Origin: a virus
Taxonomy: Duplodnaviria > Caudoviricetes
Direction: 5' to 3' (one strand)
DNA length: 64,000 nt
IMG/VR virus record: IMGVR_UViG_2756170261_000003
Span: 33,021 to 97,020 of that record
Each line of letters begins with the position of its first letter. Position 1 is the first letter of the stretch. Below the pieces are notes generated by a model. The model was not told the DNA's origin. It did no database searches and was given only the letters and a program-made list of their open reading frames with translations. Below are positions 1 to 64,000 of the stretch, piece by piece. The position numbers and the translations under genes were made by a program.

Positions 1-2658
1 ATAGCCGCCCGTGACAATGTGGGCAATGCGGCGGTCTCGAACGTCCTGGCCGGCGTCCGGCGGCGGCACGTTGACCTGGGGGGGCTTGCCGTTATCACCG
101 CTCCCCAGCGGCACGGGAACCTTGGGCGCTTCGGCAATGGCCGGCGGGGCCGGAACCGATGGCGGGGTGACAGCCGGCGCAGATACCGTATGCGCTGGCG
201 CTGCGGCCATCAGCACGGGCGACGCAGCGGGCGACGCGGCGGGCGAGCGATTATTCAGGCCGTTGCCGTAGTAATCCTCGGGATCAGGCCCATTGTTGGC
301 CAGTAGCCTTGGGTCTCCGATCATCTTGTCGGCCCCGGGGGCAACGACTGGCACAATTGTTGACGAACCCCTGTGCTGATTGGCGATATAGCGCGGCTGA
401 TCGCCCGCTTCTGGCGCGGCGTCGGCCTGGGCCAGTGCCAGCAGCTTTTCCTTTTCCTGTGAGGCCCGATTTAGCGTGCCTTTCCTGACGGCAGCCGACG
501 AACTGGCGAACAGCTTGTCGTTGTTCTGAATCTTGTAGTCCTGAATGGCCGACACGATTTCAGCATCGGACATTTTTTCAGTGTCGCGGCCCTTGAGCGC
601 CTTTTCGATCAGGCTTGTTTTGCCGCCGAACTGTACGGACGTGCTCCAAATGGAATCCTTTACCGCCGCGCCGCGCCCGGACAGGTCAATGCCGGACTTT
701 TGCAGCTTTTCCATTTGCGGGTCAAAGTGCGTCTGCTTGATGAAATTGTGCTGTGCATCGCCGAATGCTGGATCGTCCTTGGCTACCTGCTTCCACTTTG
801 CATTGAACTCCTTTGTGCCGGGCGTCATGCCCTTGAACTGTTCGCCGTACTGGGTCGAATCAAGGAATTTTTGCAACGTGCCGGTCTTGGATGCAAGCTG
901 ATAAGTGCCGTAGGACGCGCCCCCAAAATCCCCCTTGCCGGTCGATACGGTGGCCGCGCCGCCCTTGCCGGACTCGAACAGCTTGGACGTTTTGCCCAGT
1001 ACCCAATCCTTGGCCGAGGTGGCCTTGTCGCCCACCCAGGCCGCGCCTTCCCTGGCGGCATCAACGGCACGCCCGGCCCCGGCCTTCACGTCAATGCCGG
1101 TCTTTTCCTTGACGTAATCGTTTGCGGCATTGCCGGCGCTCTTGACTGACGCTATGGCGCTGGCCGCCACTTCCTTGGTGCTGGCTACGGCAGCCTTGGC
1201 CGTTTCCTTTACGTCAACACCAGTCACGTCCTTGATGTAGGCGTTCGCTTGGTCTCCCTTGTCCTTGACCCAATTGAACGCCTCGCCAGCGGCCTTCGTG
1301 ACGTTCCCCCACAGCCCCTTGAGGTCGCCAACCAAGCCCTCCCACTTCGATTGCATCCCCTTGGTCAGGTCGCCCCATTTCGCGCTGAATCCGTCAGACA
1401 CCTCGTTCCACTTACTGGTGAAACTCGCCATGCCGGTATCCCAGCCATTGGAGATCCATGTGGTCGCGGCTTCCCACTTTTGGGAAATCATGCCCCCAAT
1501 GTCGGCACTGCGAAGATCGGCCACCCAGCCGCCCACGGTTTCGCCGACGACCTGCCCGGCCTTGTCGCCAAAGAACATGCCCGCCGCGCCGCCCACCACG
1601 CCGCCAATGGCCGCGCCGATAGGCCCGCCTAGCGCGCCCACGGCAGCGCCAAGCTTTGCGCCGGCCCACATGCCGCCCAGCGTTCCGGCCAGTCCGCCAA
1701 CACCCTTGCCGGTCTTTACGTCCTTTTCACCACGGCTCAATGAATCGTCGCTTTCGCTGCTGAATATGTCGAAAATGTTGCCGGCGCTGGCAATCAGGCC
1801 GCCCAGGACAGGGATTTTCTTCAACAGCATGGCCGCGCCGGAGGCTATTCCACCCTTGGCGAACAGGCCACCAAAGAGGCCGCCGCCACCGCCGCCACCG
1901 CCTTCGTCCGGCTTCTTCTCGATTTCCTTGAGCGTCTTGTTTGTTGCCTTGGAAAACGCCGTCTCTTCCTTTCGGAACGAGCGCAGTTCACCGAATATGC
2001 GCCGATACCAGCGCTCCTTTTTCTTTTCGCTCTTGTCGCCGCCCAGGCCCTTGAGGGCGCTGTAGCCCTGGCTAAGCGGCTGGGCAATCTCATTGAATGC
2101 CTTGACGGTCGGGTCGGCCTCTTCAATCCCACCAGCCGATCCCGATACCGCAGCACTCAACCGCTTGACCAGTCCAGTTACCGCCGTTGATTCGCCGGGG
2201 TCTCGCGGCGGATTGTTGCCGTGATTGTTGTCGCCCCCAGGCTGCTTTCCAGCGCCGGCGACGAATCGCCCGGAGGCGTCGCGCCTGGCGGTCGGGCGAA
2301 CGGCCTGGGCGGCTGATCGCGCAATAGCCGCCTTCATGGCCGCTTCTGGCACGGCGCGCGCGCGCGGCTGGGCAATCTCATTGGATGCCCTGGCGGTCGG
2401 GCTATTGCCTTTCTGGCGGCCATTGCCGAACCGGGCCGCCGCCGGAATGACGGTTCCCCTTGCGGATGGCGTGGCTACTTCGCGGCGCGCTGGCGCGCTG
2501 GCGCGCTGGCCCGGGCGCTCCGCCTTTTCAGACCTCGGGGCGGACAGAATCTGGCGGATAGCCGCCACATCGGCCTGTATCTCACCCCAAATATCAATAG
2601 CCCTGGTCAGGTCTATGGGGTCTCCAGTCAGGAACCCATCGTCATCGTGCTTGAGCAT
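1..2658 (-). CDS. Tape measure protein (P1 Sit position) with VgrG3-like peptidoglycan hydrolase domain; runs off the window
   Basis: Not in the ORF track. ATG at 2658 abuts the upstream stop; segments translated by hand near 1-60, 241-300 and 440-1000 are in this frame (whole frame not checked codon by codon). Gly/Ala-rich TMP-like segment; LGKTSKLFESGKGGAATVSTGKGDFGGASYGTYQLASK at ~890-999; QDVRDRRIAHIVTGG near position 1. Confidence 0.85.
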   Translation of the reverse strand, partial: MLKHDDDGFLTGDPIDLTRAIDIWGEIQADVAAIRQILSAPRSEKAERPGQRASAPARREVATPSARGTVIPAAARFGNGRQKGNSPTARASNEIAQPRARAVPEAAMKAAIARSAAQAVRPTARRDASGRFVAGAGKQPGGDNNHGNNPPRDPGESTAVTGLVKRLSAAVSGSAGGIEEADPTVKAFNEIAQPLSQGYSALKGLGGDKSEKKKERWYRRIFGELRSFRKEETAFSKATNKTLKEIEKKPDEGGGGGGGGLFGGLFAKGGIASGAAMLLKKIPVLGGLIASAGNIFDIFSSESDDSLSRGEKDVKTGKGVGGLAGTLGGMWAGAKLGAAVGALGGPIGAAIGGVVGGAAGMFFGDKAGQVVGETVGGWVADLRSADIGGMISQKWEAATTWISNGWDTGMASFTSKWNEVSDGFSAKWGDLTKGMQSKWEGLVGDLKGLWGNVTKAAGEAFNWVKDKGDQANAYIKDVTGVDVKETAKAAVASTKEVAASAIASVKSAGNAANDYVKEKTGIDVKAGAGRAVDAAREGAAWVGDKATSAKDWVLGKTSKLFESGKGGAATVSTGKGDFGGASYGTYQLASKTGTLQKFLDSTQYGEQFKGMTPGTKEFNAKWKQVAKDDPAFGDAQHNFIKQTHFDPQMEKLQKSGIDLSGRGAAVKDSIWSTSVQFGGKTSLIEKALKGRDTEKMSDAEIVSAIQDYKIQNNDKLFASSSAAVRKGTLNRASQEKEKLLALAQADAAPEAGDQPRYIANQHRGSSTIVPVVAPGADKMIGDPRLLANNGPDPEDYYGNGLNNRSPAASPAASPVLMAAAPAHTVSAPAVTPPSVPAPPAIAEAPKVPVPLGSGDNGKPPQVNVPPPDAGQDVRDRRIAHIVTGGY

Positions 2659-3564
2659 TTACTTTCTCATGAAGGTGTCGAGCTGGGTAAACGTCATTTG
2701 GACTTCTTCAAGCCCGTCTTCCCGCCTCGAAAGGCTTACGTCAATGTTGGCCGGGCGAAACAGGCCAACGTCTTCATACCCGCCCTGGTTGCTTCCAGAG
2801 GTGACGAAGGCGTGAACGATCTTGACGCCAACCGCATAGCTGGCCGGCGGGCCTATCGTGCCGTCTCGGGCCACGGCTGCGCCGGCATGCGCCATGAACC
2901 ACCGCTTGATGAACCCACTCTTGTCATCCATCGTCGTGATGCGTAGTTCAATGGGGTCGCTTGAGTTCACAGAGTCGGTGTAGGCCGCGCCCAGCTTGCG
3001 CTTGTCGCCCGACAGGATCATGGGCGTGTACTCAACATCGGTAACGAACAGGTTGAACCGGCTGGACACGTCGCCCTGCAGCGGGCTGTCAATTTCAATC
3101 AGAAACAGGTTCTTGCGCGCAAACTCGGTGGCGCGCGACTCGTCGTGAATGCGCTTCGCTTCGCTCGGGCTGATACCGCCCATGAGCGGCGTGGGCGTAC
3201 CCCAATAGGCCGCCTGCGAGGCAATGCCGCCCATGCCCGGGAAGTACTTCGACAGCAGACCGGAATCCAACAGGCGCACGGCTGCGCCCTCAAAGTCGCC
3301 ACTCAACACGTCGCCCAGCATGCCGCCGCCGGTATTGATCATCTTCGCCATTTGCGGCGAGATATGCTTGTTGATCATGTTCTGCGCGGCAGTGTTCGCC
3401 ATGTTCGCGCCGTACTTCGTGACGGCTGTAGCAAGCTTGCCGCCGCCAAGCGCGGACGCGACACTGGATGACGCACTGCCAACGGCGGAACTGATGCCGC
3501 TCTTTATTGAGCCAAGCAGGCCCTTTGACGACAGGCTTTCAGCGACGTTGTTGTAGAGGCTCAA
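2659..3564 (-). CDS. Tail tube-fold/baseplate tube-initiator-like virion protein
   Basis: 301 aa, coupled to portal and TMP; C-terminal half resembles a tube fold (ELRITTMDD...WF...QMTFTQLD). Confidence 0.5.
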   Translation of the reverse strand: MSLYNNVAESLSSKGLLGSIKSGISSAVGSASSSVASALGGGKLATAVTKYGANMANTAAQNMINKHISPQMAKMINTGGGMLGDVLSGDFEGAAVRLLDSGLLSKYFPGMGGIASQAAYWGTPTPLMGGISPSEAKRIHDESRATEFARKNLFLIEIDSPLQGDVSSRFNLFVTDVEYTPMILSGDKRKLGAAYTDSVNSSDPIELRITTMDDKSGFIKRWFMAHAGAAVARDGTIGPPASYAVGVKIVHAFVTSGSNQGGYEDVGLFRPANIDVSLSRREDGLEEVQMTFTQLDTFMRK

Positions 3565-5114
3565 AACCGCCCCCCTGAATCATGCCCCCCGTCTTCGGGC
3601 GGCTTCGCATTGACGATGCTGGCAAACAGCTTGGCCTGGTCGTCATCGACCATCATGGTTCGGGATAGGAACGATTCCATGATCTGTTCGCTTGCGCCCA
3701 GTTCTTTCATGGTTTGAAGGGCCTGGGCCAGCATCATGCCGGAGTTCATGGCGTCCGCGCGCGTGCGCTGCTTTTCTGCCTCAAGGGCCGAAATGGAACC
3801 GTAGAAGTTGATCGTCCAGGGGCGCTCCCCGGCGGGGAACACCACGCCGTAGCGGCGATAGGTGTGAATATCAATGATCTGGTTGAAGAATTCCGACAGG
3901 GCCACGCGGATAATGCGCGCGCGCTCCGCCGCCGCTGCGGACACGCGGAAGAATCCGCCATCGCCCAGGCCGCCGGCAAGCTGATCGGCAAATCCCAGCA
4001 TGGACAGGTCAACGCCAAGCGCTCCGGCAAGCAATCGTGCATGCAGCATCACGTCTTCGATGCTGATATTGTTCGTCCGGCCCGTTTGTGTCTGGCCGCT
4101 CACGTTGATCAGTTGCTTTTCACCAAAAACGGGTATCAGGTGCCGGATACGCTCCATTACCGGGCGGCCATTCTTTACGGCGGTCTCCGATAGCTCCTTG
4201 GACTTGCGCAACATGCCCGTGACGGACTTGATGAACATTTCCTGTTGCTCTTTGGTCATGGAATCCATGTTGACGCCGTACATTTGTTCGTCAATTGAAT
4301 CCATCCAGCGCTGACCAACCAGGCCCATAAGCGAAGCTGAAAGGTTGTCGTAGGCCTCTTCTGCGCTGTACAGCAGCGATCCGCCGGCCATGGACGGCAT
4401 GATCGGAAGCGCGTCAATATCATCTTCCTTGAGCGCTATCCTGATCGACTTTTCATAGACGCCATGCTGGGGAACCCATTGGGTGCGCGGCATGCGCAGG
4501 CGCGCAAGCTGCGATACGTCCAGGCGCTCGAAGTTTCGCTCCCCGATGTAGACGGCATAGCCCACGGTGCGGCTACCGCGCTCGAACGGCTGCACAAGCT
4601 GCGGTCGCACCAGTTCATCTATGTACAGGTCAACAATGCCGCTCTGGTCGGCGTAGATACGCGCGTAGCTATCCCCAAACGATGCGCCCGTGTAGGCGGT
4701 CTGGAACGCCACCTTGTTCAGAAGCGGGCCAATGTCGCGCGAGATTTCGTCAACCACGTTCGCGACGCGCTTGTTCTTTTCGGCATCCGGGGTCTTTTCC
4801 ACGAACACCAGTTGCCCGCTGGTCTCATGCCCGCCCAGGGCGGTAGTGACAAGCAGCGACATGGCGGTAGAGCAAATCGGGTCGCTCTCCATGTAGGCCC
4901 ATTTGTGATAAATGGACTGCCGGGTTCTGGCCAGCTTTTTGCCGGAACCCAGCAGGGAAGCAACGGTGGTGGTGCCAGCGCCGTACAAAAAGGTGTCGGC
5001 CTGGTTGATTTCTTGGGCCGGCGCAATGTTGGATGCCGCCCAGCGCTTCGCGCCTATACCCGTCATACGGGATAGGAGGCCTGGCTTTTTCAGGGCGGGG
5101 TTTTTCTCGGACAT
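3561..5114 (-). CDS. Portal protein (P1 Prt-like)
   Basis: ~517 aa; YMESDP..TALGGHE and LGF.DQLAGGLGDGGFFR motifs; next to darB/ulx as in P1; start taken at MSEKN. Confidence 0.8.
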   Translation of the reverse strand: MSEKNPALKKPGLLSRMTGIGAKRWAASNIAPAQEINQADTFLYGAGTTTVASLLGSGKKLARTRQSIYHKWAYMESDPICSTAMSLLVTTALGGHETSGQLVFVEKTPDAEKNKRVANVVDEISRDIGPLLNKVAFQTAYTGASFGDSYARIYADQSGIVDLYIDELVRPQLVQPFERGSRTVGYAVYIGERNFERLDVSQLARLRMPRTQWVPQHGVYEKSIRIALKEDDIDALPIMPSMAGGSLLYSAEEAYDNLSASLMGLVGQRWMDSIDEQMYGVNMDSMTKEQQEMFIKSVTGMLRKSKELSETAVKNGRPVMERIRHLIPVFGEKQLINVSGQTQTGRTNNISIEDVMLHARLLAGALGVDLSMLGFADQLAGGLGDGGFFRVSAAAAERARIIRVALSEFFNQIIDIHTYRRYGVVFPAGERPWTINFYGSISALEAEKQRTRADAMNSGMMLAQALQTMKELGASEQIMESFLSRTMMVDDDQAKLFASIVNAKPPEDGGHDSGGRF

Positions 5115-5143
5115 GATGCGCCATTCTCGAAACAATGGCTTTC

Positions 5144-5184
5144 ATCGTATGGCCCGCCCTATATGTCGATCGCGCTCTTTTTCC
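5144..5184 (-). promoter_or_regulatory. Late promoter GGAAAA-N29-TACGAT (portal operon)
   Basis: One of six copies with an identical 29-nt spacer. Confidence 0.7.
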
Positions 5185-5249
5185 GAACGTGGACAGCAAC
5201 GGCCAATGGCCGCCAAAAAGGCGGCCCTATGGTCAACAGCCCGACGAAA

Positions 5250-5684
5250 TTAGATGGGCTGGATCAGGCTGTTTTCAGTCTCCGAGTCATCCAGCACATA
5301 GAATTCCCCCGCGCCGAACAGGTCGAACTCGCGCGTACCGGCAAACATGGTTGCGTCGTACAGGGCGCGGAACTCGAACGCAGCCGCAATGGTCAGGTCG
5401 CCGTCAATCTGCCCGCTCAATTTGCGAACGCTGTAGGCCGATGCCAGCAGGCCGTCAACCTCGGGGCCATACAGATAGCCCCGGTCGATCAAGATGGATT
5501 TCAGCGCCCACCAGTAGGGGCCGAAGCGCAAGTATCCGCCCGGCTCCTTTCTCACGTCGCGGTCAACCAGCGCCGTGATGAATTGCGAATGGCTTGGCTC
5601 CGTATAGCGCTGGCGGTATTCGGTTCGATAGGCTTCCAGCCGGTCGGCAATGCCTGGCTGGGGAAGGTAATTGACAAATTTCAT
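5250..5684 (-). CDS. ulx: Ulx-like antirestriction accessory protein
   Basis: 144 aa directly downstream of darB; YLRFGPYWWALKSILIDRGY resembles P1 Ulx as I recall it. Confidence 0.7.
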   Translation of the reverse strand: MKFVNYLPQPGIADRLEAYRTEYRQRYTEPSHSQFITALVDRDVRKEPGGYLRFGPYWWALKSILIDRGYLYGPEVDGLLASAYSVRKLSGQIDGDLTIAAAFEFRALYDATMFAGTREFDLFGAGEFYVLDDSETENSLIQPI

Positions 5685-5695
5685 GATGGCGGCCC

Positions 5696-8600
5696 TTATG
5701 CGATTGTGATGCTGTTGCGACGAACGCCATCTGCATGAGTATCAAGCAGGCGATCATAGACCTTGCGGGGAACAACCCAAGAGTTTTGCGGCGCGGATGG
5801 CAGCGAACGGTTGGGGTATTTCCCTCGGAATATAGCCTTGATCCCCATGGAAAGGGCAACGCTCTTGATGGTGTCCTTGAATGCCTTGGTGTCACCGATA
5901 ATCGCCACCAGCTCGTTAGGGTCGCCCCCGCTGGGCTGGGCCGCCGGTTCCTGCGGCTCTGGCACAACTTCCGGTTCAGGCGGGGTAAGCTGCGCCTCGC
6001 GCCGGCGCATCATGGCCGAAAACTGCCATGGCGCAAGCGTGAACCACGCCTCATTCGGGCCGATTTGCATGGCCTTGTAGTGGCGCGCAAGGAAGTCTTC
6101 CGCCAGCGCGTCTATTGCCTCGACGGTATCGACGGCTTCCAGCGCCGCATTGAAGGCCTCGGCGGATGGCGCGCCTATCACCCTGTCCAGGGCATTGGCA
6201 ATGTGCTTGGACGAATCGCGAACTCCAAGGATCTCCGAAGCGGCGACATAGGAAACCTGAACGCCATGGCGGATGGCGTAGGCCACCAAATCCGAAGCAA
6301 GCTGCGGCGAACCCACGTAGCCGCCATCAGACTCTACCGCGTCGGCCTCGAAGATGGCGTAGTTGTCCTGAATCTCAACAATCCCGCGCTGTTCGGTGGT
6401 GATCCGATCAAGCAACGGATCGCCCTGCGTTTCACCACGGTACAAGTGCGGGAACATCGGCTCGGCAAAGCGGATGGTGCGCGCCTCGGCCTTCATCTTC
6501 GGCCTGGCCTGCAGGGCATCGCGCACATCGGTATTGAACGAGAAATACCCTTGCGCGCCAGAGGTCAGCGCGCCGCCCATGCGGGCAATCAGCGCGTCGT
6601 CTTCCTTGGCCGCCCGGGCCACGCACGCGCGATAGTCGGCATGCTCTTTGGCAACAATGTTGCCGGTCAGCAGAATGTCGGCATTGGCCGTGTATTTCCG
6701 GCCGCCTTCCACGTCCAGGCGATACGCCTTGTCAGAAGACTCCATGATCCAAAGGTTATCCAGGCGATCAAGCACGAAATCACCGGCACCGACAATCTGC
6801 CCGCGCACCACGCGCGCCTGCCCGCCCTTGACCTGCTCGATGCGATCATCCTTGACGCCCGCCGGGCCGCACAGCTTGGCCGCCTTTTCTTCGGATTGCT
6901 TGGCGAGTTGCTCGGCTGTCGATATTTCGATTTCCCAGTCTTGCGAGACCGGGCCATCCTCGACCACTTCAAACTTGAGGCCGTAGTACCTGTTGCCGTT
7001 GGCGACGTTCGATACGGAACTGATGACCTGCTCGCGGTCGATGCCCTTCACCTCGTACGAGCCGCGCGTGCGCAGCATCCAGCTACTTTGGGAAAGGGCT
7101 TTTTCCAGCGTGTCGTATGAGCCGCTACCGTCGATACGGATGCTTGCCCGGATAGGTTCGGCCAGCTTTTCGTAAGCGGCCTTGGCCTTGTTCAGGGCGA
7201 CTTGCGCCCGAGAAATGCGGCCTTCATCCTCGGCTTTCTCGGCAGCAGCAAGGCGCGCCTCGGCCTTTGTCACCAGCAGGTAGGTTTCTGCCGCGTCGGC
7301 CACACGTTCAGCCAGGAAGCTACCCACGTTGGGGTAACGATCCACGATGGCGCGCTGGGCAATCATGTTCTGCACGTTCGATGCCAGCGCTTCCTGTGCG
7401 GCCCGGCGGCGCTCTTCGGCTTCGCGCGTGGCGATCCGCTCTTGCACGCGGCGCATGCCTTCTTCGCTCCCGGCGGCCTCGGCCAGCATTTCAATGTCCT
7501 GGCGCGACATGCCGGCGGATACCTGAACCTTGTTGCCCGTGCCGGACATGAGTTCACCGATCCAGTCAGATTTTTTGCTGACAATTTGCCGCTTGTACTG
7601 GTCAAAGGTGCCGATGGCGTCATAGAAGTAGGCCCGCACCGCGTCAACCACGTTGCCCTGGCGCGCGCCGCGCCCGTTGCGCTGGTGGATGCTGTCGGGC
7701 GTCCAGCCTACCGTCAGGTGGTGGATGGCCTGCGTTCCTTTTTGCAGGTTGATGCCCACCTCGGCCTTTTTGTTGGCGATGATGACGCGATAGCGGTTGT
7801 CTTCGCCGTTCGCGTTGAAACCGTCCTGAATGTCCTGCATGTCCGCCGGGTCGCGTACGGCCTCGCCGTTGATGATCGAAATGGCGCTGGCGCTCACGCC
7901 GGCCCGCGTCGTCAACAGCAGTTTCAGCTTATTGTGCAGGCCCAGCATGTCGCAGAAAACAAGCTGCTTGGCCGCGCCGCCCGCGCTCGGGGTGGCCTGT
8001 TCGCGCTGGAAATTCTCCAAGAACGCGGCGATCTTCGGCGGGATCGTGGCATCCAGGCTCAAGCCCAGCTTGTCGGCAATCTTGATGAATTCGAGCTGCG
8101 TAGAGTACGTTTCCGTGTCGATTACGATCCGGTCGTCGTCAATCTGCGCCGCCACCTTGACCGTCAAAACCTCGTAATCGTTGTCGCCAGACTTCTTGAT
8201 GACCCGCTTCACGATGTTTTCGTCTTTCAGAAGCGGGGTGCGCCGGCTGCGCTCTTCGCGTACCGCGCGCTTGTTGAACTGCTCTACCGCCTTTTTGGCC
8301 TTGGTCGCGTCCGTGATCAGGAACACGGTGGACTGGTCGGCAAGCTCGGGGTCAGCGATCAGCTTTGTGACCTTGTTGATGAAGTTGAACGGGTGCGCCA
8401 GCAGTTCCAGCGTTTCGCCCGTGCGCTCCATTTCGGCGTGGACGGCGGCCTCTTCCTCGGGCAGCACGTCCTTTTCCCGCTGCATGGCGGACGCGGCAGA
8501 GTAAACCGCCTGCAGGCGGCGAAGCTCGGCCATGATGGGCGGCTCGGACAGCGAAACCGGCACCGGCACCGGGTCAATGCCAGGCACCTTCAAGCCCACT

Positions 8601-11600
8601 TCCACGGCGGAGCGGATAGTCGCAACTTCGCCCAGGACGTTGCGCAGCAGGGCCGTATTGTTCAGGCCACGGAACACGCGGTTCATGCGCTCGACGCCGG
8701 CCAGCGACGTGGTGGTTTCTTCGGAAATGTCGCAGAACGCCTCCATGAAGGCATCCGCGCCGCGCACGCCGCCCATCCGGCGGTTTACCTCGGCCTCGCC
8801 AACGGCCAGCGTCAGCATGGAATAGATTTCCAGCGGGCTATTGGTGATCGGCGTGGCCGTCAGGGCCAGCACGCCATCATTCAGCTTGCTTTGGCCGCGT
8901 ATGTACCACGTCTTGATTTGGGCGTCCATGCCACGGTTCGAGACCGTGGGAGCGGACAGGTATTTCGCGCCCTGAAAGTCGGTGGTGGTCTTGGAATTCT
9001 TGTAGGAGTGGGCTTCGTCAATGACGATGGAGTCCACGCCCATGTCTTCGAAGAACGGCACCGCAGCCGATCCCTTGCCCGCGCCCTGGACGGCCTTTTC
9101 AAGCTTGCCCTCGGTCTTGACGGATTCCGACTTGCTGGTAATGCTGCTCGCGTCGAACGATTCATCAACAGTGGTCAGGTACTGCGCATAGGACTCGCGG
9201 GTTTCCTCGCGCAGCGGGATCATGCTGAACGCTTCCAGCGTCATGTAAATCTTGCGATGCTCGTTGTTCAGGATGGCGTTCAGGTCGCGCACGTAGTTGG
9301 ACGAATTGACGGTGGCCGTGCCATCCTCGGCTACGTCCATGCCCACAAAAAGGCAATCGGACGTGTCGGAATAGCAGGCCATCGTTTCCTTGCGCCAGTT
9401 CGTCAGCGTGGCGTTTGGCACCACAAAGAACGTCTTGCGCTTTACGCCGATGGCGTGAATGTGCTGAACGGCGGTCAGGGCCGTGAAGGTCTTGCCCAGG
9501 CCCACGTCGAAGCCAAGGATGCCGGACATGCGGCGCGCGTACTGGCGGATGGCCGCGTTCTGATAGCCGTGCGGCTGGAATGCTGGGTTCAGACCCGGGA
9601 TTTCCAGCGGGCTTTCATCGTCCGGCTGGCGGAAGTACAGGTTCTCGGGATCTGCAAAGCGGCTGTTCAGTTCCGCCTGGATGGCCGGGTTCGCGCGCGC
9701 CCAGGCGTCAAACTGCTGGTTGCTCGATGAAATCAGTTCGCGCAGGCGTTCTACGCGGCTACGCTCCACCTCGGGGTCGTCTTCCTTTTCGGCCTGGGTG
9801 GTGCGGGTGCTAAGCGTGCCGTTCTTGATGTAGTCGGCAAACCGGCGCATATTGCGTAGCTGTTCGCTGTTGCGCGCCAGCTTGCTTTGCGTCTGGTCGA
9901 ACCGCACCTCGGGGCCGTCAGCGCCGCCCACCAGCAGGGAAAAGCCCGGGTCAACGTACTTGCGCAGGAATTCCACCTTGCGCGCAATCTCGATGTAGGG
10001 CGATGACAGGTTGAAACTCAACTCGCCCACGTCCGTCTTGACCAGCCGGCCCTCGGCGGCCTGGCGCTGGGCTACCAGCTTGGCGCGCAGGGCTTCATCT
10101 TCAACCGCGAGTATTTCGGCATTCGTGCGCGCAAGGAACTCGGCATAGTTGCCGGCGTAGTAGTCGTCTGCCGACATTGCGCCCTGGCCGTCAGCGGACA
10201 CGCACCAGTCATCACTGACGAACGGGTCGAAGTCCGCCCCCATGGTTTCGCGCAGCACGGCCAGCGGGATGAAGCCGTTTTCGTCGGCCTGCTCGTATTT
10301 GGCCCGCTCGTACTGCTGGGTAGGCGTGAGCGGCGTGGCCTCCACCTGGGCGGGCGCGGTTCCCGTCCAGCGCGGCGTGAATTCATCGCTGCGCACGGTA
10401 TACACGACGCCCGGGGATAGCAGCTTGAGCGCGTCCTTGATGTTGGACGGTAGCGACTTGGGAAGCTTGCGGGCGGCGCGCGCGGCCACCTTAATGTCGG
10501 CGGTCAGGCCCGGGTAGGATTCTGCGTAGGCGAACGGCTCTTCGCTGGAATGGCTCTGCAGCGCTTCTTGCAGGGCCAGGGCGGTACGAATGACGCTGTA
10601 CGCCTGATCCCGCTCGGCCTCGGGGAACTGCGAACGAATGGCGCGCACGGCGGAATTCAGCCATGGCGGGATGCTGTCGTAATCGGATCGGGCCGCCAGG
10701 CCGTCAACCAATGCGCTGGACTCGGCCCAGCCCGTGCGCGAACCAAGCGCGTCCAGGGCGGTCGATACGCGAAGCAGGGTATCGGCCTGGGCGGCGTCGC
10801 CCTCGGGGGCCTTGACCGCCACAAACGTACCGTCGCGGTACTGGTATGTCACCCCGGCGGACGTAACGGTGTCGCCGTTGGTGTACGTGATGGCCCGCGT
10901 TTCAGCGGCCCCCAGCGCTTCCCAGTTGATGCGGGATTCACCGAAGCGGCGAAGCAGGCGCGATATGTTGCCGATGGAGTCATCATTGACGACGCGCTCG
11001 ACCTCGCCCCAGCGGCCCGTACCGATGGCGGTCTCGCCCAGGATGAACCGGCGGCCTTCGTCTTGGAAGTACTTGCCCTCAAGGAACGGTTCCCATAGGA
11101 CGTTGGCAGAACGCAGGGCATCCGGGTTCTGCTGCTGCAATTCAGCAATCTTGTCGATGGTGTCATGGTCGAACTTGCGAAACACCAGCACGTCCGTTAC
11201 CACGTCAGCGCCGCCGGCCTCGAACATCTTATTGGGCAGGCGGTACGCGCCCATGAATTCGGCTTTGAGCGACGCGGCAAACCGCAGCTTCGATTCTTTG
11301 GCCCCACGATTGGACACAAAGCCCTTGGAGCAAATGAAGGCGGCCAGCCCACGGGGGCGCAGCTTTTCCAGCGAACGAAGGATGAAGTAGCCTTCCAGCG
11401 ATTCATGCTGATAGCGTTCGTCCTTGAATCGTTCCTTGCCGCGCGCGGCCACGTCGCCAAACGGCACGTTCGTTACCACGGCGTCGTAGATTTCGTCCGG
11501 CGTGTTGGCGGCCACGGACTCGAATGCGCTGATTGTGACGTTGTTTTTGGCGTTGATAAGCTGGTTGATCCGCCCGGAGGTCTGATCCAGTTCGACGGCA

Positions 11601-12304
11601 TCAATTACCGCGCCATCCGGGGCCGTAGCGCCGAATATGCCCGTGCCGGCGCTCGGGTCAAGAACCTTGCCGCCCTCGAATCCCATTTCAGCCAGCAACG
11701 ACCAAACGCCAACGGCCAGGGGCTTCGGGGTGTAATACTCGTACTGGCTCCCCACCTTGCCATCAGCGCCTGTCATGCCACCGCCATTGCCCGAATACTG
11801 GGCGAGAATCCGGCGGTGTTCGTCCGTGACTTCGGCAATGGCCCCCATTTCGATCTGCGAAAGCAAATCCATGGCGTCCCGGTTCGCGCGCTTGCGCTGG
11901 GAAGCCTTGATGTCGGGGTTGAACTCGAACAGGGTTGCGGGCGGCGCGTCCGGCTCATTTACAATGGCCGGCGGCTCTTCCTGGGCTGTGACGGGTTCTG
12001 ACGGCTGACCATGCTCAAGGGGCGCAGCGGTAGCGCCGTTCAGCTTCTGCACGATTTCACGCATGCGAACGGCCAGCTTCAATTTCTCCATCAGGTCTGA
12101 CGGTTCATCGCCAAGCTGGCCCATGCTGCGCAGCAGGCCGGAAAGCTCGCCAGCGAGGCGCAAGGTCTCGATGGAGGGCATTCCGCTTACCTTGTCCAGG
12201 GCAACGCCAGAAAGCGCCAGCGTTGCCGCCTGGATAATTTCACCGATTGCCGGCGGCTCCTGCATTACTTCTTCGGCTGTGAGGTCGCCGGCATGTTGCG
12301 TCAT
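5696..12304 (-). CDS. darB: DarB-like virion-delivered N6-methyltransferase/SNF2 helicase
   Basis: 2202 aa; VLDPSAGTG and NVPF MTase motifs; FDVGLGKT, DEAH, TATP, QRNGRGARQGN helicase motifs. Confidence 0.9.
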   Translation of the reverse strand: MTQHAGDLTAEEVMQEPPAIGEIIQAATLALSGVALDKVSGMPSIETLRLAGELSGLLRSMGQLGDEPSDLMEKLKLAVRMREIVQKLNGATAAPLEHGQPSEPVTAQEEPPAIVNEPDAPPATLFEFNPDIKASQRKRANRDAMDLLSQIEMGAIAEVTDEHRRILAQYSGNGGGMTGADGKVGSQYEYYTPKPLAVGVWSLLAEMGFEGGKVLDPSAGTGIFGATAPDGAVIDAVELDQTSGRINQLINAKNNVTISAFESVAANTPDEIYDAVVTNVPFGDVAARGKERFKDERYQHESLEGYFILRSLEKLRPRGLAAFICSKGFVSNRGAKESKLRFAASLKAEFMGAYRLPNKMFEAGGADVVTDVLVFRKFDHDTIDKIAELQQQNPDALRSANVLWEPFLEGKYFQDEGRRFILGETAIGTGRWGEVERVVNDDSIGNISRLLRRFGESRINWEALGAAETRAITYTNGDTVTSAGVTYQYRDGTFVAVKAPEGDAAQADTLLRVSTALDALGSRTGWAESSALVDGLAARSDYDSIPPWLNSAVRAIRSQFPEAERDQAYSVIRTALALQEALQSHSSEEPFAYAESYPGLTADIKVAARAARKLPKSLPSNIKDALKLLSPGVVYTVRSDEFTPRWTGTAPAQVEATPLTPTQQYERAKYEQADENGFIPLAVLRETMGADFDPFVSDDWCVSADGQGAMSADDYYAGNYAEFLARTNAEILAVEDEALRAKLVAQRQAAEGRLVKTDVGELSFNLSSPYIEIARKVEFLRKYVDPGFSLLVGGADGPEVRFDQTQSKLARNSEQLRNMRRFADYIKNGTLSTRTTQAEKEDDPEVERSRVERLRELISSSNQQFDAWARANPAIQAELNSRFADPENLYFRQPDDESPLEIPGLNPAFQPHGYQNAAIRQYARRMSGILGFDVGLGKTFTALTAVQHIHAIGVKRKTFFVVPNATLTNWRKETMACYSDTSDCLFVGMDVAEDGTATVNSSNYVRDLNAILNNEHRKIYMTLEAFSMIPLREETRESYAQYLTTVDESFDASSITSKSESVKTEGKLEKAVQGAGKGSAAVPFFEDMGVDSIVIDEAHSYKNSKTTTDFQGAKYLSAPTVSNRGMDAQIKTWYIRGQSKLNDGVLALTATPITNSPLEIYSMLTLAVGEAEVNRRMGGVRGADAFMEAFCDISEETTTSLAGVERMNRVFRGLNNTALLRNVLGEVATIRSAVEVGLKVPGIDPVPVPVSLSEPPIMAELRRLQAVYSAASAMQREKDVLPEEEAAVHAEMERTGETLELLAHPFNFINKVTKLIADPELADQSTVFLITDATKAKKAVEQFNKRAVREERSRRTPLLKDENIVKRVIKKSGDNDYEVLTVKVAAQIDDDRIVIDTETYSTQLEFIKIADKLGLSLDATIPPKIAAFLENFQREQATPSAGGAAKQLVFCDMLGLHNKLKLLLTTRAGVSASAISIINGEAVRDPADMQDIQDGFNANGEDNRYRVIIANKKAEVGINLQKGTQAIHHLTVGWTPDSIHQRNGRGARQGNVVDAVRAYFYDAIGTFDQYKRQIVSKKSDWIGELMSGTGNKVQVSAGMSRQDIEMLAEAAGSEEGMRRVQERIATREAEERRRAAQEALASNVQNMIAQRAIVDRYPNVGSFLAERVADAAETYLLVTKAEARLAAAEKAEDEGRISRAQVALNKAKAAYEKLAEPIRASIRIDGSGSYDTLEKALSQSSWMLRTRGSYEVKGIDREQVISSVSNVANGNRYYGLKFEVVEDGPVSQDWEIEISTAEQLAKQSEEKAAKLCGPAGVKDDRIEQVKGGQARVVRGQIVGAGDFVLDRLDNLWIMESSDKAYRLDVEGGRKYTANADILLTGNIVAKEHADYRACVARAAKEDDALIARMGGALTSGAQGYFSFNTDVRDALQARPKMKAEARTIRFAEPMFPHLYRGETQGDPLLDRITTEQRGIVEIQDNYAIFEADAVESDGGYVGSPQLASDLVAYAIRHGVQVSYVAASEILGVRDSSKHIANALDRVIGAPSAEAFNAALEAVDTVEAIDALAEDFLARHYKAMQIGPNEAWFTLAPWQFSAMMRRREAQLTPPEPEVVPEPQEPAAQPSGGDPNELVAIIGDTKAFKDTIKSVALSMGIKAIFRGKYPNRSLPSAPQNSWVVPRKVYDRLLDTHADGVRRNSITIA

Positions 12305-12308
12305 TTGG

Positions 12309-15300
12309 TTAGGCTCCAGAAAGGGCGGCGCTGGCCGCTTTGGTCATCTGTGCGATGTAAGCGCGGGTAGCGTCAGCCCAAAGGGCCTCCATTTCCTGAT
12401 TACCGGCGTTTTCATTGCGAATGGCCTCAAGCTTCGCAGGTACGTCGCCGTCCAAAGCGTCCGTTTTTCCTTCAATCACAGCTTGAAGGAACGTTTTCGC
12501 CTGACCCTCTCCCGATGCTTCCGCCTGGGGTTCTGCCTGGGCCTCTGCGCGCGCGATCAGAAACGCGGCATAGTCCATGCCGGTCTTCGTGGTTTGCCGC
12601 TCTTCGAGGTATCGCCCGTCTTCCGCCTCCAAGCGTCGGCGGCCATCATGGGAAACGACCTTGTAGCCGTCAGCTACGCGGCTATCCACCAGCGATTTGC
12701 GCGTAATGACAGCCCCGGCACTCTTTACCTGCGCTACGAGCGCCAGCCTTGTCCTCTCGGCGTTCGCGGGCGTCATGCCGCTGGTGAATTCGGCAATCTC
12801 TGCGTTGACCTTATCGGCTTGCTCGGCTGCTCTGGCGTCTCTTTCTGCGCGAAGGCGTCGGGTCTCTTCGGCCTCCGCCTGCTCTGCCGCATATTCAGGC
12901 GTCAGTCGGTATTCGTCCGTCTTGATCGTGTCTTCTATATCGTCCACGCGATACCGGCGAACCTCGCCGCTGCCGTCTCCCCCAAGGGTCTCAACCTCAT
13001 ACATGTCTCCCGTGGGGTGCTGAATGCGCTGCGCAATACGCTGGCGGCCATACGTTGAATCCCACTCGCGGCCAATGTTGGGGTCTGCTGGCGTTTCGAT
13101 CATGGCAATGAGCCAGTCGATCATGCTGGGCGCATCGTCATCGGAATACATGGCCGTGATGCCGCTCGGCGTCTTCACGCGGTCGCCGCCATCCTCGCCC
13201 ACGAACACCATGGCCTTGCCGTCGCCGCCCATGTCGATTCGACCGATGACGTTGCCGCCCTTACGGATTTTGCCGACATACGACTGTTCGCCCGCCGAAT
13301 CCAGCGCAGCATCTGGCGTATGCTCTACGATTTCTTCCAACGGTTCGCCATCGGACGCGAAGGTCTGGCCTATCTCGCCTTCGTCAACGGCGAATTCGGC
13401 CAGAATGTCCATGGCTTCACGAATGCTTGCGGCAACGTCTTCCTCAAGCGCCGCCTGTTCGGCATTGCCCTCGGCGGCATTGATCGGCGCATTGTTCTCC
13501 ACCACATCGAGCGCGACTTGAAGCTGGGCCACGGCATGGCCCACATCGTCAAGGACGGTTCCGCCAAAGAATCCCCATTCGACGCTTGCGCCGTGGCGTT
13601 TGGCGGCTTCATCCATGACCCGTGCGGATTGGAATGGCGAATAGTCGGATTCATCCACCGAGGCGCTTAGCCAGGCCTTGAACTCCTTTGAGGCGTTCTC
13701 GAACTGGTAGGCGGCATCAACAGACGCCGCCTTTTCGGCGTCTTCGTCAACCGGGGCGGAAATGTCAGCGCCCACGGCTTCCAGCGCCTGGCGTAGGCCA
13801 CCAAAGATAGCGGCATCGCGGAAAAACGCATTGAAGGCCTTGGCGCGCGTAACGGTGCGCAAGGCGTTGCCATTTTTCATGCCGTACGTGGTCGCAGCGC
13901 CACGCTTGCTTGTGCCGATTTCTTGATAGCCTTCCGCAAACGCATCAATGACGAACTTCTGGCCAGTAACGATGCCGGAATCTGTTTGCACCTTCACGCT
14001 GTTCAGGAACGCCCATCCGTCCTTCACATTTTCAAGGTCTCGGCTCGCCTTGCGCTCGGCATCCTTGTTGGCTTGAATCTCTGCGCGCTGTTCAGGCGAT
14101 ATTCCTGCCCATTCGTCAATCTGGCGGGCGCGCTCTTTTTGGGTCTTGCCAAGCTTGATGCCGGTTGATCGGGCAAATACCTCTGCGCTGGCCTTGTTTC
14201 TGTCGCTACCAACACTGGCAAGAATTCGGCGCAGGTAATCCGCATCCTTGCCGTCAATGGCATTAACAAGGCGCATAATCCATTCGCTACGCCCGCCCAC
14301 CTCAATACCATGCTTTCGATATATGGCAATGGCGGCACCGGCCAGCGGCGCGTCATCAGGCAATGCGGCGAGTTCCGCCGCGCCCGCTTCCTGTAGCTTT
14401 TCCTTCGCAATTGCACGAAGGCGGTCAACCAATTCGCGATACGCCTGGTTGGCGGCGCTGTTGGCGGCGTATTCAGGGGTATCGTGCAAGATAGACAGGC
14501 GGGAATCCCATGACTTGATGCCGGCGGCCTCAAGTGCATCGCGCGCCCGGAATATGTAGCCGTCTTCGCCCCTCGGGTTTACGGCATCGCCCAAGCGGCG
14601 CTCTTCGGCCTTGGCCTGCTCTGAATCCGCAATCGCCTCAATATCTACCGAAGCCACCAGGGCGTTTATACGCTCGGCCTCTTTGCCCCATGCCTTGATG
14701 TAGGCATCAATAAGCGCCTGGTGCTCATTCTCGGGCGTGTCCGCTGGCGTTTCCTCGGTCTTTTCCCCGGCCGCTTCTGCCAGTTCGGCAAGCAAGGCAT
14801 CCGGGTCAATATCGGCAACGCTGGTGGTGTCTTCGGATACAGTGTAGCCAGCCGCGCGCATCCGATTCGCCGTCTCTTCGGCGTGTTGCGTGAGAACCTT
14901 TGCGGTTCCATCCGTCTGCTCTGCAAGCTCGCGCCAGGCATCTTCCCCGGCTTTCGTGTTCGCGTAGAACATCGTGAACATTCCGTCCACGGCCCGATAC
15001 GACAGATCCGTTTTGACCGGCGTTTCGGGCTGATCAAGTTTCAGCGTACCCGGAGCCGCAGCCGATTCTTTGGCCCACGCCTCGGTTTTCGCGTTGAACT
15101 CTTTCGCCGCCTCTGCTGCATCCTTATCGCGGCAATCCATATCGAATACGGTCTCCATGCCTGATTCCAGGGATAGATACCGCTGATTGCCGGAATTGAA
15201 CACGCCAAAGACAATGCGCGATCCGCCCGGATTCAGTTCGCCGCCGGCGGTAGCGCCCCCAACGTCCTTCTGAACCGACAGTTCGTTTTCTCGCGTCCAG

Positions 15301-16970
15301 CCGTGCGCCGTAACCAGCATGCCCAGTATTTGCACCGAGTAGTGCGGCTCTTCGATGGGCGCGAACGTCTGGTCGTTGCTGAAATCATGCTCACCAACCG
15401 CATACCTTGATGCATTGCCAGGCTTAAAGAAGTACGGCACGCCGTCTTTTTCGACGTACACGTTCTCCGCGCCCACTTCGTCAATGCGCGCCACGCCAAG
15501 CGCTTGCAATTTCTCTTGCGTGTCGATTTCGCTGGCCTTAGACCAGTCGATTGCCGGGGCCGCCGCCGGTTCCGGGTCTGCCCCCATGACGGCGCGCGCA
15601 GCATCCTGCGGGCTGCTCTGCTTGACCCATTCAGCATCCACGGCATCGGGATTGACCTCAATTGCGCCCTGCGCATCCGAACGGCTCATGCTCCAGCCGC
15701 TTTCAATGGCCTCAAGAACCGATTCCTCCCACACGACGCGGGCAGACCGGACGGGGCGGCTTTCGGCGGCGATCTTCGCCACTTCCAATTCCCGCTGCGC
15801 CTGGGTCAGCTCCGTTTCAAGCTGGGCGATTTCGGTTTTCAATCCCTCGATGGACTGCATGCGGTCGGCCCGTCGGGCGTTCGCGCGCGCGAAGGCCGCG
15901 CTGTTCTTTTCGGCCAGCTTCATGATGCGCCGCGCCACTTCCCGGACATTCAGATCATTGCCGCGCTCGGGGGCAACGACAATCGTTATGTCCTTTTTGT
16001 TCAGCATCCACTTCCACGACACCAGTTCATCGGTCGGGGCAATGCGCGTGGGCGTTACGTCCGGGTTATGGAAAAACACGGACACGGTTTGGCCGTCCGA
16101 AAGCTCGAACACGGCGGCCACGTTGGCCGTGCCGCGCTGCTTGAACGGCTCGGTAATCTGCAAGGCCGAAGGCTTCACGGTCTGGCCGGCGCGCTCCATG
16201 ACGCTGCGAATGATGTTCATCTGGCGCTCAAGGCGCTGGAACGGCACCACAAGCGCGTCCAGGGTCATGACGCTATCGGCATCGTCCATAATCTCGGCCA
16301 CGGTTACGGAGTCAAGCAACAGCCCGCCCGCGTCATTGCGGCGCACGTCATACAGAACGCGATCCAGAGTCACGCCCAGGGGGGCGGCGTTGTCATCCCA
16401 TTGAAGTTTGCGGTTCATGTCTTCTAGTCCTTCGAAAGGCAATTGGTCAGCCGATAGCGGGCGGCTCAAGTCGGAATTCTTGAGCCACCACTTGAATTGA
16501 GAAATTGAGCAAGGGATAAGGCTTTTCAGGCCCTTCCAGCCTTTGTCATAGCTACCCAGGTACGCATTGCGCGCAGCCTCTTCATCGGGGAAGGCAAGCA
16601 TGACCTTGTGTTCATCGAACCGGCCATCCCAATACTGGTTGATGACATAGACCATTTCGGACTGCGGGTAGTAGCCCACAAACACGTCCACGGCATCGCC
16701 ATCAGCGCCCTTGGTTCCGCCCACATACCCGTAATGGGCGGCCATGCGGCTTACCCAGCGCTTGCCGGCATCCGACACGCCGGTACGGTATGAGTTGCGC
16801 GGCTGTTCGATGACGATAGGCAGGCCGTAGAGCGTGAACCGGCCCATCTTGTAGTTGCCCGGCTTCTTTTGTGCGTCGGTCGGCTCAGGCAGCCGGTTAA
16901 CGCCGAAAGCGCCTTCATTTGAGGCGCTCTCGATGGTCAGGAATTGGGAGTCTGCGGGTGTCGTAGCCAT
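12309..16970 (-). CDS. darA: Polyvalent DarA-like protein: N-terminal InPase-like domain, DarA_N, variable middle, DarA_C
   Basis: 1553 aa; HYGY..GT.GADGD.VDVF...FDEHKVML (InPase-like); FELSDGQTVSVFFHNPD...WKWMLNKKDIT (DarA_N); TKTGMDYA.FL (DarA_C). Confidence 0.8.
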   Translation of the reverse strand: MATTPADSQFLTIESASNEGAFGVNRLPEPTDAQKKPGNYKMGRFTLYGLPIVIEQPRNSYRTGVSDAGKRWVSRMAAHYGYVGGTKGADGDAVDVFVGYYPQSEMVYVINQYWDGRFDEHKVMLAFPDEEAARNAYLGSYDKGWKGLKSLIPCSISQFKWWLKNSDLSRPLSADQLPFEGLEDMNRKLQWDDNAAPLGVTLDRVLYDVRRNDAGGLLLDSVTVAEIMDDADSVMTLDALVVPFQRLERQMNIIRSVMERAGQTVKPSALQITEPFKQRGTANVAAVFELSDGQTVSVFFHNPDVTPTRIAPTDELVSWKWMLNKKDITIVVAPERGNDLNVREVARRIMKLAEKNSAAFARANARRADRMQSIEGLKTEIAQLETELTQAQRELEVAKIAAESRPVRSARVVWEESVLEAIESGWSMSRSDAQGAIEVNPDAVDAEWVKQSSPQDAARAVMGADPEPAAAPAIDWSKASEIDTQEKLQALGVARIDEVGAENVYVEKDGVPYFFKPGNASRYAVGEHDFSNDQTFAPIEEPHYSVQILGMLVTAHGWTRENELSVQKDVGGATAGGELNPGGSRIVFGVFNSGNQRYLSLESGMETVFDMDCRDKDAAEAAKEFNAKTEAWAKESAAAPGTLKLDQPETPVKTDLSYRAVDGMFTMFYANTKAGEDAWRELAEQTDGTAKVLTQHAEETANRMRAAGYTVSEDTTSVADIDPDALLAELAEAAGEKTEETPADTPENEHQALIDAYIKAWGKEAERINALVASVDIEAIADSEQAKAEERRLGDAVNPRGEDGYIFRARDALEAAGIKSWDSRLSILHDTPEYAANSAANQAYRELVDRLRAIAKEKLQEAGAAELAALPDDAPLAGAAIAIYRKHGIEVGGRSEWIMRLVNAIDGKDADYLRRILASVGSDRNKASAEVFARSTGIKLGKTQKERARQIDEWAGISPEQRAEIQANKDAERKASRDLENVKDGWAFLNSVKVQTDSGIVTGQKFVIDAFAEGYQEIGTSKRGAATTYGMKNGNALRTVTRAKAFNAFFRDAAIFGGLRQALEAVGADISAPVDEDAEKAASVDAAYQFENASKEFKAWLSASVDESDYSPFQSARVMDEAAKRHGASVEWGFFGGTVLDDVGHAVAQLQVALDVVENNAPINAAEGNAEQAALEEDVAASIREAMDILAEFAVDEGEIGQTFASDGEPLEEIVEHTPDAALDSAGEQSYVGKIRKGGNVIGRIDMGGDGKAMVFVGEDGGDRVKTPSGITAMYSDDDAPSMIDWLIAMIETPADPNIGREWDSTYGRQRIAQRIQHPTGDMYEVETLGGDGSGEVRRYRVDDIEDTIKTDEYRLTPEYAAEQAEAEETRRLRAERDARAAEQADKVNAEIAEFTSGMTPANAERTRLALVAQVKSAGAVITRKSLVDSRVADGYKVVSHDGRRRLEAEDGRYLEERQTTKTGMDYAAFLIARAEAQAEPQAEASGEGQAKTFLQAVIEGKTDALDGDVPAKLEAIRNENAGNQEMEALWADATRAYIAQMTKAASAALSGA

Positions 16971-16976
16971 AGCAGA

Positions 16977-17017
16977 ATCGTATGGCCCTGCACCCGCAGG
17001 AAAGGGGTACGTTTTCC
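16977..17017 (-). promoter_or_regulatory. Late promoter GGAAAA-N29-TACGAT (darA-darB-ulx)
   Basis: Motif copy; -10 lies 6 nt before the darA ATG. Confidence 0.7.
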
Positions 17018-17019
17018 GC

Positions 17020-17502
17020 CTATGCGGGCTGCGCGTTCAATGCGGCGATTTCACCGCGCACCGCCGCGATGGCCTCTTTCAGGTCGTCGCGCTTTTGCGT
17101 CAAGGCCACCTCCATGCGTGGCGCGGCAGTACGTACGCTGGGCGGCAGCTTGACCAGCGCGCGCGCCAGCTTCTTCTGGAACTTGGAGCGTCCGGCATCC
17201 AGCGACTTGACGATTTCGCCAATGGCCGCCACATGATCGTCCTGATTGCGGATCGGCAGCACCGAACCATTCACCAGCACTTGGAATATGTCGCCAGACT
17301 GTTTGATGCGAAACACGACCTTTTGAGAATCGCTCATGGTCAGCGTCATTTCGCGGTAGCTCACGCCGGAAGAGCGCTTCGGGCTGGCCGACACGTCCTG
17401 GGCGATGACATTGGCCCCGGCGCGCGCGAAATACTTGATGGCCTGCTTGGCGGCCTTGTCCTTGGTGGACATGTCTTCAAACGAAAATAGAATGTTCTTC
17501 AT
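17020..17502 (-). CDS. hdf: Hdf-like protein (stand-alone DarA_N homolog)
   Basis: 160 aa from MKNILF; MSDSQKVVFRIKQSGDIFQVLVNG; immediately upstream of darA as in P1. Confidence 0.7.
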   Translation of the reverse strand: MKNILFSFEDMSTKDKAAKQAIKYFARAGANVIAQDVSASPKRSSGVSYREMTLTMSDSQKVVFRIKQSGDIFQVLVNGSVLPIRNQDDHVAAIGEIVKSLDAGRSKFQKKLARALVKLPPSVRTAAPRMEVALTQKRDDLKEAIAAVRGEIAALNAQPA

Positions 17503-17509
17503 GGTTCCC

Positions 17510-18106
17510 TCAATGGCTATGGTGATTGCTATTTGCCCCGTCTGCGAGAATGTCGCCCGTTGCGTTGACATTGCCCTTGACGCCGATATTCCCCTCGACA
17601 GAGACCCCGGAGCCGCCGGATACGGCCATGCCGCCCTTGCCGACGATGGCCCCATCAACCAGCATGTTCCCCTTTACGTGGGTATCGGCAGCGTCAATGG
17701 TGGCGCTGGGCGCTTGCACAATGACATGCGTGCCGGACTTGATCAGGAAGTCGCCCCCCGCAATCATCCGCATGAGCGTTTCGGCCAACAACTCCATGTT
17801 TGCATGGTGCCAGCGCCGCCAGCCTGTAGAGTTTCCCGCCTGCGGGTTGCGGTATCCCGTGATGATCGGATAGCGCGGATCGCCGCCAATGAAGGCCACC
17901 CATATAGGATCGCCCGGGGTGATTTCGATTTCGGTGGTGTTTGCGCCGGCCCGCGACTTGTCGCCGATGGAATACTCGATTTCAGCCTCGGGCAGCACGT
18001 CGCCGCCGTCCGTCAGGCCCGGTATCTCAACCCGGCAGGTGCGCCGGTCGGCATCGTACGAGCGAACAATCGCCGGGTATCGGCCCGGCATCAGGCCTAT
18101 TTCCAC
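17510..18106 (-). CDS. Baseplate central spike (gp5/gpV-like)
   Basis: OB-fold start (CRVEIPGLTD, VAFIGGDPRYPII), beta-helix, C-terminal HxH (NHHSH). Confidence 0.85.
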   Translation of the reverse strand: MEIGLMPGRYPAIVRSYDADRRTCRVEIPGLTDGGDVLPEAEIEYSIGDKSRAGANTTEIEITPGDPIWVAFIGGDPRYPIITGYRNPQAGNSTGWRRWHHANMELLAETLMRMIAGGDFLIKSGTHVIVQAPSATIDAADTHVKGNMLVDGAIVGKGGMAVSGGSGVSVEGNIGVKGNVNATGDILADGANSNHHSH

Positions 18107-18109
18107 CGC

Positions 18110-19006
18110 TCATTCCTCCACGCTTCCCAGCCATAGCCGGGAATACTGGTTGCTACCGTCGCCGTCCACGTTGTTCTCGAACACATGCGCCGCCGTGATG
18201 ACGACAAGCGGCTTTTCAGAGGCCACGCTCACCACGTCGCCGGCGTTGATTTGGGCAGAAAATCCCAGCTTGGCGGTTTTCTTGAGCACCAGGCAGCGTG
18301 TCATGTTGCGCAGTCGAAGCGCGTTCTTGAATGGCGCGTACGCGGCCAGTCTGGGCTTGTCGCGGTTGCCGAACACAGCCGCCCCCGCGTCATTGGTCGA
18401 AAAGAACCACGGCACAAGATGGCGCTCAAGAAAGCCGCTGTCCACATCTTCAATGGCGTTGTCAGGGATTGCGGTAACGGGCGCTTGCTTGATCAGGTCG
18501 GGCAGCCGATAGAAGCGTAGACGCCCGGATTTCCATCGAAGCGTGCCGCCTTCCTCTTGCAGGACGCGGGCAACCTGAAACGTAGGGGTCTGGCCCACCG
18601 GGCAATAGAAGCGCGGGATTTGAAAATCGTTCTCGATGCCTTTCACGGCCGCGCCACAGGCCCGGTACGCTTCCAGCAGGGTGCAGTTTTCTTTGATGAT
18701 GGCGCGCTGGCGAACAAACGAGGCCTGATGGCAGGCATCCAGCAGCGCCGTGACGCGGATTGCGCCGCTATCGTGCTGGCCCTGGGCCTCACGGCCTACG
18801 ACGCGCTGCGCCTTGATGATACGCACCGTATCACCGTCGCGGCCTACCGTCATGGTCTTGCCCTCGGCCAGGTGCGCGCGCATTTCTTCGTCCGCCCGAA
18901 TATCGGCCTCAAACGTGAACGGCACCGGGGCCATGTCGGAGCGGGCCACGGCGGACTTGATAATGTCGCCGCGTACCTGATTGCCGTTTTCGAGGTAGAC
19001 CAGCAT
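18110..19006 (-). CDS. Putative baseplate hub protein
   Basis: 298 aa directly upstream of the spike gene. Confidence 0.55.
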   Translation of the reverse strand: MLVYLENGNQVRGDIIKSAVARSDMAPVPFTFEADIRADEEMRAHLAEGKTMTVGRDGDTVRIIKAQRVVGREAQGQHDSGAIRVTALLDACHQASFVRQRAIIKENCTLLEAYRACGAAVKGIENDFQIPRFYCPVGQTPTFQVARVLQEEGGTLRWKSGRLRFYRLPDLIKQAPVTAIPDNAIEDVDSGFLERHLVPWFFSTNDAGAAVFGNRDKPRLAAYAPFKNALRLRNMTRCLVLKKTAKLGFSAQINAGDVVSVASEKPLVVITAAHVFENNVDGDGSNQYSRLWLGSVEE

Positions 19007-19009
19007 GGC

Positions 19010-19378
19010 CTACACCGTGATGATGGGCTGATAGAACGCTCGGCGCGGCATTTCCGCTTCCATGGCGTTTATGTCCGCCGCAATCTCGGAAGCGGAGCGC
19101 CCGAACACGTCCAGGCCCAGCCCGCGCGACGCCTCAAGCTGCAAGGCGGTCTCGCGCTCGACGTACAGCAGGAACAGTGGGCGGATAAGCGCCCATTCTG
19201 AATCGCTGATTTCCGTCTCGCCGTCAACAGTCTCGGGGGCGGAAGTCAAGTATCCGTACCCGTAATAGAAGAGCGTTGCCGCCAGCGCCTGGGCCTTGAC
19301 AGCTTCATCCCCGAGAATGTTCCCAGCCTCCCGCTCCTTTTCAGAGAAACGGGCGGCCAGTTCGTCCAGCGTTGCCAT
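19010..19378 (-). CDS. Virion morphogenesis protein
   Basis: 122 aa, coupled within the tail operon. Confidence 0.6.
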   Translation of the reverse strand: MATLDELAARFSEKEREAGNILGDEAVKAQALAATLFYYGYGYLTSAPETVDGETEISDSEWALIRPLFLLYVERETALQLEASRGLGLDVFGRSASEIAADINAMEAEMPRRAFYQPIITV

Positions 19379-19878
19379 TACCGATAATCGCTCGAATTAC
19401 CGGCTTCTTTCTCGCCGAAGTAGTGGTAGAACATCGTGCCGTTGAAAAGCAGAACCTGCGAACGGTTCTCCCAGTCACGGTCGGGGTTGTCCATGACCAT
19501 GAAGCAATCCACGATGCGCTTCATGTTCAGGTATTTTTGAGGCGTACCCTCGTAGACCTTGGCATTGAACTTGCCTCCGCCAGCGATAATATCGACAAGC
19601 ATCTGATCGATAGAGCCGGCCACGGTCTCCATGAAGGCGACTTGGCCCTGATGGTTAACCCTAAGCTGTTGGGCTTCCCAGGCCGCCGCGCCAAGCGGGG
19701 TAGGCACCTCGATTTCACCGGACGGCGAAAGCTCGGGCCACGGGGCCTGCTTGCACAGCAAATAGTTCTGCTCGAAACCCTCGATTTCGAGGGTGAAGTC
19801 GGAGTTGATTACCTTCGCGCCCAGCGCCTGGCCGGCGTCATGGAACTGCTTCAAGTAATTAGCGTTGGATACCGTCAT
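19378..19878 (-). CDS. Tail tube protein (P1 BplB-like)
   Basis: 166 aa, first gene after a late promoter; tube-like size and pattern (DWENRSQVLLFNGTMFYHYFG). Confidence 0.65.
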   Translation of the reverse strand: MTVSNANYLKQFHDAGQALGAKVINSDFTLEIEGFEQNYLLCKQAPWPELSPSGEIEVPTPLGAAAWEAQQLRVNHQGQVAFMETVAGSIDQMLVDIIAGGGKFNAKVYEGTPQKYLNMKRIVDCFMVMDNPDRDWENRSQVLLFNGTMFYHYFGEKEAGNSSDYR

Positions 19879-19925
19879 GGTGGCCGCCCTTGGTGATTGA
19901 ATACGGAATAGGTGTTGGTGCTCAA

Positions 19926-19966
19926 ACTGTAGTCAACGGGGCGGGCCGGAACCCCGTTGATTTTCC
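19926..19966 (-). promoter_or_regulatory. Late promoter GGAAAA-N29-TACAGT
   Basis: Motif copy; the spacer is itself an inverted repeat TCAACGGGG/CCCCGTTGA. Confidence 0.65.
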
Positions 19967-19995
19967 AGATTCAGGGCGATCTAGGCGGATTGACG

Positions 19996-20274
19996 CTACC
20001 GCCTACCGCCCGCCGCCTTGGCAACCGTTCCCAGGCCGCGTATCACGTCATTGAGACGGTTGACGATGGCCGCCTGTAGCTTGGCGTCGGCCTCCCTGGC
20101 GCGCTTCCAGTCAGAGAATGGCTTGCCGTCAAAGAATGCCTTTGCCATGGATGGCGTCATCGTCATGGCCTCGGTAATGGGCGTGTTCGCGTACAGGGTC
20201 AGACTGGCGGCCAGTTCCACCAGGGATTCAGACCAACTGGAGCACGATGCTCGCGAGGCCGGAACGTACCGGAA
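19996..20274 (-). CDS. Putative frameshift extension (GT-like) of the upstream tail chaperone
   Basis: Open +1 frame overlapping the 3' end of 20228..20983; no convincing own start. Confidence 0.45.
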   Translation of the reverse strand, partial: FRYVPASRASCSSWSESLVELAASLTLYANTPITEAMTMTPSMAKAFFDGKPFSDWKRAREADAKLQAAIVNRLNDVIRGLGTVAKAAGGRR

Positions 20275-20983
20275 ATCGGGCGGGCGGCAGTCCGGCTGCA
20301 GCCCCCTCCTTTGGCATGGCAAGCAGGCCCGAATCGTCGTAGTGCATGCGGAACAGGTGGTGCAGCTTGTCGCGCCCCTCGCCGAAGGCGTACACCATCA
20401 ACTCGAATTCGCTTGACGGGAATCCCGCCATGATCTTCATGCGCGTAGCCAGCCAGTCATCGAACTCGCCTTCACCATCCTCGGGCAAGGGCGTTTCTTC
20501 GCCGTCTCGCACAAGCTGGGCGGCCATCTGCCCCAGCATCCAGTGCAAGCGCCCGCCGATCCCGTCCACCAGGCCGGCAATGCGCTCTATCGACTCGGCC
20601 ATGCCGCCGGTCAGGTGGCGCACGTTCCAGGCGTCGCCCCCGATTTCGCCAACCGGCACCAGGCGCACGGCCTGGGAAATGTCGGACTCGCCATCGAAGT
20701 AGTCGGAATACTTGCTGTTGTCACCCAGGGAGAAGTCGGGGCCGTCATCGCGCACGCACGCGAGATAGTGGCAGACCGCAAAGGTGCGCTCTTGTACCGT
20801 CCACTTGGCCGGGTCTTGCTCGCCCTTGACCGATGACGCCGCAGTCCGCAGGAACGCGGTTGCAATGGCCTCATTCAGGTGTACCGGCATTCCGGCCACG
20901 GCGATTGATTCGCCAAGGGATAGCTCTTTCAATTGAATGGTAAGGCGCTTGGTGCGCAGTACCGGGAAATTCAGGTGTGACAT
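20228..20983 (-). CDS. Putative tail assembly chaperone
   Basis: 251 aa in the tail operon with an overlapping downstream frame. Confidence 0.5.
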   Translation of the reverse strand: MSHLNFPVLRTKRLTIQLKELSLGESIAVAGMPVHLNEAIATAFLRTAASSVKGEQDPAKWTVQERTFAVCHYLACVRDDGPDFSLGDNSKYSDYFDGESDISQAVRLVPVGEIGGDAWNVRHLTGGMAESIERIAGLVDGIGGRLHWMLGQMAAQLVRDGEETPLPEDGEGEFDDWLATRMKIMAGFPSSEFELMVYAFGEGRDKLHHLFRMHYDDSGLLAMPKEGAAAGLPPARFPVRSGLASIVLQLV

Positions 20984-21070
20984 GATTGCCCCATGCGCCC
21001 GCTAGAAAGTCGCGACACCCCGGGCGGGCAATGACCGGGTTCGGGAGCTACCTATAGCCGCGACACCCCC

Positions 21071-21111
21071 ATCATGGCCGCGCGCACGCCGCGCACTGGG
21101 GGCGCTTTTCC
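21071..21111 (-). promoter_or_regulatory. Late promoter GGAAAA-N29-CATGAT
   Basis: Motif copy just after the stop of 21116..21898. Confidence 0.6.
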
Positions 21112-21115
21112 TGCC

Positions 21116-21898
21116 TTACATTGCCACCTTGCGCACGTTCGCCCAGTCTTCCTTGTCCAGGGCCGTCAGCGAACATATCGTCATCGGCACCAGCAGCTCG
21201 ACAAAGTTCCCGTCTGCATCAATGGGCGACGACAGCGGCATGCCGATGGACTCAATCACCAGTGGCGCGAAGGTTCGACCCTTGTATTGCAGGGCAATCA
21301 TGACCGGCGACAGCGACGGCAAAAGCGCTTCGATAGATCCGGTTTCGCCCTTGGCCGACTCCACCAGGCGCGGCAACACCGTACCGTCCGTGGACAGCTT
21401 TTCAGGCAGCGACCATTGCATCAACTGTTCGAACGGCGCTTCGACCTCGGTAGCGGCATCGCGCCAGGCCCGGAACAGCGCCTGAACCGAGAATTTCACT
21501 GGCGGCATTCCGGTAAATACCTGGGTGCTGTTCAGCTTGGTAATGCCCGTGCGGCCCTCAAACTGTTTCAGGAAGTCGGCGGACGCCTTCTGTGCGCCGC
21601 TGGCCTGCTCGCCCTCCTTGGGCTTTCCCAGTACCGCGTCAACGAACGGCTGCAGCGTTCCCGATTGCAGCATTGCCAGCAAGGCCGGCGCTTTGCTCTC
21701 GGGGCCGGACTGCTCAAACGGGCTTTGCCAGTTCAGGCTGATTTCCATTTCAGCCTCGACCAGCGGAGCCTTGACGGTAATGGCGCTGTCAATGCGCTTG
21801 CCTTGCCGGTCTACCTGATAGAACGATGCAATGAGGTGGGGATTCAGGCCATCCCATAGCGACGAAAGCGCGGGGGTCAGGCTGGCTACTATGCTCAC
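21116..21898 (-). CDS. Tail/baseplate protein (tube-related)
   Basis: 260 aa in the structural operon. Confidence 0.55.
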   Translation of the reverse strand: MSIVASLTPALSSLWDGLNPHLIASFYQVDRQGKRIDSAITVKAPLVEAEMEISLNWQSPFEQSGPESKAPALLAMLQSGTLQPFVDAVLGKPKEGEQASGAQKASADFLKQFEGRTGITKLNSTQVFTGMPPVKFSVQALFRAWRDAATEVEAPFEQLMQWSLPEKLSTDGTVLPRLVESAKGETGSIEALLPSLSPVMIALQYKGRTFAPLVIESIGMPLSSPIDADGNFVELLVPMTICSLTALDKEDWANVRKVAM

Positions 21899-21910
21899 GG
21901 TGCGAACTCC

Positions 21911-21948
21911 AAAATAAAAGGGGCGTCCTACGATATGCAGGACACCCC
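21911..21948 (-). terminator. Rho-independent terminator after the capsid-sheath operon
   Basis: GGGGTGTCCTGC/GTAGGACGCCCC stem followed by TTTTATTTT on the minus strand. Confidence 0.65.
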
Positions 21949-21970
21949 GGTCTACACTGCCTGCAAGGGC

Positions 21971-22654
21971 TTAGATGCCCATCTTGCGGCGCAGTCGCAT
22001 GGACTTCGCCCGGCGCATCATGGCCCCCGCGTTATGGCTCTTCATGCGAGCCTTGCGCAGCCCCATCTTCTGCTTTGCGGACAGCCGAATGGTGCCGGCC
22101 ACGCGCTTGCGGATACGGGTTTTCTTGCCCTTGCGAATGGCGAACGTCTTCTTGTAGGTGGCGTCAAGCACTGCCTCTTGCTCGTCGTCGCCAAACACGA
22201 AGCTGTCAATGTCATCGCTGGCCGCGTCTTCGCCCTCGGGCAGCGTGGTAGCCACCAGATCGCGCACACGGTCGGCAACGTCGCCTTCCCAGTCATTCAG
22301 AAGCGCGTCAATGTCATCTTCGGCCACGCCCTGTTTTTCCAGATAGTCGCCCACGGCGTTTACGGCAATTTCCAGCACGCCGTATTCGTCTTCGGACAAC
22401 TCGCCGTCCTTGTTTTCATCGGCAATGCCGACAAGCAAGGCCAACAGGCGGTCGGCCATCGTTTCGCCTTCGTCCAGATCGTCGGTTTCGACCCACTGGT
22501 GAACGGTAGCGACGGCGCGCAGCGTAATGTCCTTGGCCGCGTAGCTGTCAGCCCCGGACAGCGTGGGGCCATCGTTTTTCTTGGTGTCATCCAACACCAC
22601 CGCAGGTTTAGCGGGCCGCATCATGGCCCCCCGCAAAAGTTCGTTGATACTCAT
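21971..22654 (-). CDS. Putative prohead core/internal head protein
   Basis: 227 aa; very acidic body and Lys/Arg-rich tail (RRAKSMRLRRKMGI) reminiscent of T4 gp68. Confidence 0.5.
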   Translation of the reverse strand: MSINELLRGAMMRPAKPAVVLDDTKKNDGPTLSGADSYAAKDITLRAVATVHQWVETDDLDEGETMADRLLALLVGIADENKDGELSEDEYGVLEIAVNAVGDYLEKQGVAEDDIDALLNDWEGDVADRVRDLVATTLPEGEDAASDDIDSFVFGDDEQEAVLDATYKKTFAIRKGKKTRIRKRVAGTIRLSAKQKMGLRKARMKSHNAGAMMRRAKSMRLRRKMGI

Positions 22655-22669
22655 TTCTTTGCTTCCTTT

Positions 22670-24514
22670 TTAACGATTGAGGGTTTGGGTGGTGAAGATT
22701 TGGCGAGCCACGCCGTCATACCGCAGCCAATACGACACGTCCATACGGTCATAGGGGCGCTGCTCGTTCGGGCGAACATCGAAGCGGTACGACATGCCGC
22801 CCATGGCCGGGTCGTCGGAGGCCACAAGCCAGCCGGCGGACGTAGCACCATCGAACAGCACTTTCAGGTAGTCGCGCATGCGCTTGACGGCAACGCTCAT
22901 GGGAAGCTGTAGCGTGTCCTTGTTGAAGCGTGTCACGGCATCGTCAATGCTCGTAGACATGTCAGCAACGGAAATCAGCTTCTTGAGGCTGTTGTCCACC
23001 AGGGCGCACGTAAGCGAATCGCGGAACACGTAGCGACCGCCGCCGGTATAGACCTCCCACATAACCGGGTTGATCTTGGCGCGAGCCAGGGCGTTCAATT
23101 CCTGATCGCGCGGCGTGTACGTCTGCGTAACGCGCGTGCGACGGATGGGCCATTCGCGTCCGGCAATCGGGTAGTTCTTCGGCGCGAAGCCCTTGGTATC
23201 GGTCTGCGCATTTCGACCGCATGCGTAGGCGATATTCAGGGTGGCGGAGCCGTAGAAGTCCTTGCCGTTCACGCCGGTCGGGTCGTCGGACTTGAGCGGC
23301 GCCCAAAAGGCATGCATCAGGTGCGCCGTCAGGCTGGCCCCCATGTTCAACTGCTCGACAAAAGCAACCGCCGCCTCGGGGTTCAGGTTGCCCGGCACGT
23401 CAAAACGAAGCTGGCGGTTCGTGTCGAACGCCAGTTGCGCCTTTTGCGCCAGCAGGGCCGGGGCTTCGGTCATGCCGGAACTGATGTAGGCGTAGTTGAA
23501 CGGCGTGTATTGCAGCAACTCGCGCGCACGCATGTAGTCCTGGGTGGTGTAGCCCGTGCCGCCTTCCTCGAAGCAGACCAGAACCGGCGAAGATGCCCAC
23601 TTCGGGAAGAAGTTGGAATCGTAGCCATAGGCCGCGCTATCGGGCTGAACGGTGCGGATCGCGCCCACGAAGAACTCCACCGCATCGGTCTGGCCAGAAA
23701 TCAGGTCAGGCAGATAGGCGGTGTTGCCGTAGTCATCCTTGGCGTCCGGGTCAAGCGAACCCTCGAACTCGAACAGGGCCACATCGTCACGGTCAAGGAC
23801 GCGCAGGGAAATGCGGCCATTCTCGACGGGCATACCGCCTTCGGTCTTTTCTTCGGCGCGGAACTGAACCTTGATGCCATCATTGAAGCATTCGAGGTGT
23901 TTCAGGGCGAAGAAGAACGGGCCATCGGGCAGTTCATCCTGGGCGGCGAAGCTGTACTCCGACGAAACGCCCAGTTCGGGCGCAACGGTGTAGCCGGAGC
24001 CTGGGGCAACCACAGAGGCGGACACGATAGTGCCGTCTTCCACGGTAACGGACACTTGCGCGCCAGTTCCCGGGCCGCCCACAGTGATTGTCGGCACGGC
24101 CAGGTAGCCGGAGCCGCCCTCGGTCACTTCAATCGCCGTCACCGCGCCGGCGGCAACAGTTGCAGTCAGGACAGCGCCAGCACCAACCGAGGCCACCAGA
24201 TACTTGATCTTGGCGTTTTCGGTGGACAGGCGCTGCACGATGGCCTGATATGCGCCGTTGTTCACGGCCTCAACCACTTGAATCCAAGCCTTGTTCAGCG
24301 CCGAAACGCGAACAGGCTCACCACGGCCCAGGCGCTTGAAGACGTTGCCGCGATCAACCGCAAAAGGCTTGTCGATACGGCCACGGGTGGCGCGCATCAT
24401 GATTCCGAATACTTGATCCGAATTGTCTTGAGACGGAATTTCGGAGTTATCGCGCAGCGGATTAAGCTGCACCCCGGATTCCGCCCCCAACTGACGTACG
24501 AAGGCGGTACTCAT
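22670..24514 (-). CDS. Contractile tail sheath protein (P1 gp22-like)
   Basis: 614 aa; ATRGRIDKPF.V, KINPV, YDGVARQI motifs. Confidence 0.85.
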   Translation of the reverse strand: MSTAFVRQLGAESGVQLNPLRDNSEIPSQDNSDQVFGIMMRATRGRIDKPFAVDRGNVFKRLGRGEPVRVSALNKAWIQVVEAVNNGAYQAIVQRLSTENAKIKYLVASVGAGAVLTATVAAGAVTAIEVTEGGSGYLAVPTITVGGPGTGAQVSVTVEDGTIVSASVVAPGSGYTVAPELGVSSEYSFAAQDELPDGPFFFALKHLECFNDGIKVQFRAEEKTEGGMPVENGRISLRVLDRDDVALFEFEGSLDPDAKDDYGNTAYLPDLISGQTDAVEFFVGAIRTVQPDSAAYGYDSNFFPKWASSPVLVCFEEGGTGYTTQDYMRARELLQYTPFNYAYISSGMTEAPALLAQKAQLAFDTNRQLRFDVPGNLNPEAAVAFVEQLNMGASLTAHLMHAFWAPLKSDDPTGVNGKDFYGSATLNIAYACGRNAQTDTKGFAPKNYPIAGREWPIRRTRVTQTYTPRDQELNALARAKINPVMWEVYTGGGRYVFRDSLTCALVDNSLKKLISVADMSTSIDDAVTRFNKDTLQLPMSVAVKRMRDYLKVLFDGATSAGWLVASDDPAMGGMSYRFDVRPNEQRPYDRMDVSYWLRYDGVARQIFTTQTLNR

Positions 24515-24517
24515 GGA

Positions 24518-25033
24518 TTATTCCCCTTTCTTTGCGGCAGCGGCCTTGGTGGTCTTGCCGGCGGGTTTCGATTCAGCAGCCTTGGCGGCCTCCTGATCAT
24601 CGGCCTTGGGAGCCTCGCCAGTGCCTTCGGCCTTGTTCTCGCCGCCTTCATCCGTCTTGGGCGCATCCGCAGCGGGCGCTACGGGGGCGGCAGGCGGTTC
24701 AGCAACGACAGGTGCAGCCTTGGGCGCTTCCAGCGATTCGATGGTCAGGGCAACGGCGTACTTGTTCAGTTCCGCAATCTGCTCGACGCTCGACGCCAGG
24801 CGCTGCAACTGGTCGTGATCCGCGATGGTCACGACAGCCTTCACGTCCGGCTTTCGGCTTGCCACGTTGCGCAGGAACAGGCCCCCAACCTCGGGGAATG
24901 TCACGTTGCGGGGCATCAGGTTGACGATTTCGAACTTGCCGGGATACGTCGCGTCGGCAAAGGCCTCGGCTACCACATCGTTGGCGTCCTTCCCGGTAAG
25001 GGAAGGAGCGCCCAATTGAACTTTGCTGGTCAT
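24518..25033 (-). CDS. Hypothetical virion protein with Ala/Pro/Glu/Lys-rich tail
   Basis: 171 aa between capsid and sheath; good RBS. Confidence 0.65.
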   Translation of the reverse strand: MTSKVQLGAPSLTGKDANDVVAEAFADATYPGKFEIVNLMPRNVTFPEVGGLFLRNVASRKPDVKAVVTIADHDQLQRLASSVEQIAELNKYAVALTIESLEAPKAAPVVAEPPAAPVAPAADAPKTDEGGENKAEGTGEAPKADDQEAAKAAESKPAGKTTKAAAAKKGE

Positions 25034-25060
25034 GATTGGGTTCTCCTTTCTCTTTGCGGG

Positions 25061-26746
25061 TTAGTGGCGCAGGTTCTTCACGTTGATCATGGCCGCGCCG
25101 CGAGCCGATGGGCCGTGCGGGTTGACGCTGGTGAAGTTGCGGGCGTAGAAGCCAGCGCCGGTCTTGAGGTCTTGATTGACGGCCAGCGGAACCACGGTAG
25201 GCGGCACGGCGTCACCCAGCACGAACGGGTTACGGGTAACGTCCGTAGCGCGTCCGATGCACAGGATTTGCGCGGTGGTGTCGCCCTCAACAACAACCTT
25301 GGGCGTGTAGTACACCTCGTAGCGACCAAACAGCGTGCCGACACGGAAGATTCCCGGGCGCTCGACCACGCCAGACGGCACAAACAGTTCGCGCGGCAGC
25401 GACATGAATTGAGCGGCGATGTTCTTGCCGACATAAATGTGCGTGATGCCGTGGTTCATGGTGTCGATAGCCATTTGCTGGGAAACGACAGCCAGGATCG
25501 AAGCGAAGTCGCCCCAAATCTGCGCAAGGGTCTTTTCCTGCTTTTGGCCGTCCCAGTCGAAATCGAAATCGACTTGGTTGTTCTGCGCCAGGCGCTTGGC
25601 CTTCAACAGGGTTTCGTAGTGGCGCTCGTTACCGAACTGCGCTTGAATGGCGATAACGCTTTCGCTGTACGGGTCAAGGCCCAGTTCGTTAGCCATCTGC
25701 GTACGGCTGTCGATGGTTTGCTGGGTAATGACGCGCCACGGCTTGGCGTTCAGGCGGAAGGTCTTGACGGACGAAATGATGCGGGGCGTAACGCTCGGGT
25801 CGCGCTCGTAGTCGATAAAGCCCTCAACGTGGACAGGAACCGACACAGGCAGCGCGGGGGTGGACGTGAGGGCGATAGCGCCGGTATCCGTATTGATGGA
25901 GCCGCCAATCAGGTAGGTGGTGCCTTCAATGACGGTGGTGCCGGAAACGGTCGAATTGCCGGTGCCGGACGAATCGACTTCTTTGCCAACCACCAGGCCG
26001 TTGACGTAGACGATGGAGCGACCGCGCAGCAGCTTGACGCCGGGCGATGCGGGCGCGCAGGTTTCGTCGGAATCCTGAACGGTGGTCAGCTTGCCGGTGA
26101 TAGCGCCGGTGGGTTCGCCTTCGCCATCCACAGCAATGGTGCATTTGTGGACGCGAGACGATGAAATGTAGGAGTCGCCCGAGTGGGTGCCGTCCATGAT
26201 TGCGCCTTCCGCGTACGCCCCGTGAGTCGATCCAGCGTCATGCGTCATGATCGCCAGAATGGCCTCGTTCGAGCCAATATCAGCCGGCAGGTAGTGGGCG
26301 AAGGGGATAGCCTCGCCAATGGCCGACAGGATCGCGATAACAGCCCGGTTCGGCTGCAGCGAAATCTGGTCGTGGTGGTCGGAGCTTGCCGAGTCCAGAT
26401 GGAACCGGCGGCGGGCATCGTCGGTGGTGGCGTAGGCCGAATGGATGGCCTGTTCGATCACGTCAGCGGAGGGTTCGGTGCCGTGCTGGCCCTCGAAGGC
26501 GCTGATGCCGTCGAGAATCGCGCGCGTAACCTTGATCTTGCCTTCGCCGCCGACTTCATCCAGCACAGTCGCCAGCTTTTCGGGCATCTTCGAGTCGCCA
26601 CGGCTGGCGGATTCGGTAATGAAATCCTCGGCGGCGGCGGAATCGAACACACCGCTGGGGGCGGAGTTGTCTTTGAGGTCTGCAACAAATTGGGATACTT
26701 CGGCGGTTTCGCGCTTGAAGTAATCCTGATGCACTCGCTTAGTCAT
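25061..26746 (-). CDS. Major capsid protein (P1 gp23-like)
   Basis: 561 aa; first gene after a late promoter; N-terminal propeptide-like region. Confidence 0.8.
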   Translation of the reverse strand: MTKRVHQDYFKRETAEVSQFVADLKDNSAPSGVFDSAAAEDFITESASRGDSKMPEKLATVLDEVGGEGKIKVTRAILDGISAFEGQHGTEPSADVIEQAIHSAYATTDDARRRFHLDSASSDHHDQISLQPNRAVIAILSAIGEAIPFAHYLPADIGSNEAILAIMTHDAGSTHGAYAEGAIMDGTHSGDSYISSSRVHKCTIAVDGEGEPTGAITGKLTTVQDSDETCAPASPGVKLLRGRSIVYVNGLVVGKEVDSSGTGNSTVSGTTVIEGTTYLIGGSINTDTGAIALTSTPALPVSVPVHVEGFIDYERDPSVTPRIISSVKTFRLNAKPWRVITQQTIDSRTQMANELGLDPYSESVIAIQAQFGNERHYETLLKAKRLAQNNQVDFDFDWDGQKQEKTLAQIWGDFASILAVVSQQMAIDTMNHGITHIYVGKNIAAQFMSLPRELFVPSGVVERPGIFRVGTLFGRYEVYYTPKVVVEGDTTAQILCIGRATDVTRNPFVLGDAVPPTVVPLAVNQDLKTGAGFYARNFTSVNPHGPSARGAAMINVKNLRH

Positions 26747-26810
26747 GTTTTCTATCCTTATCGGAAAAGTTCAAATGCAGAAGACGCCGGAACAATTCCG
26801 ACTGACTGCA

Positions 26811-26851
26811 ATTGTTTCCCGCGTGACTGGCGCGGGAAGTTGGCTTTTTCC
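26811..26851 (-). promoter_or_regulatory. Late promoter GGAAAA-N29-AACAAT (capsid operon)
   Basis: Motif copy. Confidence 0.65.
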
Positions 26852-26864
26852 GATATTGATAGGA

Positions 26865-27407
26865 CTATGGGGCAGGTTCGCCCGAGGGCGGCTCTGCGCC
26901 TGGGCCTGGCTCGAAATCGAGCGCACTGAAAGTGTCCATGTCTCCGCGTCGATTCATGACATAGCGCATAACATAAGGGGGGATGTTGATGGTGGTCTCG
27001 ACCTGCACCACCTCATAGGCAACCCGCACCCCTTCACCAAGCATGATCAAGGCAACATCATTCTTCTTAACCTCGAACGAATTTGGCATGCCAGGCGCTT
27101 CTGCTGGCTCAATCAGAAACCGGAATTCATCGCCCGAGTTGTTGTTCGCATCCATTCTGTCCATCATGACGGACGGATTGAACTGCTCTGCCTGCATCGT
27201 GTAGCCATTTCCAATGAATTCCCATTTGACCTGCTCTTCATCGTCCGAACTCATGACGGCCAGCCCGCCCATGGTCGGCATGCCGCCCGACTCGGGGCCG
27301 GGGCGTGTCACCCTCTTTCTGAACACCTGGCAATTGAATGTATTGGGGTGGTTGATGATGACATTGCGCGCCATTCTGCTGACGCCCTGCGGTACATTAG
27401 TAAGCAT
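26865..27407 (-). CDS. Virion morphogenesis protein (possible head closure)
   Basis: 180 aa in the late operon. Confidence 0.55.
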   Translation of the reverse strand: MLTNVPQGVSRMARNVIINHPNTFNCQVFRKRVTRPGPESGGMPTMGGLAVMSSDDEEQVKWEFIGNGYTMQAEQFNPSVMMDRMDANNNSGDEFRFLIEPAEAPGMPNSFEVKKNDVALIMLGEGVRVAYEVVQVETTINIPPYVMRYVMNRRGDMDTFSALDFEPGPGAEPPSGEPAP

Positions 27408-27415
27408 CCTTTACC

Positions 27416-28456
27416 TCACTTGCTGCCTGCCGCTGCGGCCAAGGCTATTTGTTCGTCTGACAATCCCATAGACTTAAATAGGGCAATCTGCGCTGCGTTG
27501 AATCCTGCCGCCGATGGCTTTGCTCGCCTTGTGGCCGCCGTTAGCTTCTTTGGCTTTGGTGCCTTGCTTATGGCGTCCTGCAAGGCCCGGCGCTCGCGCG
27601 CGATGGCGGCGGCCTTGCGCCTGTCTTCCGTGGTCTTGATGTCGCGCACGCGCCCCTTTTTGGCGGCCTCTTCGGCCTCCTTTTGGGTCTGTCGCAGCAC
27701 GGCCTTGTTTTCGTCGCTGTTGCGCGCACGCTCAAGCAGGCGGGTCAGGAACAGCAGCACCGTACCCGACGACTCGATTTCAGCCATGACGCGCAGGACG
27801 TGCTTGCACCCGACGCCGTGAAGGTTCGGGTTGCGGATCTTCGGGAAGCCGGTTTCGGCCCGGCCAGCGTTGAAGCTGCCAATGGTCGAAATGTAGCGAA
27901 ACCAGTACGTGTGCCTGCCACAGTCGCAATCGAACTTGAGCGGTTGCTTGCGTAGCCAGTTGGCGGCCTGCTTGGGATTCTTCGCCCCCGCCGATGCCGC
28001 CGCCCCGTAACTCATGAACTCGACGGCGACGTGGTGGCGCGACACGTTAGAGTCCGGCCCGGCATTCGTCACGAAGCGCACCCGGCCATTGCTGGCGGAT
28101 GCTGGCACGGCCATGCGTATCTCGCGCTGGGCGCGCTCCCGGTCAACAGGAAGCGACATATCCAGCACCTGGCGCGCGCGTATTCCGCCCTTGAAATGGC
28201 GCTGCACCGTGCGTATGTTCTGCCGGAATACGGCCAGGTCATCGGCGCTGATCGGTCGGACTTCGCCCCCCAGCGTGGTCATGAGCACGCGCCCGGCGTC
28301 GTATTCGCCCACAACCTCTTTCGGGTTCAGGATATTTTGAGCGACAGCCCGGCGGGCCTTGTCGAACGCGGCTGCCTCTTTGGCCTCGGTAGCGGAGCCG
28401 TACAGCTTGCCCATCCATGAGCCAGCGGAGCGCCCCCCGTTTTGATTGGTCGCCAT
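27416..28456 (-). CDS. SWIM-type Zn-finger protein
   Basis: FDCDCGRH...KIRNP...GCKH. Confidence 0.65.
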   Translation of the reverse strand: MATNQNGGRSAGSWMGKLYGSATEAKEAAAFDKARRAVAQNILNPKEVVGEYDAGRVLMTTLGGEVRPISADDLAVFRQNIRTVQRHFKGGIRARQVLDMSLPVDRERAQREIRMAVPASASNGRVRFVTNAGPDSNVSRHHVAVEFMSYGAAASAGAKNPKQAANWLRKQPLKFDCDCGRHTYWFRYISTIGSFNAGRAETGFPKIRNPNLHGVGCKHVLRVMAEIESSGTVLLFLTRLLERARNSDENKAVLRQTQKEAEEAAKKGRVRDIKTTEDRRKAAAIARERRALQDAISKAPKPKKLTAATRRAKPSAAGFNAAQIALFKSMGLSDEQIALAAAAGSK

Positions 28457-28791
28457 CAGTCATTCATCCATGTGGGCTTACCGTCTTCCCGGTAATCGCC
28501 GCGCGTCTCGAACCCGGCTCGGCGCTTGAGCGCGTATAGCTGCCCCTCATTGGGAAGGGTCAGGCGCTGCTGGGCCAATGGCCGGTCGAATGCATCCAGG
28601 CCAGCGGCGGCGGCAATAACCATGAATTCATCACGGCGGCCATACACGCGCTGCGACACCAGCGACAAATCCCAAACTTCGTCGGGCTTGGTCTCGTAGA
28701 AAATCGCCTGTTCCCAGGGCTTCGTACGCTGGGCGAAATCGCGCACCATGCGATAGAAGTTCTTGGCGGCGTTGGTGTCTTGGTCAATCAT
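28456..28791 (-). CDS. LysM-like baseplate wedge protein (P1 gp26/T4 gp53-like)
   Basis: DLSLVSQRVYG...IAAAAGL pattern, 111 aa. Confidence 0.65.
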   Translation of the reverse strand: MIDQDTNAAKNFYRMVRDFAQRTKPWEQAIFYETKPDEVWDLSLVSQRVYGRRDEFMVIAAAAGLDAFDRPLAQQRLTLPNEGQLYALKRRAGFETRGDYREDGKPTWMND

Positions 28792-28798
28792 GGCCGCC

Positions 28799-29302
28799 CT
28801 AGAAGGTAATCACTTCGCCCGCGTTCAGGCGGTCGCCAATGCCGTTCAGGGAATCGACCATGGCGAACATGCTTTGCAGGGTGCCGGCGCGCTTGTACGC
28901 ATACCAGCAGGTCATGACGGCGGCCACTTGGCTGCACGTCACAGCGTCCGATATTCGGTAGCGAAAGCCATTCATATCAACGCCGTCCTTTTCGATCACC
29001 GATGACGGGTCAGAGCGCCCAGCGCGCGCGCCGAACGTCAGGCGCGGGCTTTTGCCGTCCGAGGCAATGCCGGTTTTCAGGGAAAAGAAGGCGTTGATGC
29101 CGTCCTGCATGTCGTCTTCGGTGAACAGGCCATCGCGCGGCACGGTCAGGTCATTGGTCAGCACAACGCAGTTTTCGCGCCGTTCCCGCCGGTAATCCGC
29201 CTCAACGGATACGGCCAGCACTTCGGCGTCCGGGTCGTAGGCCGAAAACAGGGATACCGGCTTGCCGCCGTACCCGGACACGGTTGACTGGATCAGGATC
29301 AT
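28799..29302 (-). CDS. Hypothetical late protein
   Basis: 167 aa, coupled in the operon. Confidence 0.6.
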   Translation of the reverse strand: MILIQSTVSGYGGKPVSLFSAYDPDAEVLAVSVEADYRRERRENCVVLTNDLTVPRDGLFTEDDMQDGINAFFSLKTGIASDGKSPRLTFGARAGRSDPSSVIEKDGVDMNGFRYRISDAVTCSQVAAVMTCWYAYKRAGTLQSMFAMVDSLNGIGDRLNAGEVITF

Positions 29303-30018
29303 GCCAATTCCCCAGGGTAGGTATCGACGGCCACAACCAGCGGGTATCCACTTGGGTCGTCCGGGCCGGTTCCCTTGCCATCGTTCGGTTCGCCATCCTT
29401 GGGGGCGCTGAAAAGCGGCACCGTCACGCGCAGCGTCACGTCCACGGCCAGAATGTTCTTGTTCTTGCTGTCGGTCTGGATGCCCATAGCCACCATGCCC
29501 GGGTCTTCAATCTGAACCGGCCAGCGCTTGGCAATCCCTGCGAACGTGTAGCCGGCGTAGAAGCGCCGATTGACGGGCGAGTCAAGCCACAGGCCGAACT
29601 GGGCCGCCAGCGACTTGACTGTAGGCTCGTCTTCGGCGCAGAACGCCACTTGCGTACGTATCTCGCCCGATAGGGTGCGCAGCTTGAAATGGCGCTCTTT
29701 CGGGTCGCCCGGGATGATGACGCTCAATTCGTCGGCCACCTGGGTAGTGAAGTCACGCGACGGCGCGGACAAGTCGCGGGCCATAGCCACGAACACAACC
29801 GGCATCTTGGCCGGCCTGGTGGGGGCGCTGTCGGTGTCGTTGCGCTGCCAGCTTGCAAGCATGTCCTCGATGGCGTCCACCATGCGCGATGGTGCCCAGG
29901 CAATGCTTTTGTCCAGCCCGCGATTGACGTATTCGTGCATCGGCTTTGTGGTCGGAGCCAATGAGCGGTAGTAGCCGCCCATGAACTCGCCAAACGCCGC
30001 CTTGACCGGCTCAAACAT
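29299..30018 (-). CDS. Putative neck/tail-terminator protein
   Basis: 239 aa in the late operon; function inferred from context only. Confidence 0.45.
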   Translation of the reverse strand: MFEPVKAAFGEFMGGYYRSLAPTTKPMHEYVNRGLDKSIAWAPSRMVDAIEDMLASWQRNDTDSAPTRPAKMPVVFVAMARDLSAPSRDFTTQVADELSVIIPGDPKERHFKLRTLSGEIRTQVAFCAEDEPTVKSLAAQFGLWLDSPVNRRFYAGYTFAGIAKRWPVQIEDPGMVAMGIQTDSKNKNILAVDVTLRVTVPLFSAPKDGEPNDGKGTGPDDPSGYPLVVAVDTYPGELA

Positions 30019-30022
30019 GCGA

Positions 30023-30844
30023 TTACCTCAAGAATTTGCCAAGCAGGCGGTGGTAGAGCGGGTTATCCGGCTGGGATTCCTGTTGCGGCTCGATGAACTC
30101 GGGCAGTTTCTCCGCCCCCATGAAGGCCGCCGCGTCGCGCTTCATGCGGTCGATACCGGAAATTGACACGGCCACGGGCGAGATCGCCGCACTGTCCAGC
30201 ACGGAAACGTCCTGGCCGCGCGATGACAGGATGGACAGCAACTGCTCGTTTTCGATCTGCAGGCGTTCCAGCGATTCCAGCGCCATATCGCGGGCATGGT
30301 TTGCGCTGTCCAGCAGCATGAGCATGGCCGCGTTCTGTTCGTTCTGCTCGGCCAGGACAACATCGTCGTACGTCATGCCGTTCACATCGTCCAGCGCATA
30401 GCCGCGATTGGTGGAGTAGTTCGGCTCGTTCACATAGTCGAAGCCGAAGAATTCCGGCCGCCTCGGGTCAATGGCCGACGAAAAGCCGCCCACCTTGCTG
30501 TTGTACATGCGTGCGGCAATCTGGCCTGTAGCGGTATCAAGGAATTCCGCCTGGTGCTCAATCGTGCCGTCAGGGTGCGCGCGCAGCAGTGTGGTGACAA
30601 TGGCCGGCTCGACGGCGTGTACCTTGCCCTCGGCAATGCCGCCCTCGGCTGGGTTCATGCCAAAGCGGATGCGGGGCCAGTGACCGAAAAAGCCGGTCAT
30701 ATCCCGGTTCGCGACACGTTCCTGCGCCTCGGGGCTGTTGACAGCATCCACGATGGCCTTGATGTTGAAATGGCGTTCTTTGCCGCGATACTTGCGGCCC
30801 CGTTCCTTGAGGTTGTACGAAATAACGGGCGTAGTCGCTCCCAT
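30023..30844 (-). CDS. Prohead protease (P1 Pro-like)
   Basis: GHWPR, GGFSSAI and GFDYVNEPNY motifs. Confidence 0.75.
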   Translation of the reverse strand: MGATTPVISYNLKERGRKYRGKERHFNIKAIVDAVNSPEAQERVANRDMTGFFGHWPRIRFGMNPAEGGIAEGKVHAVEPAIVTTLLRAHPDGTIEHQAEFLDTATGQIAARMYNSKVGGFSSAIDPRRPEFFGFDYVNEPNYSTNRGYALDDVNGMTYDDVVLAEQNEQNAAMLMLLDSANHARDMALESLERLQIENEQLLSILSSRGQDVSVLDSAAISPVAVSISGIDRMKRDAAAFMGAEKLPEFIEPQQESQPDNPLYHRLLGKFLR

Positions 30845-30872
30845 GGCGGACTCCTTTGCAATCTATACGGCA

Positions 30873-30913
30873 ATGATCGCCCGCCGGGAAACCATGGAAA
30901 CCTTCAAATTTCC
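30873..30913 (-). promoter_or_regulatory. Late promoter GGAAAT-N29-GATCAT
   Basis: Variant motif copy just after the terL stop. Confidence 0.55.
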
Positions 30914-30916
30914 CAC

Positions 30917-32437
30917 CTACACGTCCGCGAAGGCATCCCCGGCCTTGGCCGCCACGTCATCGGCCAACGCTTCCGCGCCGCCGGCATTGCCATCGCTCAC
31001 GATGTAGCTGACGTTCTCAAGGAACGCGAAGCAGATGGCATCCCACAAGTCGGGGGAGGCCAGGCCTTCCCATTCGGTCGAATGCTTGGGCGGCACGCGG
31101 ATACGCGCCTTGTCGGTGAATGTCTTGGGAATGCGCGACGACTGGTTGATCAGCGTGATCTTGTGGTCTTGCGTCAGGACGGACAGCCGGCCCTCTTTGG
31201 CGGCCCGAGCGGCGTGGTGCATGGCCTGGGCGCGCAGGTTCAGGTAGCGATCCTTGTTCTTCTTCTGGAAGCAGGGATTGCCCCAGTTGACGCGGTGAAC
31301 GACCTTGTTGGCGTCTTCGAGGTCTTGGCACACGTTGATACCCAGGCCGCCGGAGTCCACCACATGCGTCACGCCCGGTAGGTCGCTGGCTTCGTCCATC
31401 ATGTAGTTGGCGAACACGTTGGAGCGTATCCGGTTCGTCATGAGCGGGATTTTCACCACCTCGACGCGCCGGGCCTCGGGGCCTATGTCGCCATAGCCGA
31501 TAACCCGGATGATGACGTTGGCCGACTTGTCGCGCAGACCTTCCCCTGATGCAATGTCGCCCGTCGCCAGCCAGCCCCACGGCTCACTGTCTTCGATGAT
31601 CCGCCCCCGCCGGTACATTTTCTCGGCAACCTTACGACTCATCATGTGCTTGCTGGAATCTTCGGGCGACAGGCCCAGCAGGCGTACCCGCCGTTCGTCG
31701 TCATCGTAGGAACCCCACAACTCAAGCAATGAGGCGTCGCTCACGAACGGCGAATCGAACGAGCTGAACGTCATGTTGTTCCATTCGCCACCGTTGGCAA
31801 TGGACAATTCGTTCTGTGTGCGCCAGAAGAACCCGGCATTGCGCGTGAACTGGCTGGTCAGCAGCATGCGGTTGTGCTGTTCGGTCAGCGCCCCCGACAG
31901 CGTGGTCAGCACTTCGTCGGGCAGGGTGCTGGCTTCGTCGCCTATGATCAGCAGCCATTCACCGTGCCGGCCCGCCATCTTGTTCGCCGTCTTGGCGTTG
32001 GCGGTCTTGGATTCGGCAAACCATACCTGCTCAAACCCCTTGATGCGCGCCGTAGCGTCGGCCATGACCTCGACATGCTCGGCAATCCAGCCATGAGGGC
32101 CGCGCCGGATGCGCTCGACGGCCACGCCGATTTCCTTCCAGAGCGTGGCCTTCAACTGATCCATGTCGTTCGCCGTCAGCAGCGTGACGGACATGGGGTA
32201 ACAGAGCATGTGCCAGAGCACGATGTTTGCAATGGAGGTGGTCTTGCCCGTGCCGTGGCCGGAAGCAACCGAGGTGCGCGAGCGCGATTTCGACACGCTC
32301 CCGTATAGCTGGCGCTGCTGGGATGACGCCTGGATGCCCTGAACTTCAATCGCGAACCGCTCGGCACTGCCGGAGTAGCGTTCACAAAAAAGCGTCCAGC
32401 GCGGGTCTTCTGGTAGCAATAACCGCTTAGTCGCCAT
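30917..32437 (-). CDS. pacB: Terminase large subunit (P1 PacB-like)
   Basis: SGHGTGKT Walker A, IIGDEAS Walker B, nuclease motifs GDIASG and SPDLWDA. Confidence 0.92.
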   Translation of the reverse strand: MATKRLLLPEDPRWTLFCERYSGSAERFAIEVQGIQASSQQRQLYGSVSKSRSRTSVASGHGTGKTTSIANIVLWHMLCYPMSVTLLTANDMDQLKATLWKEIGVAVERIRRGPHGWIAEHVEVMADATARIKGFEQVWFAESKTANAKTANKMAGRHGEWLLIIGDEASTLPDEVLTTLSGALTEQHNRMLLTSQFTRNAGFFWRTQNELSIANGGEWNNMTFSSFDSPFVSDASLLELWGSYDDDERRVRLLGLSPEDSSKHMMSRKVAEKMYRRGRIIEDSEPWGWLATGDIASGEGLRDKSANVIIRVIGYGDIGPEARRVEVVKIPLMTNRIRSNVFANYMMDEASDLPGVTHVVDSGGLGINVCQDLEDANKVVHRVNWGNPCFQKKNKDRYLNLRAQAMHHAARAAKEGRLSVLTQDHKITLINQSSRIPKTFTDKARIRVPPKHSTEWEGLASPDLWDAICFAFLENVSYIVSDGNAGGAEALADDVAAKAGDAFADV

Positions 32438-33323
32438 CCTCTACATCGCCATCAAACTTGATACCCAAGCGCTCCATGCGCCCCTCAACAACCCTGAACT
32501 CAACGTCTTCCGCCTCTTTCAGCGTCTTCGCATAAATCGCGTCAAGCTCTTCCTTGGGCGGGAAAATGTTGACGTTGATTTCTTCCTTAATCTCTACCTT
32601 GTCCTTCCACTGCTTGGGCTGACGGTTTTTCAGCCAAAAAATGGCCGCCGTGGTTTCGGGCGGGTAATGCTTGGTCGTCGGCGTGATGACAATCTCACTC
32701 ATGCCGTCGCCCACCGAAACCGTCCGAATGTCATCCTCGGGATGCGAGTAACCCAGCGCCCGCTTGTACAGGCTGTTGGCTACCTCGGAATCGGCCTTCA
32801 ACTTCCCGGCTTTTAGGGCCTCCACAAAATCAGGGTGCGCCAGCTTCCAATTGTTCAGCGTCGATACCGCTATCCCAAAGAAATCAGCCAGTTCTTCATC
32901 GGTAGCGCCGAGCAGGCATAGCTTGTAAACCTGCTCGGCATATGCGTCCTGATAAAGGGTGGGCCGTCCTACCGGATTCGGCTGGGTCGGTTCTTGTTCA
33001 GGCGCAGGACTATTCTGCGGAATGGTTTCGATGGTTTCCCTCACGGTTTCCGGTTTCGATTGAGAAACCTTAGAAACCTTCGATACCTTGGGGGATACCT
33101 TCCCCTTGGCCGGGGCCTTTTCGGGCGCTGGCGGGGCGCTGGGAGCCTGGGCGGCCCCTTTCTTAGCCCAGCTATCCCGTACCGCCGTCTTGCGAACCGC
33201 CGGGGCAGATACCGGCAAGTCCAACTCCCGCACCAGCCATGTGTAGCCATCCCGTGGGTCTGCCTCCCACGTATCGCGGATTTGCCCCCACTCTTCGGGG
33301 GAAAGCTTCGGTTTAGCTGCCAT
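32427..33323 (-). CDS. Terminase small subunit
   Basis: GRPTLY, GATDEELADFFG, LYKRALGY, AAIFWLKNRQP. Confidence 0.85.
   Translation of the reverse strand: MAAKPKLSPEEWGQIRDTWEADPRDGYTWLVRELDLPVSAPAVRKTAVRDSWAKKGAAQAPSAPPAPEKAPAKGKVSPKVSKVSKVSQSKPETVRETIETIPQNSPAPEQEPTQPNPVGRPTLYQDAYAEQVYKLCLLGATDEELADFFGIAVSTLNNWKLAHPDFVEALKAGKLKADSEVANSLYKRALGYSHPEDDIRTVSVGDGMSEIVITPTTKHYPPETTAAIFWLKNRQPKQWKDKVEIKEEINVNIFPPKEELDAIYAKTLKEAEDVEFRVVEGRMERLGIKFDGDVEDGD
33024..33100. repeat. Symmetric array of 4x GGTTTC followed by 4x GAWACCT inside terS (candidate pac)
   Basis: GGTTTC at 33024, 33033, 33045, 33052; GAWACCT at 33064, 33073, 33082, 33094. Confidence 0.6.
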
Positions 33324-33969
33324 GGTGGTTCTGCTGCGCAAAGAGTTTCAACTGATTGGTTTCCGTGGCGGCTATGGATGCCTCACAGCGAAACCGCTTC
33401 ATCTTGGCCCGGGCGGAGTCCGCTGCATCCTTCACGCGGGTAATGGCCCCCTCCAAGCGACTGCCGGCGCGCATGTCGATGAACCCGGGGTTCAGTTCAT
33501 GGAATCGGGTCAAGGCCGCTTGCGCCTCCATGCCCGACGCAACCATGGCCGCCACCGATTCGTCCATGGCCTGTACCTTGTTGTGGATCAGACGCAGGAT
33601 TTCCATGTCGCGGCGGCGTGCTGCCTCCCAGGCGTTGAACATCCATTGCGACACTTCGCGCTCTTGCGTCATGCGCGCCCCCGTCTCCCAGTCATCGGAT
33701 GCCCCGAACAGGAAGTCAATGCTCACCTCGTACAGGCTGGCCGCGCGCACGATGATCCAGAGCGGCACGCTGTTGGTGTCTGTCGCTCCCTCGATTTTGC
33801 TCAACTTGGACGGGTTCGAGTACCCGAAGCGGCGGGCCGCCTCCACCTGGGAAAGGTTGCACAGTTCCCGGGCCTGACGCATACGCTGGCCGATGGTTTT
33901 CACGATGGTCGCCTGCTCGATCTTGCCGGCGGGCTGCCGGCGGGCGGTTGTGAGCCTATTTCGAATCAT
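33313..33969 (-). CDS. XRE-family HTH regulator with helical C-terminus
   Basis: IGQRMRQARELCNLSQVEAARRFGYSNPSKLSKIE. Confidence 0.8.
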   Translation of the reverse strand: MIRNRLTTARRQPAGKIEQATIVKTIGQRMRQARELCNLSQVEAARRFGYSNPSKLSKIEGATDTNSVPLWIIVRAASLYEVSIDFLFGASDDWETGARMTQEREVSQWMFNAWEAARRRDMEILRLIHNKVQAMDESVAAMVASGMEAQAALTRFHELNPGFIDMRAGSRLEGAITRVKDAADSARAKMKRFRCEASIAATETNQLKLFAQQNHHGS

Positions 33970-34170
33970 GACCACCCCCAAACATTGCGGACAACACGCC
34001 CAGCGAGTAAGCACCGTACACGGCGCAGGCTTCCAGATACCAAGCGGCATACAGGTTAAACATCATCGCTTCCTCCAAACTTTCGACACCGCGCGGCACA
34101 GCACGAACGGCAACCACACAGCAAAGGCGCTGCAACCAACCACAGAGACCACCACCAGTAGCGCGTCCAT

Positions 34171-34641
34171 TCAATACCCCTCGATGTTCCAGCCCCCGCC
34201 GTCTTTGGCGGAAAGCTTCTTGACCTTAAACATGGCGAACCAGGGCAGGGCCTCGGCGCACAGGCGGATCTTCATCTGCCCCTTGTCCGTGGTGTATCCG
34301 CCCTTGGTTTCGTGAATCTGTACCTGCAGATCAGCCGTCAGTACGAGAAAGTCCACCTCGTAGAACACCCCGGCGGCCAGCCGCACGTTCATGGGGTGAA
34401 ACTTCCAGTCCAGAATCTCGCCCGCCAGCTTGCGGGCCTCAAGCACCTGGGAGTACGCGGCCTCGGTCTTGTTCATCCGATCCTTGGGTAGGCGGCCCAG
34501 CGCCTGGAAGCGCTTGCGGGCGTTGTCCTGGCGTACCAGCTTCTGATGCTTGGCGTACTGCTCGGGCGTCAGTTGCAGGTTCTGGCGCGCCCCGGCCTTG
34601 GCATAGCGCGATTGCGCCAGCAGTTCGGCGTTCGTGCTCAT
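34171..34641 (-). CDS. PD-(D/E)xK endonuclease (DUF1064-like)
   Basis: MNKTEAAY...YEVDFLV...IHETKG. Confidence 0.7.
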   Translation of the reverse strand: MSTNAELLAQSRYAKAGARQNLQLTPEQYAKHQKLVRQDNARKRFQALGRLPKDRMNKTEAAYSQVLEARKLAGEILDWKFHPMNVRLAAGVFYEVDFLVLTADLQVQIHETKGGYTTDKGQMKIRLCAEALPWFAMFKVKKLSAKDGGGWNIEGY

Positions 34642-34925
34642 GCGGCCTCCAAGGTTTTCGGCGATTCCGTTGCGCGCGGGGCTTTGTCGCCGCGAATGGG
34701 CTGCAGCACGCTGTCGTCAATGCCAGTCACCAGGGTTTTGCCGACCCCGCGAATGTTCAGCCAGAACGGCTCTTTGATGGCCCACGTTGCCGCGCCCTGG
34801 CGGTCGTACAGAGAAACCACCGTGACGATCCGACCGATCACAGCGCGCATGACAGCCTCATGAACGGGCGTCGGGCATTCCCCGATCCTCACCACCACGG
34901 CCATATCACCCGGTTTGCAGTTCAT
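34638..34925 (-). CDS. Hypothetical phage protein
   Basis: MNCKPGDMAVVV...DSVLQPIRG, a common small phage pattern. Confidence 0.65.
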   Translation of the reverse strand: MNCKPGDMAVVVRIGECPTPVHEAVMRAVIGRIVTVVSLYDRQGAATWAIKEPFWLNIRGVGKTLVTGIDDSVLQPIRGDKAPRATESPKTLEAA

Positions 34926-35100
34926 TTCTCAATTCCTCCTTGACCAGGCCGGCCATATGCGCCCCCATCCACTCGAAGGTTTCGAGCTGCTTCTGCTTGG
35001 CGAAGCGCGGGGCCGTGGTTGATCGCAAATTCTTGATCTTGCGCACCATGCAATGGACGCAAGCCTTGTTGTAGACATATCCGGTCAGTTCGCATGTCAT
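34906..35100 (-). CDS. Small Cys-containing hypothetical protein
   Basis: 64 aa, coupled. Confidence 0.5.
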   Translation of the reverse strand: MTCELTGYVYNKACVHCMVRKIKNLRSTTAPRFAKQKQLETFEWMGAHMAGLVKEELRNELQTG

Positions 35101-35750
35101 GCCGCCCTCTGCTCTGGTGCGGCCAGCAGCGCTACGTCGCCCGCGCTCGCCCGCTCAAAGCCCAAGCGCGGCTGTGCGGTACCGCCCTGCATCACGCGCG
35201 CTGCCGTGGTCGCGTCGCCAATCAGCACAGGGGCCTGGCTTTCCCGGTTCTCTTGCGCGTTTTGCGCCTGGGCCAAGCCGATCAGCACAGGCGGGTACTC
35301 CGGGGTCTCGTTGCGGATGCGGTAGCCGCGATAACGGTTCTCAAACTCTTTCGCAACGAACGGCCAGTCGTGATCCGTCTTCATGCCCAGCATCGTCCAG
35401 CCGCCCATGTCTTCCAGCACGCGATGGATCAGGGCGTCATCGAACGCCACGCTCTCCCACGTTCCGACCTGGCGCACGGCCTTGTCCACCTTCGACCACG
35501 CCGCCAGCGCGGAATCCTGGGTGGAGCCGGTCATCATCTTCAAAATGTCCGCCGGCTTCGGCATGAACTGGCCCGAGTCCGGGTTGTGCATGTGGCGGTC
35601 GAACGCCTGGCGCACCGCCGGCAGGTCGTAGGGCTTCATGACGTTCCACCACATGCCGATAGCGATGTTCGACAGCGGGCGGGTAGGCGCAAGCAGTTCA
35701 GCCGTAGCGCCCAGGATCATCACAAAATCGTCGTAGTCTTTAGGCTGCAT
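35097..35750 (-). CDS. Replication-associated protein (DUF6475-like, helicase-loader position)
   Basis: FMPKPAD, FDDALIHRVLEDMGGW; follows the initiator. Confidence 0.7.
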   Translation of the reverse strand: MQPKDYDDFVMILGATAELLAPTRPLSNIAIGMWWNVMKPYDLPAVRQAFDRHMHNPDSGQFMPKPADILKMMTGSTQDSALAAWSKVDKAVRQVGTWESVAFDDALIHRVLEDMGGWTMLGMKTDHDWPFVAKEFENRYRGYRIRNETPEYPPVLIGLAQAQNAQENRESQAPVLIGDATTAARVMQGGTAQPRLGFERASAGDVALLAAPEQRAA

Positions 35751-36672
35751 GGCTCTCTCCAAAAATCATCTTCTTTGCCTCTTCGGCGGCTTTCATGCTC
35801 TGGTCGAACGCGCTTGACCCGCCTGTACCGGCCCGGCCTCGCGCTGGGCGGCTCTCTGCGGCCCGGCGCACCCAGTTGCGCCACGTACCCAGCCAGTCAA
35901 GCTTTGTGGCGTCCTTGCCGGTCTTTGGCACCCAGTAGTCGCGGAATTTGTCGGCCTCCAGGCGAACGCGGTCAGCATCCCAGTCGGGTTGGTCTTCAAG
36001 CGCCCACTCGCCCCACAGCTTGGGAAGCTTCCAGTCGGAAGGCAGTCGCGATCCCCTGGGGGATGAAGCGCGGGGGGCCGGCTGCGCAGCAGCAGGCGGG
36101 TCGTTTTCAGCAGGCAGGCCCTCCGGGTTGCTGGGATTCCCCCCGGCTTCGGCGGCCTCTCTTTGTTCCTGCTCCTGTTCTTTCTTCTGCTCCTGTTCCT
36201 GTTCCTGGCTTGCAAGGGGCTTAGAAGGGGCTTGCGGCGGATTGATCAATTCACGGCTTTCTGTCATGCAAAAAGCGTCCTTGTATTTCTCGAAGAACCG
36301 CGCCAGATAAGGGTTTGAGGGCAATGACATGTATTCGTTATGCACGCCCTTTACCCGCAAGTCGGCGGGCTTGAGTGAGTCGGCAATCTGGTATGACGCC
36401 ATTTCGATCACCCACACCACCTCCGAAGCCTCGTCATACTCACAAAACCCCGCTTCGATGGCGCTACGAAGCCCCTTTGATGCCCCTTCCATGCCTAGCC
36501 CGGTTTCGTGCGCAATGAACATTTCCGGGCAGTAATACAGGCCCAGCATGTTCGCGTGCGGACTGGTCAGCAGGTACATGGCAACAATCTGCGCCTCCAT
36601 CCCAGCCGCGCGCATGCGTTTGCCTGTCGCGCCGATCCAGAACTTCGGGCTAACCTTTGAGTAATCACGCAT
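35740..36672 (-). CDS. Replication initiator (lambda O-like)
   Basis: N-terminal wHTH-like region, QE linker, C-terminal KFRDYW...DWLGTWRNWVR. Confidence 0.8.
   Translation of the reverse strand: MRDYSKVSPKFWIGATGKRMRAAGMEAQIVAMYLLTSPHANMLGLYYCPEMFIAHETGLGMEGASKGLRSAIEAGFCEYDEASEVVWVIEMASYQIADSLKPADLRVKGVHNEYMSLPSNPYLARFFEKYKDAFCMTESRELINPPQAPSKPLASQEQEQEQKKEQEQEQREAAEAGGNPSNPEGLPAENDPPAAAQPAPRASSPRGSRLPSDWKLPKLWGEWALEDQPDWDADRVRLEADKFRDYWVPKTGKDATKLDWLGTWRNWVRRAAESRPARGRAGTGGSSAFDQSMKAAEEAKKMIFGESHAA
36214..36488. repeat. Candidate origin iterons AAGGGGCTT (2 direct and 2 inverted, 11-bp period)
   Basis: Copies at 36214 and 36225; inverted at 36469 and 36480 (one mismatch). Confidence 0.5.
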
Positions 36673-37407
36673 TTATGCCGCCTCTTCCTGCCGCCGAAGA
36701 CGGTATTTCGCCCACTCACCAGCGGCCCAGGTAACGCCCTTGGGCGTGAAGCGCATTTGATTGAAAGCGTGTTCGTTTGCGTTGGAAATGCCGGTCTTGA
36801 CCTCGAAGCGCCCGGCGTCAATATGGTTCTGATACGGGGTCAGGACGCCGGCCAGACGGTACGCAACCTTCTCTTCGATCAGGAACAGCCGGAAATGGCC
36901 TTCTTTCGCCCCCAGCAGCTTGCAGACCTCACGGAAGCCCTTGCTACCGTTGGCGGTCGCGTAGCGGTCTACGAACTCAACCTTGGGCGCTGCGGCGGTC
37001 AGGGCGGCCTGTTGCTGCTCTATGCGCTCGGCCTGCTCGGCTGCCAGGCGCAGGGCCTCGGCAAACGTGCCAGGAACGCGCACTTGGCTTTCCAGTTCCT
37101 GCCAGCGGTCAACCAGCCGGGCGGTGAACTCCGGGGAAAGCTGGGCCACAATCACATAGCTGTCGCGCTTACCGATCAGGTACACGCGCGTCGCGCGCGG
37201 GCGGCCCATTGAATCGGTATCGTGTTCGTCCCCCACTGGGGGTTGAACGATCAGGCCACGCTCGGCCAGGCGCTCTATGGATTGCTTCACCTTGTCATGG
37301 CGAGACCCAACCAATTCGGCAATCTCTCGACTGCTCATGGTGGGGGCCATGCCTGGAATAAAGACTGGCGCTTTTGCGTGGGGCTGCGTTACAATTGACG
37401 TATTCAT
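36673..37407 (-). CDS. Rha-family/KilAC antirepressor
   Basis: MSSREIAELVGSRHDKV...VDRWQELE plus APKVEFVDRY...FTPKG. Confidence 0.85.
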   Translation of the reverse strand: MNTSIVTQPHAKAPVFIPGMAPTMSSREIAELVGSRHDKVKQSIERLAERGLIVQPPVGDEHDTDSMGRPRATRVYLIGKRDSYVIVAQLSPEFTARLVDRWQELESQVRVPGTFAEALRLAAEQAERIEQQQAALTAAAPKVEFVDRYATANGSKGFREVCKLLGAKEGHFRLFLIEEKVAYRLAGVLTPYQNHIDAGRFEVKTGISNANEHAFNQMRFTPKGVTWAAGEWAKYRLRRQEEAA

Positions 37408-37416
37408 TGCGAGTCC

Positions 37417-38697
37417 TTATGAAATTTCAATGAACCGGCCCGGGTCAGCAGCTACTGACGCCGGGCCATCTTTTTGGTATTCGTTTGAGAACAGATCAAG
37501 CTGGGGCTGCGGCTGACCCTCCGCATCCAACAGGCTGCGCTGCAGGTAGGCGTACTCGATCCGGGCGCGCGCTATATCCAGATACCCAAGCGGTCTGCCC
37601 TGGTCGTCGCTATCCAGATCGAAGCCGATGAATTCAAAGCCTTCCAGAACGGCGGCCTTGCCGGTCGATCCGCTTCCCGTGAAAATGTCCAGCACCGTGC
37701 CGCCGGGCGGCGTTACGAGCCTGCACAGGTAGCGCATAAGGCTGGTGGGCTTGACGGTGGGGTGATTGTTCTTGACGGGCGCTGGCTTCCATCCGTCACG
37801 GCGGGTAATGTGCTGCCCGCTGGTGTTGCTGTTCATGCCGCCTTCGCGGTCTTGGATACCGTCGCACCCCTCATTCCTGTCCGCGCGGCTGGCCTTGGCG
37901 CTGTAGAAGAAACGGGCCGCAGTGCCGGTATCGCCATGAAACGCCCCGGCAACGCGCGCACGCTCGCCAGTAATCAGTCCGGTGCTGGCGGCGCTCGCCT
38001 CGGTTCCCTTGACGGGGGCGCTCGCCCCGCGCTCGCCGTATTGGGCGAAAGCCTCAAGCACCTCTTCGCTGCCGTCATGGATGATGTTCGCCGGCCAGCG
38101 GCCCAGGCTATGCGGCTGCGTAACGGTGCCACGCCCCCGGCATTCATCCTCATGACGACGCGGAAGGCCGCCGCTTCCTGTGTTCGGGCGCATTGCTTCC
38201 GCCGGCACGCGGCAAGCGTCAATATTCAGCGCCCCCGTGCCGTGCTCAAGAACATTGCCAGCCACGGTTCCATCAAGGGGCTTGCGTGCCACGCATATCG
38301 GCTCTTGCGCTGGCTTGAGCGCTGTTCCCCATCCAGCCCATTGCGCGGAATCCTCGCCCGACATGTCCTGTTCGGCGATGTTGCGCGACTTGGGGAAGCC
38401 GGAGCCGTACAGCCAGCCGATTTGGTCGCGAATCTCGAACCCAGCGTCTTCAATAGCGCACGCCATGCGGTGATACGTGCGCGTTCCGCTGAACGCAAGC
38501 AAGTGGCCGCCGGGTTTCAGCACGCGCAGGCTTTCGCGCCAAACCTCGACGTTGTAGGCGATGCCGCTGCTATCCCACCCCTTGCCCATAAAGCCAAGCT
38601 CGTAAGGGGGGTCGGTGACAACGCTATCGACGCTTTCATCGGGCAGGGTCTTCAACAGATCCAGGCAGTGGCCGCGCTCTAACCTGTACGGCCTCAT
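37417..38697 (-). CDS. DNA N4/N6 methyltransferase (beta class)
   Basis: VTDPPY, HPTVKP, VLDIFTGSGSTG. Confidence 0.9.
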   Translation of the reverse strand: MRPYRLERGHCLDLLKTLPDESVDSVVTDPPYELGFMGKGWDSSGIAYNVEVWRESLRVLKPGGHLLAFSGTRTYHRMACAIEDAGFEIRDQIGWLYGSGFPKSRNIAEQDMSGEDSAQWAGWGTALKPAQEPICVARKPLDGTVAGNVLEHGTGALNIDACRVPAEAMRPNTGSGGLPRRHEDECRGRGTVTQPHSLGRWPANIIHDGSEEVLEAFAQYGERGASAPVKGTEASAASTGLITGERARVAGAFHGDTGTAARFFYSAKASRADRNEGCDGIQDREGGMNSNTSGQHITRRDGWKPAPVKNNHPTVKPTSLMRYLCRLVTPPGGTVLDIFTGSGSTGKAAVLEGFEFIGFDLDSDDQGRPLGYLDIARARIEYAYLQRSLLDAEGQPQPQLDLFSNEYQKDGPASVAADPGRFIEIS

Positions 38698-39575
38698 GGT
38701 TGCGCCCCCGGCTTGCTCTCGCCGCCCGCCCGGGCTATGGCCGGCATCGGTGCATTTGCGCTCTCGACGGCGCGCTCGATTTCCCGAAAATTCTGCCGAA
38801 GGCCACGGATCACTTCATCGCGATCAAGCGCGGCTGCAGCACGATGGGCGGCGCTTGCGATTTCGTACGCGCTGGCGGATCTAGGCAGGCCAAGCGCTTC
38901 GGCCAGTTCGCCACGGGCGGAGTCAATGCGCGACATATCCTCGTTCGCCCGATCTTTGGCTTTTTGAATGCGATCCCGGTATTCGGCATCCGCGTCACGG
39001 GCGGCCTGGCGCAGCATTTCGGTGGCGTGCTCGTACTCCATATCCGCATGGGCGCGGTCTCTGACGGCTTCTGCAACCTGCTTGCCCAGTCGGTCATTCA
39101 TGGCATACAGGGCCTGCCAGATGCTTACCTCTTTCGGCTTATTTCGTTCAGCCTCACGCCTGACGCCATCAATGATCAGCTTCACCCAGGCGTCGCGCGG
39201 CAGGTTTTCCAGTGGGCGCATGGTTGGCCCCTTGACCGTCCGCCAGCCGTTCGGCCCGCGCACGATCAGGCCGCAGCCATCTGGAAGATCGGACTTTTTG
39301 ATAAGGCCCTCGGGTACGGCGAAGATGACGGCGCAGGCAAAACGCAGGTAATCCAACCACTTGCCTTTTGTCACGTCAGCGCGAAAATCCGACAAGGAAA
39401 CCTTGCACTCGTAGGCAATGGGCTGGAACCTTGCGTACGACATTGGCACTGAATACACGTCAGGCCGGGGTGAACCCGATGGGCCAAGCTGCATATCAGT
39501 CCATACAATGCGGTCTGATTTGCCCCGGACAAATTGGGCCAGGTCGTTCGCCAGATCATCATGCTTCCAGTTCAC
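38694..39575 (-). CDS. MmcB-like nuclease-fold protein with coiled coil
   Basis: RPDV...YECKVSLSDFRAD...KW..Y. Confidence 0.7.
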   Translation of the reverse strand: MNWKHDDLANDLAQFVRGKSDRIVWTDMQLGPSGSPRPDVYSVPMSYARFQPIAYECKVSLSDFRADVTKGKWLDYLRFACAVIFAVPEGLIKKSDLPDGCGLIVRGPNGWRTVKGPTMRPLENLPRDAWVKLIIDGVRREAERNKPKEVSIWQALYAMNDRLGKQVAEAVRDRAHADMEYEHATEMLRQAARDADAEYRDRIQKAKDRANEDMSRIDSARGELAEALGLPRSASAYEIASAAHRAAAALDRDEVIRGLRQNFREIERAVESANAPMPAIARAGGESKPGAQP

Positions 39576-39844
39576 GCGGCCACCTCTTCATCGGGGCCTA
39601 CGCGCGGCTGGTAGTTTTCCTCAAAGGTGAGGCGGTAATCCACGTATCCGTACACATTGGACACAAACCCGCGACCGCATCCACCGCAAACAAACTTTTC
39701 CCCCGGCATGGCCGGCACGCCGTCCAGCCATTCGAAGTTTTCCGCCAGCACAAGCTCTCCGACAACCGGAATACGGTTGACGTGAAATGACGGCTTCCCG
39801 CAATCGGGATCTATGAATGTGAGGGCGTGGGTCTCTATGCTCAT
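39572..39844 (-). CDS. Small hypothetical protein
   Basis: ATGA-coupled; CxxC. Confidence 0.5.
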   Translation of the reverse strand: MSIETHALTFIDPDCGKPSFHVNRIPVVGELVLAENFEWLDGVPAMPGEKFVCGGCGRGFVSNVYGYVDYRLTFEENYQPRVGPDEEVAA

Positions 39845-40203
39845 GCCGCCACCTCTTCGGCCATGCCGTTGGCAACCAGGGCGGCATGCGGTACCGCGCA
39901 GCCACGATCCAGCAGAATCTGGATGCACTCGGCCACCAAGCTCAACTGGAAGCCGTATTTCTTCTCGAAGCGGGCCTTCCAGGGATGAACGGCGATGACG
40001 CCCGGTATTCCGGCGTCCTGATGGTGCGGGCCGCACAGGGGCAGAACCCACCAGTGCGCGTTTTTCTTCACGCGCCCGTCAATGTGGTGGATCGACACCC
40101 AGGAAGTGAAAATTCCATCCTTCGAGCAGGCAATGCAGCCGATATGGCTGGCCAGCATGTCGTGAAACCGTTTCTCTTCCGCGTTGACGCTGCGCCCCTT
40201 CAT
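39841..40203 (-). CDS. Ref-like HNH/Zn nuclease
   Basis: GCIAC...IHHIDGR...LPLCGPHH. Confidence 0.75.
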   Translation of the reverse strand: MKGRSVNAEEKRFHDMLASHIGCIACSKDGIFTSWVSIHHIDGRVKKNAHWWVLPLCGPHHQDAGIPGVIAVHPWKARFEKKYGFQLSLVAECIQILLDRGCAVPHAALVANGMAEEVAA

Positions 40204-40658
40204 ACAAACCCCACGATTTGAGCGACAACATCATCCAAGTCTTGCCGCGTGTAGTTGGTCAGCACTTTTTGCAGCAGGACGTTTGCCACGGCTGAATACA
40301 GTTTTTCGAAGTCTTCCTGCTCCATGCGGGAAAACTTGATGCTTTGAGCTTCGGCGCGCACGTCGCCATTGATGTTCGCCACCGCGTCGTAGAAGCCGGC
40401 GGCGATGATGCAGTCCTTGCGGAAACGGTTGCGGTTTTTCTGAACCGGCAGGCCACGGTGTTCCGCCTCGGGCGGTTCCCAGGCGTCGAACCCAATGTCC
40501 AACATGGCGAAGAACTTGCGGTGAAACTTCGAGTTGCGCATAGACGCCACCTCGGCGCGGATCGTTGACCCGACCTTGAACCGGCGGCACGCATCGGCCT
40601 GCTCTTCATCGAGCGGCACAAACGAGCCTTGCGGGGTCTTGAGCAACAGGACTTCCAT
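40200..40658 (-). CDS. DUF1367/NinB-like protein
   Basis: RNSKFHRKFFAML, SIKFSRMEQEDFEKLY. Confidence 0.75.
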   Translation of the reverse strand: MEVLLLKTPQGSFVPLDEEQADACRRFKVGSTIRAEVASMRNSKFHRKFFAMLDIGFDAWEPPEAEHRGLPVQKNRNRFRKDCIIAAGFYDAVANINGDVRAEAQSIKFSRMEQEDFEKLYSAVANVLLQKVLTNYTRQDLDDVVAQIVGFV

Positions 40659-41035
40659 TACGCCGACACGCCCGCAGCAAGTACGCGGCGAAGCGCAAGG
40701 TTTTCTTCCCGCAGCAGGCGGTTTTCTTTTTCGGTCTCGGTTTCCAGGCGGCGCAGGCTGGATACGTCATAGCCGCGACGGTGGAGCATCCACAACAGCG
40801 GCGCATCATTGCCGCAGGTGTCCATGAGCAATTCAAATTTCGGCCAGATAATCCCCTCGGTTCCATTTGTCCACCGTGAGAACTGCGCCTTATCAACTTT
40901 CAATTCGGCCTGTAAGGTCTTGTCCAGGGAATACCCGCCAGCCTTGGCGCAAAGTTCGATTGCGCCGCCCAGGGTTTTCTCGCGCGCGACCTCGTTTGGG
41001 GTAACGATTGTTGGTAGTGAAATTTGGTTGCTCAT
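40658..41035 (-). CDS. CII-like transcriptional regulator
   Basis: HTH (VDKAQFSRW), CGNDAPLLW; downstream of cro. Confidence 0.65.
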   Translation of the reverse strand: MSNQISLPTIVTPNEVAREKTLGGAIELCAKAGGYSLDKTLQAELKVDKAQFSRWTNGTEGIIWPKFELLMDTCGNDAPLLWMLHRRGYDVSSLRRLETETEKENRLLREENLALRRVLAAGVSA

Positions 41036-41115
41036 GTCGCCTCAATTTTGTTGTGTGGTGTTGAGAGGTAATAAAGGGCAAAAATAAAAACACGTACTAA
41101 AAACCGGAGATAAAC

Positions 41116-41268
41116 ATGCTTACTGCTAATCAGTCCGCCCAGTCCGAATATGCGGCCCTGCTGGAACTGGCTGTCGATAAAGCCTGGGAGCAATGCGCCT
41201 TCCCCAGCGACGAACTGGTGGTGTCGTGGTTCTTTCGATTGGTATCCGGCTGCTCGACAGTTCATTGA
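41116..41268 (+). CDS. Small 50-aa ORF antisense between cro and cII
   Basis: GGAGA RBS; MLTANQSAQSEYAALLELAVDKAWEQC...STVH; below the track cutoff. Confidence 0.45.
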   Translation: MLTANQSAQSEYAALLELAVDKAWEQCAFPSDELVVSWFFRLVSGCSTVH

Positions 41269-41367
41269 TCTATACGTCCGTTGGGCCAATGGGGATTCGC
41301 TTATCCACGGGCTGTTCGGCTTCATCGGGCTTGGGGGTGGTGCTCATGTGCAGTCTCGCTTTTGTGG

Positions 41368-41601
41368 TTATGCGGCCTTCTTGCCGCGAACAATCGACCA
41401 GTCCACGCTCGGGCAAAGAAGCTCACACGGCACCCCGGTCATTTGCTCGATCCGGGGCGCGTACTTCGCCGGGACTTCTCGACCCTCCTGCTTCCACTGA
41501 TTCAGCGCGCCGCGAGTCAGGCCCAGGGCGCGCGCGAGGGCGGCTTCTGATCCGAAGAGGCCGGCGGCAGTCTCAAGTGGGTGAACGGTTTTCGTATCCA
41601 T
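41368..41601 (-). CDS. cro: Cro/YdaS-like repressor
   Basis: FGSEAALARALGLTRGALNQW...LCPSVDW; divergent from cI. Confidence 0.88.
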   Translation of the reverse strand: MDTKTVHPLETAAGLFGSEAALARALGLTRGALNQWKQEGREVPAKYAPRIEQMTGVPCELLCPSVDWSIVRGKKAA

Positions 41602-41608
41602 GACGCAG

Positions 41609-41674
41609 AGTATACGTTTTCTGGACGCATTTGGTCAACTAAATATAGACCTGTCGCGTATAGATTTTCTCTAC
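41609..41674. promoter_or_regulatory. pR (TTGACC-18-TATACT, minus strand) and three 17-bp operators (~GTMNA-N7-TNKAC)
   Basis: Operators at 41610-26, 41634-50 and 41658-74, exact 24-bp period. Confidence 0.8.
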
Positions 41675-41707
41675 ACTCGAAAACCATAAGTAAAAAGGGG
41701 TCAATGG

Positions 41708-42382
41708 ATGGAAATTAGTGACTGGGTGCGTAATGCTCGGGAGTTCGCCGGGCTGACACAGCCACAATTAGGAGACGCGCTCGGGATCTCCAAGCAGAAC
41801 ATTTCCGCCTGGGAGCGCGAGCGCCATGAACCCAGCTTCGATAACCTGATAAAAATCATCAGCGTGACGGGCTACCCGGAACCCTTGCCGGGCCTACCGC
41901 TTGAGCTATGGCAGGCAAGGCTTGATGCCGAAGAGGCCAAGCAGAATGAAATCTACCTACCCGTGCGAAACGCCGCCTTCGAACTGGGGTACGGCACTGA
42001 CGACCCGGGCATTGAGCTTGTCGCGGAACGAATCCGCTTCACCCGGTCGTTCATCCGCTCGGAAATGCCCCACATAACCAGCCTGGCGAACCTGTCACTA
42101 TTGCCTCACGCCGATTCAAGCATGGAGCCTACGTTCAGCGCGGGAAACCTGCTTGTGGTGGATCGCGGTGTCAATGACATGAAGGGCAACGCGGTTTACG
42201 CCTTCCGCCTGCAGGGCCAAGTCTTCGTCAAGCGGATCGTGCGCAACCCGATAACAATGAGCATCACAGCAAAGTCGGACAACGAATTGCACGGCTCTTT
42301 TGAAATCGAACCGGCCCAGGCTGAATCGCTTGAAGTCCTGGGGATGATCGTCTATGCAATGCGCGGGAAGCGCGTTCAATAA
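41708..42382 (+). CDS. cI: CI-like repressor (HTH plus S24 peptidase)
   Basis: LTQPQLGDALGISKQNISAWE; SMEP and VKR catalytic motifs. Confidence 0.9.
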   Translation: MEISDWVRNAREFAGLTQPQLGDALGISKQNISAWERERHEPSFDNLIKIISVTGYPEPLPGLPLELWQARLDAEEAKQNEIYLPVRNAAFELGYGTDDPGIELVAERIRFTRSFIRSEMPHITSLANLSLLPHADSSMEPTFSAGNLLVVDRGVNDMKGNAVYAFRLQGQVFVKRIVRNPITMSITAKSDNELHGSFEIEPAQAESLEVLGMIVYAMRGKRVQ

Positions 42383-42393
42383 AAAGCAAGAGC

Positions 42394-43080
42394 ATGAACA
42401 CTACAAAAACCCTTCTGGCAGCCATCATCATGACCTTTTCTGCCGGCGCGCTGGCGCAAGAGGCCCCGCCCGAATGCGGAGACAGCCAAGTAACCGGCCT
42501 GGTGGTCAACACCATCAATCGCAATATCCGCGAAAACCCGCTGATTGCGGCCAGGGCCGGCGGCATCCGGGCCATATCGGTTGACGCCGTGGCCCAGGTC
42601 TACGCCGACCCGGCGATACGCGCCTGCCTGGCGGACGTGCGGCGCAGCGATGGGGTTGTCGAGAACGGGTACACGGTGGAGTGGATCAACCGATCATCGG
42701 GCGAGTTTGCCATCCAGCTTGTGGGTGCTGACACGCTGCAGGCCCGGTATGGCAAGCTGACCGCGCAAAGCGCCCCCGCCAGCGCGGCGGCCAACGGCTA
42801 CGAGGCCTGCATCGAGGCCGCCGAATCGACCGGCGAAATGATCGACTGCGCCAACGCCGAAGCCCAGCGCCAGGACACCCGCCTGAATGCGGCCTACAAG
42901 GCGGCAATGGCCGTCAACGACAAGAACGCGCTACGGACAGCCCAGCGCCAATGGATCAAAGACCGTGACAGCCAGTGCGCCCCCAATGAGGACGGCGGGC
43001 AGATGGCCGGGCTTGAGGCCGCTGATTGCGTGGCGACCATGACGGCGGCCAGGGCGGACGAACTTGAGGCCATGAGGTAA
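42394..43080 (+). CDS. Exported protein with C-terminal LprI/DUF1311 lysozyme-inhibitor-like domain
   Basis: Signal peptide ending AGALA; C..A.ST.EM.DC...LNAAYK...LRTAQRQWIKDRDSQC...C. Confidence 0.8.
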   Translation: MNTTKTLLAAIIMTFSAGALAQEAPPECGDSQVTGLVVNTINRNIRENPLIAARAGGIRAISVDAVAQVYADPAIRACLADVRRSDGVVENGYTVEWINRSSGEFAIQLVGADTLQARYGKLTAQSAPASAAANGYEACIEAAESTGEMIDCANAEAQRQDTRLNAAYKAAMAVNDKNALRTAQRQWIKDRDSQCAPNEDGGQMAGLEAADCVATMTAARADELEAMR

Positions 43081-43083
43081 TGC

Positions 43084-44118
43084 ATGGAAGAGCTGTTCTT
43101 TTCGGCCACGCCGATACAGGGCAGCACCCCGGCGGCGGGCGCTCTTCCGGTTCCCTCCCAATACCTATGGGCGGTTTGGGATATTTACCCCGGCCATGAC
43201 GTGCGCAGACCGCCCCTGTTTTCAGGGATCGAACCGGACGCCCATGGCCTACTGCGCCGGCACAGCCAGTTTGACATTCGCATAGGCGACGGCGACAACC
43301 ACCACTTCAATGAACGGCTGCGGGAAATGGCCCGCCAGCCCGGCATGCTCGTTTCCAGCCTTCGCCGATCATCCGGGCGTCACTTTCTTGTCGCTTGGGA
43401 AACCCGGATTCACTACCTGATGGGCCTGCCGCCAGTTTTTGAGGTGGATGGTCTGGGTTTGGCCGACCTGCACAAGCGCCAGGAAGAGACGGGGGTCGCG
43501 CCGGACGTGTCAGGGTATGCCAGGGCCTACCTGCGAAGAAAAGAGGCAGAGGCGGCGTTTTGCGCGCCGCCAGGCCTGGATGCCGAGGCAATAGTTCCTG
43601 AATTCGTCTACGCGGATCACAACGAAAAATATATTTCCACCGCCCCCAACTGGAAGCGGCACCGCGTCGTCAGGAAGACCCCACAGACCATTTTTGTTGA
43701 TCGGTTCGCGTACTGCACGGGCGAACACATGCGGCGCGGCTGGCAGGCGGGCGTCATCTACACGGCCATGATCGAACGGGCCGTCTTTGAGGAAACGGGC
43801 CGGTACTACCACCAGACGCTGAAAGCCCATTTCGTACACGAACCCATCGCGCGCGCCCGGGCCAAGGCCCTATTCAGGCCGGGCGGGCGGTTCAGTGAGC
43901 CGGTGCTGGATCTGCCGGCGGGCGATATTCAGTGGGCGATGGGCGTGCTTGGCGTGGAAGCCTGGCCGGTAACGACTGGCGCGGTCAAGAAAGCCTTTGC
44001 CAAGGCGGCCATGCTTCACCACCCCGACCGGGGCGGCCATGCCAGGGCCTTCATTGAGTGCCGGGCGGCGCGCAACCTGCTGCTTTCCAGGCTATCGCCT
44101 TTCCCTGAACGCCGATAG
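43084..44118 (+). CDS. Protein with C-terminal J-domain
   Basis: VLGV...VKKAFAKAAMLHHPDRGG...F. Confidence 0.75.
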   Translation: MEELFFSATPIQGSTPAAGALPVPSQYLWAVWDIYPGHDVRRPPLFSGIEPDAHGLLRRHSQFDIRIGDGDNHHFNERLREMARQPGMLVSSLRRSSGRHFLVAWETRIHYLMGLPPVFEVDGLGLADLHKRQEETGVAPDVSGYARAYLRRKEAEAAFCAPPGLDAEAIVPEFVYADHNEKYISTAPNWKRHRVVRKTPQTIFVDRFAYCTGEHMRRGWQAGVIYTAMIERAVFEETGRYYHQTLKAHFVHEPIARARAKALFRPGGRFSEPVLDLPAGDIQWAMGVLGVEAWPVTTGAVKKAFAKAAMLHHPDRGGHARAFIECRAARNLLLSRLSPFPERR

Positions 44119-44331
44119 CTCTATGGTTAGAGACTCCACGGCGGCGCGCAGACATTGGATTGTTTTGATTAGTTCCTCTTGGCTTTGAGCGGTATCAAAG
44201 CTGCTATCCAAGCGCGCGACGATTTCACCATTCATTGAGCGGCCATTCTTTTCCCCGGCCTTGGCAAGCCTTGCCCGCATGCCATGCGGCATACGCAAAT
44301 TGAACTTCTCGTACTTGCTTTCTGGTGTCAC
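44092..44331 (-). CDS. Arc-like ribbon-helix-helix regulator
   Basis: KFNLRMP.GMRARL...NGRSMNGEIVARL; GTG start after GGAGG. Confidence 0.8.
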   Translation of the reverse strand: MTPESKYEKFNLRMPHGMRARLAKAGEKNGRSMNGEIVARLDSSFDTAQSQEELIKTIQCLRAAVESLTIELSAFRERR

Positions 44332-44546
44332 TACGCGCCTATCCTCCGCTGATTGCCCGAAGGATACCAATTTGTAAGCATGAAAAGAATGGTGGCATTT
44401 TGGCCCCAAAATCTTACAAAGTGGCATAATTCAGGTCGATGTCAGTGTGACATTATTCAACAAAGGAAGTTACCAGTGGCAACAACATCAGTCCTAGAAG
44501 CAACCCTGCGTACAGCGGCCCGCGTTATGAAAGAAGGTGAAGCATC

Positions 44547-44828
44547 GTGACGTATGACCAAGCTACGCTCCCCAGCACAGATGCAGCAACCCGCCCGCCC
44601 CCGCAGAAGAAGTCAGAAGCAATGCCCCACATCAAGCTAAGCCTTTCGTCCTACCAGTCCGGGATCAACAAGCTTTTGCAGCTCGAAGCCCTCACTGCCT
44701 CCCTGTCCGGCCCCGGCTTTGCACCATTCCGCCAACTTAGCCCATCCCTGCAAGAGAACCTTGCATCCCTTGTTGCAGACCTCACCCAGGACGCCCGGCG
44801 CGCCCTTGAGCACTGTAATAGCCAGTAG
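44547..44828 (+). CDS. Hypothetical protein
   Basis: AAGGTGA RBS; divergent from the Arc-like gene. Confidence 0.5.
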   Translation: MTYDQATLPSTDAATRPPPQKKSEAMPHIKLSLSSYQSGINKLLQLEALTASLSGPGFAPFRQLSPSLQENLASLVADLTQDARRALEHCNSQ

Positions 44829-44850
44829 GGCCGCCCCGCCCAAGTAGACG

Positions 44851-44873
44851 AAGCCCCTTTAAAGGGGCTTTTT
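44851..44873 (+). terminator. Palindrome AAGCCCCTTTAAAGGGGCTT plus T-run
   Basis: Perfect 20-bp palindrome followed by TTT. Confidence 0.55.
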
Positions 44874-44925
44874 GACCCCAAAACCTAGTTTGTTACAAAT
44901 AAATCCACCCCCGATAGATTTATCT

Positions 44926-44995
44926 GTACCGATTTTGTTGACTTATGCGTCCACGATACCTATACTTCGTTTCATCAAGTCTATTAACAAGAGAC
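44926..44995 (+). promoter_or_regulatory. pL (TTGACT-17-TATACT, 44938-44966) with three 17-bp operators
   Basis: Operator-like sites at 44926-42, 44949-65 and 44979-95 resemble the OR sites. Confidence 0.8.
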
Positions 44996-45001
44996 TTAGA
45001 A

Positions 45002-45014
45002 CGCTCTTTAACAA
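45002..45014 (+). promoter_or_regulatory. boxA antitermination element
   Basis: CGCTCTTTAACAA ~30 nt after the predicted pL start. Confidence 0.8.
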
Positions 45015-45403
45015 CCCGCTCGATGAATCGCCGCGATGCCCGCAAGGGAACGCGCGGCCTGCCCGACTACGTGGGGGCAGAAGCAAATCCCACGAAAAAA
45101 CAGAGAACCGCGCAGGCTCGGTGTTCCGAGCGCTGTACTGCAAAGCGATCTGCCGATTTCAATTCCATCGAATTCGGGGGAATTGGAACGCCAATTGGAA
45201 AGCATGGCGGGTAATGCGTCAGCCACGAAGGGGCCAACCCTCACGGGCTGTTTGATCCGAGTCGTCGGGAATCTCAAACGGATGAAATATTCCGCCGAAC
45301 CCGAAGAAAAGGGCCTGGCAACAGGCCGCTTTGGTAAGCGCCCGCAATGGGTGCTTACTGAAGCGCAGGCGCGCTAAACAACCAACTTTTACGTGAGAAA
45401 AAT

Positions 45404-45871
45404 ATGGCTGCTTTGATTGTTTTTGGACTTCTGGCCCTGGCCTGCATAGGCATAGCGCTGATTCGCATTTCCTCGGAAGGCGAGGCCGATGGGGTAAGCA
45501 AGTCACTCGGCATTGCCGCGCTGGCTCTTGCCATAGCGGCGGTTATTTCCTACCCCTATGTGAATGTCTGGCAACGCTCAATGAGCGGTCAGGCGCAAAT
45601 GGCCGAGGCCGAAGCAAACAGGCAAATCAAGGTGCGCGAGGCGCAGGCCATCAAGGACTCCGCTCAACTGCTCGCAGACGCCGAGATTGCCCGCGCCCAC
45701 GGTGTCGCCGAAGCCAACCGTATCGTTGCTGATGGCCTTGGCGGCCCGGAAGGCTACCTTCGCTACCTCTACATCGAGGGGCTGAAAGAGGCGCAACGCC
45801 AGGGCGCGCAGATTATCTACGTTCCCACCGAAGCCGGCTTGCCTATCCTTGAGGCGAGCCGCCTGAAATAG
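45404..45871 (+). CDS. Membrane protein with SPFH/band-7-like C-terminal coiled coil
   Basis: Two TM segments; A.GVAEANRI...YLRYLYI...IIYVPTEAGLPILEA. Confidence 0.7.
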   Translation: MAALIVFGLLALACIGIALIRISSEGEADGVSKSLGIAALALAIAAVISYPYVNVWQRSMSGQAQMAEAEANRQIKVREAQAIKDSAQLLADAEIARAHGVAEANRIVADGLGGPEGYLRYLYIEGLKEAQRQGAQIIYVPTEAGLPILEASRLK

Positions 45872-45930
45872 TCCACCCACACGCCGCGCCCAGTGCGGCA
45901 ATCGCCACCCCCAACCAAACAGGAAAAATC

Positions 45931-46647
45931 ATGGAAATCAAAATCAACCTCGATCTTTCGGCGGCAGTGTCCAATGCGCTGGCCCCTGAAAACCTCGCCC
46001 CGATCCTGAACAAGCACGTAACCGAGGCGATCACCAACGCCATACGCACCGCGACCGGCTACCGAAGCGAATTTTCGGAAGCGCTTGAAGCGCAATTTAA
46101 GGAGCACATGCCACACGGCCTGGGCCTGGATGACGTTGTGAAATTCCAGCACGTCCTGAATGAAGCGCTGAAAGGGGCAGTTCACGGCGCAAACTTCGAG
46201 ACCGTGAACGCAGCCCTGGCCGAAGCCGCAAAATCGGCACTGCCCGAAGTTCCGGCCATGGTGAGCATGTCGGAACTCTTGAAAATGGCGCGCGAAAGCC
46301 TGACCTATGAAGAGGGTGAGGCCTTCTACGCCCTGTACGAAGAATCCGACCACGGGTACCGCCACCTCTACTTGGATAGAAACCCGAAGGTTGGCAGTGC
46401 CTCTTTCGGAATCTACACGCGCGAAAGCAACAAATACAGCGCCGACATAGCCCTGTCATTCAACAAAGAGGGTGAGGTGTACTCGCTCAAATTCCGGGAT
46501 GGTCATGTGACCCCATCATCCAGGCCGACCGTTATTTCGCGATTCGATTCAATTCTCATGGCTATGTATGTTGGCCGAACGCGATTGACGGTTGACATGG
46601 ATGCCGACGAGGTTGAATACGCGGCACAGGAGAAATACGACGATTAA
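45931..46647 (+). CDS. Hypothetical phage early protein
   Basis: 238 aa, AGGA RBS. Confidence 0.7.
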   Translation: MEIKINLDLSAAVSNALAPENLAPILNKHVTEAITNAIRTATGYRSEFSEALEAQFKEHMPHGLGLDDVVKFQHVLNEALKGAVHGANFETVNAALAEAAKSALPEVPAMVSMSELLKMARESLTYEEGEAFYALYEESDHGYRHLYLDRNPKVGSASFGIYTRESNKYSADIALSFNKEGEVYSLKFRDGHVTPSSRPTVISRFDSILMAMYVGRTRLTVDMDADEVEYAAQEKYDD

Positions 46648-47005
46648 GGGCAGTTCCCTAGCCGCCGGGGTCGAAAGATAGGGGCGGACGCAACAGCCGG
46701 CGGAGCGCGCTTCACTATCACCGGCAGCCAGAGAGTTACGGGCCTCTGATTTCCACCCGGCCCAACAATCCGTTTCGCGTGGGTGCCTCATGTGAGGGAA
46801 AGCCTGGGCATTCCGAGGGATTGGGTGCTTGATCTGGTGGGCAGCCTGGGAAGACGGGCAACACAATAACGCGAGCCTGAACGCGCACAGGCCCATGCCG
46901 GACATGGTTAAAGCCGAATCCCTTACGGCGGGCAGCCGAGGCCCATGCTTGAGCCTGTCTAACGTGTAATGACGAGCAAATACAGCAGGCCCTGCTTCGG
47001 CAGGG

Positions 47006-47183
47006 CCATCACATAGGCGGCGGCGTGGAAAGCTGGGTCGCTCCCTAGAGACACGCACGAACGCATGGGCCTGATAGAAAGAGGTCGGATGACAAGGGGC
47101 ACGCCAAGGCCACGCCCCCGAAGCCCGAATACAACCATGTCTCTCGTATAGCTGGGGCAGCGCCCAGCCCGCCTATGTGATGG
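47006..47183 (+). ncRNA. tRNA-like structured RNA (non-canonical)
   Basis: Perfect 15-bp closing stem with D-like, T-like and enlarged central arms. Confidence 0.45.
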
Positions 47184-47368
47184 TCGCAGGAAAGCGTCAG
47201 GCACCCGACTTGTAATCGGGCCAGCCAAGGACAAACGCGATGATAAGCCACTGGCCTCGCGCCGACGCCATACGGGTAGCGCCCGGCGTCCATCTTCAAA
47301 TTCCCCTCAAAAAACCCCCAAATCGAAAGGCCGGCACTCCGCCGGGCCGATCACATGGAGCGCGTCCT

Positions 47369-47629
47369 ATGAAAACCGCAATCAAAACCACCAACGAAAT
47401 TGCCGCTGCATATGATTCGGCCCCGCTGATGTTCAAGCGCGAATCGACCCGGCACCCCTACAGCCCGAACAGGCGCTTGAAGCCTTCGCAGGAATATCGC
47501 TTCGAGGGCAAGGGCGGATACGCCCCCAACAGCGACAAAATCCCCCTGCTACCGGCCATCGGGTACACGGCGGCATTCATCGGCGCTGGCGCTTTCTTCA
47601 TGTTCGTCGGCGCGGCGGCTGGATTCTGA
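47369..47629 (+). CDS. Hypothetical protein with C-terminal TM
   Basis: GGAG RBS; hydrophobic tail. Confidence 0.55.
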   Translation: MKTAIKTTNEIAAAYDSAPLMFKRESTRHPYSPNRRLKPSQEYRFEGKGGYAPNSDKIPLLPAIGYTAAFIGAGAFFMFVGAAAGF

Positions 47630-47630
47630 C

Positions 47631-47852
47631 ATGGCCGGCAAAACCGTAACCGTGAAGTGCAAGGCATGCCAATCGCCATTCGAGGCCCGCGTAGCCGACC
47701 GCCGGCGCGGCTGGGGCCGATTCTGTTCAAAGTCCTGCAAAGCCATCCATCAAGAGCGGCGCTCCGGGCAGTACCGGGATTGGCTCAACGGGGCCGACCC
47801 GGATCACAACCCTGAATTTTCAAACGCTCACCAGTTCGACAACTGCGAATAG
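47631..47852 (+). CDS. Small Zn-finger protein
   Basis: CKAC...RGWGRFCSKSCKA. Confidence 0.7.
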   Translation: MAGKTVTVKCKACQSPFEARVADRRRGWGRFCSKSCKAIHQERRSGQYRDWLNGADPDHNPEFSNAHQFDNCE

Positions 47853-47874
47853 TGACACCACAAGGAAATGAGAA

Positions 47875-48747
47875 ATGTCTGAACTTCAAACACTCCCCGA
47901 CCAGGCGCAGTCAAGCACCAGCGCGCTGATCCTCGACCCCAATTCATTCGACAAGGTAATGGCTTTTGCCGACATGATGGCAAAAGGCAGCGCCACCGTG
48001 CCGCGCCACCTGCAGGGCAACCCAGCAGACTGCGCCGCCGTCACCATCCAGGCGATGCAATGGCAAATGAACCCGTTTGCCGTGGCCCAAAAGACCCACC
48101 TGACCCAGGGCGGCACACTGGGTTACGAGGCCCAGCTTGTGAACGCCGTTGTAATCGCGCGCGCGCCCATCGAGACTCGCCCCGAGTTCACCTTCATCGG
48201 CGACTGGGACAAGATTCTAGGCCGGGTCGAAGAGCGCAAATCGGACAAGGGCGGGAAATACTACGTGGCCGGCTGGAAGCCATCCGATGAAATCGGCCTC
48301 GGTGTTATTTGCAGTTGCCTGATCCGTGGCGAGGCCGTTCCGCGCGAAATCAAAGTCATGATGACCCAGGCCTACCCGCGATTCTCAACCCAGTGGGCCA
48401 CCGACCCGCAGCAGCAGATTACCTACCTGGCTGTGCGCAAGTGGGCGCGCCGCTACGCGCCTGACGTGATCCTCGGCGTCCACACCAACGACGAACTTGA
48501 ACCGATTGACGGCTATCAAATGCGCGACATGGGGCCGGCTGAAACCGCCACGCACGAAGAGCCGGCCAGCAAGGAACTGCCGCCATATTCCGACCAGAGC
48601 ATTGAAGAGAACAAGGCCAAGTGGCAAGAGGCAATCGACTCGGGGCGGCTCAAAACGGAGCAGCTTATTGCCAATATCCGGTCGAAGTACACGCTAAGCG
48701 CCCAGCAACTTCGCACCATTCAGAACATGGAAGCCGTCACGGCATAA
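47875..48747 (+). CDS. recT: RecT-family ssDNA annealing protein
   Basis: VPRHLQGNPADC, MNPFAVAQKT, W..DPQQQ..Y...WARRY.PDVILG. Confidence 0.85.
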   Translation: MSELQTLPDQAQSSTSALILDPNSFDKVMAFADMMAKGSATVPRHLQGNPADCAAVTIQAMQWQMNPFAVAQKTHLTQGGTLGYEAQLVNAVVIARAPIETRPEFTFIGDWDKILGRVEERKSDKGGKYYVAGWKPSDEIGLGVICSCLIRGEAVPREIKVMMTQAYPRFSTQWATDPQQQITYLAVRKWARRYAPDVILGVHTNDELEPIDGYQMRDMGPAETATHEEPASKELPPYSDQSIEENKAKWQEAIDSGRLKTEQLIANIRSKYTLSAQQLRTIQNMEAVTA

Positions 48748-48756
48748 GGAAACCAC

Positions 48757-50427
48757 ATGAAAGTCCATAACGTAATTCAAGGCTCGCCGGAATGGCTGGC
48801 CCTGCGCTTCAAGTGCCTCACCGCCAGCGAAGCCCCGGTAATGATGTCGGCCACCACAAAGATGATGCGCAATGAATTGCTGCGCATGAAGGCGACAGGC
48901 GCTGAACGCGAATACAGCGACTGGGTTCAGCGCAACCTCTTCGACAAAGGCCACGAATACGAAGCGGCGGCCCGTGTGATTGTCGAAGAAATGATTGGGG
49001 AAGAGCTTTTCCCGACGACCGCCACCGACGACGAAGAACGGATTCTGGCGTCGTTCGACGGAATCACCATGCTCGGGGAAGTCATTTTCGAGCACAAAAT
49101 GTGGAACGAGACACTGGCCCAGGCCGTGCGAGAGCGCAACCTTCCGCCGGAGTACTTCTGGCAGCTTGAACAGCAACTGCTTGTCAGCAAGGCTGAAAAG
49201 GCCATTTTCGTGGTATCGGACGGCACCCGCGAGAAATTCGTCTGGATGGAGTACACGCCGGTCGATGGCCGCGCCGCCCTGCTGCTGGCGGGCTGGGCGC
49301 AGTTTGAGAATGACCTTGCCACGTACGAAGTTGTGGACGAAAAGCCCCAGGCCGTTGGCCGCTCCCCTGAAAACCTGCCGGCGCTTCGAATCGAAGTCAC
49401 TGGCATGGTGACGGACAGCAACCTTCAGGCGTTTCGAGAGCATGCCCTAAGCGTCATCGGGGCAATCAACCGCGACCTCGTTACCGACCAGCACTTTGCC
49501 GACGCCGAAAAGACGGTCAAGTGGTGCAAGGACGTTGAAGACCGGCTCGCGGCTGCAAAACGCCATGCGCTCGCCCAAACCACCAGCATTGACGAACTGT
49601 TCCGCACCCTGGACGCCATCGGCGAAGAGACGCGCAGCACTCGACTGGAACTGGATCGGCTTGTGAAGGCCATGAAGGAGAACCGCCGGAACGAGATTCT
49701 GGCCGCTGGCAAGAAGGCTTTTGCCGACCATATCGCGGCGCTGAATAAGCGGCTCGGAACGGTGCGCATGCCCGAGGTTTCCTGCGACATTGCCACGGCC
49801 ATGAAGGGTAAGCGAACCATCGCCACCCTGCAGGACGCGGCAGACAGCACCGTGGCGGCGGCGAAGATCGAAGCCAGCATGATCGCTGACAAGATTGACG
49901 AAAACCTCGAAACGCTCCGCACGGAAGCTGACGAATATTCGTTCCTATTCACCGACGCCCAGCAGCTTGTCATGAAGGAAAACGCTGACTTGGTGCTGGT
50001 GATCAACGCCCGGATTTCCCACCACAAGAAAATGGAGGAAGAAAGGATTGAGCGGGATCGCGCCAAAATCCGCGAAGAAGAAGCCGAGAAAGCGCGCTTG
50101 GCAGCCGCGCCGGCCCCTGTCGCCCAGCCAGCAGCGGCACCAGCCCCGGCACAGAGTCAGGCCGCGCCGGTTCGCCAGGCCTATCGGCCAGCACCAGCGC
50201 CCGCAGCACAGCATGAATACCATGACGCCCCTGATCTTCGGATCGGCAACATTTGCGGGCGGCTGGGTTTCACCATGACGGCGGGCTTTCTGGAAGGCAT
50301 CGGATTCGAGCCGGCAGGGCGAGAGCGCGGCGCGGTTCTGTACCACGAAAGCGACTTCGACCGCATCTGCGTAGCCCTGATCAACCATATCGAAAGCGTC
50401 CGCGTCGAGCATCACGAAATGGCCTGA
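48757..50427 (+). CDS. YqaJ/lambda-exonuclease family protein with long coiled coil
   Basis: QGSPEWLALR, TASEAP, GHEYE, ASFDG, EHK, QLEQQL. Confidence 0.88.
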   Translation: MKVHNVIQGSPEWLALRFKCLTASEAPVMMSATTKMMRNELLRMKATGAEREYSDWVQRNLFDKGHEYEAAARVIVEEMIGEELFPTTATDDEERILASFDGITMLGEVIFEHKMWNETLAQAVRERNLPPEYFWQLEQQLLVSKAEKAIFVVSDGTREKFVWMEYTPVDGRAALLLAGWAQFENDLATYEVVDEKPQAVGRSPENLPALRIEVTGMVTDSNLQAFREHALSVIGAINRDLVTDQHFADAEKTVKWCKDVEDRLAAAKRHALAQTTSIDELFRTLDAIGEETRSTRLELDRLVKAMKENRRNEILAAGKKAFADHIAALNKRLGTVRMPEVSCDIATAMKGKRTIATLQDAADSTVAAAKIEASMIADKIDENLETLRTEADEYSFLFTDAQQLVMKENADLVLVINARISHHKKMEEERIERDRAKIREEEAEKARLAAAPAPVAQPAAAPAPAQSQAAPVRQAYRPAPAPAAQHEYHDAPDLRIGNICGRLGFTMTAGFLEGIGFEPAGRERGAVLYHESDFDRICVALINHIESVRVEHHEMA

Positions 50428-50485
50428 CGGCCATCATCAACCATGCGGGCGGCCTGGCCGCCTGCGAACCCTCAAGAGGCCAACA

Positions 50486-50785
50486 ATGGATACCAACATC
50501 AAACCCCGCACCCCCATCATTATGGATTCGGTCGAATCGTCGCAAATCGCGGCCATCGGGCATGACCCGGAGACGAATACGCTGGCGGTCAAATTCCCCG
50601 CCAACAAGCGGGGCATCAGCAGCGTTTACCACTACGCGAACTTCGACGCGGCGCAGTTCGAAGCCTTCAAGCAGGCTGAGTCCAAGGGGTCGTACTTCGG
50701 CCAGAACATCAAGCGCAACGTCGAAGCGTTCCCCTACGAGAACGTGACGGATCTGTATGCCGATCCCGCCCCCGAAGCTGCATAA
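50486..50785 (+). CDS. KTSC-domain protein
   Basis: VESSQIAAIGHD...Y.Y...F..AESKGSYF..NIK. Confidence 0.85.
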   Translation: MDTNIKPRTPIIMDSVESSQIAAIGHDPETNTLAVKFPANKRGISSVYHYANFDAAQFEAFKQAESKGSYFGQNIKRNVEAFPYENVTDLYADPAPEAA

Positions 50786-50798
50786 GCGGGAATGAGCC

Positions 50799-51314
50799 AT
50801 GGCATCAGTCAATAAAGTCATTCTCGTAGGCAACCTCGGGCGAGACCCCGAGGTTCGCTATAGCCCGGATGGCGCGGCCATCTGCAATGTGTCAATCGCC
50901 ACCACCAGCCAATGGAAGGACAAGGCCAGCGGCGAGCGTCGCGAAGAAACCGAATGGCACCGGGTCGTCTTCTATAACCGCCTGGCCGAAATCGCCGGCG
51001 AATACCTGCGCAAGGGCCGCTCGGTATACATCGAGGGCCGCCTGAAAACCCGAAAGTGGCAGGACAAGGAGACCGGCCAGGATCGCTACAGCACGGACAT
51101 TGTGGCCGACCAGATGCAAATGCTGGGCGGTCGTGGCGATTCCGGCGACGACAACGGGTTTAGCGGCGGCAACAGCGGCGGGTACGGAGGCAGCCAGCAA
51201 CGCCAGCAGCCCGCCAGCCGGCAAGGCGGCAGACCAGCACAGCAGCGCCCAGCAGCGCCCAGCGCGCCAGCAACAAGCCTTGCTGATATGGATGACGACA
51301 TCCCTTTTGATTGA
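50799..51314 (+). CDS. ssb: Single-stranded DNA-binding protein
   Basis: [15 protein letters not shown]...DDDIPF. Confidence 0.97.
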
Positions 51315-51410
51315 GGGCGCAAGGCCAAGACAGCCGCCAAGCGGTGCCTTGCGCCCCTCTTCACACTCACACCATGGACGCTACGGCGTCCATTTTCATG
51401 GAAAAAGTCA

Positions 51411-52115
51411 ATGACAAAAATTCAGCTTGACGCGAAGGCGCTCAAAGCCGTTTCGCGCATTGTTCCGGCCTTCGATATTCGCTACTACCTATGCGGCGTC
51501 TGCATTGAAGCCACCAAGGACTCAACCACTTGCGTGTCAACAGACGGCCATCGGATCATGGCCGCCCAGCACAAGGCGAAGAACGACATTCAGGGAGACG
51601 TGCGCTTCATCATCCCAAAGGAAATTGTGACGATGCTGACGGCTGGCAAGCGTCCGGCGCAAGCCAAGTCAATCGAACTCGAAAAGCACGGGGAAAAGTG
51701 GAGCGCCGGCCTGCCGCCAGTGAATGAATTTCAGGCCCAATTCAAGCCGATTGAAGGGAACTTCCCCAACTGGCGCGCCCTCGTTAAGAAAACAACGAAA
51801 GATGGCGTGACGGGCGAGGTCGCCATGTTCAATTCGCGCTACCTGCAGGAAATGTTCGCGATTGCAAAGGAGCTTCACCACCCCAATTTACCCGCAGCCA
51901 CCTTACTGCACAACGGGAACGCGGCAGCCGTCATCCATTTTGGTGACATGCTAAGCGACCTCAATATCTTGGGCCTTGTGATGCCCATGAAAACCGAACG
52001 CGGGCCGGGCCTTCCCGACCTTTCCTGGGCGTACCCGGCGAAAGGCGACGAAGACGAAGACGACGCCCCCAAAGAGGCCGCCGACTCGCCCACAGCCGAA
52101 GAGGTTCCGGCATGA
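51411..52115 (+). CDS. DNA polymerase III beta-clamp-like protein
   Basis: DIRYYLCGV, STDGHR, IEGNFPNWR, LVMPMK. Confidence 0.75.
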   Translation: MTKIQLDAKALKAVSRIVPAFDIRYYLCGVCIEATKDSTTCVSTDGHRIMAAQHKAKNDIQGDVRFIIPKEIVTMLTAGKRPAQAKSIELEKHGEKWSAGLPPVNEFQAQFKPIEGNFPNWRALVKKTTKDGVTGEVAMFNSRYLQEMFAIAKELHHPNLPAATLLHNGNAAAVIHFGDMLSDLNILGLVMPMKTERGPGLPDLSWAYPAKGDEDEDDAPKEAADSPTAEEVPA

Positions 52116-52312
52116 GCAGCAAGGTAATTGACCACTTCCCCGATATTGACGACTTCGAGGAACTGCTTGAAGACGCGCGCATGGCCGCCGGCAGCGACTG
52201 GGAAGAAACCTTCGTTGCGGACATGAAGGCCAAGTACGAGCGGTACGGCGAAGACATGTTCATCAGCAACGCGCAACTCGACAAACTCAACAAAATTGTT
52301 AATGAGGATTAA
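52112..52312 (+). CDS. Small acidic hypothetical protein
   Basis: ATGA-coupled, 66 aa. Confidence 0.65.
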   Translation: MSSKVIDHFPDIDDFEELLEDARMAAGSDWEETFVADMKAKYERYGEDMFISNAQLDKLNKIVNED

Positions 52313-52315
52313 CCC

Positions 52316-53452
52316 ATGTGGTTCAAAAATCTGAAAGTATTCCGCCTGTCCAACTGGACGCTATCCGCCGACGAACTGGCCGAACGGCTCGAAAAAGCCG
52401 CCCACAAGCCCATTGGCGCGAGCGAAATGCAAAGCACCGGCTGGGTTCAGCCGCGCGACGGCGAGGGTTTCGTGCATGCCCTGGACGGCCAGCTTCTGAT
52501 CAGCCTGCGGGCGGAGCAAAAGCTGTTGCCAGCATCGGTGGTCAATCAGGTTGCCAAGGCCAAGGCCCAGGAAATCGAAGAGCAGCAGGGATACAAGCCT
52601 GGCCGCAAGCAGATGAAGGAAATCAAGGAGCAAGTCACTGACGAACTGCTACCCAAGGCTTTCAGTTCGTACCGCGACACGCGCGCCTGGATCGACACGA
52701 AAAACCGCTGGCTTGTCATTGACGCATCCTCTTCGACCAAAAGCGACGAAGTGTTGGGCATGCTGGCAAAGGCCATTGATCCCTTCCCCGTGACACCGCT
52801 TTACGTCGAACAATCGCCCGCCGCCGCTATGACGAACTGGCTGATTGACGACGAAGCGCCCGCCAATTTCAGCATTGACCAAGACAGCGAACTTAGCTCC
52901 ACCAGCGAAAGCCGCGCCGCCGTGCGCTATGTGCGCCAAAGCATTGAAATTGACGATGTACGCAAGCACGTACAGGCCGGAAAGCAATGCACGCGCCTGG
53001 CGCTGACCTGGGCCGACCGAGTTTCGTTCGTGCTGACCGAGGGGCTGGACATTAAGCGCGTGACGCCCCTGGACGTGCTGCGCGAGAATCAGGACAGCGC
53101 GGCACAGAACGAAGTCGAACAGTTCGATTCCGACTTTACGCTCATGACCGGCGAACTGGCCCGCCTGATTGCATCCCTCGTTGAAGCGCTGGGCGGCGAA
53201 AAGGCTACCGACACGCCAGCGGCCACCGTTACAAGCGAAAGCATCGGCGACCCTGACGATGAACCCTATCAGTTGGCCGTCAATGTCGTTCTGGAAAACA
53301 AGGTTGCGTCCATTTCTGCCATTCAACGGCACTTGGCTATCGGATACAACCAGGCAGCCCGGCACCTTGAGCGAATGGAGAGGGACGGCATCGTTTCTGC
53401 AATGGAACCGAACGGCCACCGTGAAATCCTTTGGGCGAACGCGCCGGCATGA
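52316..53452 (+). CDS. rdgC: RdgC fused to C-terminal FtsK-gamma domain
   Basis: [20 protein letters not shown]; tail [29 protein letters not shown]. Confidence 0.9.
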
Positions 53453-53895
53453 AGAAAAAGCGCAGGGATAAGAAATACACCCCGCGCATCGCCAGAATCC
53501 CGATCACCAAGCTACGCGACGACATAGCCCTGATCATCCACACAAGCATCGTAAGGCTGGCCGCCGGGCCAGACCTCGATGCTTACGACAACCTCGCCGA
53601 AAACATCAATCTGGTGGGCATTGCCTTGGAGGGCAAGCCCGCGTTTTCGCGCGAGTTCGCCCTGATCGCTGGCGGCGCGCGGGCAATGAACCAAATCGGC
53701 GAGTTAGTGACCGCCGGCCACACCCCAAAGCCACACCACATAGCGCCGATCCGCGTTGCGGTCAACACGATTGACGCCGTGCTGGGCAGGCTGGACGTGG
53801 AAACGCTCTACGTGGCCGAACTGGCCGCACACGCCGCCATGCGGCAAGGATATGAAGATGCAAAAAAAGCAATTCCTGCTACCAATAGCCAGTGA
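53449..53895 (+). CDS. Hypothetical protein
   Basis: [13 protein letters not shown] start, coupled to rdgC. Confidence 0.65.
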
Positions 53896-55771
53896 AATCA
53901 CGGTTGACCTGTTCGCCGGCGGCGGCGGCTGGAGTAGCGCTTATGAACTGGCCACCGGGCAGCATGTTCATGTGGCCGTCAACCACGACCCCGATGCAAT
54001 CAGCATGCATGAGGTCAATCACCCCCAGGCCAAGCACTACAAGGCGGACGTTTTCGAGGTTTGCCCGCACGAAGCCACGGGAGGCATGCCGGTAGGCTGG
54101 CTGCACCTTTCGCCAGACTGCACCCACCACAGCCAGGCCAAGGGCGGACAGCCCCGAGACCGCAAGATACGGGCGCTGGCCTGGGTTGGCGCGCGCTGGG
54201 CCGGACAAGTCCGCCCCCGCATCATCAGCCTCGAAAACGTCAAGCAAATCCTGAACTGGGGTTCGCTGGTGGCGAAGCGCGACAAGGCCACCGGACGGGT
54301 ATTGAAGCTGGACGGCACCGTGGCAGAAAAAGGCGAGCGCGTTCCACTTGACCAGCAATTCCTGATCCCCGACCCCAAAAAGGCCGGGCAGACGTGGAAG
54401 AGGTTCGTGTCCGTGCTGCGAAATATGGGCTACACGGTCGAATGGCGGCGTCTTGTGGCCGCCGACTATGGCGCTCCGACCACGCGCGACCGGCTGTTCC
54501 TCATGGCGCGGTGCGACGGCATGCCGATTGAATGGCCCTTGGCTACCCACTTCGAGAATCCCAAGCGCGGGCAATTGAAATGGCGTTCTGCAGCCGAGTG
54601 CATCGACTGGTCTATTGAAGGCAAGTCCATCTTCAACCGAAAAAGGCCATTGGCGGAAGCCACCATGCGCCGCGTCGCCCGTGGCGTCGAGCGGTACGTC
54701 ATCAACAACGCCAAGCCCTTCATCGTTCCCGTGACGCACCAGGGCCAAGTCAGGGTTCACAACATCGACGCGCCACTGAAAACTGTAACCGGGGCGAATC
54801 GCGGCGAACTCATGCTTGGAACGCCGGTACTGGTTCAGACCGGCTACGGCGAACGCGACGGACAGGCCCCGCGCTCACTGGACATGCAAAAGCCGCTGGG
54901 AACTGTCGTGGCGGGCGGAACAAAGCATGCCGTGGCAATGCCGATCCTGATCCAGGCCGCGCACGGCGATGGAAAGCCCGGCGGCGTACAGCGCTGGGGA
55001 TCTGGCGTAAAGGACATTCAAGGCCCGCTCAACACCATCACAGCAACAGGAAGCGGGGGCCAGGCAGTCGCTACCGCTTTCCTTGCGCAGATGAACGGCG
55101 GGTTCAACAATACGCCAGGACATTCGGCAGAGCGCCCAATGACGACCGTCACGAACACGGGCAGCCAGCAGCAGCTTGTCACGGCACACCTTGCCCACCT
55201 TCGCGGCAATTGCGACGCCAGAGACGTTGACGAACCGCTGCACACCATCAGCGCCGGCGGCCAGCATCACGCCACAGTAACCGCCTTCCTTACCAGGCAG
55301 TTTGGGAATAGCACCGGGCAAAAGCTGGATGATCCGGCTCCGACCGTAGTGGCAGGTGGCGGCGGAAAAACGGCCCTCACTGAATGCGTGCTGTCTAAAG
55401 ATGACGAAGCCGGCGCGCTGCGCGTGGCCGCCTTCCTGATCCGGTATTACAGCGAAGGCGGCCAATGGGGAGACTTGCGCGACCCTATCGACACAATCAC
55501 TACCCGCGACAGGCTGGCGCTTGTCACGGTGTACATCAAGGGTACGCCCTATGTGATTGTCGATATAAAGCTGCGCATGCTTGAGCCGCGAGAACTCTAC
55601 GCGGCCCAGGGCTTCCACCCCGACTACATCATCACTCACGGCCATGACGGGCGCAAGTTCTCGAAGTCGGCCCAGGTCAAGATGGTTGGCAACAGCGTAA
55701 GCCCGCACCCGGCCCGGGCGCTCATTGAAGCGAACTGGAAGACAAACGAGCCAATGAGGTTGGTAGCATGA
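53858..55771 (+). CDS. DNA C5-cytosine methyltransferase
   Basis: DLFAGGGG, SPDC, LENV, R.RLF, GNSV; internal PLxTVT repeats. Confidence 0.92.
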   Translation: MQKKQFLLPIASEITVDLFAGGGGWSSAYELATGQHVHVAVNHDPDAISMHEVNHPQAKHYKADVFEVCPHEATGGMPVGWLHLSPDCTHHSQAKGGQPRDRKIRALAWVGARWAGQVRPRIISLENVKQILNWGSLVAKRDKATGRVLKLDGTVAEKGERVPLDQQFLIPDPKKAGQTWKRFVSVLRNMGYTVEWRRLVAADYGAPTTRDRLFLMARCDGMPIEWPLATHFENPKRGQLKWRSAAECIDWSIEGKSIFNRKRPLAEATMRRVARGVERYVINNAKPFIVPVTHQGQVRVHNIDAPLKTVTGANRGELMLGTPVLVQTGYGERDGQAPRSLDMQKPLGTVVAGGTKHAVAMPILIQAAHGDGKPGGVQRWGSGVKDIQGPLNTITATGSGGQAVATAFLAQMNGGFNNTPGHSAERPMTTVTNTGSQQQLVTAHLAHLRGNCDARDVDEPLHTISAGGQHHATVTAFLTRQFGNSTGQKLDDPAPTVVAGGGGKTALTECVLSKDDEAGALRVAAFLIRYYSEGGQWGDLRDPIDTITTRDRLALVTVYIKGTPYVIVDIKLRMLEPRELYAAQGFHPDYIITHGHDGRKFSKSAQVKMVGNSVSPHPARALIEANWKTNEPMRLVA

Positions 55772-55998
55772 GCGGGCAATCCAAGAAAGGCAGCGCCATC
55801 GAGGCGATTTTCAATGTGCTGGTGGGATACACCATCAACGTGGTTGCGAATTTCGCCATCTTCCCCCTGTTCGGATGGGATATATCCCTTGAGCAAAACC
55901 TGCTGATGGGAACGTTCTACACCGCCATATCACTGGCGCGCTCGTACTGCCTGCGGCGGGCATTCAACCGCTTCGGGCTGCGACGTGGGGGGGGGTAG
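55768..55998 (+). CDS. Small membrane protein
   Basis: Two hydrophobic helices; RSY.LRR.FN. Confidence 0.7.
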   Translation: MSGQSKKGSAIEAIFNVLVGYTINVVANFAIFPLFGWDISLEQNLLMGTFYTAISLARSYCLRRAFNRFGLRRGGG

Positions 55999-56841
55999 AT
56001 GACGGCAACCCGCCCAATACTTCGATACCACGGCGGGAAGTGGCGGCTGGCTCCCTGGATCATCGGCCATTTCCCTGACCACAAGGTCTACACGGAAGCG
56101 TTTGGCGGCGGCGGTTCCGTGCTTTTAAAGAAATCAAGGTCATACGCGGAGGTCTACAACGACCTTGATGGCGAAGTCGTCAATTTATTCAGAGTCATGC
56201 GCGACAACGGCGACGAACTGCGCGCCAAGCTGGAACTGACGCCGTTTTCTCGGGATGAATTTTCCCTGTCTTACGAGCCGAGCTCGAGCAGCATTGAGCA
56301 GGCAAGGCGCACCGTAGTCCGCTCATTTATGGGCTTCGGATCATCCGCCATCAGCAAACAATCAACTGGGTTTCGGGCCAATAGCTCACGCTCCTACACC
56401 ACGCCAGCGCATGACTGGGCGAACTACCCGGACGCGGCCAAGGCCATCGTTGACAGGCTCCGGGGCGTGACTATTGAAAACCGCGACGCCCTGGCGATCA
56501 TCAAGCAGCATGACGCGGATTTCACGCTGCATTACGTTGATCCGCCATATCCACACAGCACACGCACCAACGGCGCATCGGACGATGTATCGCAGTACCG
56601 ATACGAAATGACGGACGAGCAGCACCGCGAGTTGGCGGCACTGCTTCATTCGGTCAAGGGCATGGTGGTTCTTTCTGGCTACCCATGTGACCTGTACGAC
56701 AAAGACCTCTACCCAGGCTGGAAGCGAATTGCCCGCAAGGCGTTCGCGGACGGCGCGCGAGAGCGCACAGAGGTTATCTGGCTTAACGACGCCTGCGCAA
56801 GCGGGCTAAATCAGCACGACTTATTTAGGAGAATTGCATGA
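55999..56841 (+). CDS. DNA adenine methyltransferase (Dam/D12 class)
   Basis: YHGGK, EAFGGGGSV, YNDLD, DPPY. Confidence 0.92.
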   Translation: MTATRPILRYHGGKWRLAPWIIGHFPDHKVYTEAFGGGGSVLLKKSRSYAEVYNDLDGEVVNLFRVMRDNGDELRAKLELTPFSRDEFSLSYEPSSSSIEQARRTVVRSFMGFGSSAISKQSTGFRANSSRSYTTPAHDWANYPDAAKAIVDRLRGVTIENRDALAIIKQHDADFTLHYVDPPYPHSTRTNGASDDVSQYRYEMTDEQHRELAALLHSVKGMVVLSGYPCDLYDKDLYPGWKRIARKAFADGARERTEVIWLNDACASGLNQHDLFRRIA

Positions 56842-58037
56842 GCAACACAGCTACCCCGGTTGACAGCATCAAGAACAAGGTTTCCACCTTCATCGAACTG
56901 ATGGCCGAAGCCGCCCAGGCCGGGTACTGCGGATCATCGCTTGAAATCAAGAACACCGATGGCCGCCTGAACCTTCGTTTCACGTACTGCGCGCCGCTGG
57001 ATATTCTGCATGCGGCAGAGGTCAACGGAACGCCCAGCACCATCCTGGGCGTGGCCCTGGTGAAGGCCGGCAAAGGCTACGAATGGCAGCGCATCGACGC
57101 CAACGGCAACAAGGCAGACAACCCGGGCAAGGCGTTTTTCGACGCGCACCCGGTATTCGGGCAAATCAAGGACGTTCAGATTGACGGGCAACACATGGTT
57201 GTGGTGCCGCGTTTCTACGTCAAGCGCGCCCGCCTTGCGACCGGCCCCTACGCTGGCAGCCAGGCATGGTTCATCAGCGAAACGGAGCAGCCCGGATTTG
57301 CCCCTCACTCTGCCTTCAAGACCGCCGGCCAGCCGGACAAGGGCTTTTATGTCGGGAAATATCAGGCCAGCCTGTGCGACAAGAAGCTGGCCTCATTGCC
57401 TGACACCGTGCCAGCCGTGGGCTTGAGCCTGAACAAGTTCCACGCATGCGCCGTGTCGCGCAATGATACGGTTGGTGAAGATGGCTGGATGCAATGGATC
57501 GCCTACCAGCTTGCGGCCATCCAGTGGCTGTATCTCATTGAAAACGCCTCCATGGACTCCATAAGCACTACCGGGCGCGGGCGGATTGATGAAAGCAGCA
57601 AGGCCAAAGTGGACGCCAGCGACGTAACCCAGGCCTCGTACCGTGGCATTACTGGGCTTTGGGGCAATGTCTGGCAATGGCTTGGCGGGCTGAAACTGGT
57701 TGACGGGGTTGTGCATGTTGCCGATCCGGCCAACCCCAGGGCATGGATCAATACCGGCCACACGCCCCCGTACGACGAATACTACGCAACCGAGTTTGCC
57801 GAAGGCGAGCATATCGGCGACCTGTTCATTGCCAGCAAGAGCGTCGATTACCAGTCGCAGGCGGCGACACCGAGCATCCACTACTACCGCGAAAGCACAG
57901 GCGAGTTTTTCTCGCTTGTGGGCGGGACTTGGACGAGCGCGTCCACTGCGGGGCTGTGGTGCCTGCACCTCGGCAACCCCGCGTCCAACTCGAACACGGC
58001 CGTCGGCGCTCGCCTCGCGAAGCGTTTTGTGTCTTGA
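56838..58037 (+). CDS. Mtd/FGE-sulfatase (C-type lectin fold) protein, DGR target-like
   Basis: FYVGKYQAS, YRGITGLWGNVWQW, C-terminal VGG.W...S.AGLW.L.L....S.S...VGARLAK. Confidence 0.8.
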   Translation: MSNTATPVDSIKNKVSTFIELMAEAAQAGYCGSSLEIKNTDGRLNLRFTYCAPLDILHAAEVNGTPSTILGVALVKAGKGYEWQRIDANGNKADNPGKAFFDAHPVFGQIKDVQIDGQHMVVVPRFYVKRARLATGPYAGSQAWFISETEQPGFAPHSAFKTAGQPDKGFYVGKYQASLCDKKLASLPDTVPAVGLSLNKFHACAVSRNDTVGEDGWMQWIAYQLAAIQWLYLIENASMDSISTTGRGRIDESSKAKVDASDVTQASYRGITGLWGNVWQWLGGLKLVDGVVHVADPANPRAWINTGHTPPYDEYYATEFAEGEHIGDLFIASKSVDYQSQAATPSIHYYRESTGEFFSLVGGTWTSASTAGLWCLHLGNPASNSNTAVGARLAKRFVS

Positions 58038-58074
58038 AACTTGCGTTGTGATGCAACGGGCGATAGCCCGTTGC
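57915..58074 (+). other. Putative DGR variable region, GC-rich 3' end and hairpin
   Basis: NNY codons at the predicted variable sites; GCAACGGGC-GATA-GCCCGTTGC at 58053-58074. Confidence 0.6.
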
Positions 58075-58099
58075 TCACCGCATTTTTTCACCCATCCCA

Positions 58100-58591
58100 A
58101 TGAAAGAATATTCAATCCGCCTGCCGGGCGACATAGTGCGCTCCATCATCGACGGCGACCGCACCAGCCTGATTCATCCCGCCGCGCCGCCGGCACTTAA
58201 ATGCCCGTTCGGCCAGGTGGGCCAGCCCATTTGGGTGAAAGAAACCTACACCCCCATGCATGAGGGCGTAACCACCCGGGAGGGCATCGCGTACCGCGCC
58301 GATTTTCTGGACGATCCGCACGGCCCCGATGGCGAGCTTTCCCGGGAGGGCAAGTACCGATTCTGGAAGCCATCTTCGACCATGCCGAAGTGGGCCAGCC
58401 GCCTCATTCTGTACCCGACCCGAATCCGCGCCATGACTTTGAGCGCCGTCGCCAAGGAAGACGGATACGGGGAAGACCTCATTTCACCCGAACCCAAAAT
58501 ACCGCCCACCGGCTCCCTATTCGAGAGCGAACCCGAGGATGACCCGCTGGTTTGGGCGGTCGATTTCACCAAGGAACTACTAAAGCCATGA
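58100..58591 (+). CDS. ASCH/PUA-like phage protein
   Basis: CPFGQVGQPIWVKET, WKPS..MPKWASR, P.VWAVDF. Confidence 0.7.
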   Translation: MKEYSIRLPGDIVRSIIDGDRTSLIHPAAPPALKCPFGQVGQPIWVKETYTPMHEGVTTREGIAYRADFLDDPHGPDGELSREGKYRFWKPSSTMPKWASRLILYPTRIRAMTLSAVAKEDGYGEDLISPEPKIPPTGSLFESEPEDDPLVWAVDFTKELLKP

Positions 58592-58983
58592 GCAAAAGCA
58601 AATTTCACGCCATCACAATATCCGCCGGCCAAATCCTGAAAGAGGTTTGCCACACCGCATCGGTGGATGCCGGATGGTGGCAAGACCGCGACGGGAAGCC
58701 ACTCACTGACAACCCGTACTGTTTCAGCAACAAGCTGATGCTGTCCGTATCGGAACTGTCCGAGGCCATGGAAGGCGACCGCAAGGGCCTCATGGATGAC
58801 CACTTGCCGCACCGCCCCATGCGAGAGGTTGAACTGGCCGACGCCGTTATTCGCATCTTCGATCTGGCCGGGGCCTACGAACTGGACATTGCCGGGGCCA
58901 TTGCTGAAAAGCTGGCCTACAACCAGCAGCGCGCTGACCACAAGCCCGAGAATCGCGCCAAGGTCGGCGGCAAGTCCTACTGA
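58588..58983 (+). CDS. MazG-like NTP pyrophosphohydrolase
   Basis: SELSEAMEGDRK...EVELADAVIRIFDL...EKLAYN. Confidence 0.8.
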   Translation: MSKSKFHAITISAGQILKEVCHTASVDAGWWQDRDGKPLTDNPYCFSNKLMLSVSELSEAMEGDRKGLMDDHLPHRPMREVELADAVIRIFDLAGAYELDIAGAIAEKLAYNQQRADHKPENRAKVGGKSY

Positions 58984-59060
58984 TCATGCGGTTTCCATTC
59001 AACCAGACCACCATAACCCAGCGCGCGCAACGCGCGTATTTGCAGAAGGCAGAGAAAGCC

Positions 59061-59414
59061 ATGAATCAAGTTTTATCCCGAGCCGAGGCGAAGGCCGCCG
59101 ACCCCGTGGACATTGCCCGCGCAGACCCGAACTACAACAGCCTGCGCGACGTGCTGGACGCCGCCTTGCTGCAGGCCCAGGGCGGCAAAGGTGCCGAGCG
59201 CCACGCCAAGGGCGATCCGTTCGAAAGCCAGCGCATGCAGTCCATATCCCGCCTGCTGGGTTCGGAACGAGGCATGGCCTATCAGGCATGCAAGAAAGTG
59301 GCCGAGGGCCTTGATCTTCCGACCCACCAGGCGCGCGTGAAGGAACTGCTGGGCGCGATCAACTACATCGCCGGCATCGTGATTTATCTGGAAGCCGACC
59401 AGAAAGGAGATTGA
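59061..59414 (+). CDS. All-alpha hypothetical phage protein
   Basis: GKGAERHA, QACKK..E, ELLGAINY. Confidence 0.65.
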   Translation: MNQVLSRAEAKAADPVDIARADPNYNSLRDVLDAALLQAQGGKGAERHAKGDPFESQRMQSISRLLGSERGMAYQACKKVAEGLDLPTHQARVKELLGAINYIAGIVIYLEADQKGD

Positions 59415-59415
59415 T

Positions 59416-60738
59416 ATGCCAACCGATAACAAGGAACTGCGCCTGTCTGCGCCCGCGCAAGTGGGCGGCATCCGATTCGGCGTCAATGTCGCTTGGCGCA
59501 CGGTAATTGAGGCGGCGCAGCGCCATTACAAATACATGATGGAGCCGGAGCGCGAAGAGGCGCGTATCAAGGTCGCTGGCGAGTTCGTGAAAAGGCTACG
59601 TGAGTCCGCAACAGCATATGCGCCCCCGATCACTCCCCAGGAATCGGATGCACGGGAGCTTCAAGCAGCCCGCGACATGCTTGAATCCGCCCGACAGGAG
59701 CTGCGGGAGATTCGCGCGGCGCTAGGTGTTTCGTATGAGCCTCACCAGAACCTGCACGAACGAACCCTTGACGCCGCCCGGCGCGGCGCGCCTGATGGCG
59801 ATATTGTGGACAGCCAAGAGCGGATACTTGACGCGGCCAAGCATTGGGCGGAACAGCGAGACATTGGCCCGGCGCATGCAAAAGCGGCATGGGCGGACTT
59901 TCAGCTACGTGTTCAGGCGGAATTGAACTACACCCATGCCATCGCATCAGATCCACAGGAAGAGGTGGGCGAAGAGCGCCGCGACGAGCACCCCGATGAT
60001 GTTGCCGTGCAAGCCTTCGCCCAGGCAATGAAGTCCAAACTGGCAAAGAAGCGCGCCGATGGGCGCGGCGGCTGGCAACAATGCGACGCCAACACCCTGT
60101 CATCCATGCTTTCCGATCACGTCGCAAAGGGCGATCCCGTTGACGTGGCGAACCTTGCCATGATGCTGCACCAAAACGGGCAGTCGATTTGCCGCACCAG
60201 CGATTTTTCAGAAGGCGTGAATATCGAAAGGTTGCGCCGCGCTATGGCCGCGCAAGGCATTGCCGCGCCGGAATCTCTGGAAGAGTTGGCCGCCACCCTG
60301 GCTAGGCACGTCAACGCACTGACACTGGCGATTGCCGAGAAAAAGCACAAGTGCGACGGCAACCACGGCGGCCCACGCTGCGCAGACCCTGAATGCTGGA
60401 ACGACAGCCCGGCTGATCCGATGTTCTGGTACCGCCCGCGATCTGACGGCGGGTATGAGGGGCCGCTGCACAACTCAAGCATTGAAGAAGTGCGCAAGCG
60501 GTCTGGCGCATGGGTTCCGCTGTTCGCTGGTCGCGCGCCAGGAACAGCGCCAGACAGCGGCACTGACTCCCTGAAATCCGCGCTGCGGCCTTTCTCGGAA
60601 GAATTCAAGCAGTGGGATGGCGTCGGCTGCTGGGATTCCATGACGCTTGATGAAATGTTCAGCCACGCACCAGGGGAAACCGCCGGCATAACCTTCGCGG
60701 ACTTGAGACGCGCCAACGAGCTACTGGAGAAATCATGA
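59416..60738 (+). CDS. Mosaic early protein containing a KGDPVDVAN domain
   Basis: HPDD.AV..F..AMK.KL...R..GRGGW...KGDPVDVAN.AMM. Confidence 0.7.
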   Translation: MPTDNKELRLSAPAQVGGIRFGVNVAWRTVIEAAQRHYKYMMEPEREEARIKVAGEFVKRLRESATAYAPPITPQESDARELQAARDMLESARQELREIRAALGVSYEPHQNLHERTLDAARRGAPDGDIVDSQERILDAAKHWAEQRDIGPAHAKAAWADFQLRVQAELNYTHAIASDPQEEVGEERRDEHPDDVAVQAFAQAMKSKLAKKRADGRGGWQQCDANTLSSMLSDHVAKGDPVDVANLAMMLHQNGQSICRTSDFSEGVNIERLRRAMAAQGIAAPESLEELAATLARHVNALTLAIAEKKHKCDGNHGGPRCADPECWNDSPADPMFWYRPRSDGGYEGPLHNSSIEEVRKRSGAWVPLFAGRAPGTAPDSGTDSLKSALRPFSEEFKQWDGVGCWDSMTLDEMFSHAPGETAGITFADLRRANELLEKS

Positions 60739-60834
60739 GCGAAGCTATCGCCTGGGCGAATGCCCTTTCTTTGCCGGGAGCCATTGCCGTAGCCGGCGCA
60801 CTAATCGCCCTGGCGATACTCCTAAAGTAGCCTG

Positions 60835-60996
60835 TCAATCGGGCTGTGCCAGCACGATGCTGTCGTTTCCCGAGACGTTGGCTAGCGGGTTTCTGCCCTC
60901 GCATCCGGGGCAGATGAAATGGCAGCCGTCATTGTCCACTTCCGGCTCTACGGCCTGGAACATCACTTCAAGCCCGCAGTGCATGCATTTCCACAT
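60835..60996 (-). CDS. Counter-oriented small Zn-ribbon protein
   Basis: MWKCMHC...FICPGC; GGGGGA RBS; 53 aa. Confidence 0.6.
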   Translation of the reverse strand: MWKCMHCGLEVMFQAVEPEVDNDGCHFICPGCEGRNPLANVSGNDSIVLAQPD

Positions 60997-61045
60997 AGCA
61001 ATCCCCCGAAGTAGGGGGATCATCATAGCGCCATCGAGGTAAACC

Positions 61046-61441
61046 ATGAAAGCCCTTTCCATACGCCAGCCCTGGGCCTGGCTGATTGTCCACGGCCACA
61101 AGCCAATCGAAAACCGATCATGGCGGACTACCTACCGTGGCCCGCTGCTTATTCACGCCGCCCAGGGCATGACACGCGCCGAATATGAAGACGCCCGAGA
61201 CCTGGCCGAACAGCTTGGCATCACGATCCCGGCGTTTGACGCCCTTGAGCGCGGCGGGATCGTCGGGCAGGCCACCGTTACTGGGTGCGTGGATGACAGC
61301 GAATCGCCCTGGTTCTTCGGCAAGTACGGGTTTGAACTGGCTGATGCAAAGCCGCTTCCATTCACGCCAATGCGTGGCCGCCTAAGCATTTTTGAAGCGC
61401 CTGGCAGTGCGCCAACGCACGGAATGGAAACAAACGGATGA
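61046..61441 (+). CDS. ASCH-domain protein
   Basis: MKALSIRQPWAWLIVHGHKPIENR. Confidence 0.9.
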   Translation: MKALSIRQPWAWLIVHGHKPIENRSWRTTYRGPLLIHAAQGMTRAEYEDARDLAEQLGITIPAFDALERGGIVGQATVTGCVDDSESPWFFGKYGFELADAKPLPFTPMRGRLSIFEAPGSAPTHGMETNG

Positions 61442-61728
61442 AAAATTCAGACAGAAACCACCTCCGACGCCTGCTTGGCTGGGTGCGCTGCGAGATAGGT
61501 CAATCACCGGACGAGTTGGTGGCAACGGTTAAATCCATAGCGCCCGCTATCGGTGACATTGACGACGCCGCCAAGCGCCGCATGGTCGAAGCCCATGACA
61601 AGGCCCGGAATGTTCCGATCTATGTCCGCCAGGCCGTCAAGCAACTGGATAGATATGTAAACAAAATCGGGGAGGTGGTCGATTCCCCGGAACTGGGCCG
61701 GATAGCGCCGCCGGAGAAAGAAAAATGA
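61438..61728 (+). CDS. Hypothetical protein
   Basis: ATGA-coupled. Confidence 0.6.
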   Translation: MKNSDRNHLRRLLGWVRCEIGQSPDELVATVKSIAPAIGDIDDAAKRRMVEAHDKARNVPIYVRQAVKQLDRYVNKIGEVVDSPELGRIAPPEKEK

Positions 61729-62075
61729 TCAACACCAATTTTCTGAAACACCAAATCGGGAATGCCCTGCGCGCGAACAAGGAGATTCAAGACACCCTCA
61801 AATGCCTTGAATCTCTGGTGGACAGCATCCGACCCGACGATATGGCCGCCGTCATTATTGAAATGCAGCGCCTGCTCATGCCGCTGGGGCTGTGCATCAT
61901 CCACAGACACACCCTGGCGGACATTGCCACCATCGTCACATACGCCGAAGAAATGGATGAAGAGGGCTTGAGCACTACCGAACTGGCGCAAATATCCGAG
62001 CGAGTTGAAAAATCGCTGCGGCCGGAATTCCCCGAAGCCCTGTTGACGCAACCAAGAAAACAAGGAACAGCATGA
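61725..62075 (+). CDS. Hypothetical protein
   Basis: ATGA-coupled. Confidence 0.6.
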   Translation: MINTNFLKHQIGNALRANKEIQDTLKCLESLVDSIRPDDMAAVIIEMQRLLMPLGLCIIHRHTLADIATIVTYAEEMDEEGLSTTELAQISERVEKSLRPEFPEALLTQPRKQGTA

Positions 62076-62497
62076 AAAACAATCCCCAAACGCTGCACGT
62101 AATGCGCAGCGATGCCGACGCCATGAACGCCCGCACCGAGGTGGTTCTGGCCGCCGTGGACGGCGCAATCGCCTTCGGACGGCTCAATGTCAACCAGCCG
62201 CCCAGCGGCACGCACTGGCTGGCGCGATTCTGGAACATGGGCCGAAAGCTGGCCGAACTGGAAGGCGAAAAGCAACCGCCTGCCGAAGAATGCGCAGCCA
62301 CCGGGCAGGGCTGCTCAACCGGCCCCCATGGGCCAAACGGTGAAGAGCAATGCCGGTACTGCGGCGAAGAGTCAGACGCCGAGGCCGCATGCCGGGAAGC
62401 CTACGACAACACCTATCACAAGGTGCCGGCTGAAATCAGCTACGACCGCTGGCGCTACGTCTGGATGAAGGCCCGCGAATCGCTGGCCAGGAAGTAG
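62072..62497 (+). CDS. Hypothetical protein
   Basis: ATGA-coupled; Cys motif. Confidence 0.6.
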   Translation: MKNNPQTLHVMRSDADAMNARTEVVLAAVDGAIAFGRLNVNQPPSGTHWLARFWNMGRKLAELEGEKQPPAEECAATGQGCSTGPHGPNGEEQCRYCGEESDAEAACREAYDNTYHKVPAEISYDRWRYVWMKARESLARK

Positions 62498-62501
62498 CGA
62501 C

Positions 62502-62798
62502 ATGGCGGACAGCAACAAAAAACACTATCCGAGGCTGTACCGCGAAGAATTCGAGCTGGCCCGCGCAACCCTTTCCCCGCGCAAGGGCGCGCTGGAATGG
62601 AGCCGGGCCGACTACGAGGCATTCACCTATGTGGAGCCAGGCGTTCGGCTGGTTTTCTACCCGCACCGCACCAGCGCCGGGAATTACCACATTCGAATCC
62701 GCGACAGCAACAGCAAAGACGCCGCGCTGGCCGACCGGCTCATGCGAGAACTGGACAAGGCAGCGGGATACAACCGCACATTCAGCAGGAAAATGTAA
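62502..62798 (+). CDS. Hypothetical protein
   Basis: LVFYPHRTSAGNYHIRIRD. Confidence 0.6.
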   Translation: MADSNKKHYPRLYREEFELARATLSPRKGALEWSRADYEAFTYVEPGVRLVFYPHRTSAGNYHIRIRDSNSKDAALADRLMRELDKAAGYNRTFSRKM

Positions 62799-63214
62799 TG
62801 GAACAAACAACGAAAGCAGCGCTGGTCGCGCCAGACTGCTATAGCCTGAACGGCGAAGATTATCACCACGGGGGTATTGGCGATGCCCTGGATAGCATGG
62901 CAAGCGACGAGGGAGGCTTGGTAGTCGGGCGCGTGTACTGGCTCGCGGTATCCAAATCCCCAAAGCCATCCAGTTTTTTCAACGTCGATACACTGCTCGA
63001 AGACATACAGTGCCGGGCCTGCGACGAAGGCGGGGAATACGCGGAAGATTTCCTAACCGACCTGCCTGACGAAAAGGCAGAGGAACTACGCGCCCTGGTG
63101 TCAAACTGGCTTGATGCCAATGTCACGGTTGGGTTTTTCACCGTGACAAACGCCACTGAACAGACAGTCACGCCCGAGGACATTAAGGAAATGGAGTGCG
63201 CCAATGGAAAATAG
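62798..63214 (+). CDS. Acidic hypothetical protein
   Basis: TAATG overlap; start at MEQTT. Confidence 0.6.
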   Translation: MEQTTKAALVAPDCYSLNGEDYHHGGIGDALDSMASDEGGLVVGRVYWLAVSKSPKPSSFFNVDTLLEDIQCRACDEGGEYAEDFLTDLPDEKAEELRALVSNWLDANVTVGFFTVTNATEQTVTPEDIKEMECANGK

Positions 63215-63581
63215 CATCACGCCCGGCAGCACCTTCGAAGTCGCCTATCCGTTTGTTCGCTGCGAGGTTGAAGTCATGACAGATGACGGCCTGAACACCA
63301 TCCAAAGCTGGAAGCCGGGCCACCAAGAGGATGAATACGGCGAACCGTTCGCTCACGGCGAAGGGAAGATGATTCTCGATGTGGTGGACGTGTTCCAGCC
63401 AGGCCTGCGCACCGACATACCCGGATACCCGCACAAGAAGTACCCAAAGCGGGTTTTCTACCTGCGGCGGTTCGTGACGCCGGACGGGGTTGAGTTCGGC
63501 AAGACCGGCCTGCGGATAGCTACGGAAGCGGTATTCAAGCGGATTGCCGGCGGCTACATGCATGAATACGAGGTGGCCTGA
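63204..63581 (+). CDS. Hypothetical protein
   Basis: GGAG RBS, 125 aa. Confidence 0.6.
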   Translation: MENSITPGSTFEVAYPFVRCEVEVMTDDGLNTIQSWKPGHQEDEYGEPFAHGEGKMILDVVDVFQPGLRTDIPGYPHKKYPKRVFYLRRFVTPDGVEFGKTGLRIATEAVFKRIAGGYMHEYEVA

Positions 63582-63715
63582 CCGGATGCCGCCGAAGAAG
63601 GAAAAGGCGGGGCCGGCCACGGGGTCTGATCGACTCTACTGGACATGGGGCCTACGCCAACACACAGACACACCAAGCGCCCGCCCGGGCGCTTTTCAAT
63701 TCATGGAGTCTTGCA

Positions 63716-64000
63716 ATGCAAGTTGAAGACGTGCAAAGCCTTGCGAGAGAAATTGCCGCCCGCATGGCTCCCGACGCCCTGCTGGACGCCGAAGACGTTG
63801 CGGCGATCCTGAAATGCACCGCCAAGTACGTTACCTCGCAGTACGCCATCACGCCGGGCTTCCCCGGAGCCATTCGCCTTACCGGCCCTGGCGACCGGCG
63901 CAGCAAGCCGCGCTGGAAGCGTAGCGATATAATGGCCTGGATCGACTCCCATCAGGGCGGCAGGTCGAAGCGCGGCGGCAGGCCAAGGAATGCAGACTAA
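63716..64000 (+). CDS. Excisionase/AlpA-like protein
   Basis: LLDAEDVAAIL...PGFP.AIRL...RWKRSDIMAW; last gene of the pL arm. Confidence 0.8.
   Translation: MQVEDVQSLAREIAARMAPDALLDAEDVAAILKCTAKYVTSQYAITPGFPGAIRLTGPGDRRSKPRWKRSDIMAWIDSHQGGRSKRGGRPRNAD

Follow-up and report, generated by a model that had tools for sequence, protein, structure and literature searches.

In the DGR of Bordetella phage BPP-1 (mtd-avd-TR-brt), the single target lies adjacent to the cassette, and Guo et al. 2011 (PMC3240598) showed that a heterologous gene can be made a target with no more than an IMH plus a hairpin; this DGR has also been reported, as cited in PMC5758913, to act in trans from a plasmid. Wu et al. 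2018 (PMC5758913) assigned non-adjacent targets by their A-only differences from the TR and reported "many examples" within one prophage, nearly all of them <50 kb from the RT, in a survey whose scope did not extend to gene context or function. In the Bacteroides phage Quimbyvirus ("Quimbyviridae"), a phage of about 75 kb, one DGR has two lectin-fold targets, of which one lies beside tail genes and the other lies distally, on the opposite strand, with nucleases and both adenine and cytosine methyltransferases around it; its describers inferred that it takes part in phage-host conflict (Benler et al. 2021, PMC8008677). Faecalibacterium phages Lelie and CP11 carry one DGR with pairs of "large" and "small" targets (Gulyaeva et al. 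2024, PMC11792537). Non-adjacent prophage targets, and a non-structural target among methyltransferases, are already published (Wu 2018; Benler 2021).

We compared these systems with a gene in the 64,000-nucleotide stretch of phage DNA analyzed here, which we call the window. The gene (56838..58037, plus strand) is a 399-aa ORF encoding a stand-alone C-type-lectin-fold variable protein, and it is very probably a second, non-adjacent target of a single prophage DGR. The layout matches that of Quimbyvirus in phage size, in having one DGR with two lectin-fold targets, one beside tail genes, and in the placement of the distal target on the opposite strand among both kinds of methyltransferase and nucleases. 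The hosts differ (Bacteroidota versus, apparently, a proteobacterium), as do the RTs (frameshifted versus a single ORF); in the present prophage the second target is clearly paralogous to the fiber tip, and the likeness to Quimbyvirus is one of described layout. A tblastn search of the target against a phage collection gave weak matches (<35% identity), none of them named Quimbyvirus. Adenine-specific transfer from TR to VR, a GC-rich IMH, a downstream hairpin and a cassette of Avd and RT are shared with BPP-1, whose one target, unlike the gene studied here, adjoins the cassette. Large and small paralogous targets served by one DGR are shared with Lelie and CP11, although those are Firmicutes phages whose targets belong to another protein family (DUF6273).

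The DGR cassette and its variable repeats

The original prediction placed the gene in an orphan position, with no RT or template anywhere in the window, and expected both to lie to the left of position 1. Profile and copy searches of the 64-kb window agree that it holds no RT and no second TR-like copy. When the genome was searched, as proposed, for a copy differing at adenines and lying near an RT, the TR was found on the minus strand at C2:258343-258463, some 7.4 kb to the left of where the window starts, with the RT alongside. The cassette, in the order fiber(VR1)-avd-TR-RT, occupies C2:257-261 kb, just left of the window and within the same ~79-kb prophage. Matches to PF00078 in the genome were limited to C2:257341-257943 and C15. 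The RT matches this family at 74-76 bits, carries the motifs YMDD and LPVGALTSQ, and has relatives that come from Alcaligenaceae; Avd matches PF22296 at 78.7 bits.

The prophage, a ~79-kb temperate myovirus, has limits at about C2:250.65-329.97 kb. A single prophage is delimited by integrase, lysis genes and a candidate 16-bp att repeat; no tRNA was found at the att site, though the repeat ends in CCA. The cassette sits at the far end of the late operon, on the strand opposite to the variable repeat of the target gene (VR2). The two are 65.3 kb apart on the integrated map, just beyond the usual 50 kb of the Wu et al. survey, and about 13.7 kb apart once the prophage is excised as a circle, measured over the att junction. 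No homologue appeared in 60 related genomes searched with the target as query, indicating that the prophage is sporadic and nothing more.

VR2 covers 121 nt at the 3' end of the target ORF (57901..58021, plus strand) and is homologous to the TR. In the alignment of the two over 121 nt, with 25 A in the TR, 10/10 differences fall at TR adenines, for which the chance expectation is about 0.21^10; judged from this alignment, the adenine-only pattern is far beyond chance. Differences between TR and VR1 are likewise all at adenines (9/9), and the genome's VR copies comprise VR2 and two left of the window only. The codons changed from TR to VR2 are CTT (I>L), ACT, AGC, ACT, CAC, GGC, GCC and GTC (I>V). 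A list of variable codons predicted earlier was right for ACT, AGC, ACT, CAC, GGC and GCC but not for TGC, CCC and AAC, which are unchanged: TGC and CCC do not vary because the TR has them too, and three further AAC codons of the TR stay identical in VR2. The adenine pattern, together with the TR and RT, bears out the idea that the gene is truly a DGR target and is diversified from afar, whereas the label "orphan" has to be dropped, as the gene belongs to an ordinary two-target DGR within one prophage.

The target protein and its early-operon setting

The target protein consists of a lineage-specific N terminus (residues 1-71) followed by a paralogue of the tail-fiber tip (residues 72-395), with 49% identity to residues 529-856 of the 857-aa fiber. 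It matches PHROG 5302, "tail protein," at 1e-40; a Pfam search of the 399-aa protein returned no family, the ESM Atlas gave no usable match for the N-terminal 72 residues, and no signal peptide was found. The PHROG match and the fiber-tip paralogy are equally compatible with a virion role.

An AF2 model of the protein (pLDDT 89.7) predicts a C-type-lectin fold of the FGE subtype with the VR at the C terminus. Foldseek matched this model to TaqVP (5vf4, E 1e-15), Mtd (1e-4) and TvpA (5e-4), and also to FGE and PvdO. The domain had been described as Mtd-like, but its closest solved relative is not Mtd; it is the monomeric, stand-alone TaqVP from a Thermus aquaticus prophage DGR (PDB 5VF4; PMC6328139), which was also found by phmmer (1e-8) and aligns with a TM of 0.51. 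TaqVP resembles the target protein in being stand-alone, in size (381 aa), in its FGE-type CLec fold and in its C-terminal VR, with a sequence identity of about 18%; it differs in being encoded directly beside avd-TR-RT. The match to Mtd of BPP-1 is weak (TM 0.3, rmsd 18), with only the CLec part aligning and not the N-terminal β-prism and β-sandwich trimerization domains of Mtd.

The gene begins immediately behind a methyltransferase gene. The sequence, read directly, has an AGGAG ribosome-binding site (56827-31) 6 nt upstream of an ATG (56838-40) that overlaps a TGA (all within 56827..56841, plus strand), and this ATGA joins the target-gene start to the stop of a D12-class N6-adenine DNA methyltransferase gene (55999..56841, plus strand; Pfam PF02086, 1.3e-20). 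Also on the plus strand are a C5-cytosine DNA methyltransferase gene in the same early operon (53882..55771; Pfam PF00145, 6e-23) and, downstream, genes assigned by PHROG match to a phrog_874 protein (58100-58591) and then to a MazG-like pyrophosphatase (ending at 58983). The surrounding <=9 kb hold both methyltransferases, RecE/RecT, an exonuclease, MazG and ASCH, and the structural genes occupy the minus strand (from 40.6 kb down to position 1 and beyond it to the left). The predicted early location, in a recombination and methylase operon, was supported. The target gene would be co-translated with the early recombination and methyltransferase genes.

Homologues that we term short forms are found in P2-like, Mu-like and ~75-kb phages, where they belong to early or accessory operons; their long paralogues adjoin avd-RT. 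All short-form neighbors that were identified were SSB, RecE, exonuclease, methyltransferases or Mu Gam, or else the short form followed a P2-type primase; wherever neighbors were identified, in these three unrelated phage types, the short forms were co-directional with them and none lay in the tail module. For four other phage contigs, mismatches between the short-form VR and the TR of the same contig fell at adenines in 12/12, 11/13, 9/9 and 13/13 cases. The N-terminal extension is entirely absent from some members of the family (322-328 aa).

The target protein may work inside the cell, during infection or lysogeny, binding with hypervariable specificity in the conflict between phage and host and not as a virion receptor-binding protein, a reading to which we give slightly less than an even chance. 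It is somewhat doubtful that the 399-aa protein is instead structural, carried in the virion as a second receptor-binding protein or adhesin although its gene is distant from the tail module, and that its diversification would add a second, independent receptor specificity. The fiber-tip identity and the PHROG match count in favor of such an adhesin, DGRs of other phages target stand-alone proteins about 380 aa long (Mtd, TaqVP), and doubled host-range adaptation has been proposed for paired Mtd-like targets (Gulyaeva et al., PMC11792537). However, the target protein has no counterpart of the fiber's 528-aa N-terminal shaft and anchor, and neither the extension-free family members, nor the early or accessory setting of the short forms, nor the translational coupling to a methyltransferase gene sits easily with a tail component. 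Returning to action inside the cell, we offer a broader and more speculative proposal, which we consider rather unlikely as a whole: short forms would be widespread early, cytoplasmic "phage antibodies," stand-alone binders with a lectin fold, derived at least twice from tail-fiber tips, spread as accessory genes among temperate phages of Proteobacteria (P2-like, Mu-like and ~75-kb) and kept hypervariable by the resident tail-fiber DGR; these binders would attach to and neutralize variable defense proteins of the host or of rival phages, or exclude superinfecting phages from the lysogen.

Recognition elements at VR2

VR2 ends in a GC-rich 3' element, the IMH core GTCGGCGCTCGCCTCGCG (58002..58019, plus strand, from the alignment), which is common to the TR and the VRs; past CGCGAA, VR1 resembles VR2 while the TR (IMH*) diverges. 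A spacer of about 31 nt (58020-58052), in which VR1 and VR2 are alike, separates the VR2 IMH from a hairpin or cruciform on the plus strand (58053..58074) with a 9-bp GC-rich stem, GCAACGGGC and GCCCGTTGC, closing a GATA loop and a DNA-fold z-score of -4.9. Guo et al. 2011 (PMC3240598) give as the consensus for DGR target hairpins a 7-10 bp stem and a GRNA loop, at a distance of 4-34 bp from the VR, and the VR2 hairpin agrees with it in stem length, in loop (GATA = GRNA) and in position, beginning 31 nt past the last TR-matching base of VR2. Hairpin and spacing are kept in 20 short and 11 long forms, and every homologous VR is followed at ~30-nt spacing by a hairpin of the same type, including VR1, whose hairpin lies within the avd coding sequence. 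This fit to the consensus and conserved position upheld the suggestion that the hairpin is a DGR target-recognition element.

It had alternatively been suggested that the hairpin, lying past the stop codon, is a plain intrinsic terminator with no role in DGR recognition, which we regard as highly unlikely. A TTTTTT run does occur 9 nt past the stem, but a terminator scan did not call the hairpin terminator-like because this run is too distant from the stem, and neither the GRNA-type loop nor the equivalent hairpins, one of which lies inside the avd CDS, would be accounted for. The two roles are in any case mutually compatible.

All of the cis elements are present at VR2. By analogy with BPP-1, TR RNA would be reverse-transcribed by the DGR RT with Avd, misincorporation would occur only opposite adenines, and the GC-rich IMH, with the GRNA-loop hairpin downstream of it, would direct the resulting cDNA to replace VR2.

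Natural variation and the use of a distal target

Alleles of the locus were compared among assembled contigs from four sequencing runs. A near-identical prophage (L017; bioreactor metagenome, SRR24770527) differs from the window at 20 nt over 7.4 kb, and 18/20 of these differences lie in VR2, at 57927-57994; the two target proteins differ only at 8 VR residues. The TR recovered from the same sample (L101) has four non-A changes relative to the TR of this genome, at positions 49, 61, 62 and 79, and the VR2 of that sample carries the same four, indicating that sequence flows from TR to VR2; the position-79 change is also in the sample's VR1. The L017 VR2 has two further non-A differences, at positions 33 and 34; the corresponding sites belong to the initial 36 nt that are missing from the TR recovered from SRR24770527, and both differences are expected to reflect polymorphism in the TR. 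The co-varying polymorphisms of TR and VR2 provide unusually direct, sequence-only proof of a DGR acting across 65 kb of a prophage.

Among the alleles compared, VR2 is the one place where natural hypervariation occurs. In a comparison with an 85%-identical relative, dN/dS is 1.19 inside the VR versus 0.14-0.15 outside it, in both the N terminus and the body, and by this measure the target protein is under purifying selection outside the VR. It is extremely improbable that the gene is a decaying duplicate of the fiber tip, passively mutagenized and with a functionless product: the tree does place short forms as derivatives of long forms, but the reading frame is intact, the low dN/dS holds for N terminus and body alike, the short-form clades are deep, well supported and spread across P2-like, Mu-like and ~75-kb phages, and signs of decay (frequent frameshifts or stop codons in the alleles, or a dN/dS near 1 outside the VR) were not seen.

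What is understood of DGR biology still comes almost entirely from tail proteins that bind receptors. A hypervariable product made together with early genes of the counter-defense type hints at a second, intracellular use of targeted hypermutation, an idea already published for Quimbyvirus (PMC8008677). The locus suits testing, as one prophage contains both targets and one TR, and VR2 is the only point of difference between natural alleles. The host appears to be a cultivable proteobacterium, and two sequencing runs (X1 and X2) identical to this DNA carry a single-organism, not a metagenome, label; these two runs are probably where the DNA came from and do not count as independent support. Short-form homologues also occur in genetically tractable phage types (P2-like, Mu-like).

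Target gene and distant cassette

The target gene is intact (ORF 56838–58037, plus strand; 399 aa). At its 5′ end it is joined to the gene for a D12 N6-adenine methyltransferase by an ATGA overlap of its own ATG with the methyltransferase TGA. An AGGAG motif precedes the start by six nt, and the last ∼120 nt encode …EFFSLVGGTWTSASTAGLWCLHLGNPASNSNTAVGARLAK. The 3′ end carries a GC-rich run, GTCGGCGCTCGCCTCGCG (58002–58019, plus), and beyond it lies a hairpin with a 9-bp perfect stem and a GATA loop (58053–58074, plus), a region whose folding as single-stranded DNA is well above that of shuffles (z = −4.9). A consensus scan did not score this hairpin as an intrinsic terminator because the T-run begins 9 nt past the stem. 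Neither a search with the 3′-end repeat nor a Pfam search found an RT or a further repeat copy inside the 64-kb window. Because the ORF, GC-rich end, hairpin, and RT- and template-free window were all confirmed, the original prediction described the locus correctly, with one flaw: in its list of 11 variable codons, two (TGC and CCC) are invariant, and two variable Ile codons had been missed.

That prediction also placed a template copy beside an RT elsewhere in the genome, likely left of position 1, and this is where it was found. With the 3′ terminus of the target gene as query, a search of the entire assembly revealed two further repeat copies on the minus strand of the same contig (C2), 7.0–7.5 kb left of window position 1 and adjoining a Pfam RVT_1 match. 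The cassette, on the minus strand, has the canonical order: an 857-aa fibre-like ORF ending in a variable repeat (VR1), a gene for Avd (matching PF22296 at 78.7 bits), a 121-nt template repeat (TR; C2:258343–258463), and an RT with YMDD and LPVGALTSQ, a motif typical of DGR RTs. Of the 25 adenines in TR, 9 are altered in VR1 and 10 in the repeat of the target gene (VR2, 121 nt, 57901–58021), and no other TR position differs in either (9/9 and 10/10). Past CGCGAA, VR1 and VR2 are still alike and TR diverges, the pattern of IMH versus IMH*. The VR1 hairpin, GGGGCGGGC-GAAA-GCCCGCTCC (12864–12885, minus, in L011, the stretch around the left prophage end), begins 25 nt past the fibre stop codon, and the avd GTG start is 1 nt past that stop; the hairpin therefore lies within the avd coding sequence. 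The longest RT frame (470 aa; L011 11123–12535, minus) extends upstream through TR, and in public gene calls the RT has 344 aa and starts after TR. A second RT in the genome (assembly G000, contig C15:510–1130, minus, locus L009), with an open frame of 479 aa and an RVT_1 match of 132.6 bits, is on a contig of 1.8 kb. It is unrelated to the DGR and probably belongs to a group II intron or some other retroelement.

Information flow from template to VR2

In phage BPP-1, a recipient VR depends on an IMH, on homology to TR upstream, and on a hairpin whose size and distance are suitable; a heterologous gene supplied with these elements becomes a target (Guo et al. 2011, PMC3240598). Each of them is present at VR2, where the GATA loop agrees with the GRNA consensus. 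For BPP-1, avd–TR–RT is established to act in trans, according to work cited in PMC5758913, and it would act likewise on VR2. Since both the recipient elements and the trans-action have these precedents, the proposed mechanism follows established knowledge, and our sequence analysis strongly supports diversification of VR2 by the DGR mechanism as in BPP-1.

Natural variation bears on the same question. A protein search returned a 399-aa relative, P0001, that differs at 8 residues only, all within the VR. It is encoded on contig L017 of bioreactor metagenome SRR24770527, where the genes are ordered as in the window, and against window positions 52603–60000 just 20 nt differ, 18 of them in 57927–57994. 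The L017 VR2 differs from our TR at six non-adenines. We retrieved the sample's own RT contig (L101, which begins inside TR) via the RT protein cluster, and its TR differs from ours by G>T at position 49 and C>T at positions 61, 62, and 79. All four changes are present in the L017 VR2 and none (0/4) in the window VR2; the change at 79 is also in VR1 of that sample, and the L017 VR2 non-adenine differences at positions 33 and 34 lie within the TR part missing from L101. Sequence information thus passes from the TR of each phage into the VR2 of the same phage.

Compared with a relative of 85% amino acid identity (L102), dN/dS was 0.15 for residues 1 to 70, 0.14 for residues 71 to 354, and 1.19 for the VR; flanking genes gave 0.07–0.09. 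The values of 0.14–0.15 indicate purifying selection outside the VR and a functional gene, odd N terminus included. Further right, identity to L017 falls from 98.8% to 86% beyond ∼60.0 kb (window 61725–63570 versus L017 8132–9983), with 79 differences in 60000–60738, which suggests a recombination breakpoint in or beside the 440-aa ORF 59416–60738.

Prophage map and related phages

To the left of the cassette are genes for lysis (holin, amidase) and for a tyrosine integrase, and to the right of the window an IS fragment and host genes (e.g., TetR, O-methyltransferase); a transposase fragment (rve_3 integrase core; 166–624, plus, in L012, the stretch around the right end) sits directly at the right boundary. 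A 16-bp direct repeat, CCGGCCCCGGGCACCA, occurs at C2:250654 (L011 4655–4670), ∼110 bp upstream of the integrase gene, and at C2:329953 (L012 66–81), and is a candidate att core, implying a 79.3-kb prophage. Its end resembles a tRNA 3′ end; ARAGORN found no tRNA at the repeat. The minus strand of the window, from 1 to 40.6 kb, encodes a replication loader, TerL, tail sheath, portal, and a P1 DarB-like 2202-aa methylase/helicase. From 41.2 kb on, the plus strand forms a lambda-pL-like early operon, in the order CI-like repressor, RecT, RecE, SSB, RusA, exonuclease, C5 methyltransferase, D12 methyltransferase, target gene, phrog_874 protein, MazG, two unknowns, and ASCH. In the integrated map VR2 and TR are 65.3 kb apart on opposite strands, and in the excised circle the distance would be about 13.7 kb across the att junction. 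The 2202-aa protein, with DarB-like antirestriction matches (within 5696–16970, minus), adjoins a protein of 1553 aa whose matches are lysozyme-like and 'released upon infection', and the pair resemble a virion-borne anti-restriction system of the P1 Dar type. With at least four genes or domains for DNA methyltransferases (37417–38697, minus; 53882–55771, plus; 55999–56841, plus; 5696–12304, minus), the prophage invests heavily in evading restriction.

A scan of IMG/VR using the family alignment found 80 loci. These fall cleanly into long forms (about 840–870 aa, with avd and RT directly after in most) and short forms (322–400 aa), all but one of which have neither avd nor RT within 10 kb. The exception, L065 (IMGVR_UViG_3300042566_001051, 75 kb), is followed after only ∼7 kb by avd–TR–RT on the other strand; its matching long form, L077, is at the other end of the contig, which may be circularly permuted. 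On four contigs with both forms, the short-form VR matches the contig's TR, with mismatches at adenines in 12/12, 11/13, 9/9, and 13/13 cases. All short forms with identified neighbours are co-directional within an early or accessory operon: those in 60–79-kb phages adjoin SSB, RecE, exonuclease, C5 methyltransferase, or ASCH; those in three P2-like phages follow Toprim primase and precede SSB and integrase; and that in a Mu-like phage is immediately 3′ of Mu Gam. In a maximum-likelihood tree of the module common to both forms, built without the VR, three or more changes between long and short are required, and two deep short-form clades are well supported; our short form clusters with the P2-like and Mu-like ones (100/99) rather than with the fibre of its prophage. 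All forms retain a hairpin, GC-rich and about 30 nt beyond the IMH core, with GNNA or 3-nt loops.

Fold and possible role of the target protein

The best PHROG match of the target protein is a 'tail protein' family, and its sole PDB sequence match is TaqVP, a monomeric stand-alone prophage DGR protein (PMC6328139). Its AlphaFold model (44 homologues, pLDDT 89.7) matches TaqVP (E 1e-15, TM 0.51) and, more weakly, Mtd, TvpA, PvdO, and FGE; as modelled, the protein is an FGE-type C-type-lectin fold of DGR variable proteins. The N-terminal 70 residues are modelled at lower confidence as a helix and beta-hairpin, and no relatives of them were detected outside the family. By inspection, the protein has no signal peptide, lipobox, or hydrophobic helix.

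The role we slightly favour, at less than even odds, is that of an intracellular binder, since the early-operon setting of the gene is conserved across three types of phage, the protein lacks a shaft or anchor domain and an export signal, its gene is coupled to a methyltransferase gene, and the neighbourhood is rich in counter-defence-type genes. A second virion adhesin, which we consider somewhat less likely, would fit a paralogue of the fibre tip (target residues 72–395 are 49% identical to fibre residues 529–856) and the stand-alone variable proteins of other phages. Some other role altogether seems about as likely as a virion adhesin.

Wu et al. 2018 reported non-adjacent targets in 45 of 372 DGRs and "many examples" with one adjacent and one non-adjacent target in a single prophage, and Gulyaeva et al. 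2024 described targets that come in pairs, one large and one small, with an unclear function. The Quimbyvirus second target is distal, on the opposite strand, and amid four methyltransferases and a nuclease, and a role in phage–host conflict was proposed for it (Benler et al. 2021); ours is likewise distal, on the opposite strand, and near methyltransferases. We found no functional study of such second targets in the literature. The second DGR target here is real and well supported, and its kind is already published; what is new is the proteobacterial lineage, the co-variation proof from TR polymorphisms copied into VR2, and the recurrent long/short pattern in P2-like, Mu-like, and P1/lambda-like phages.
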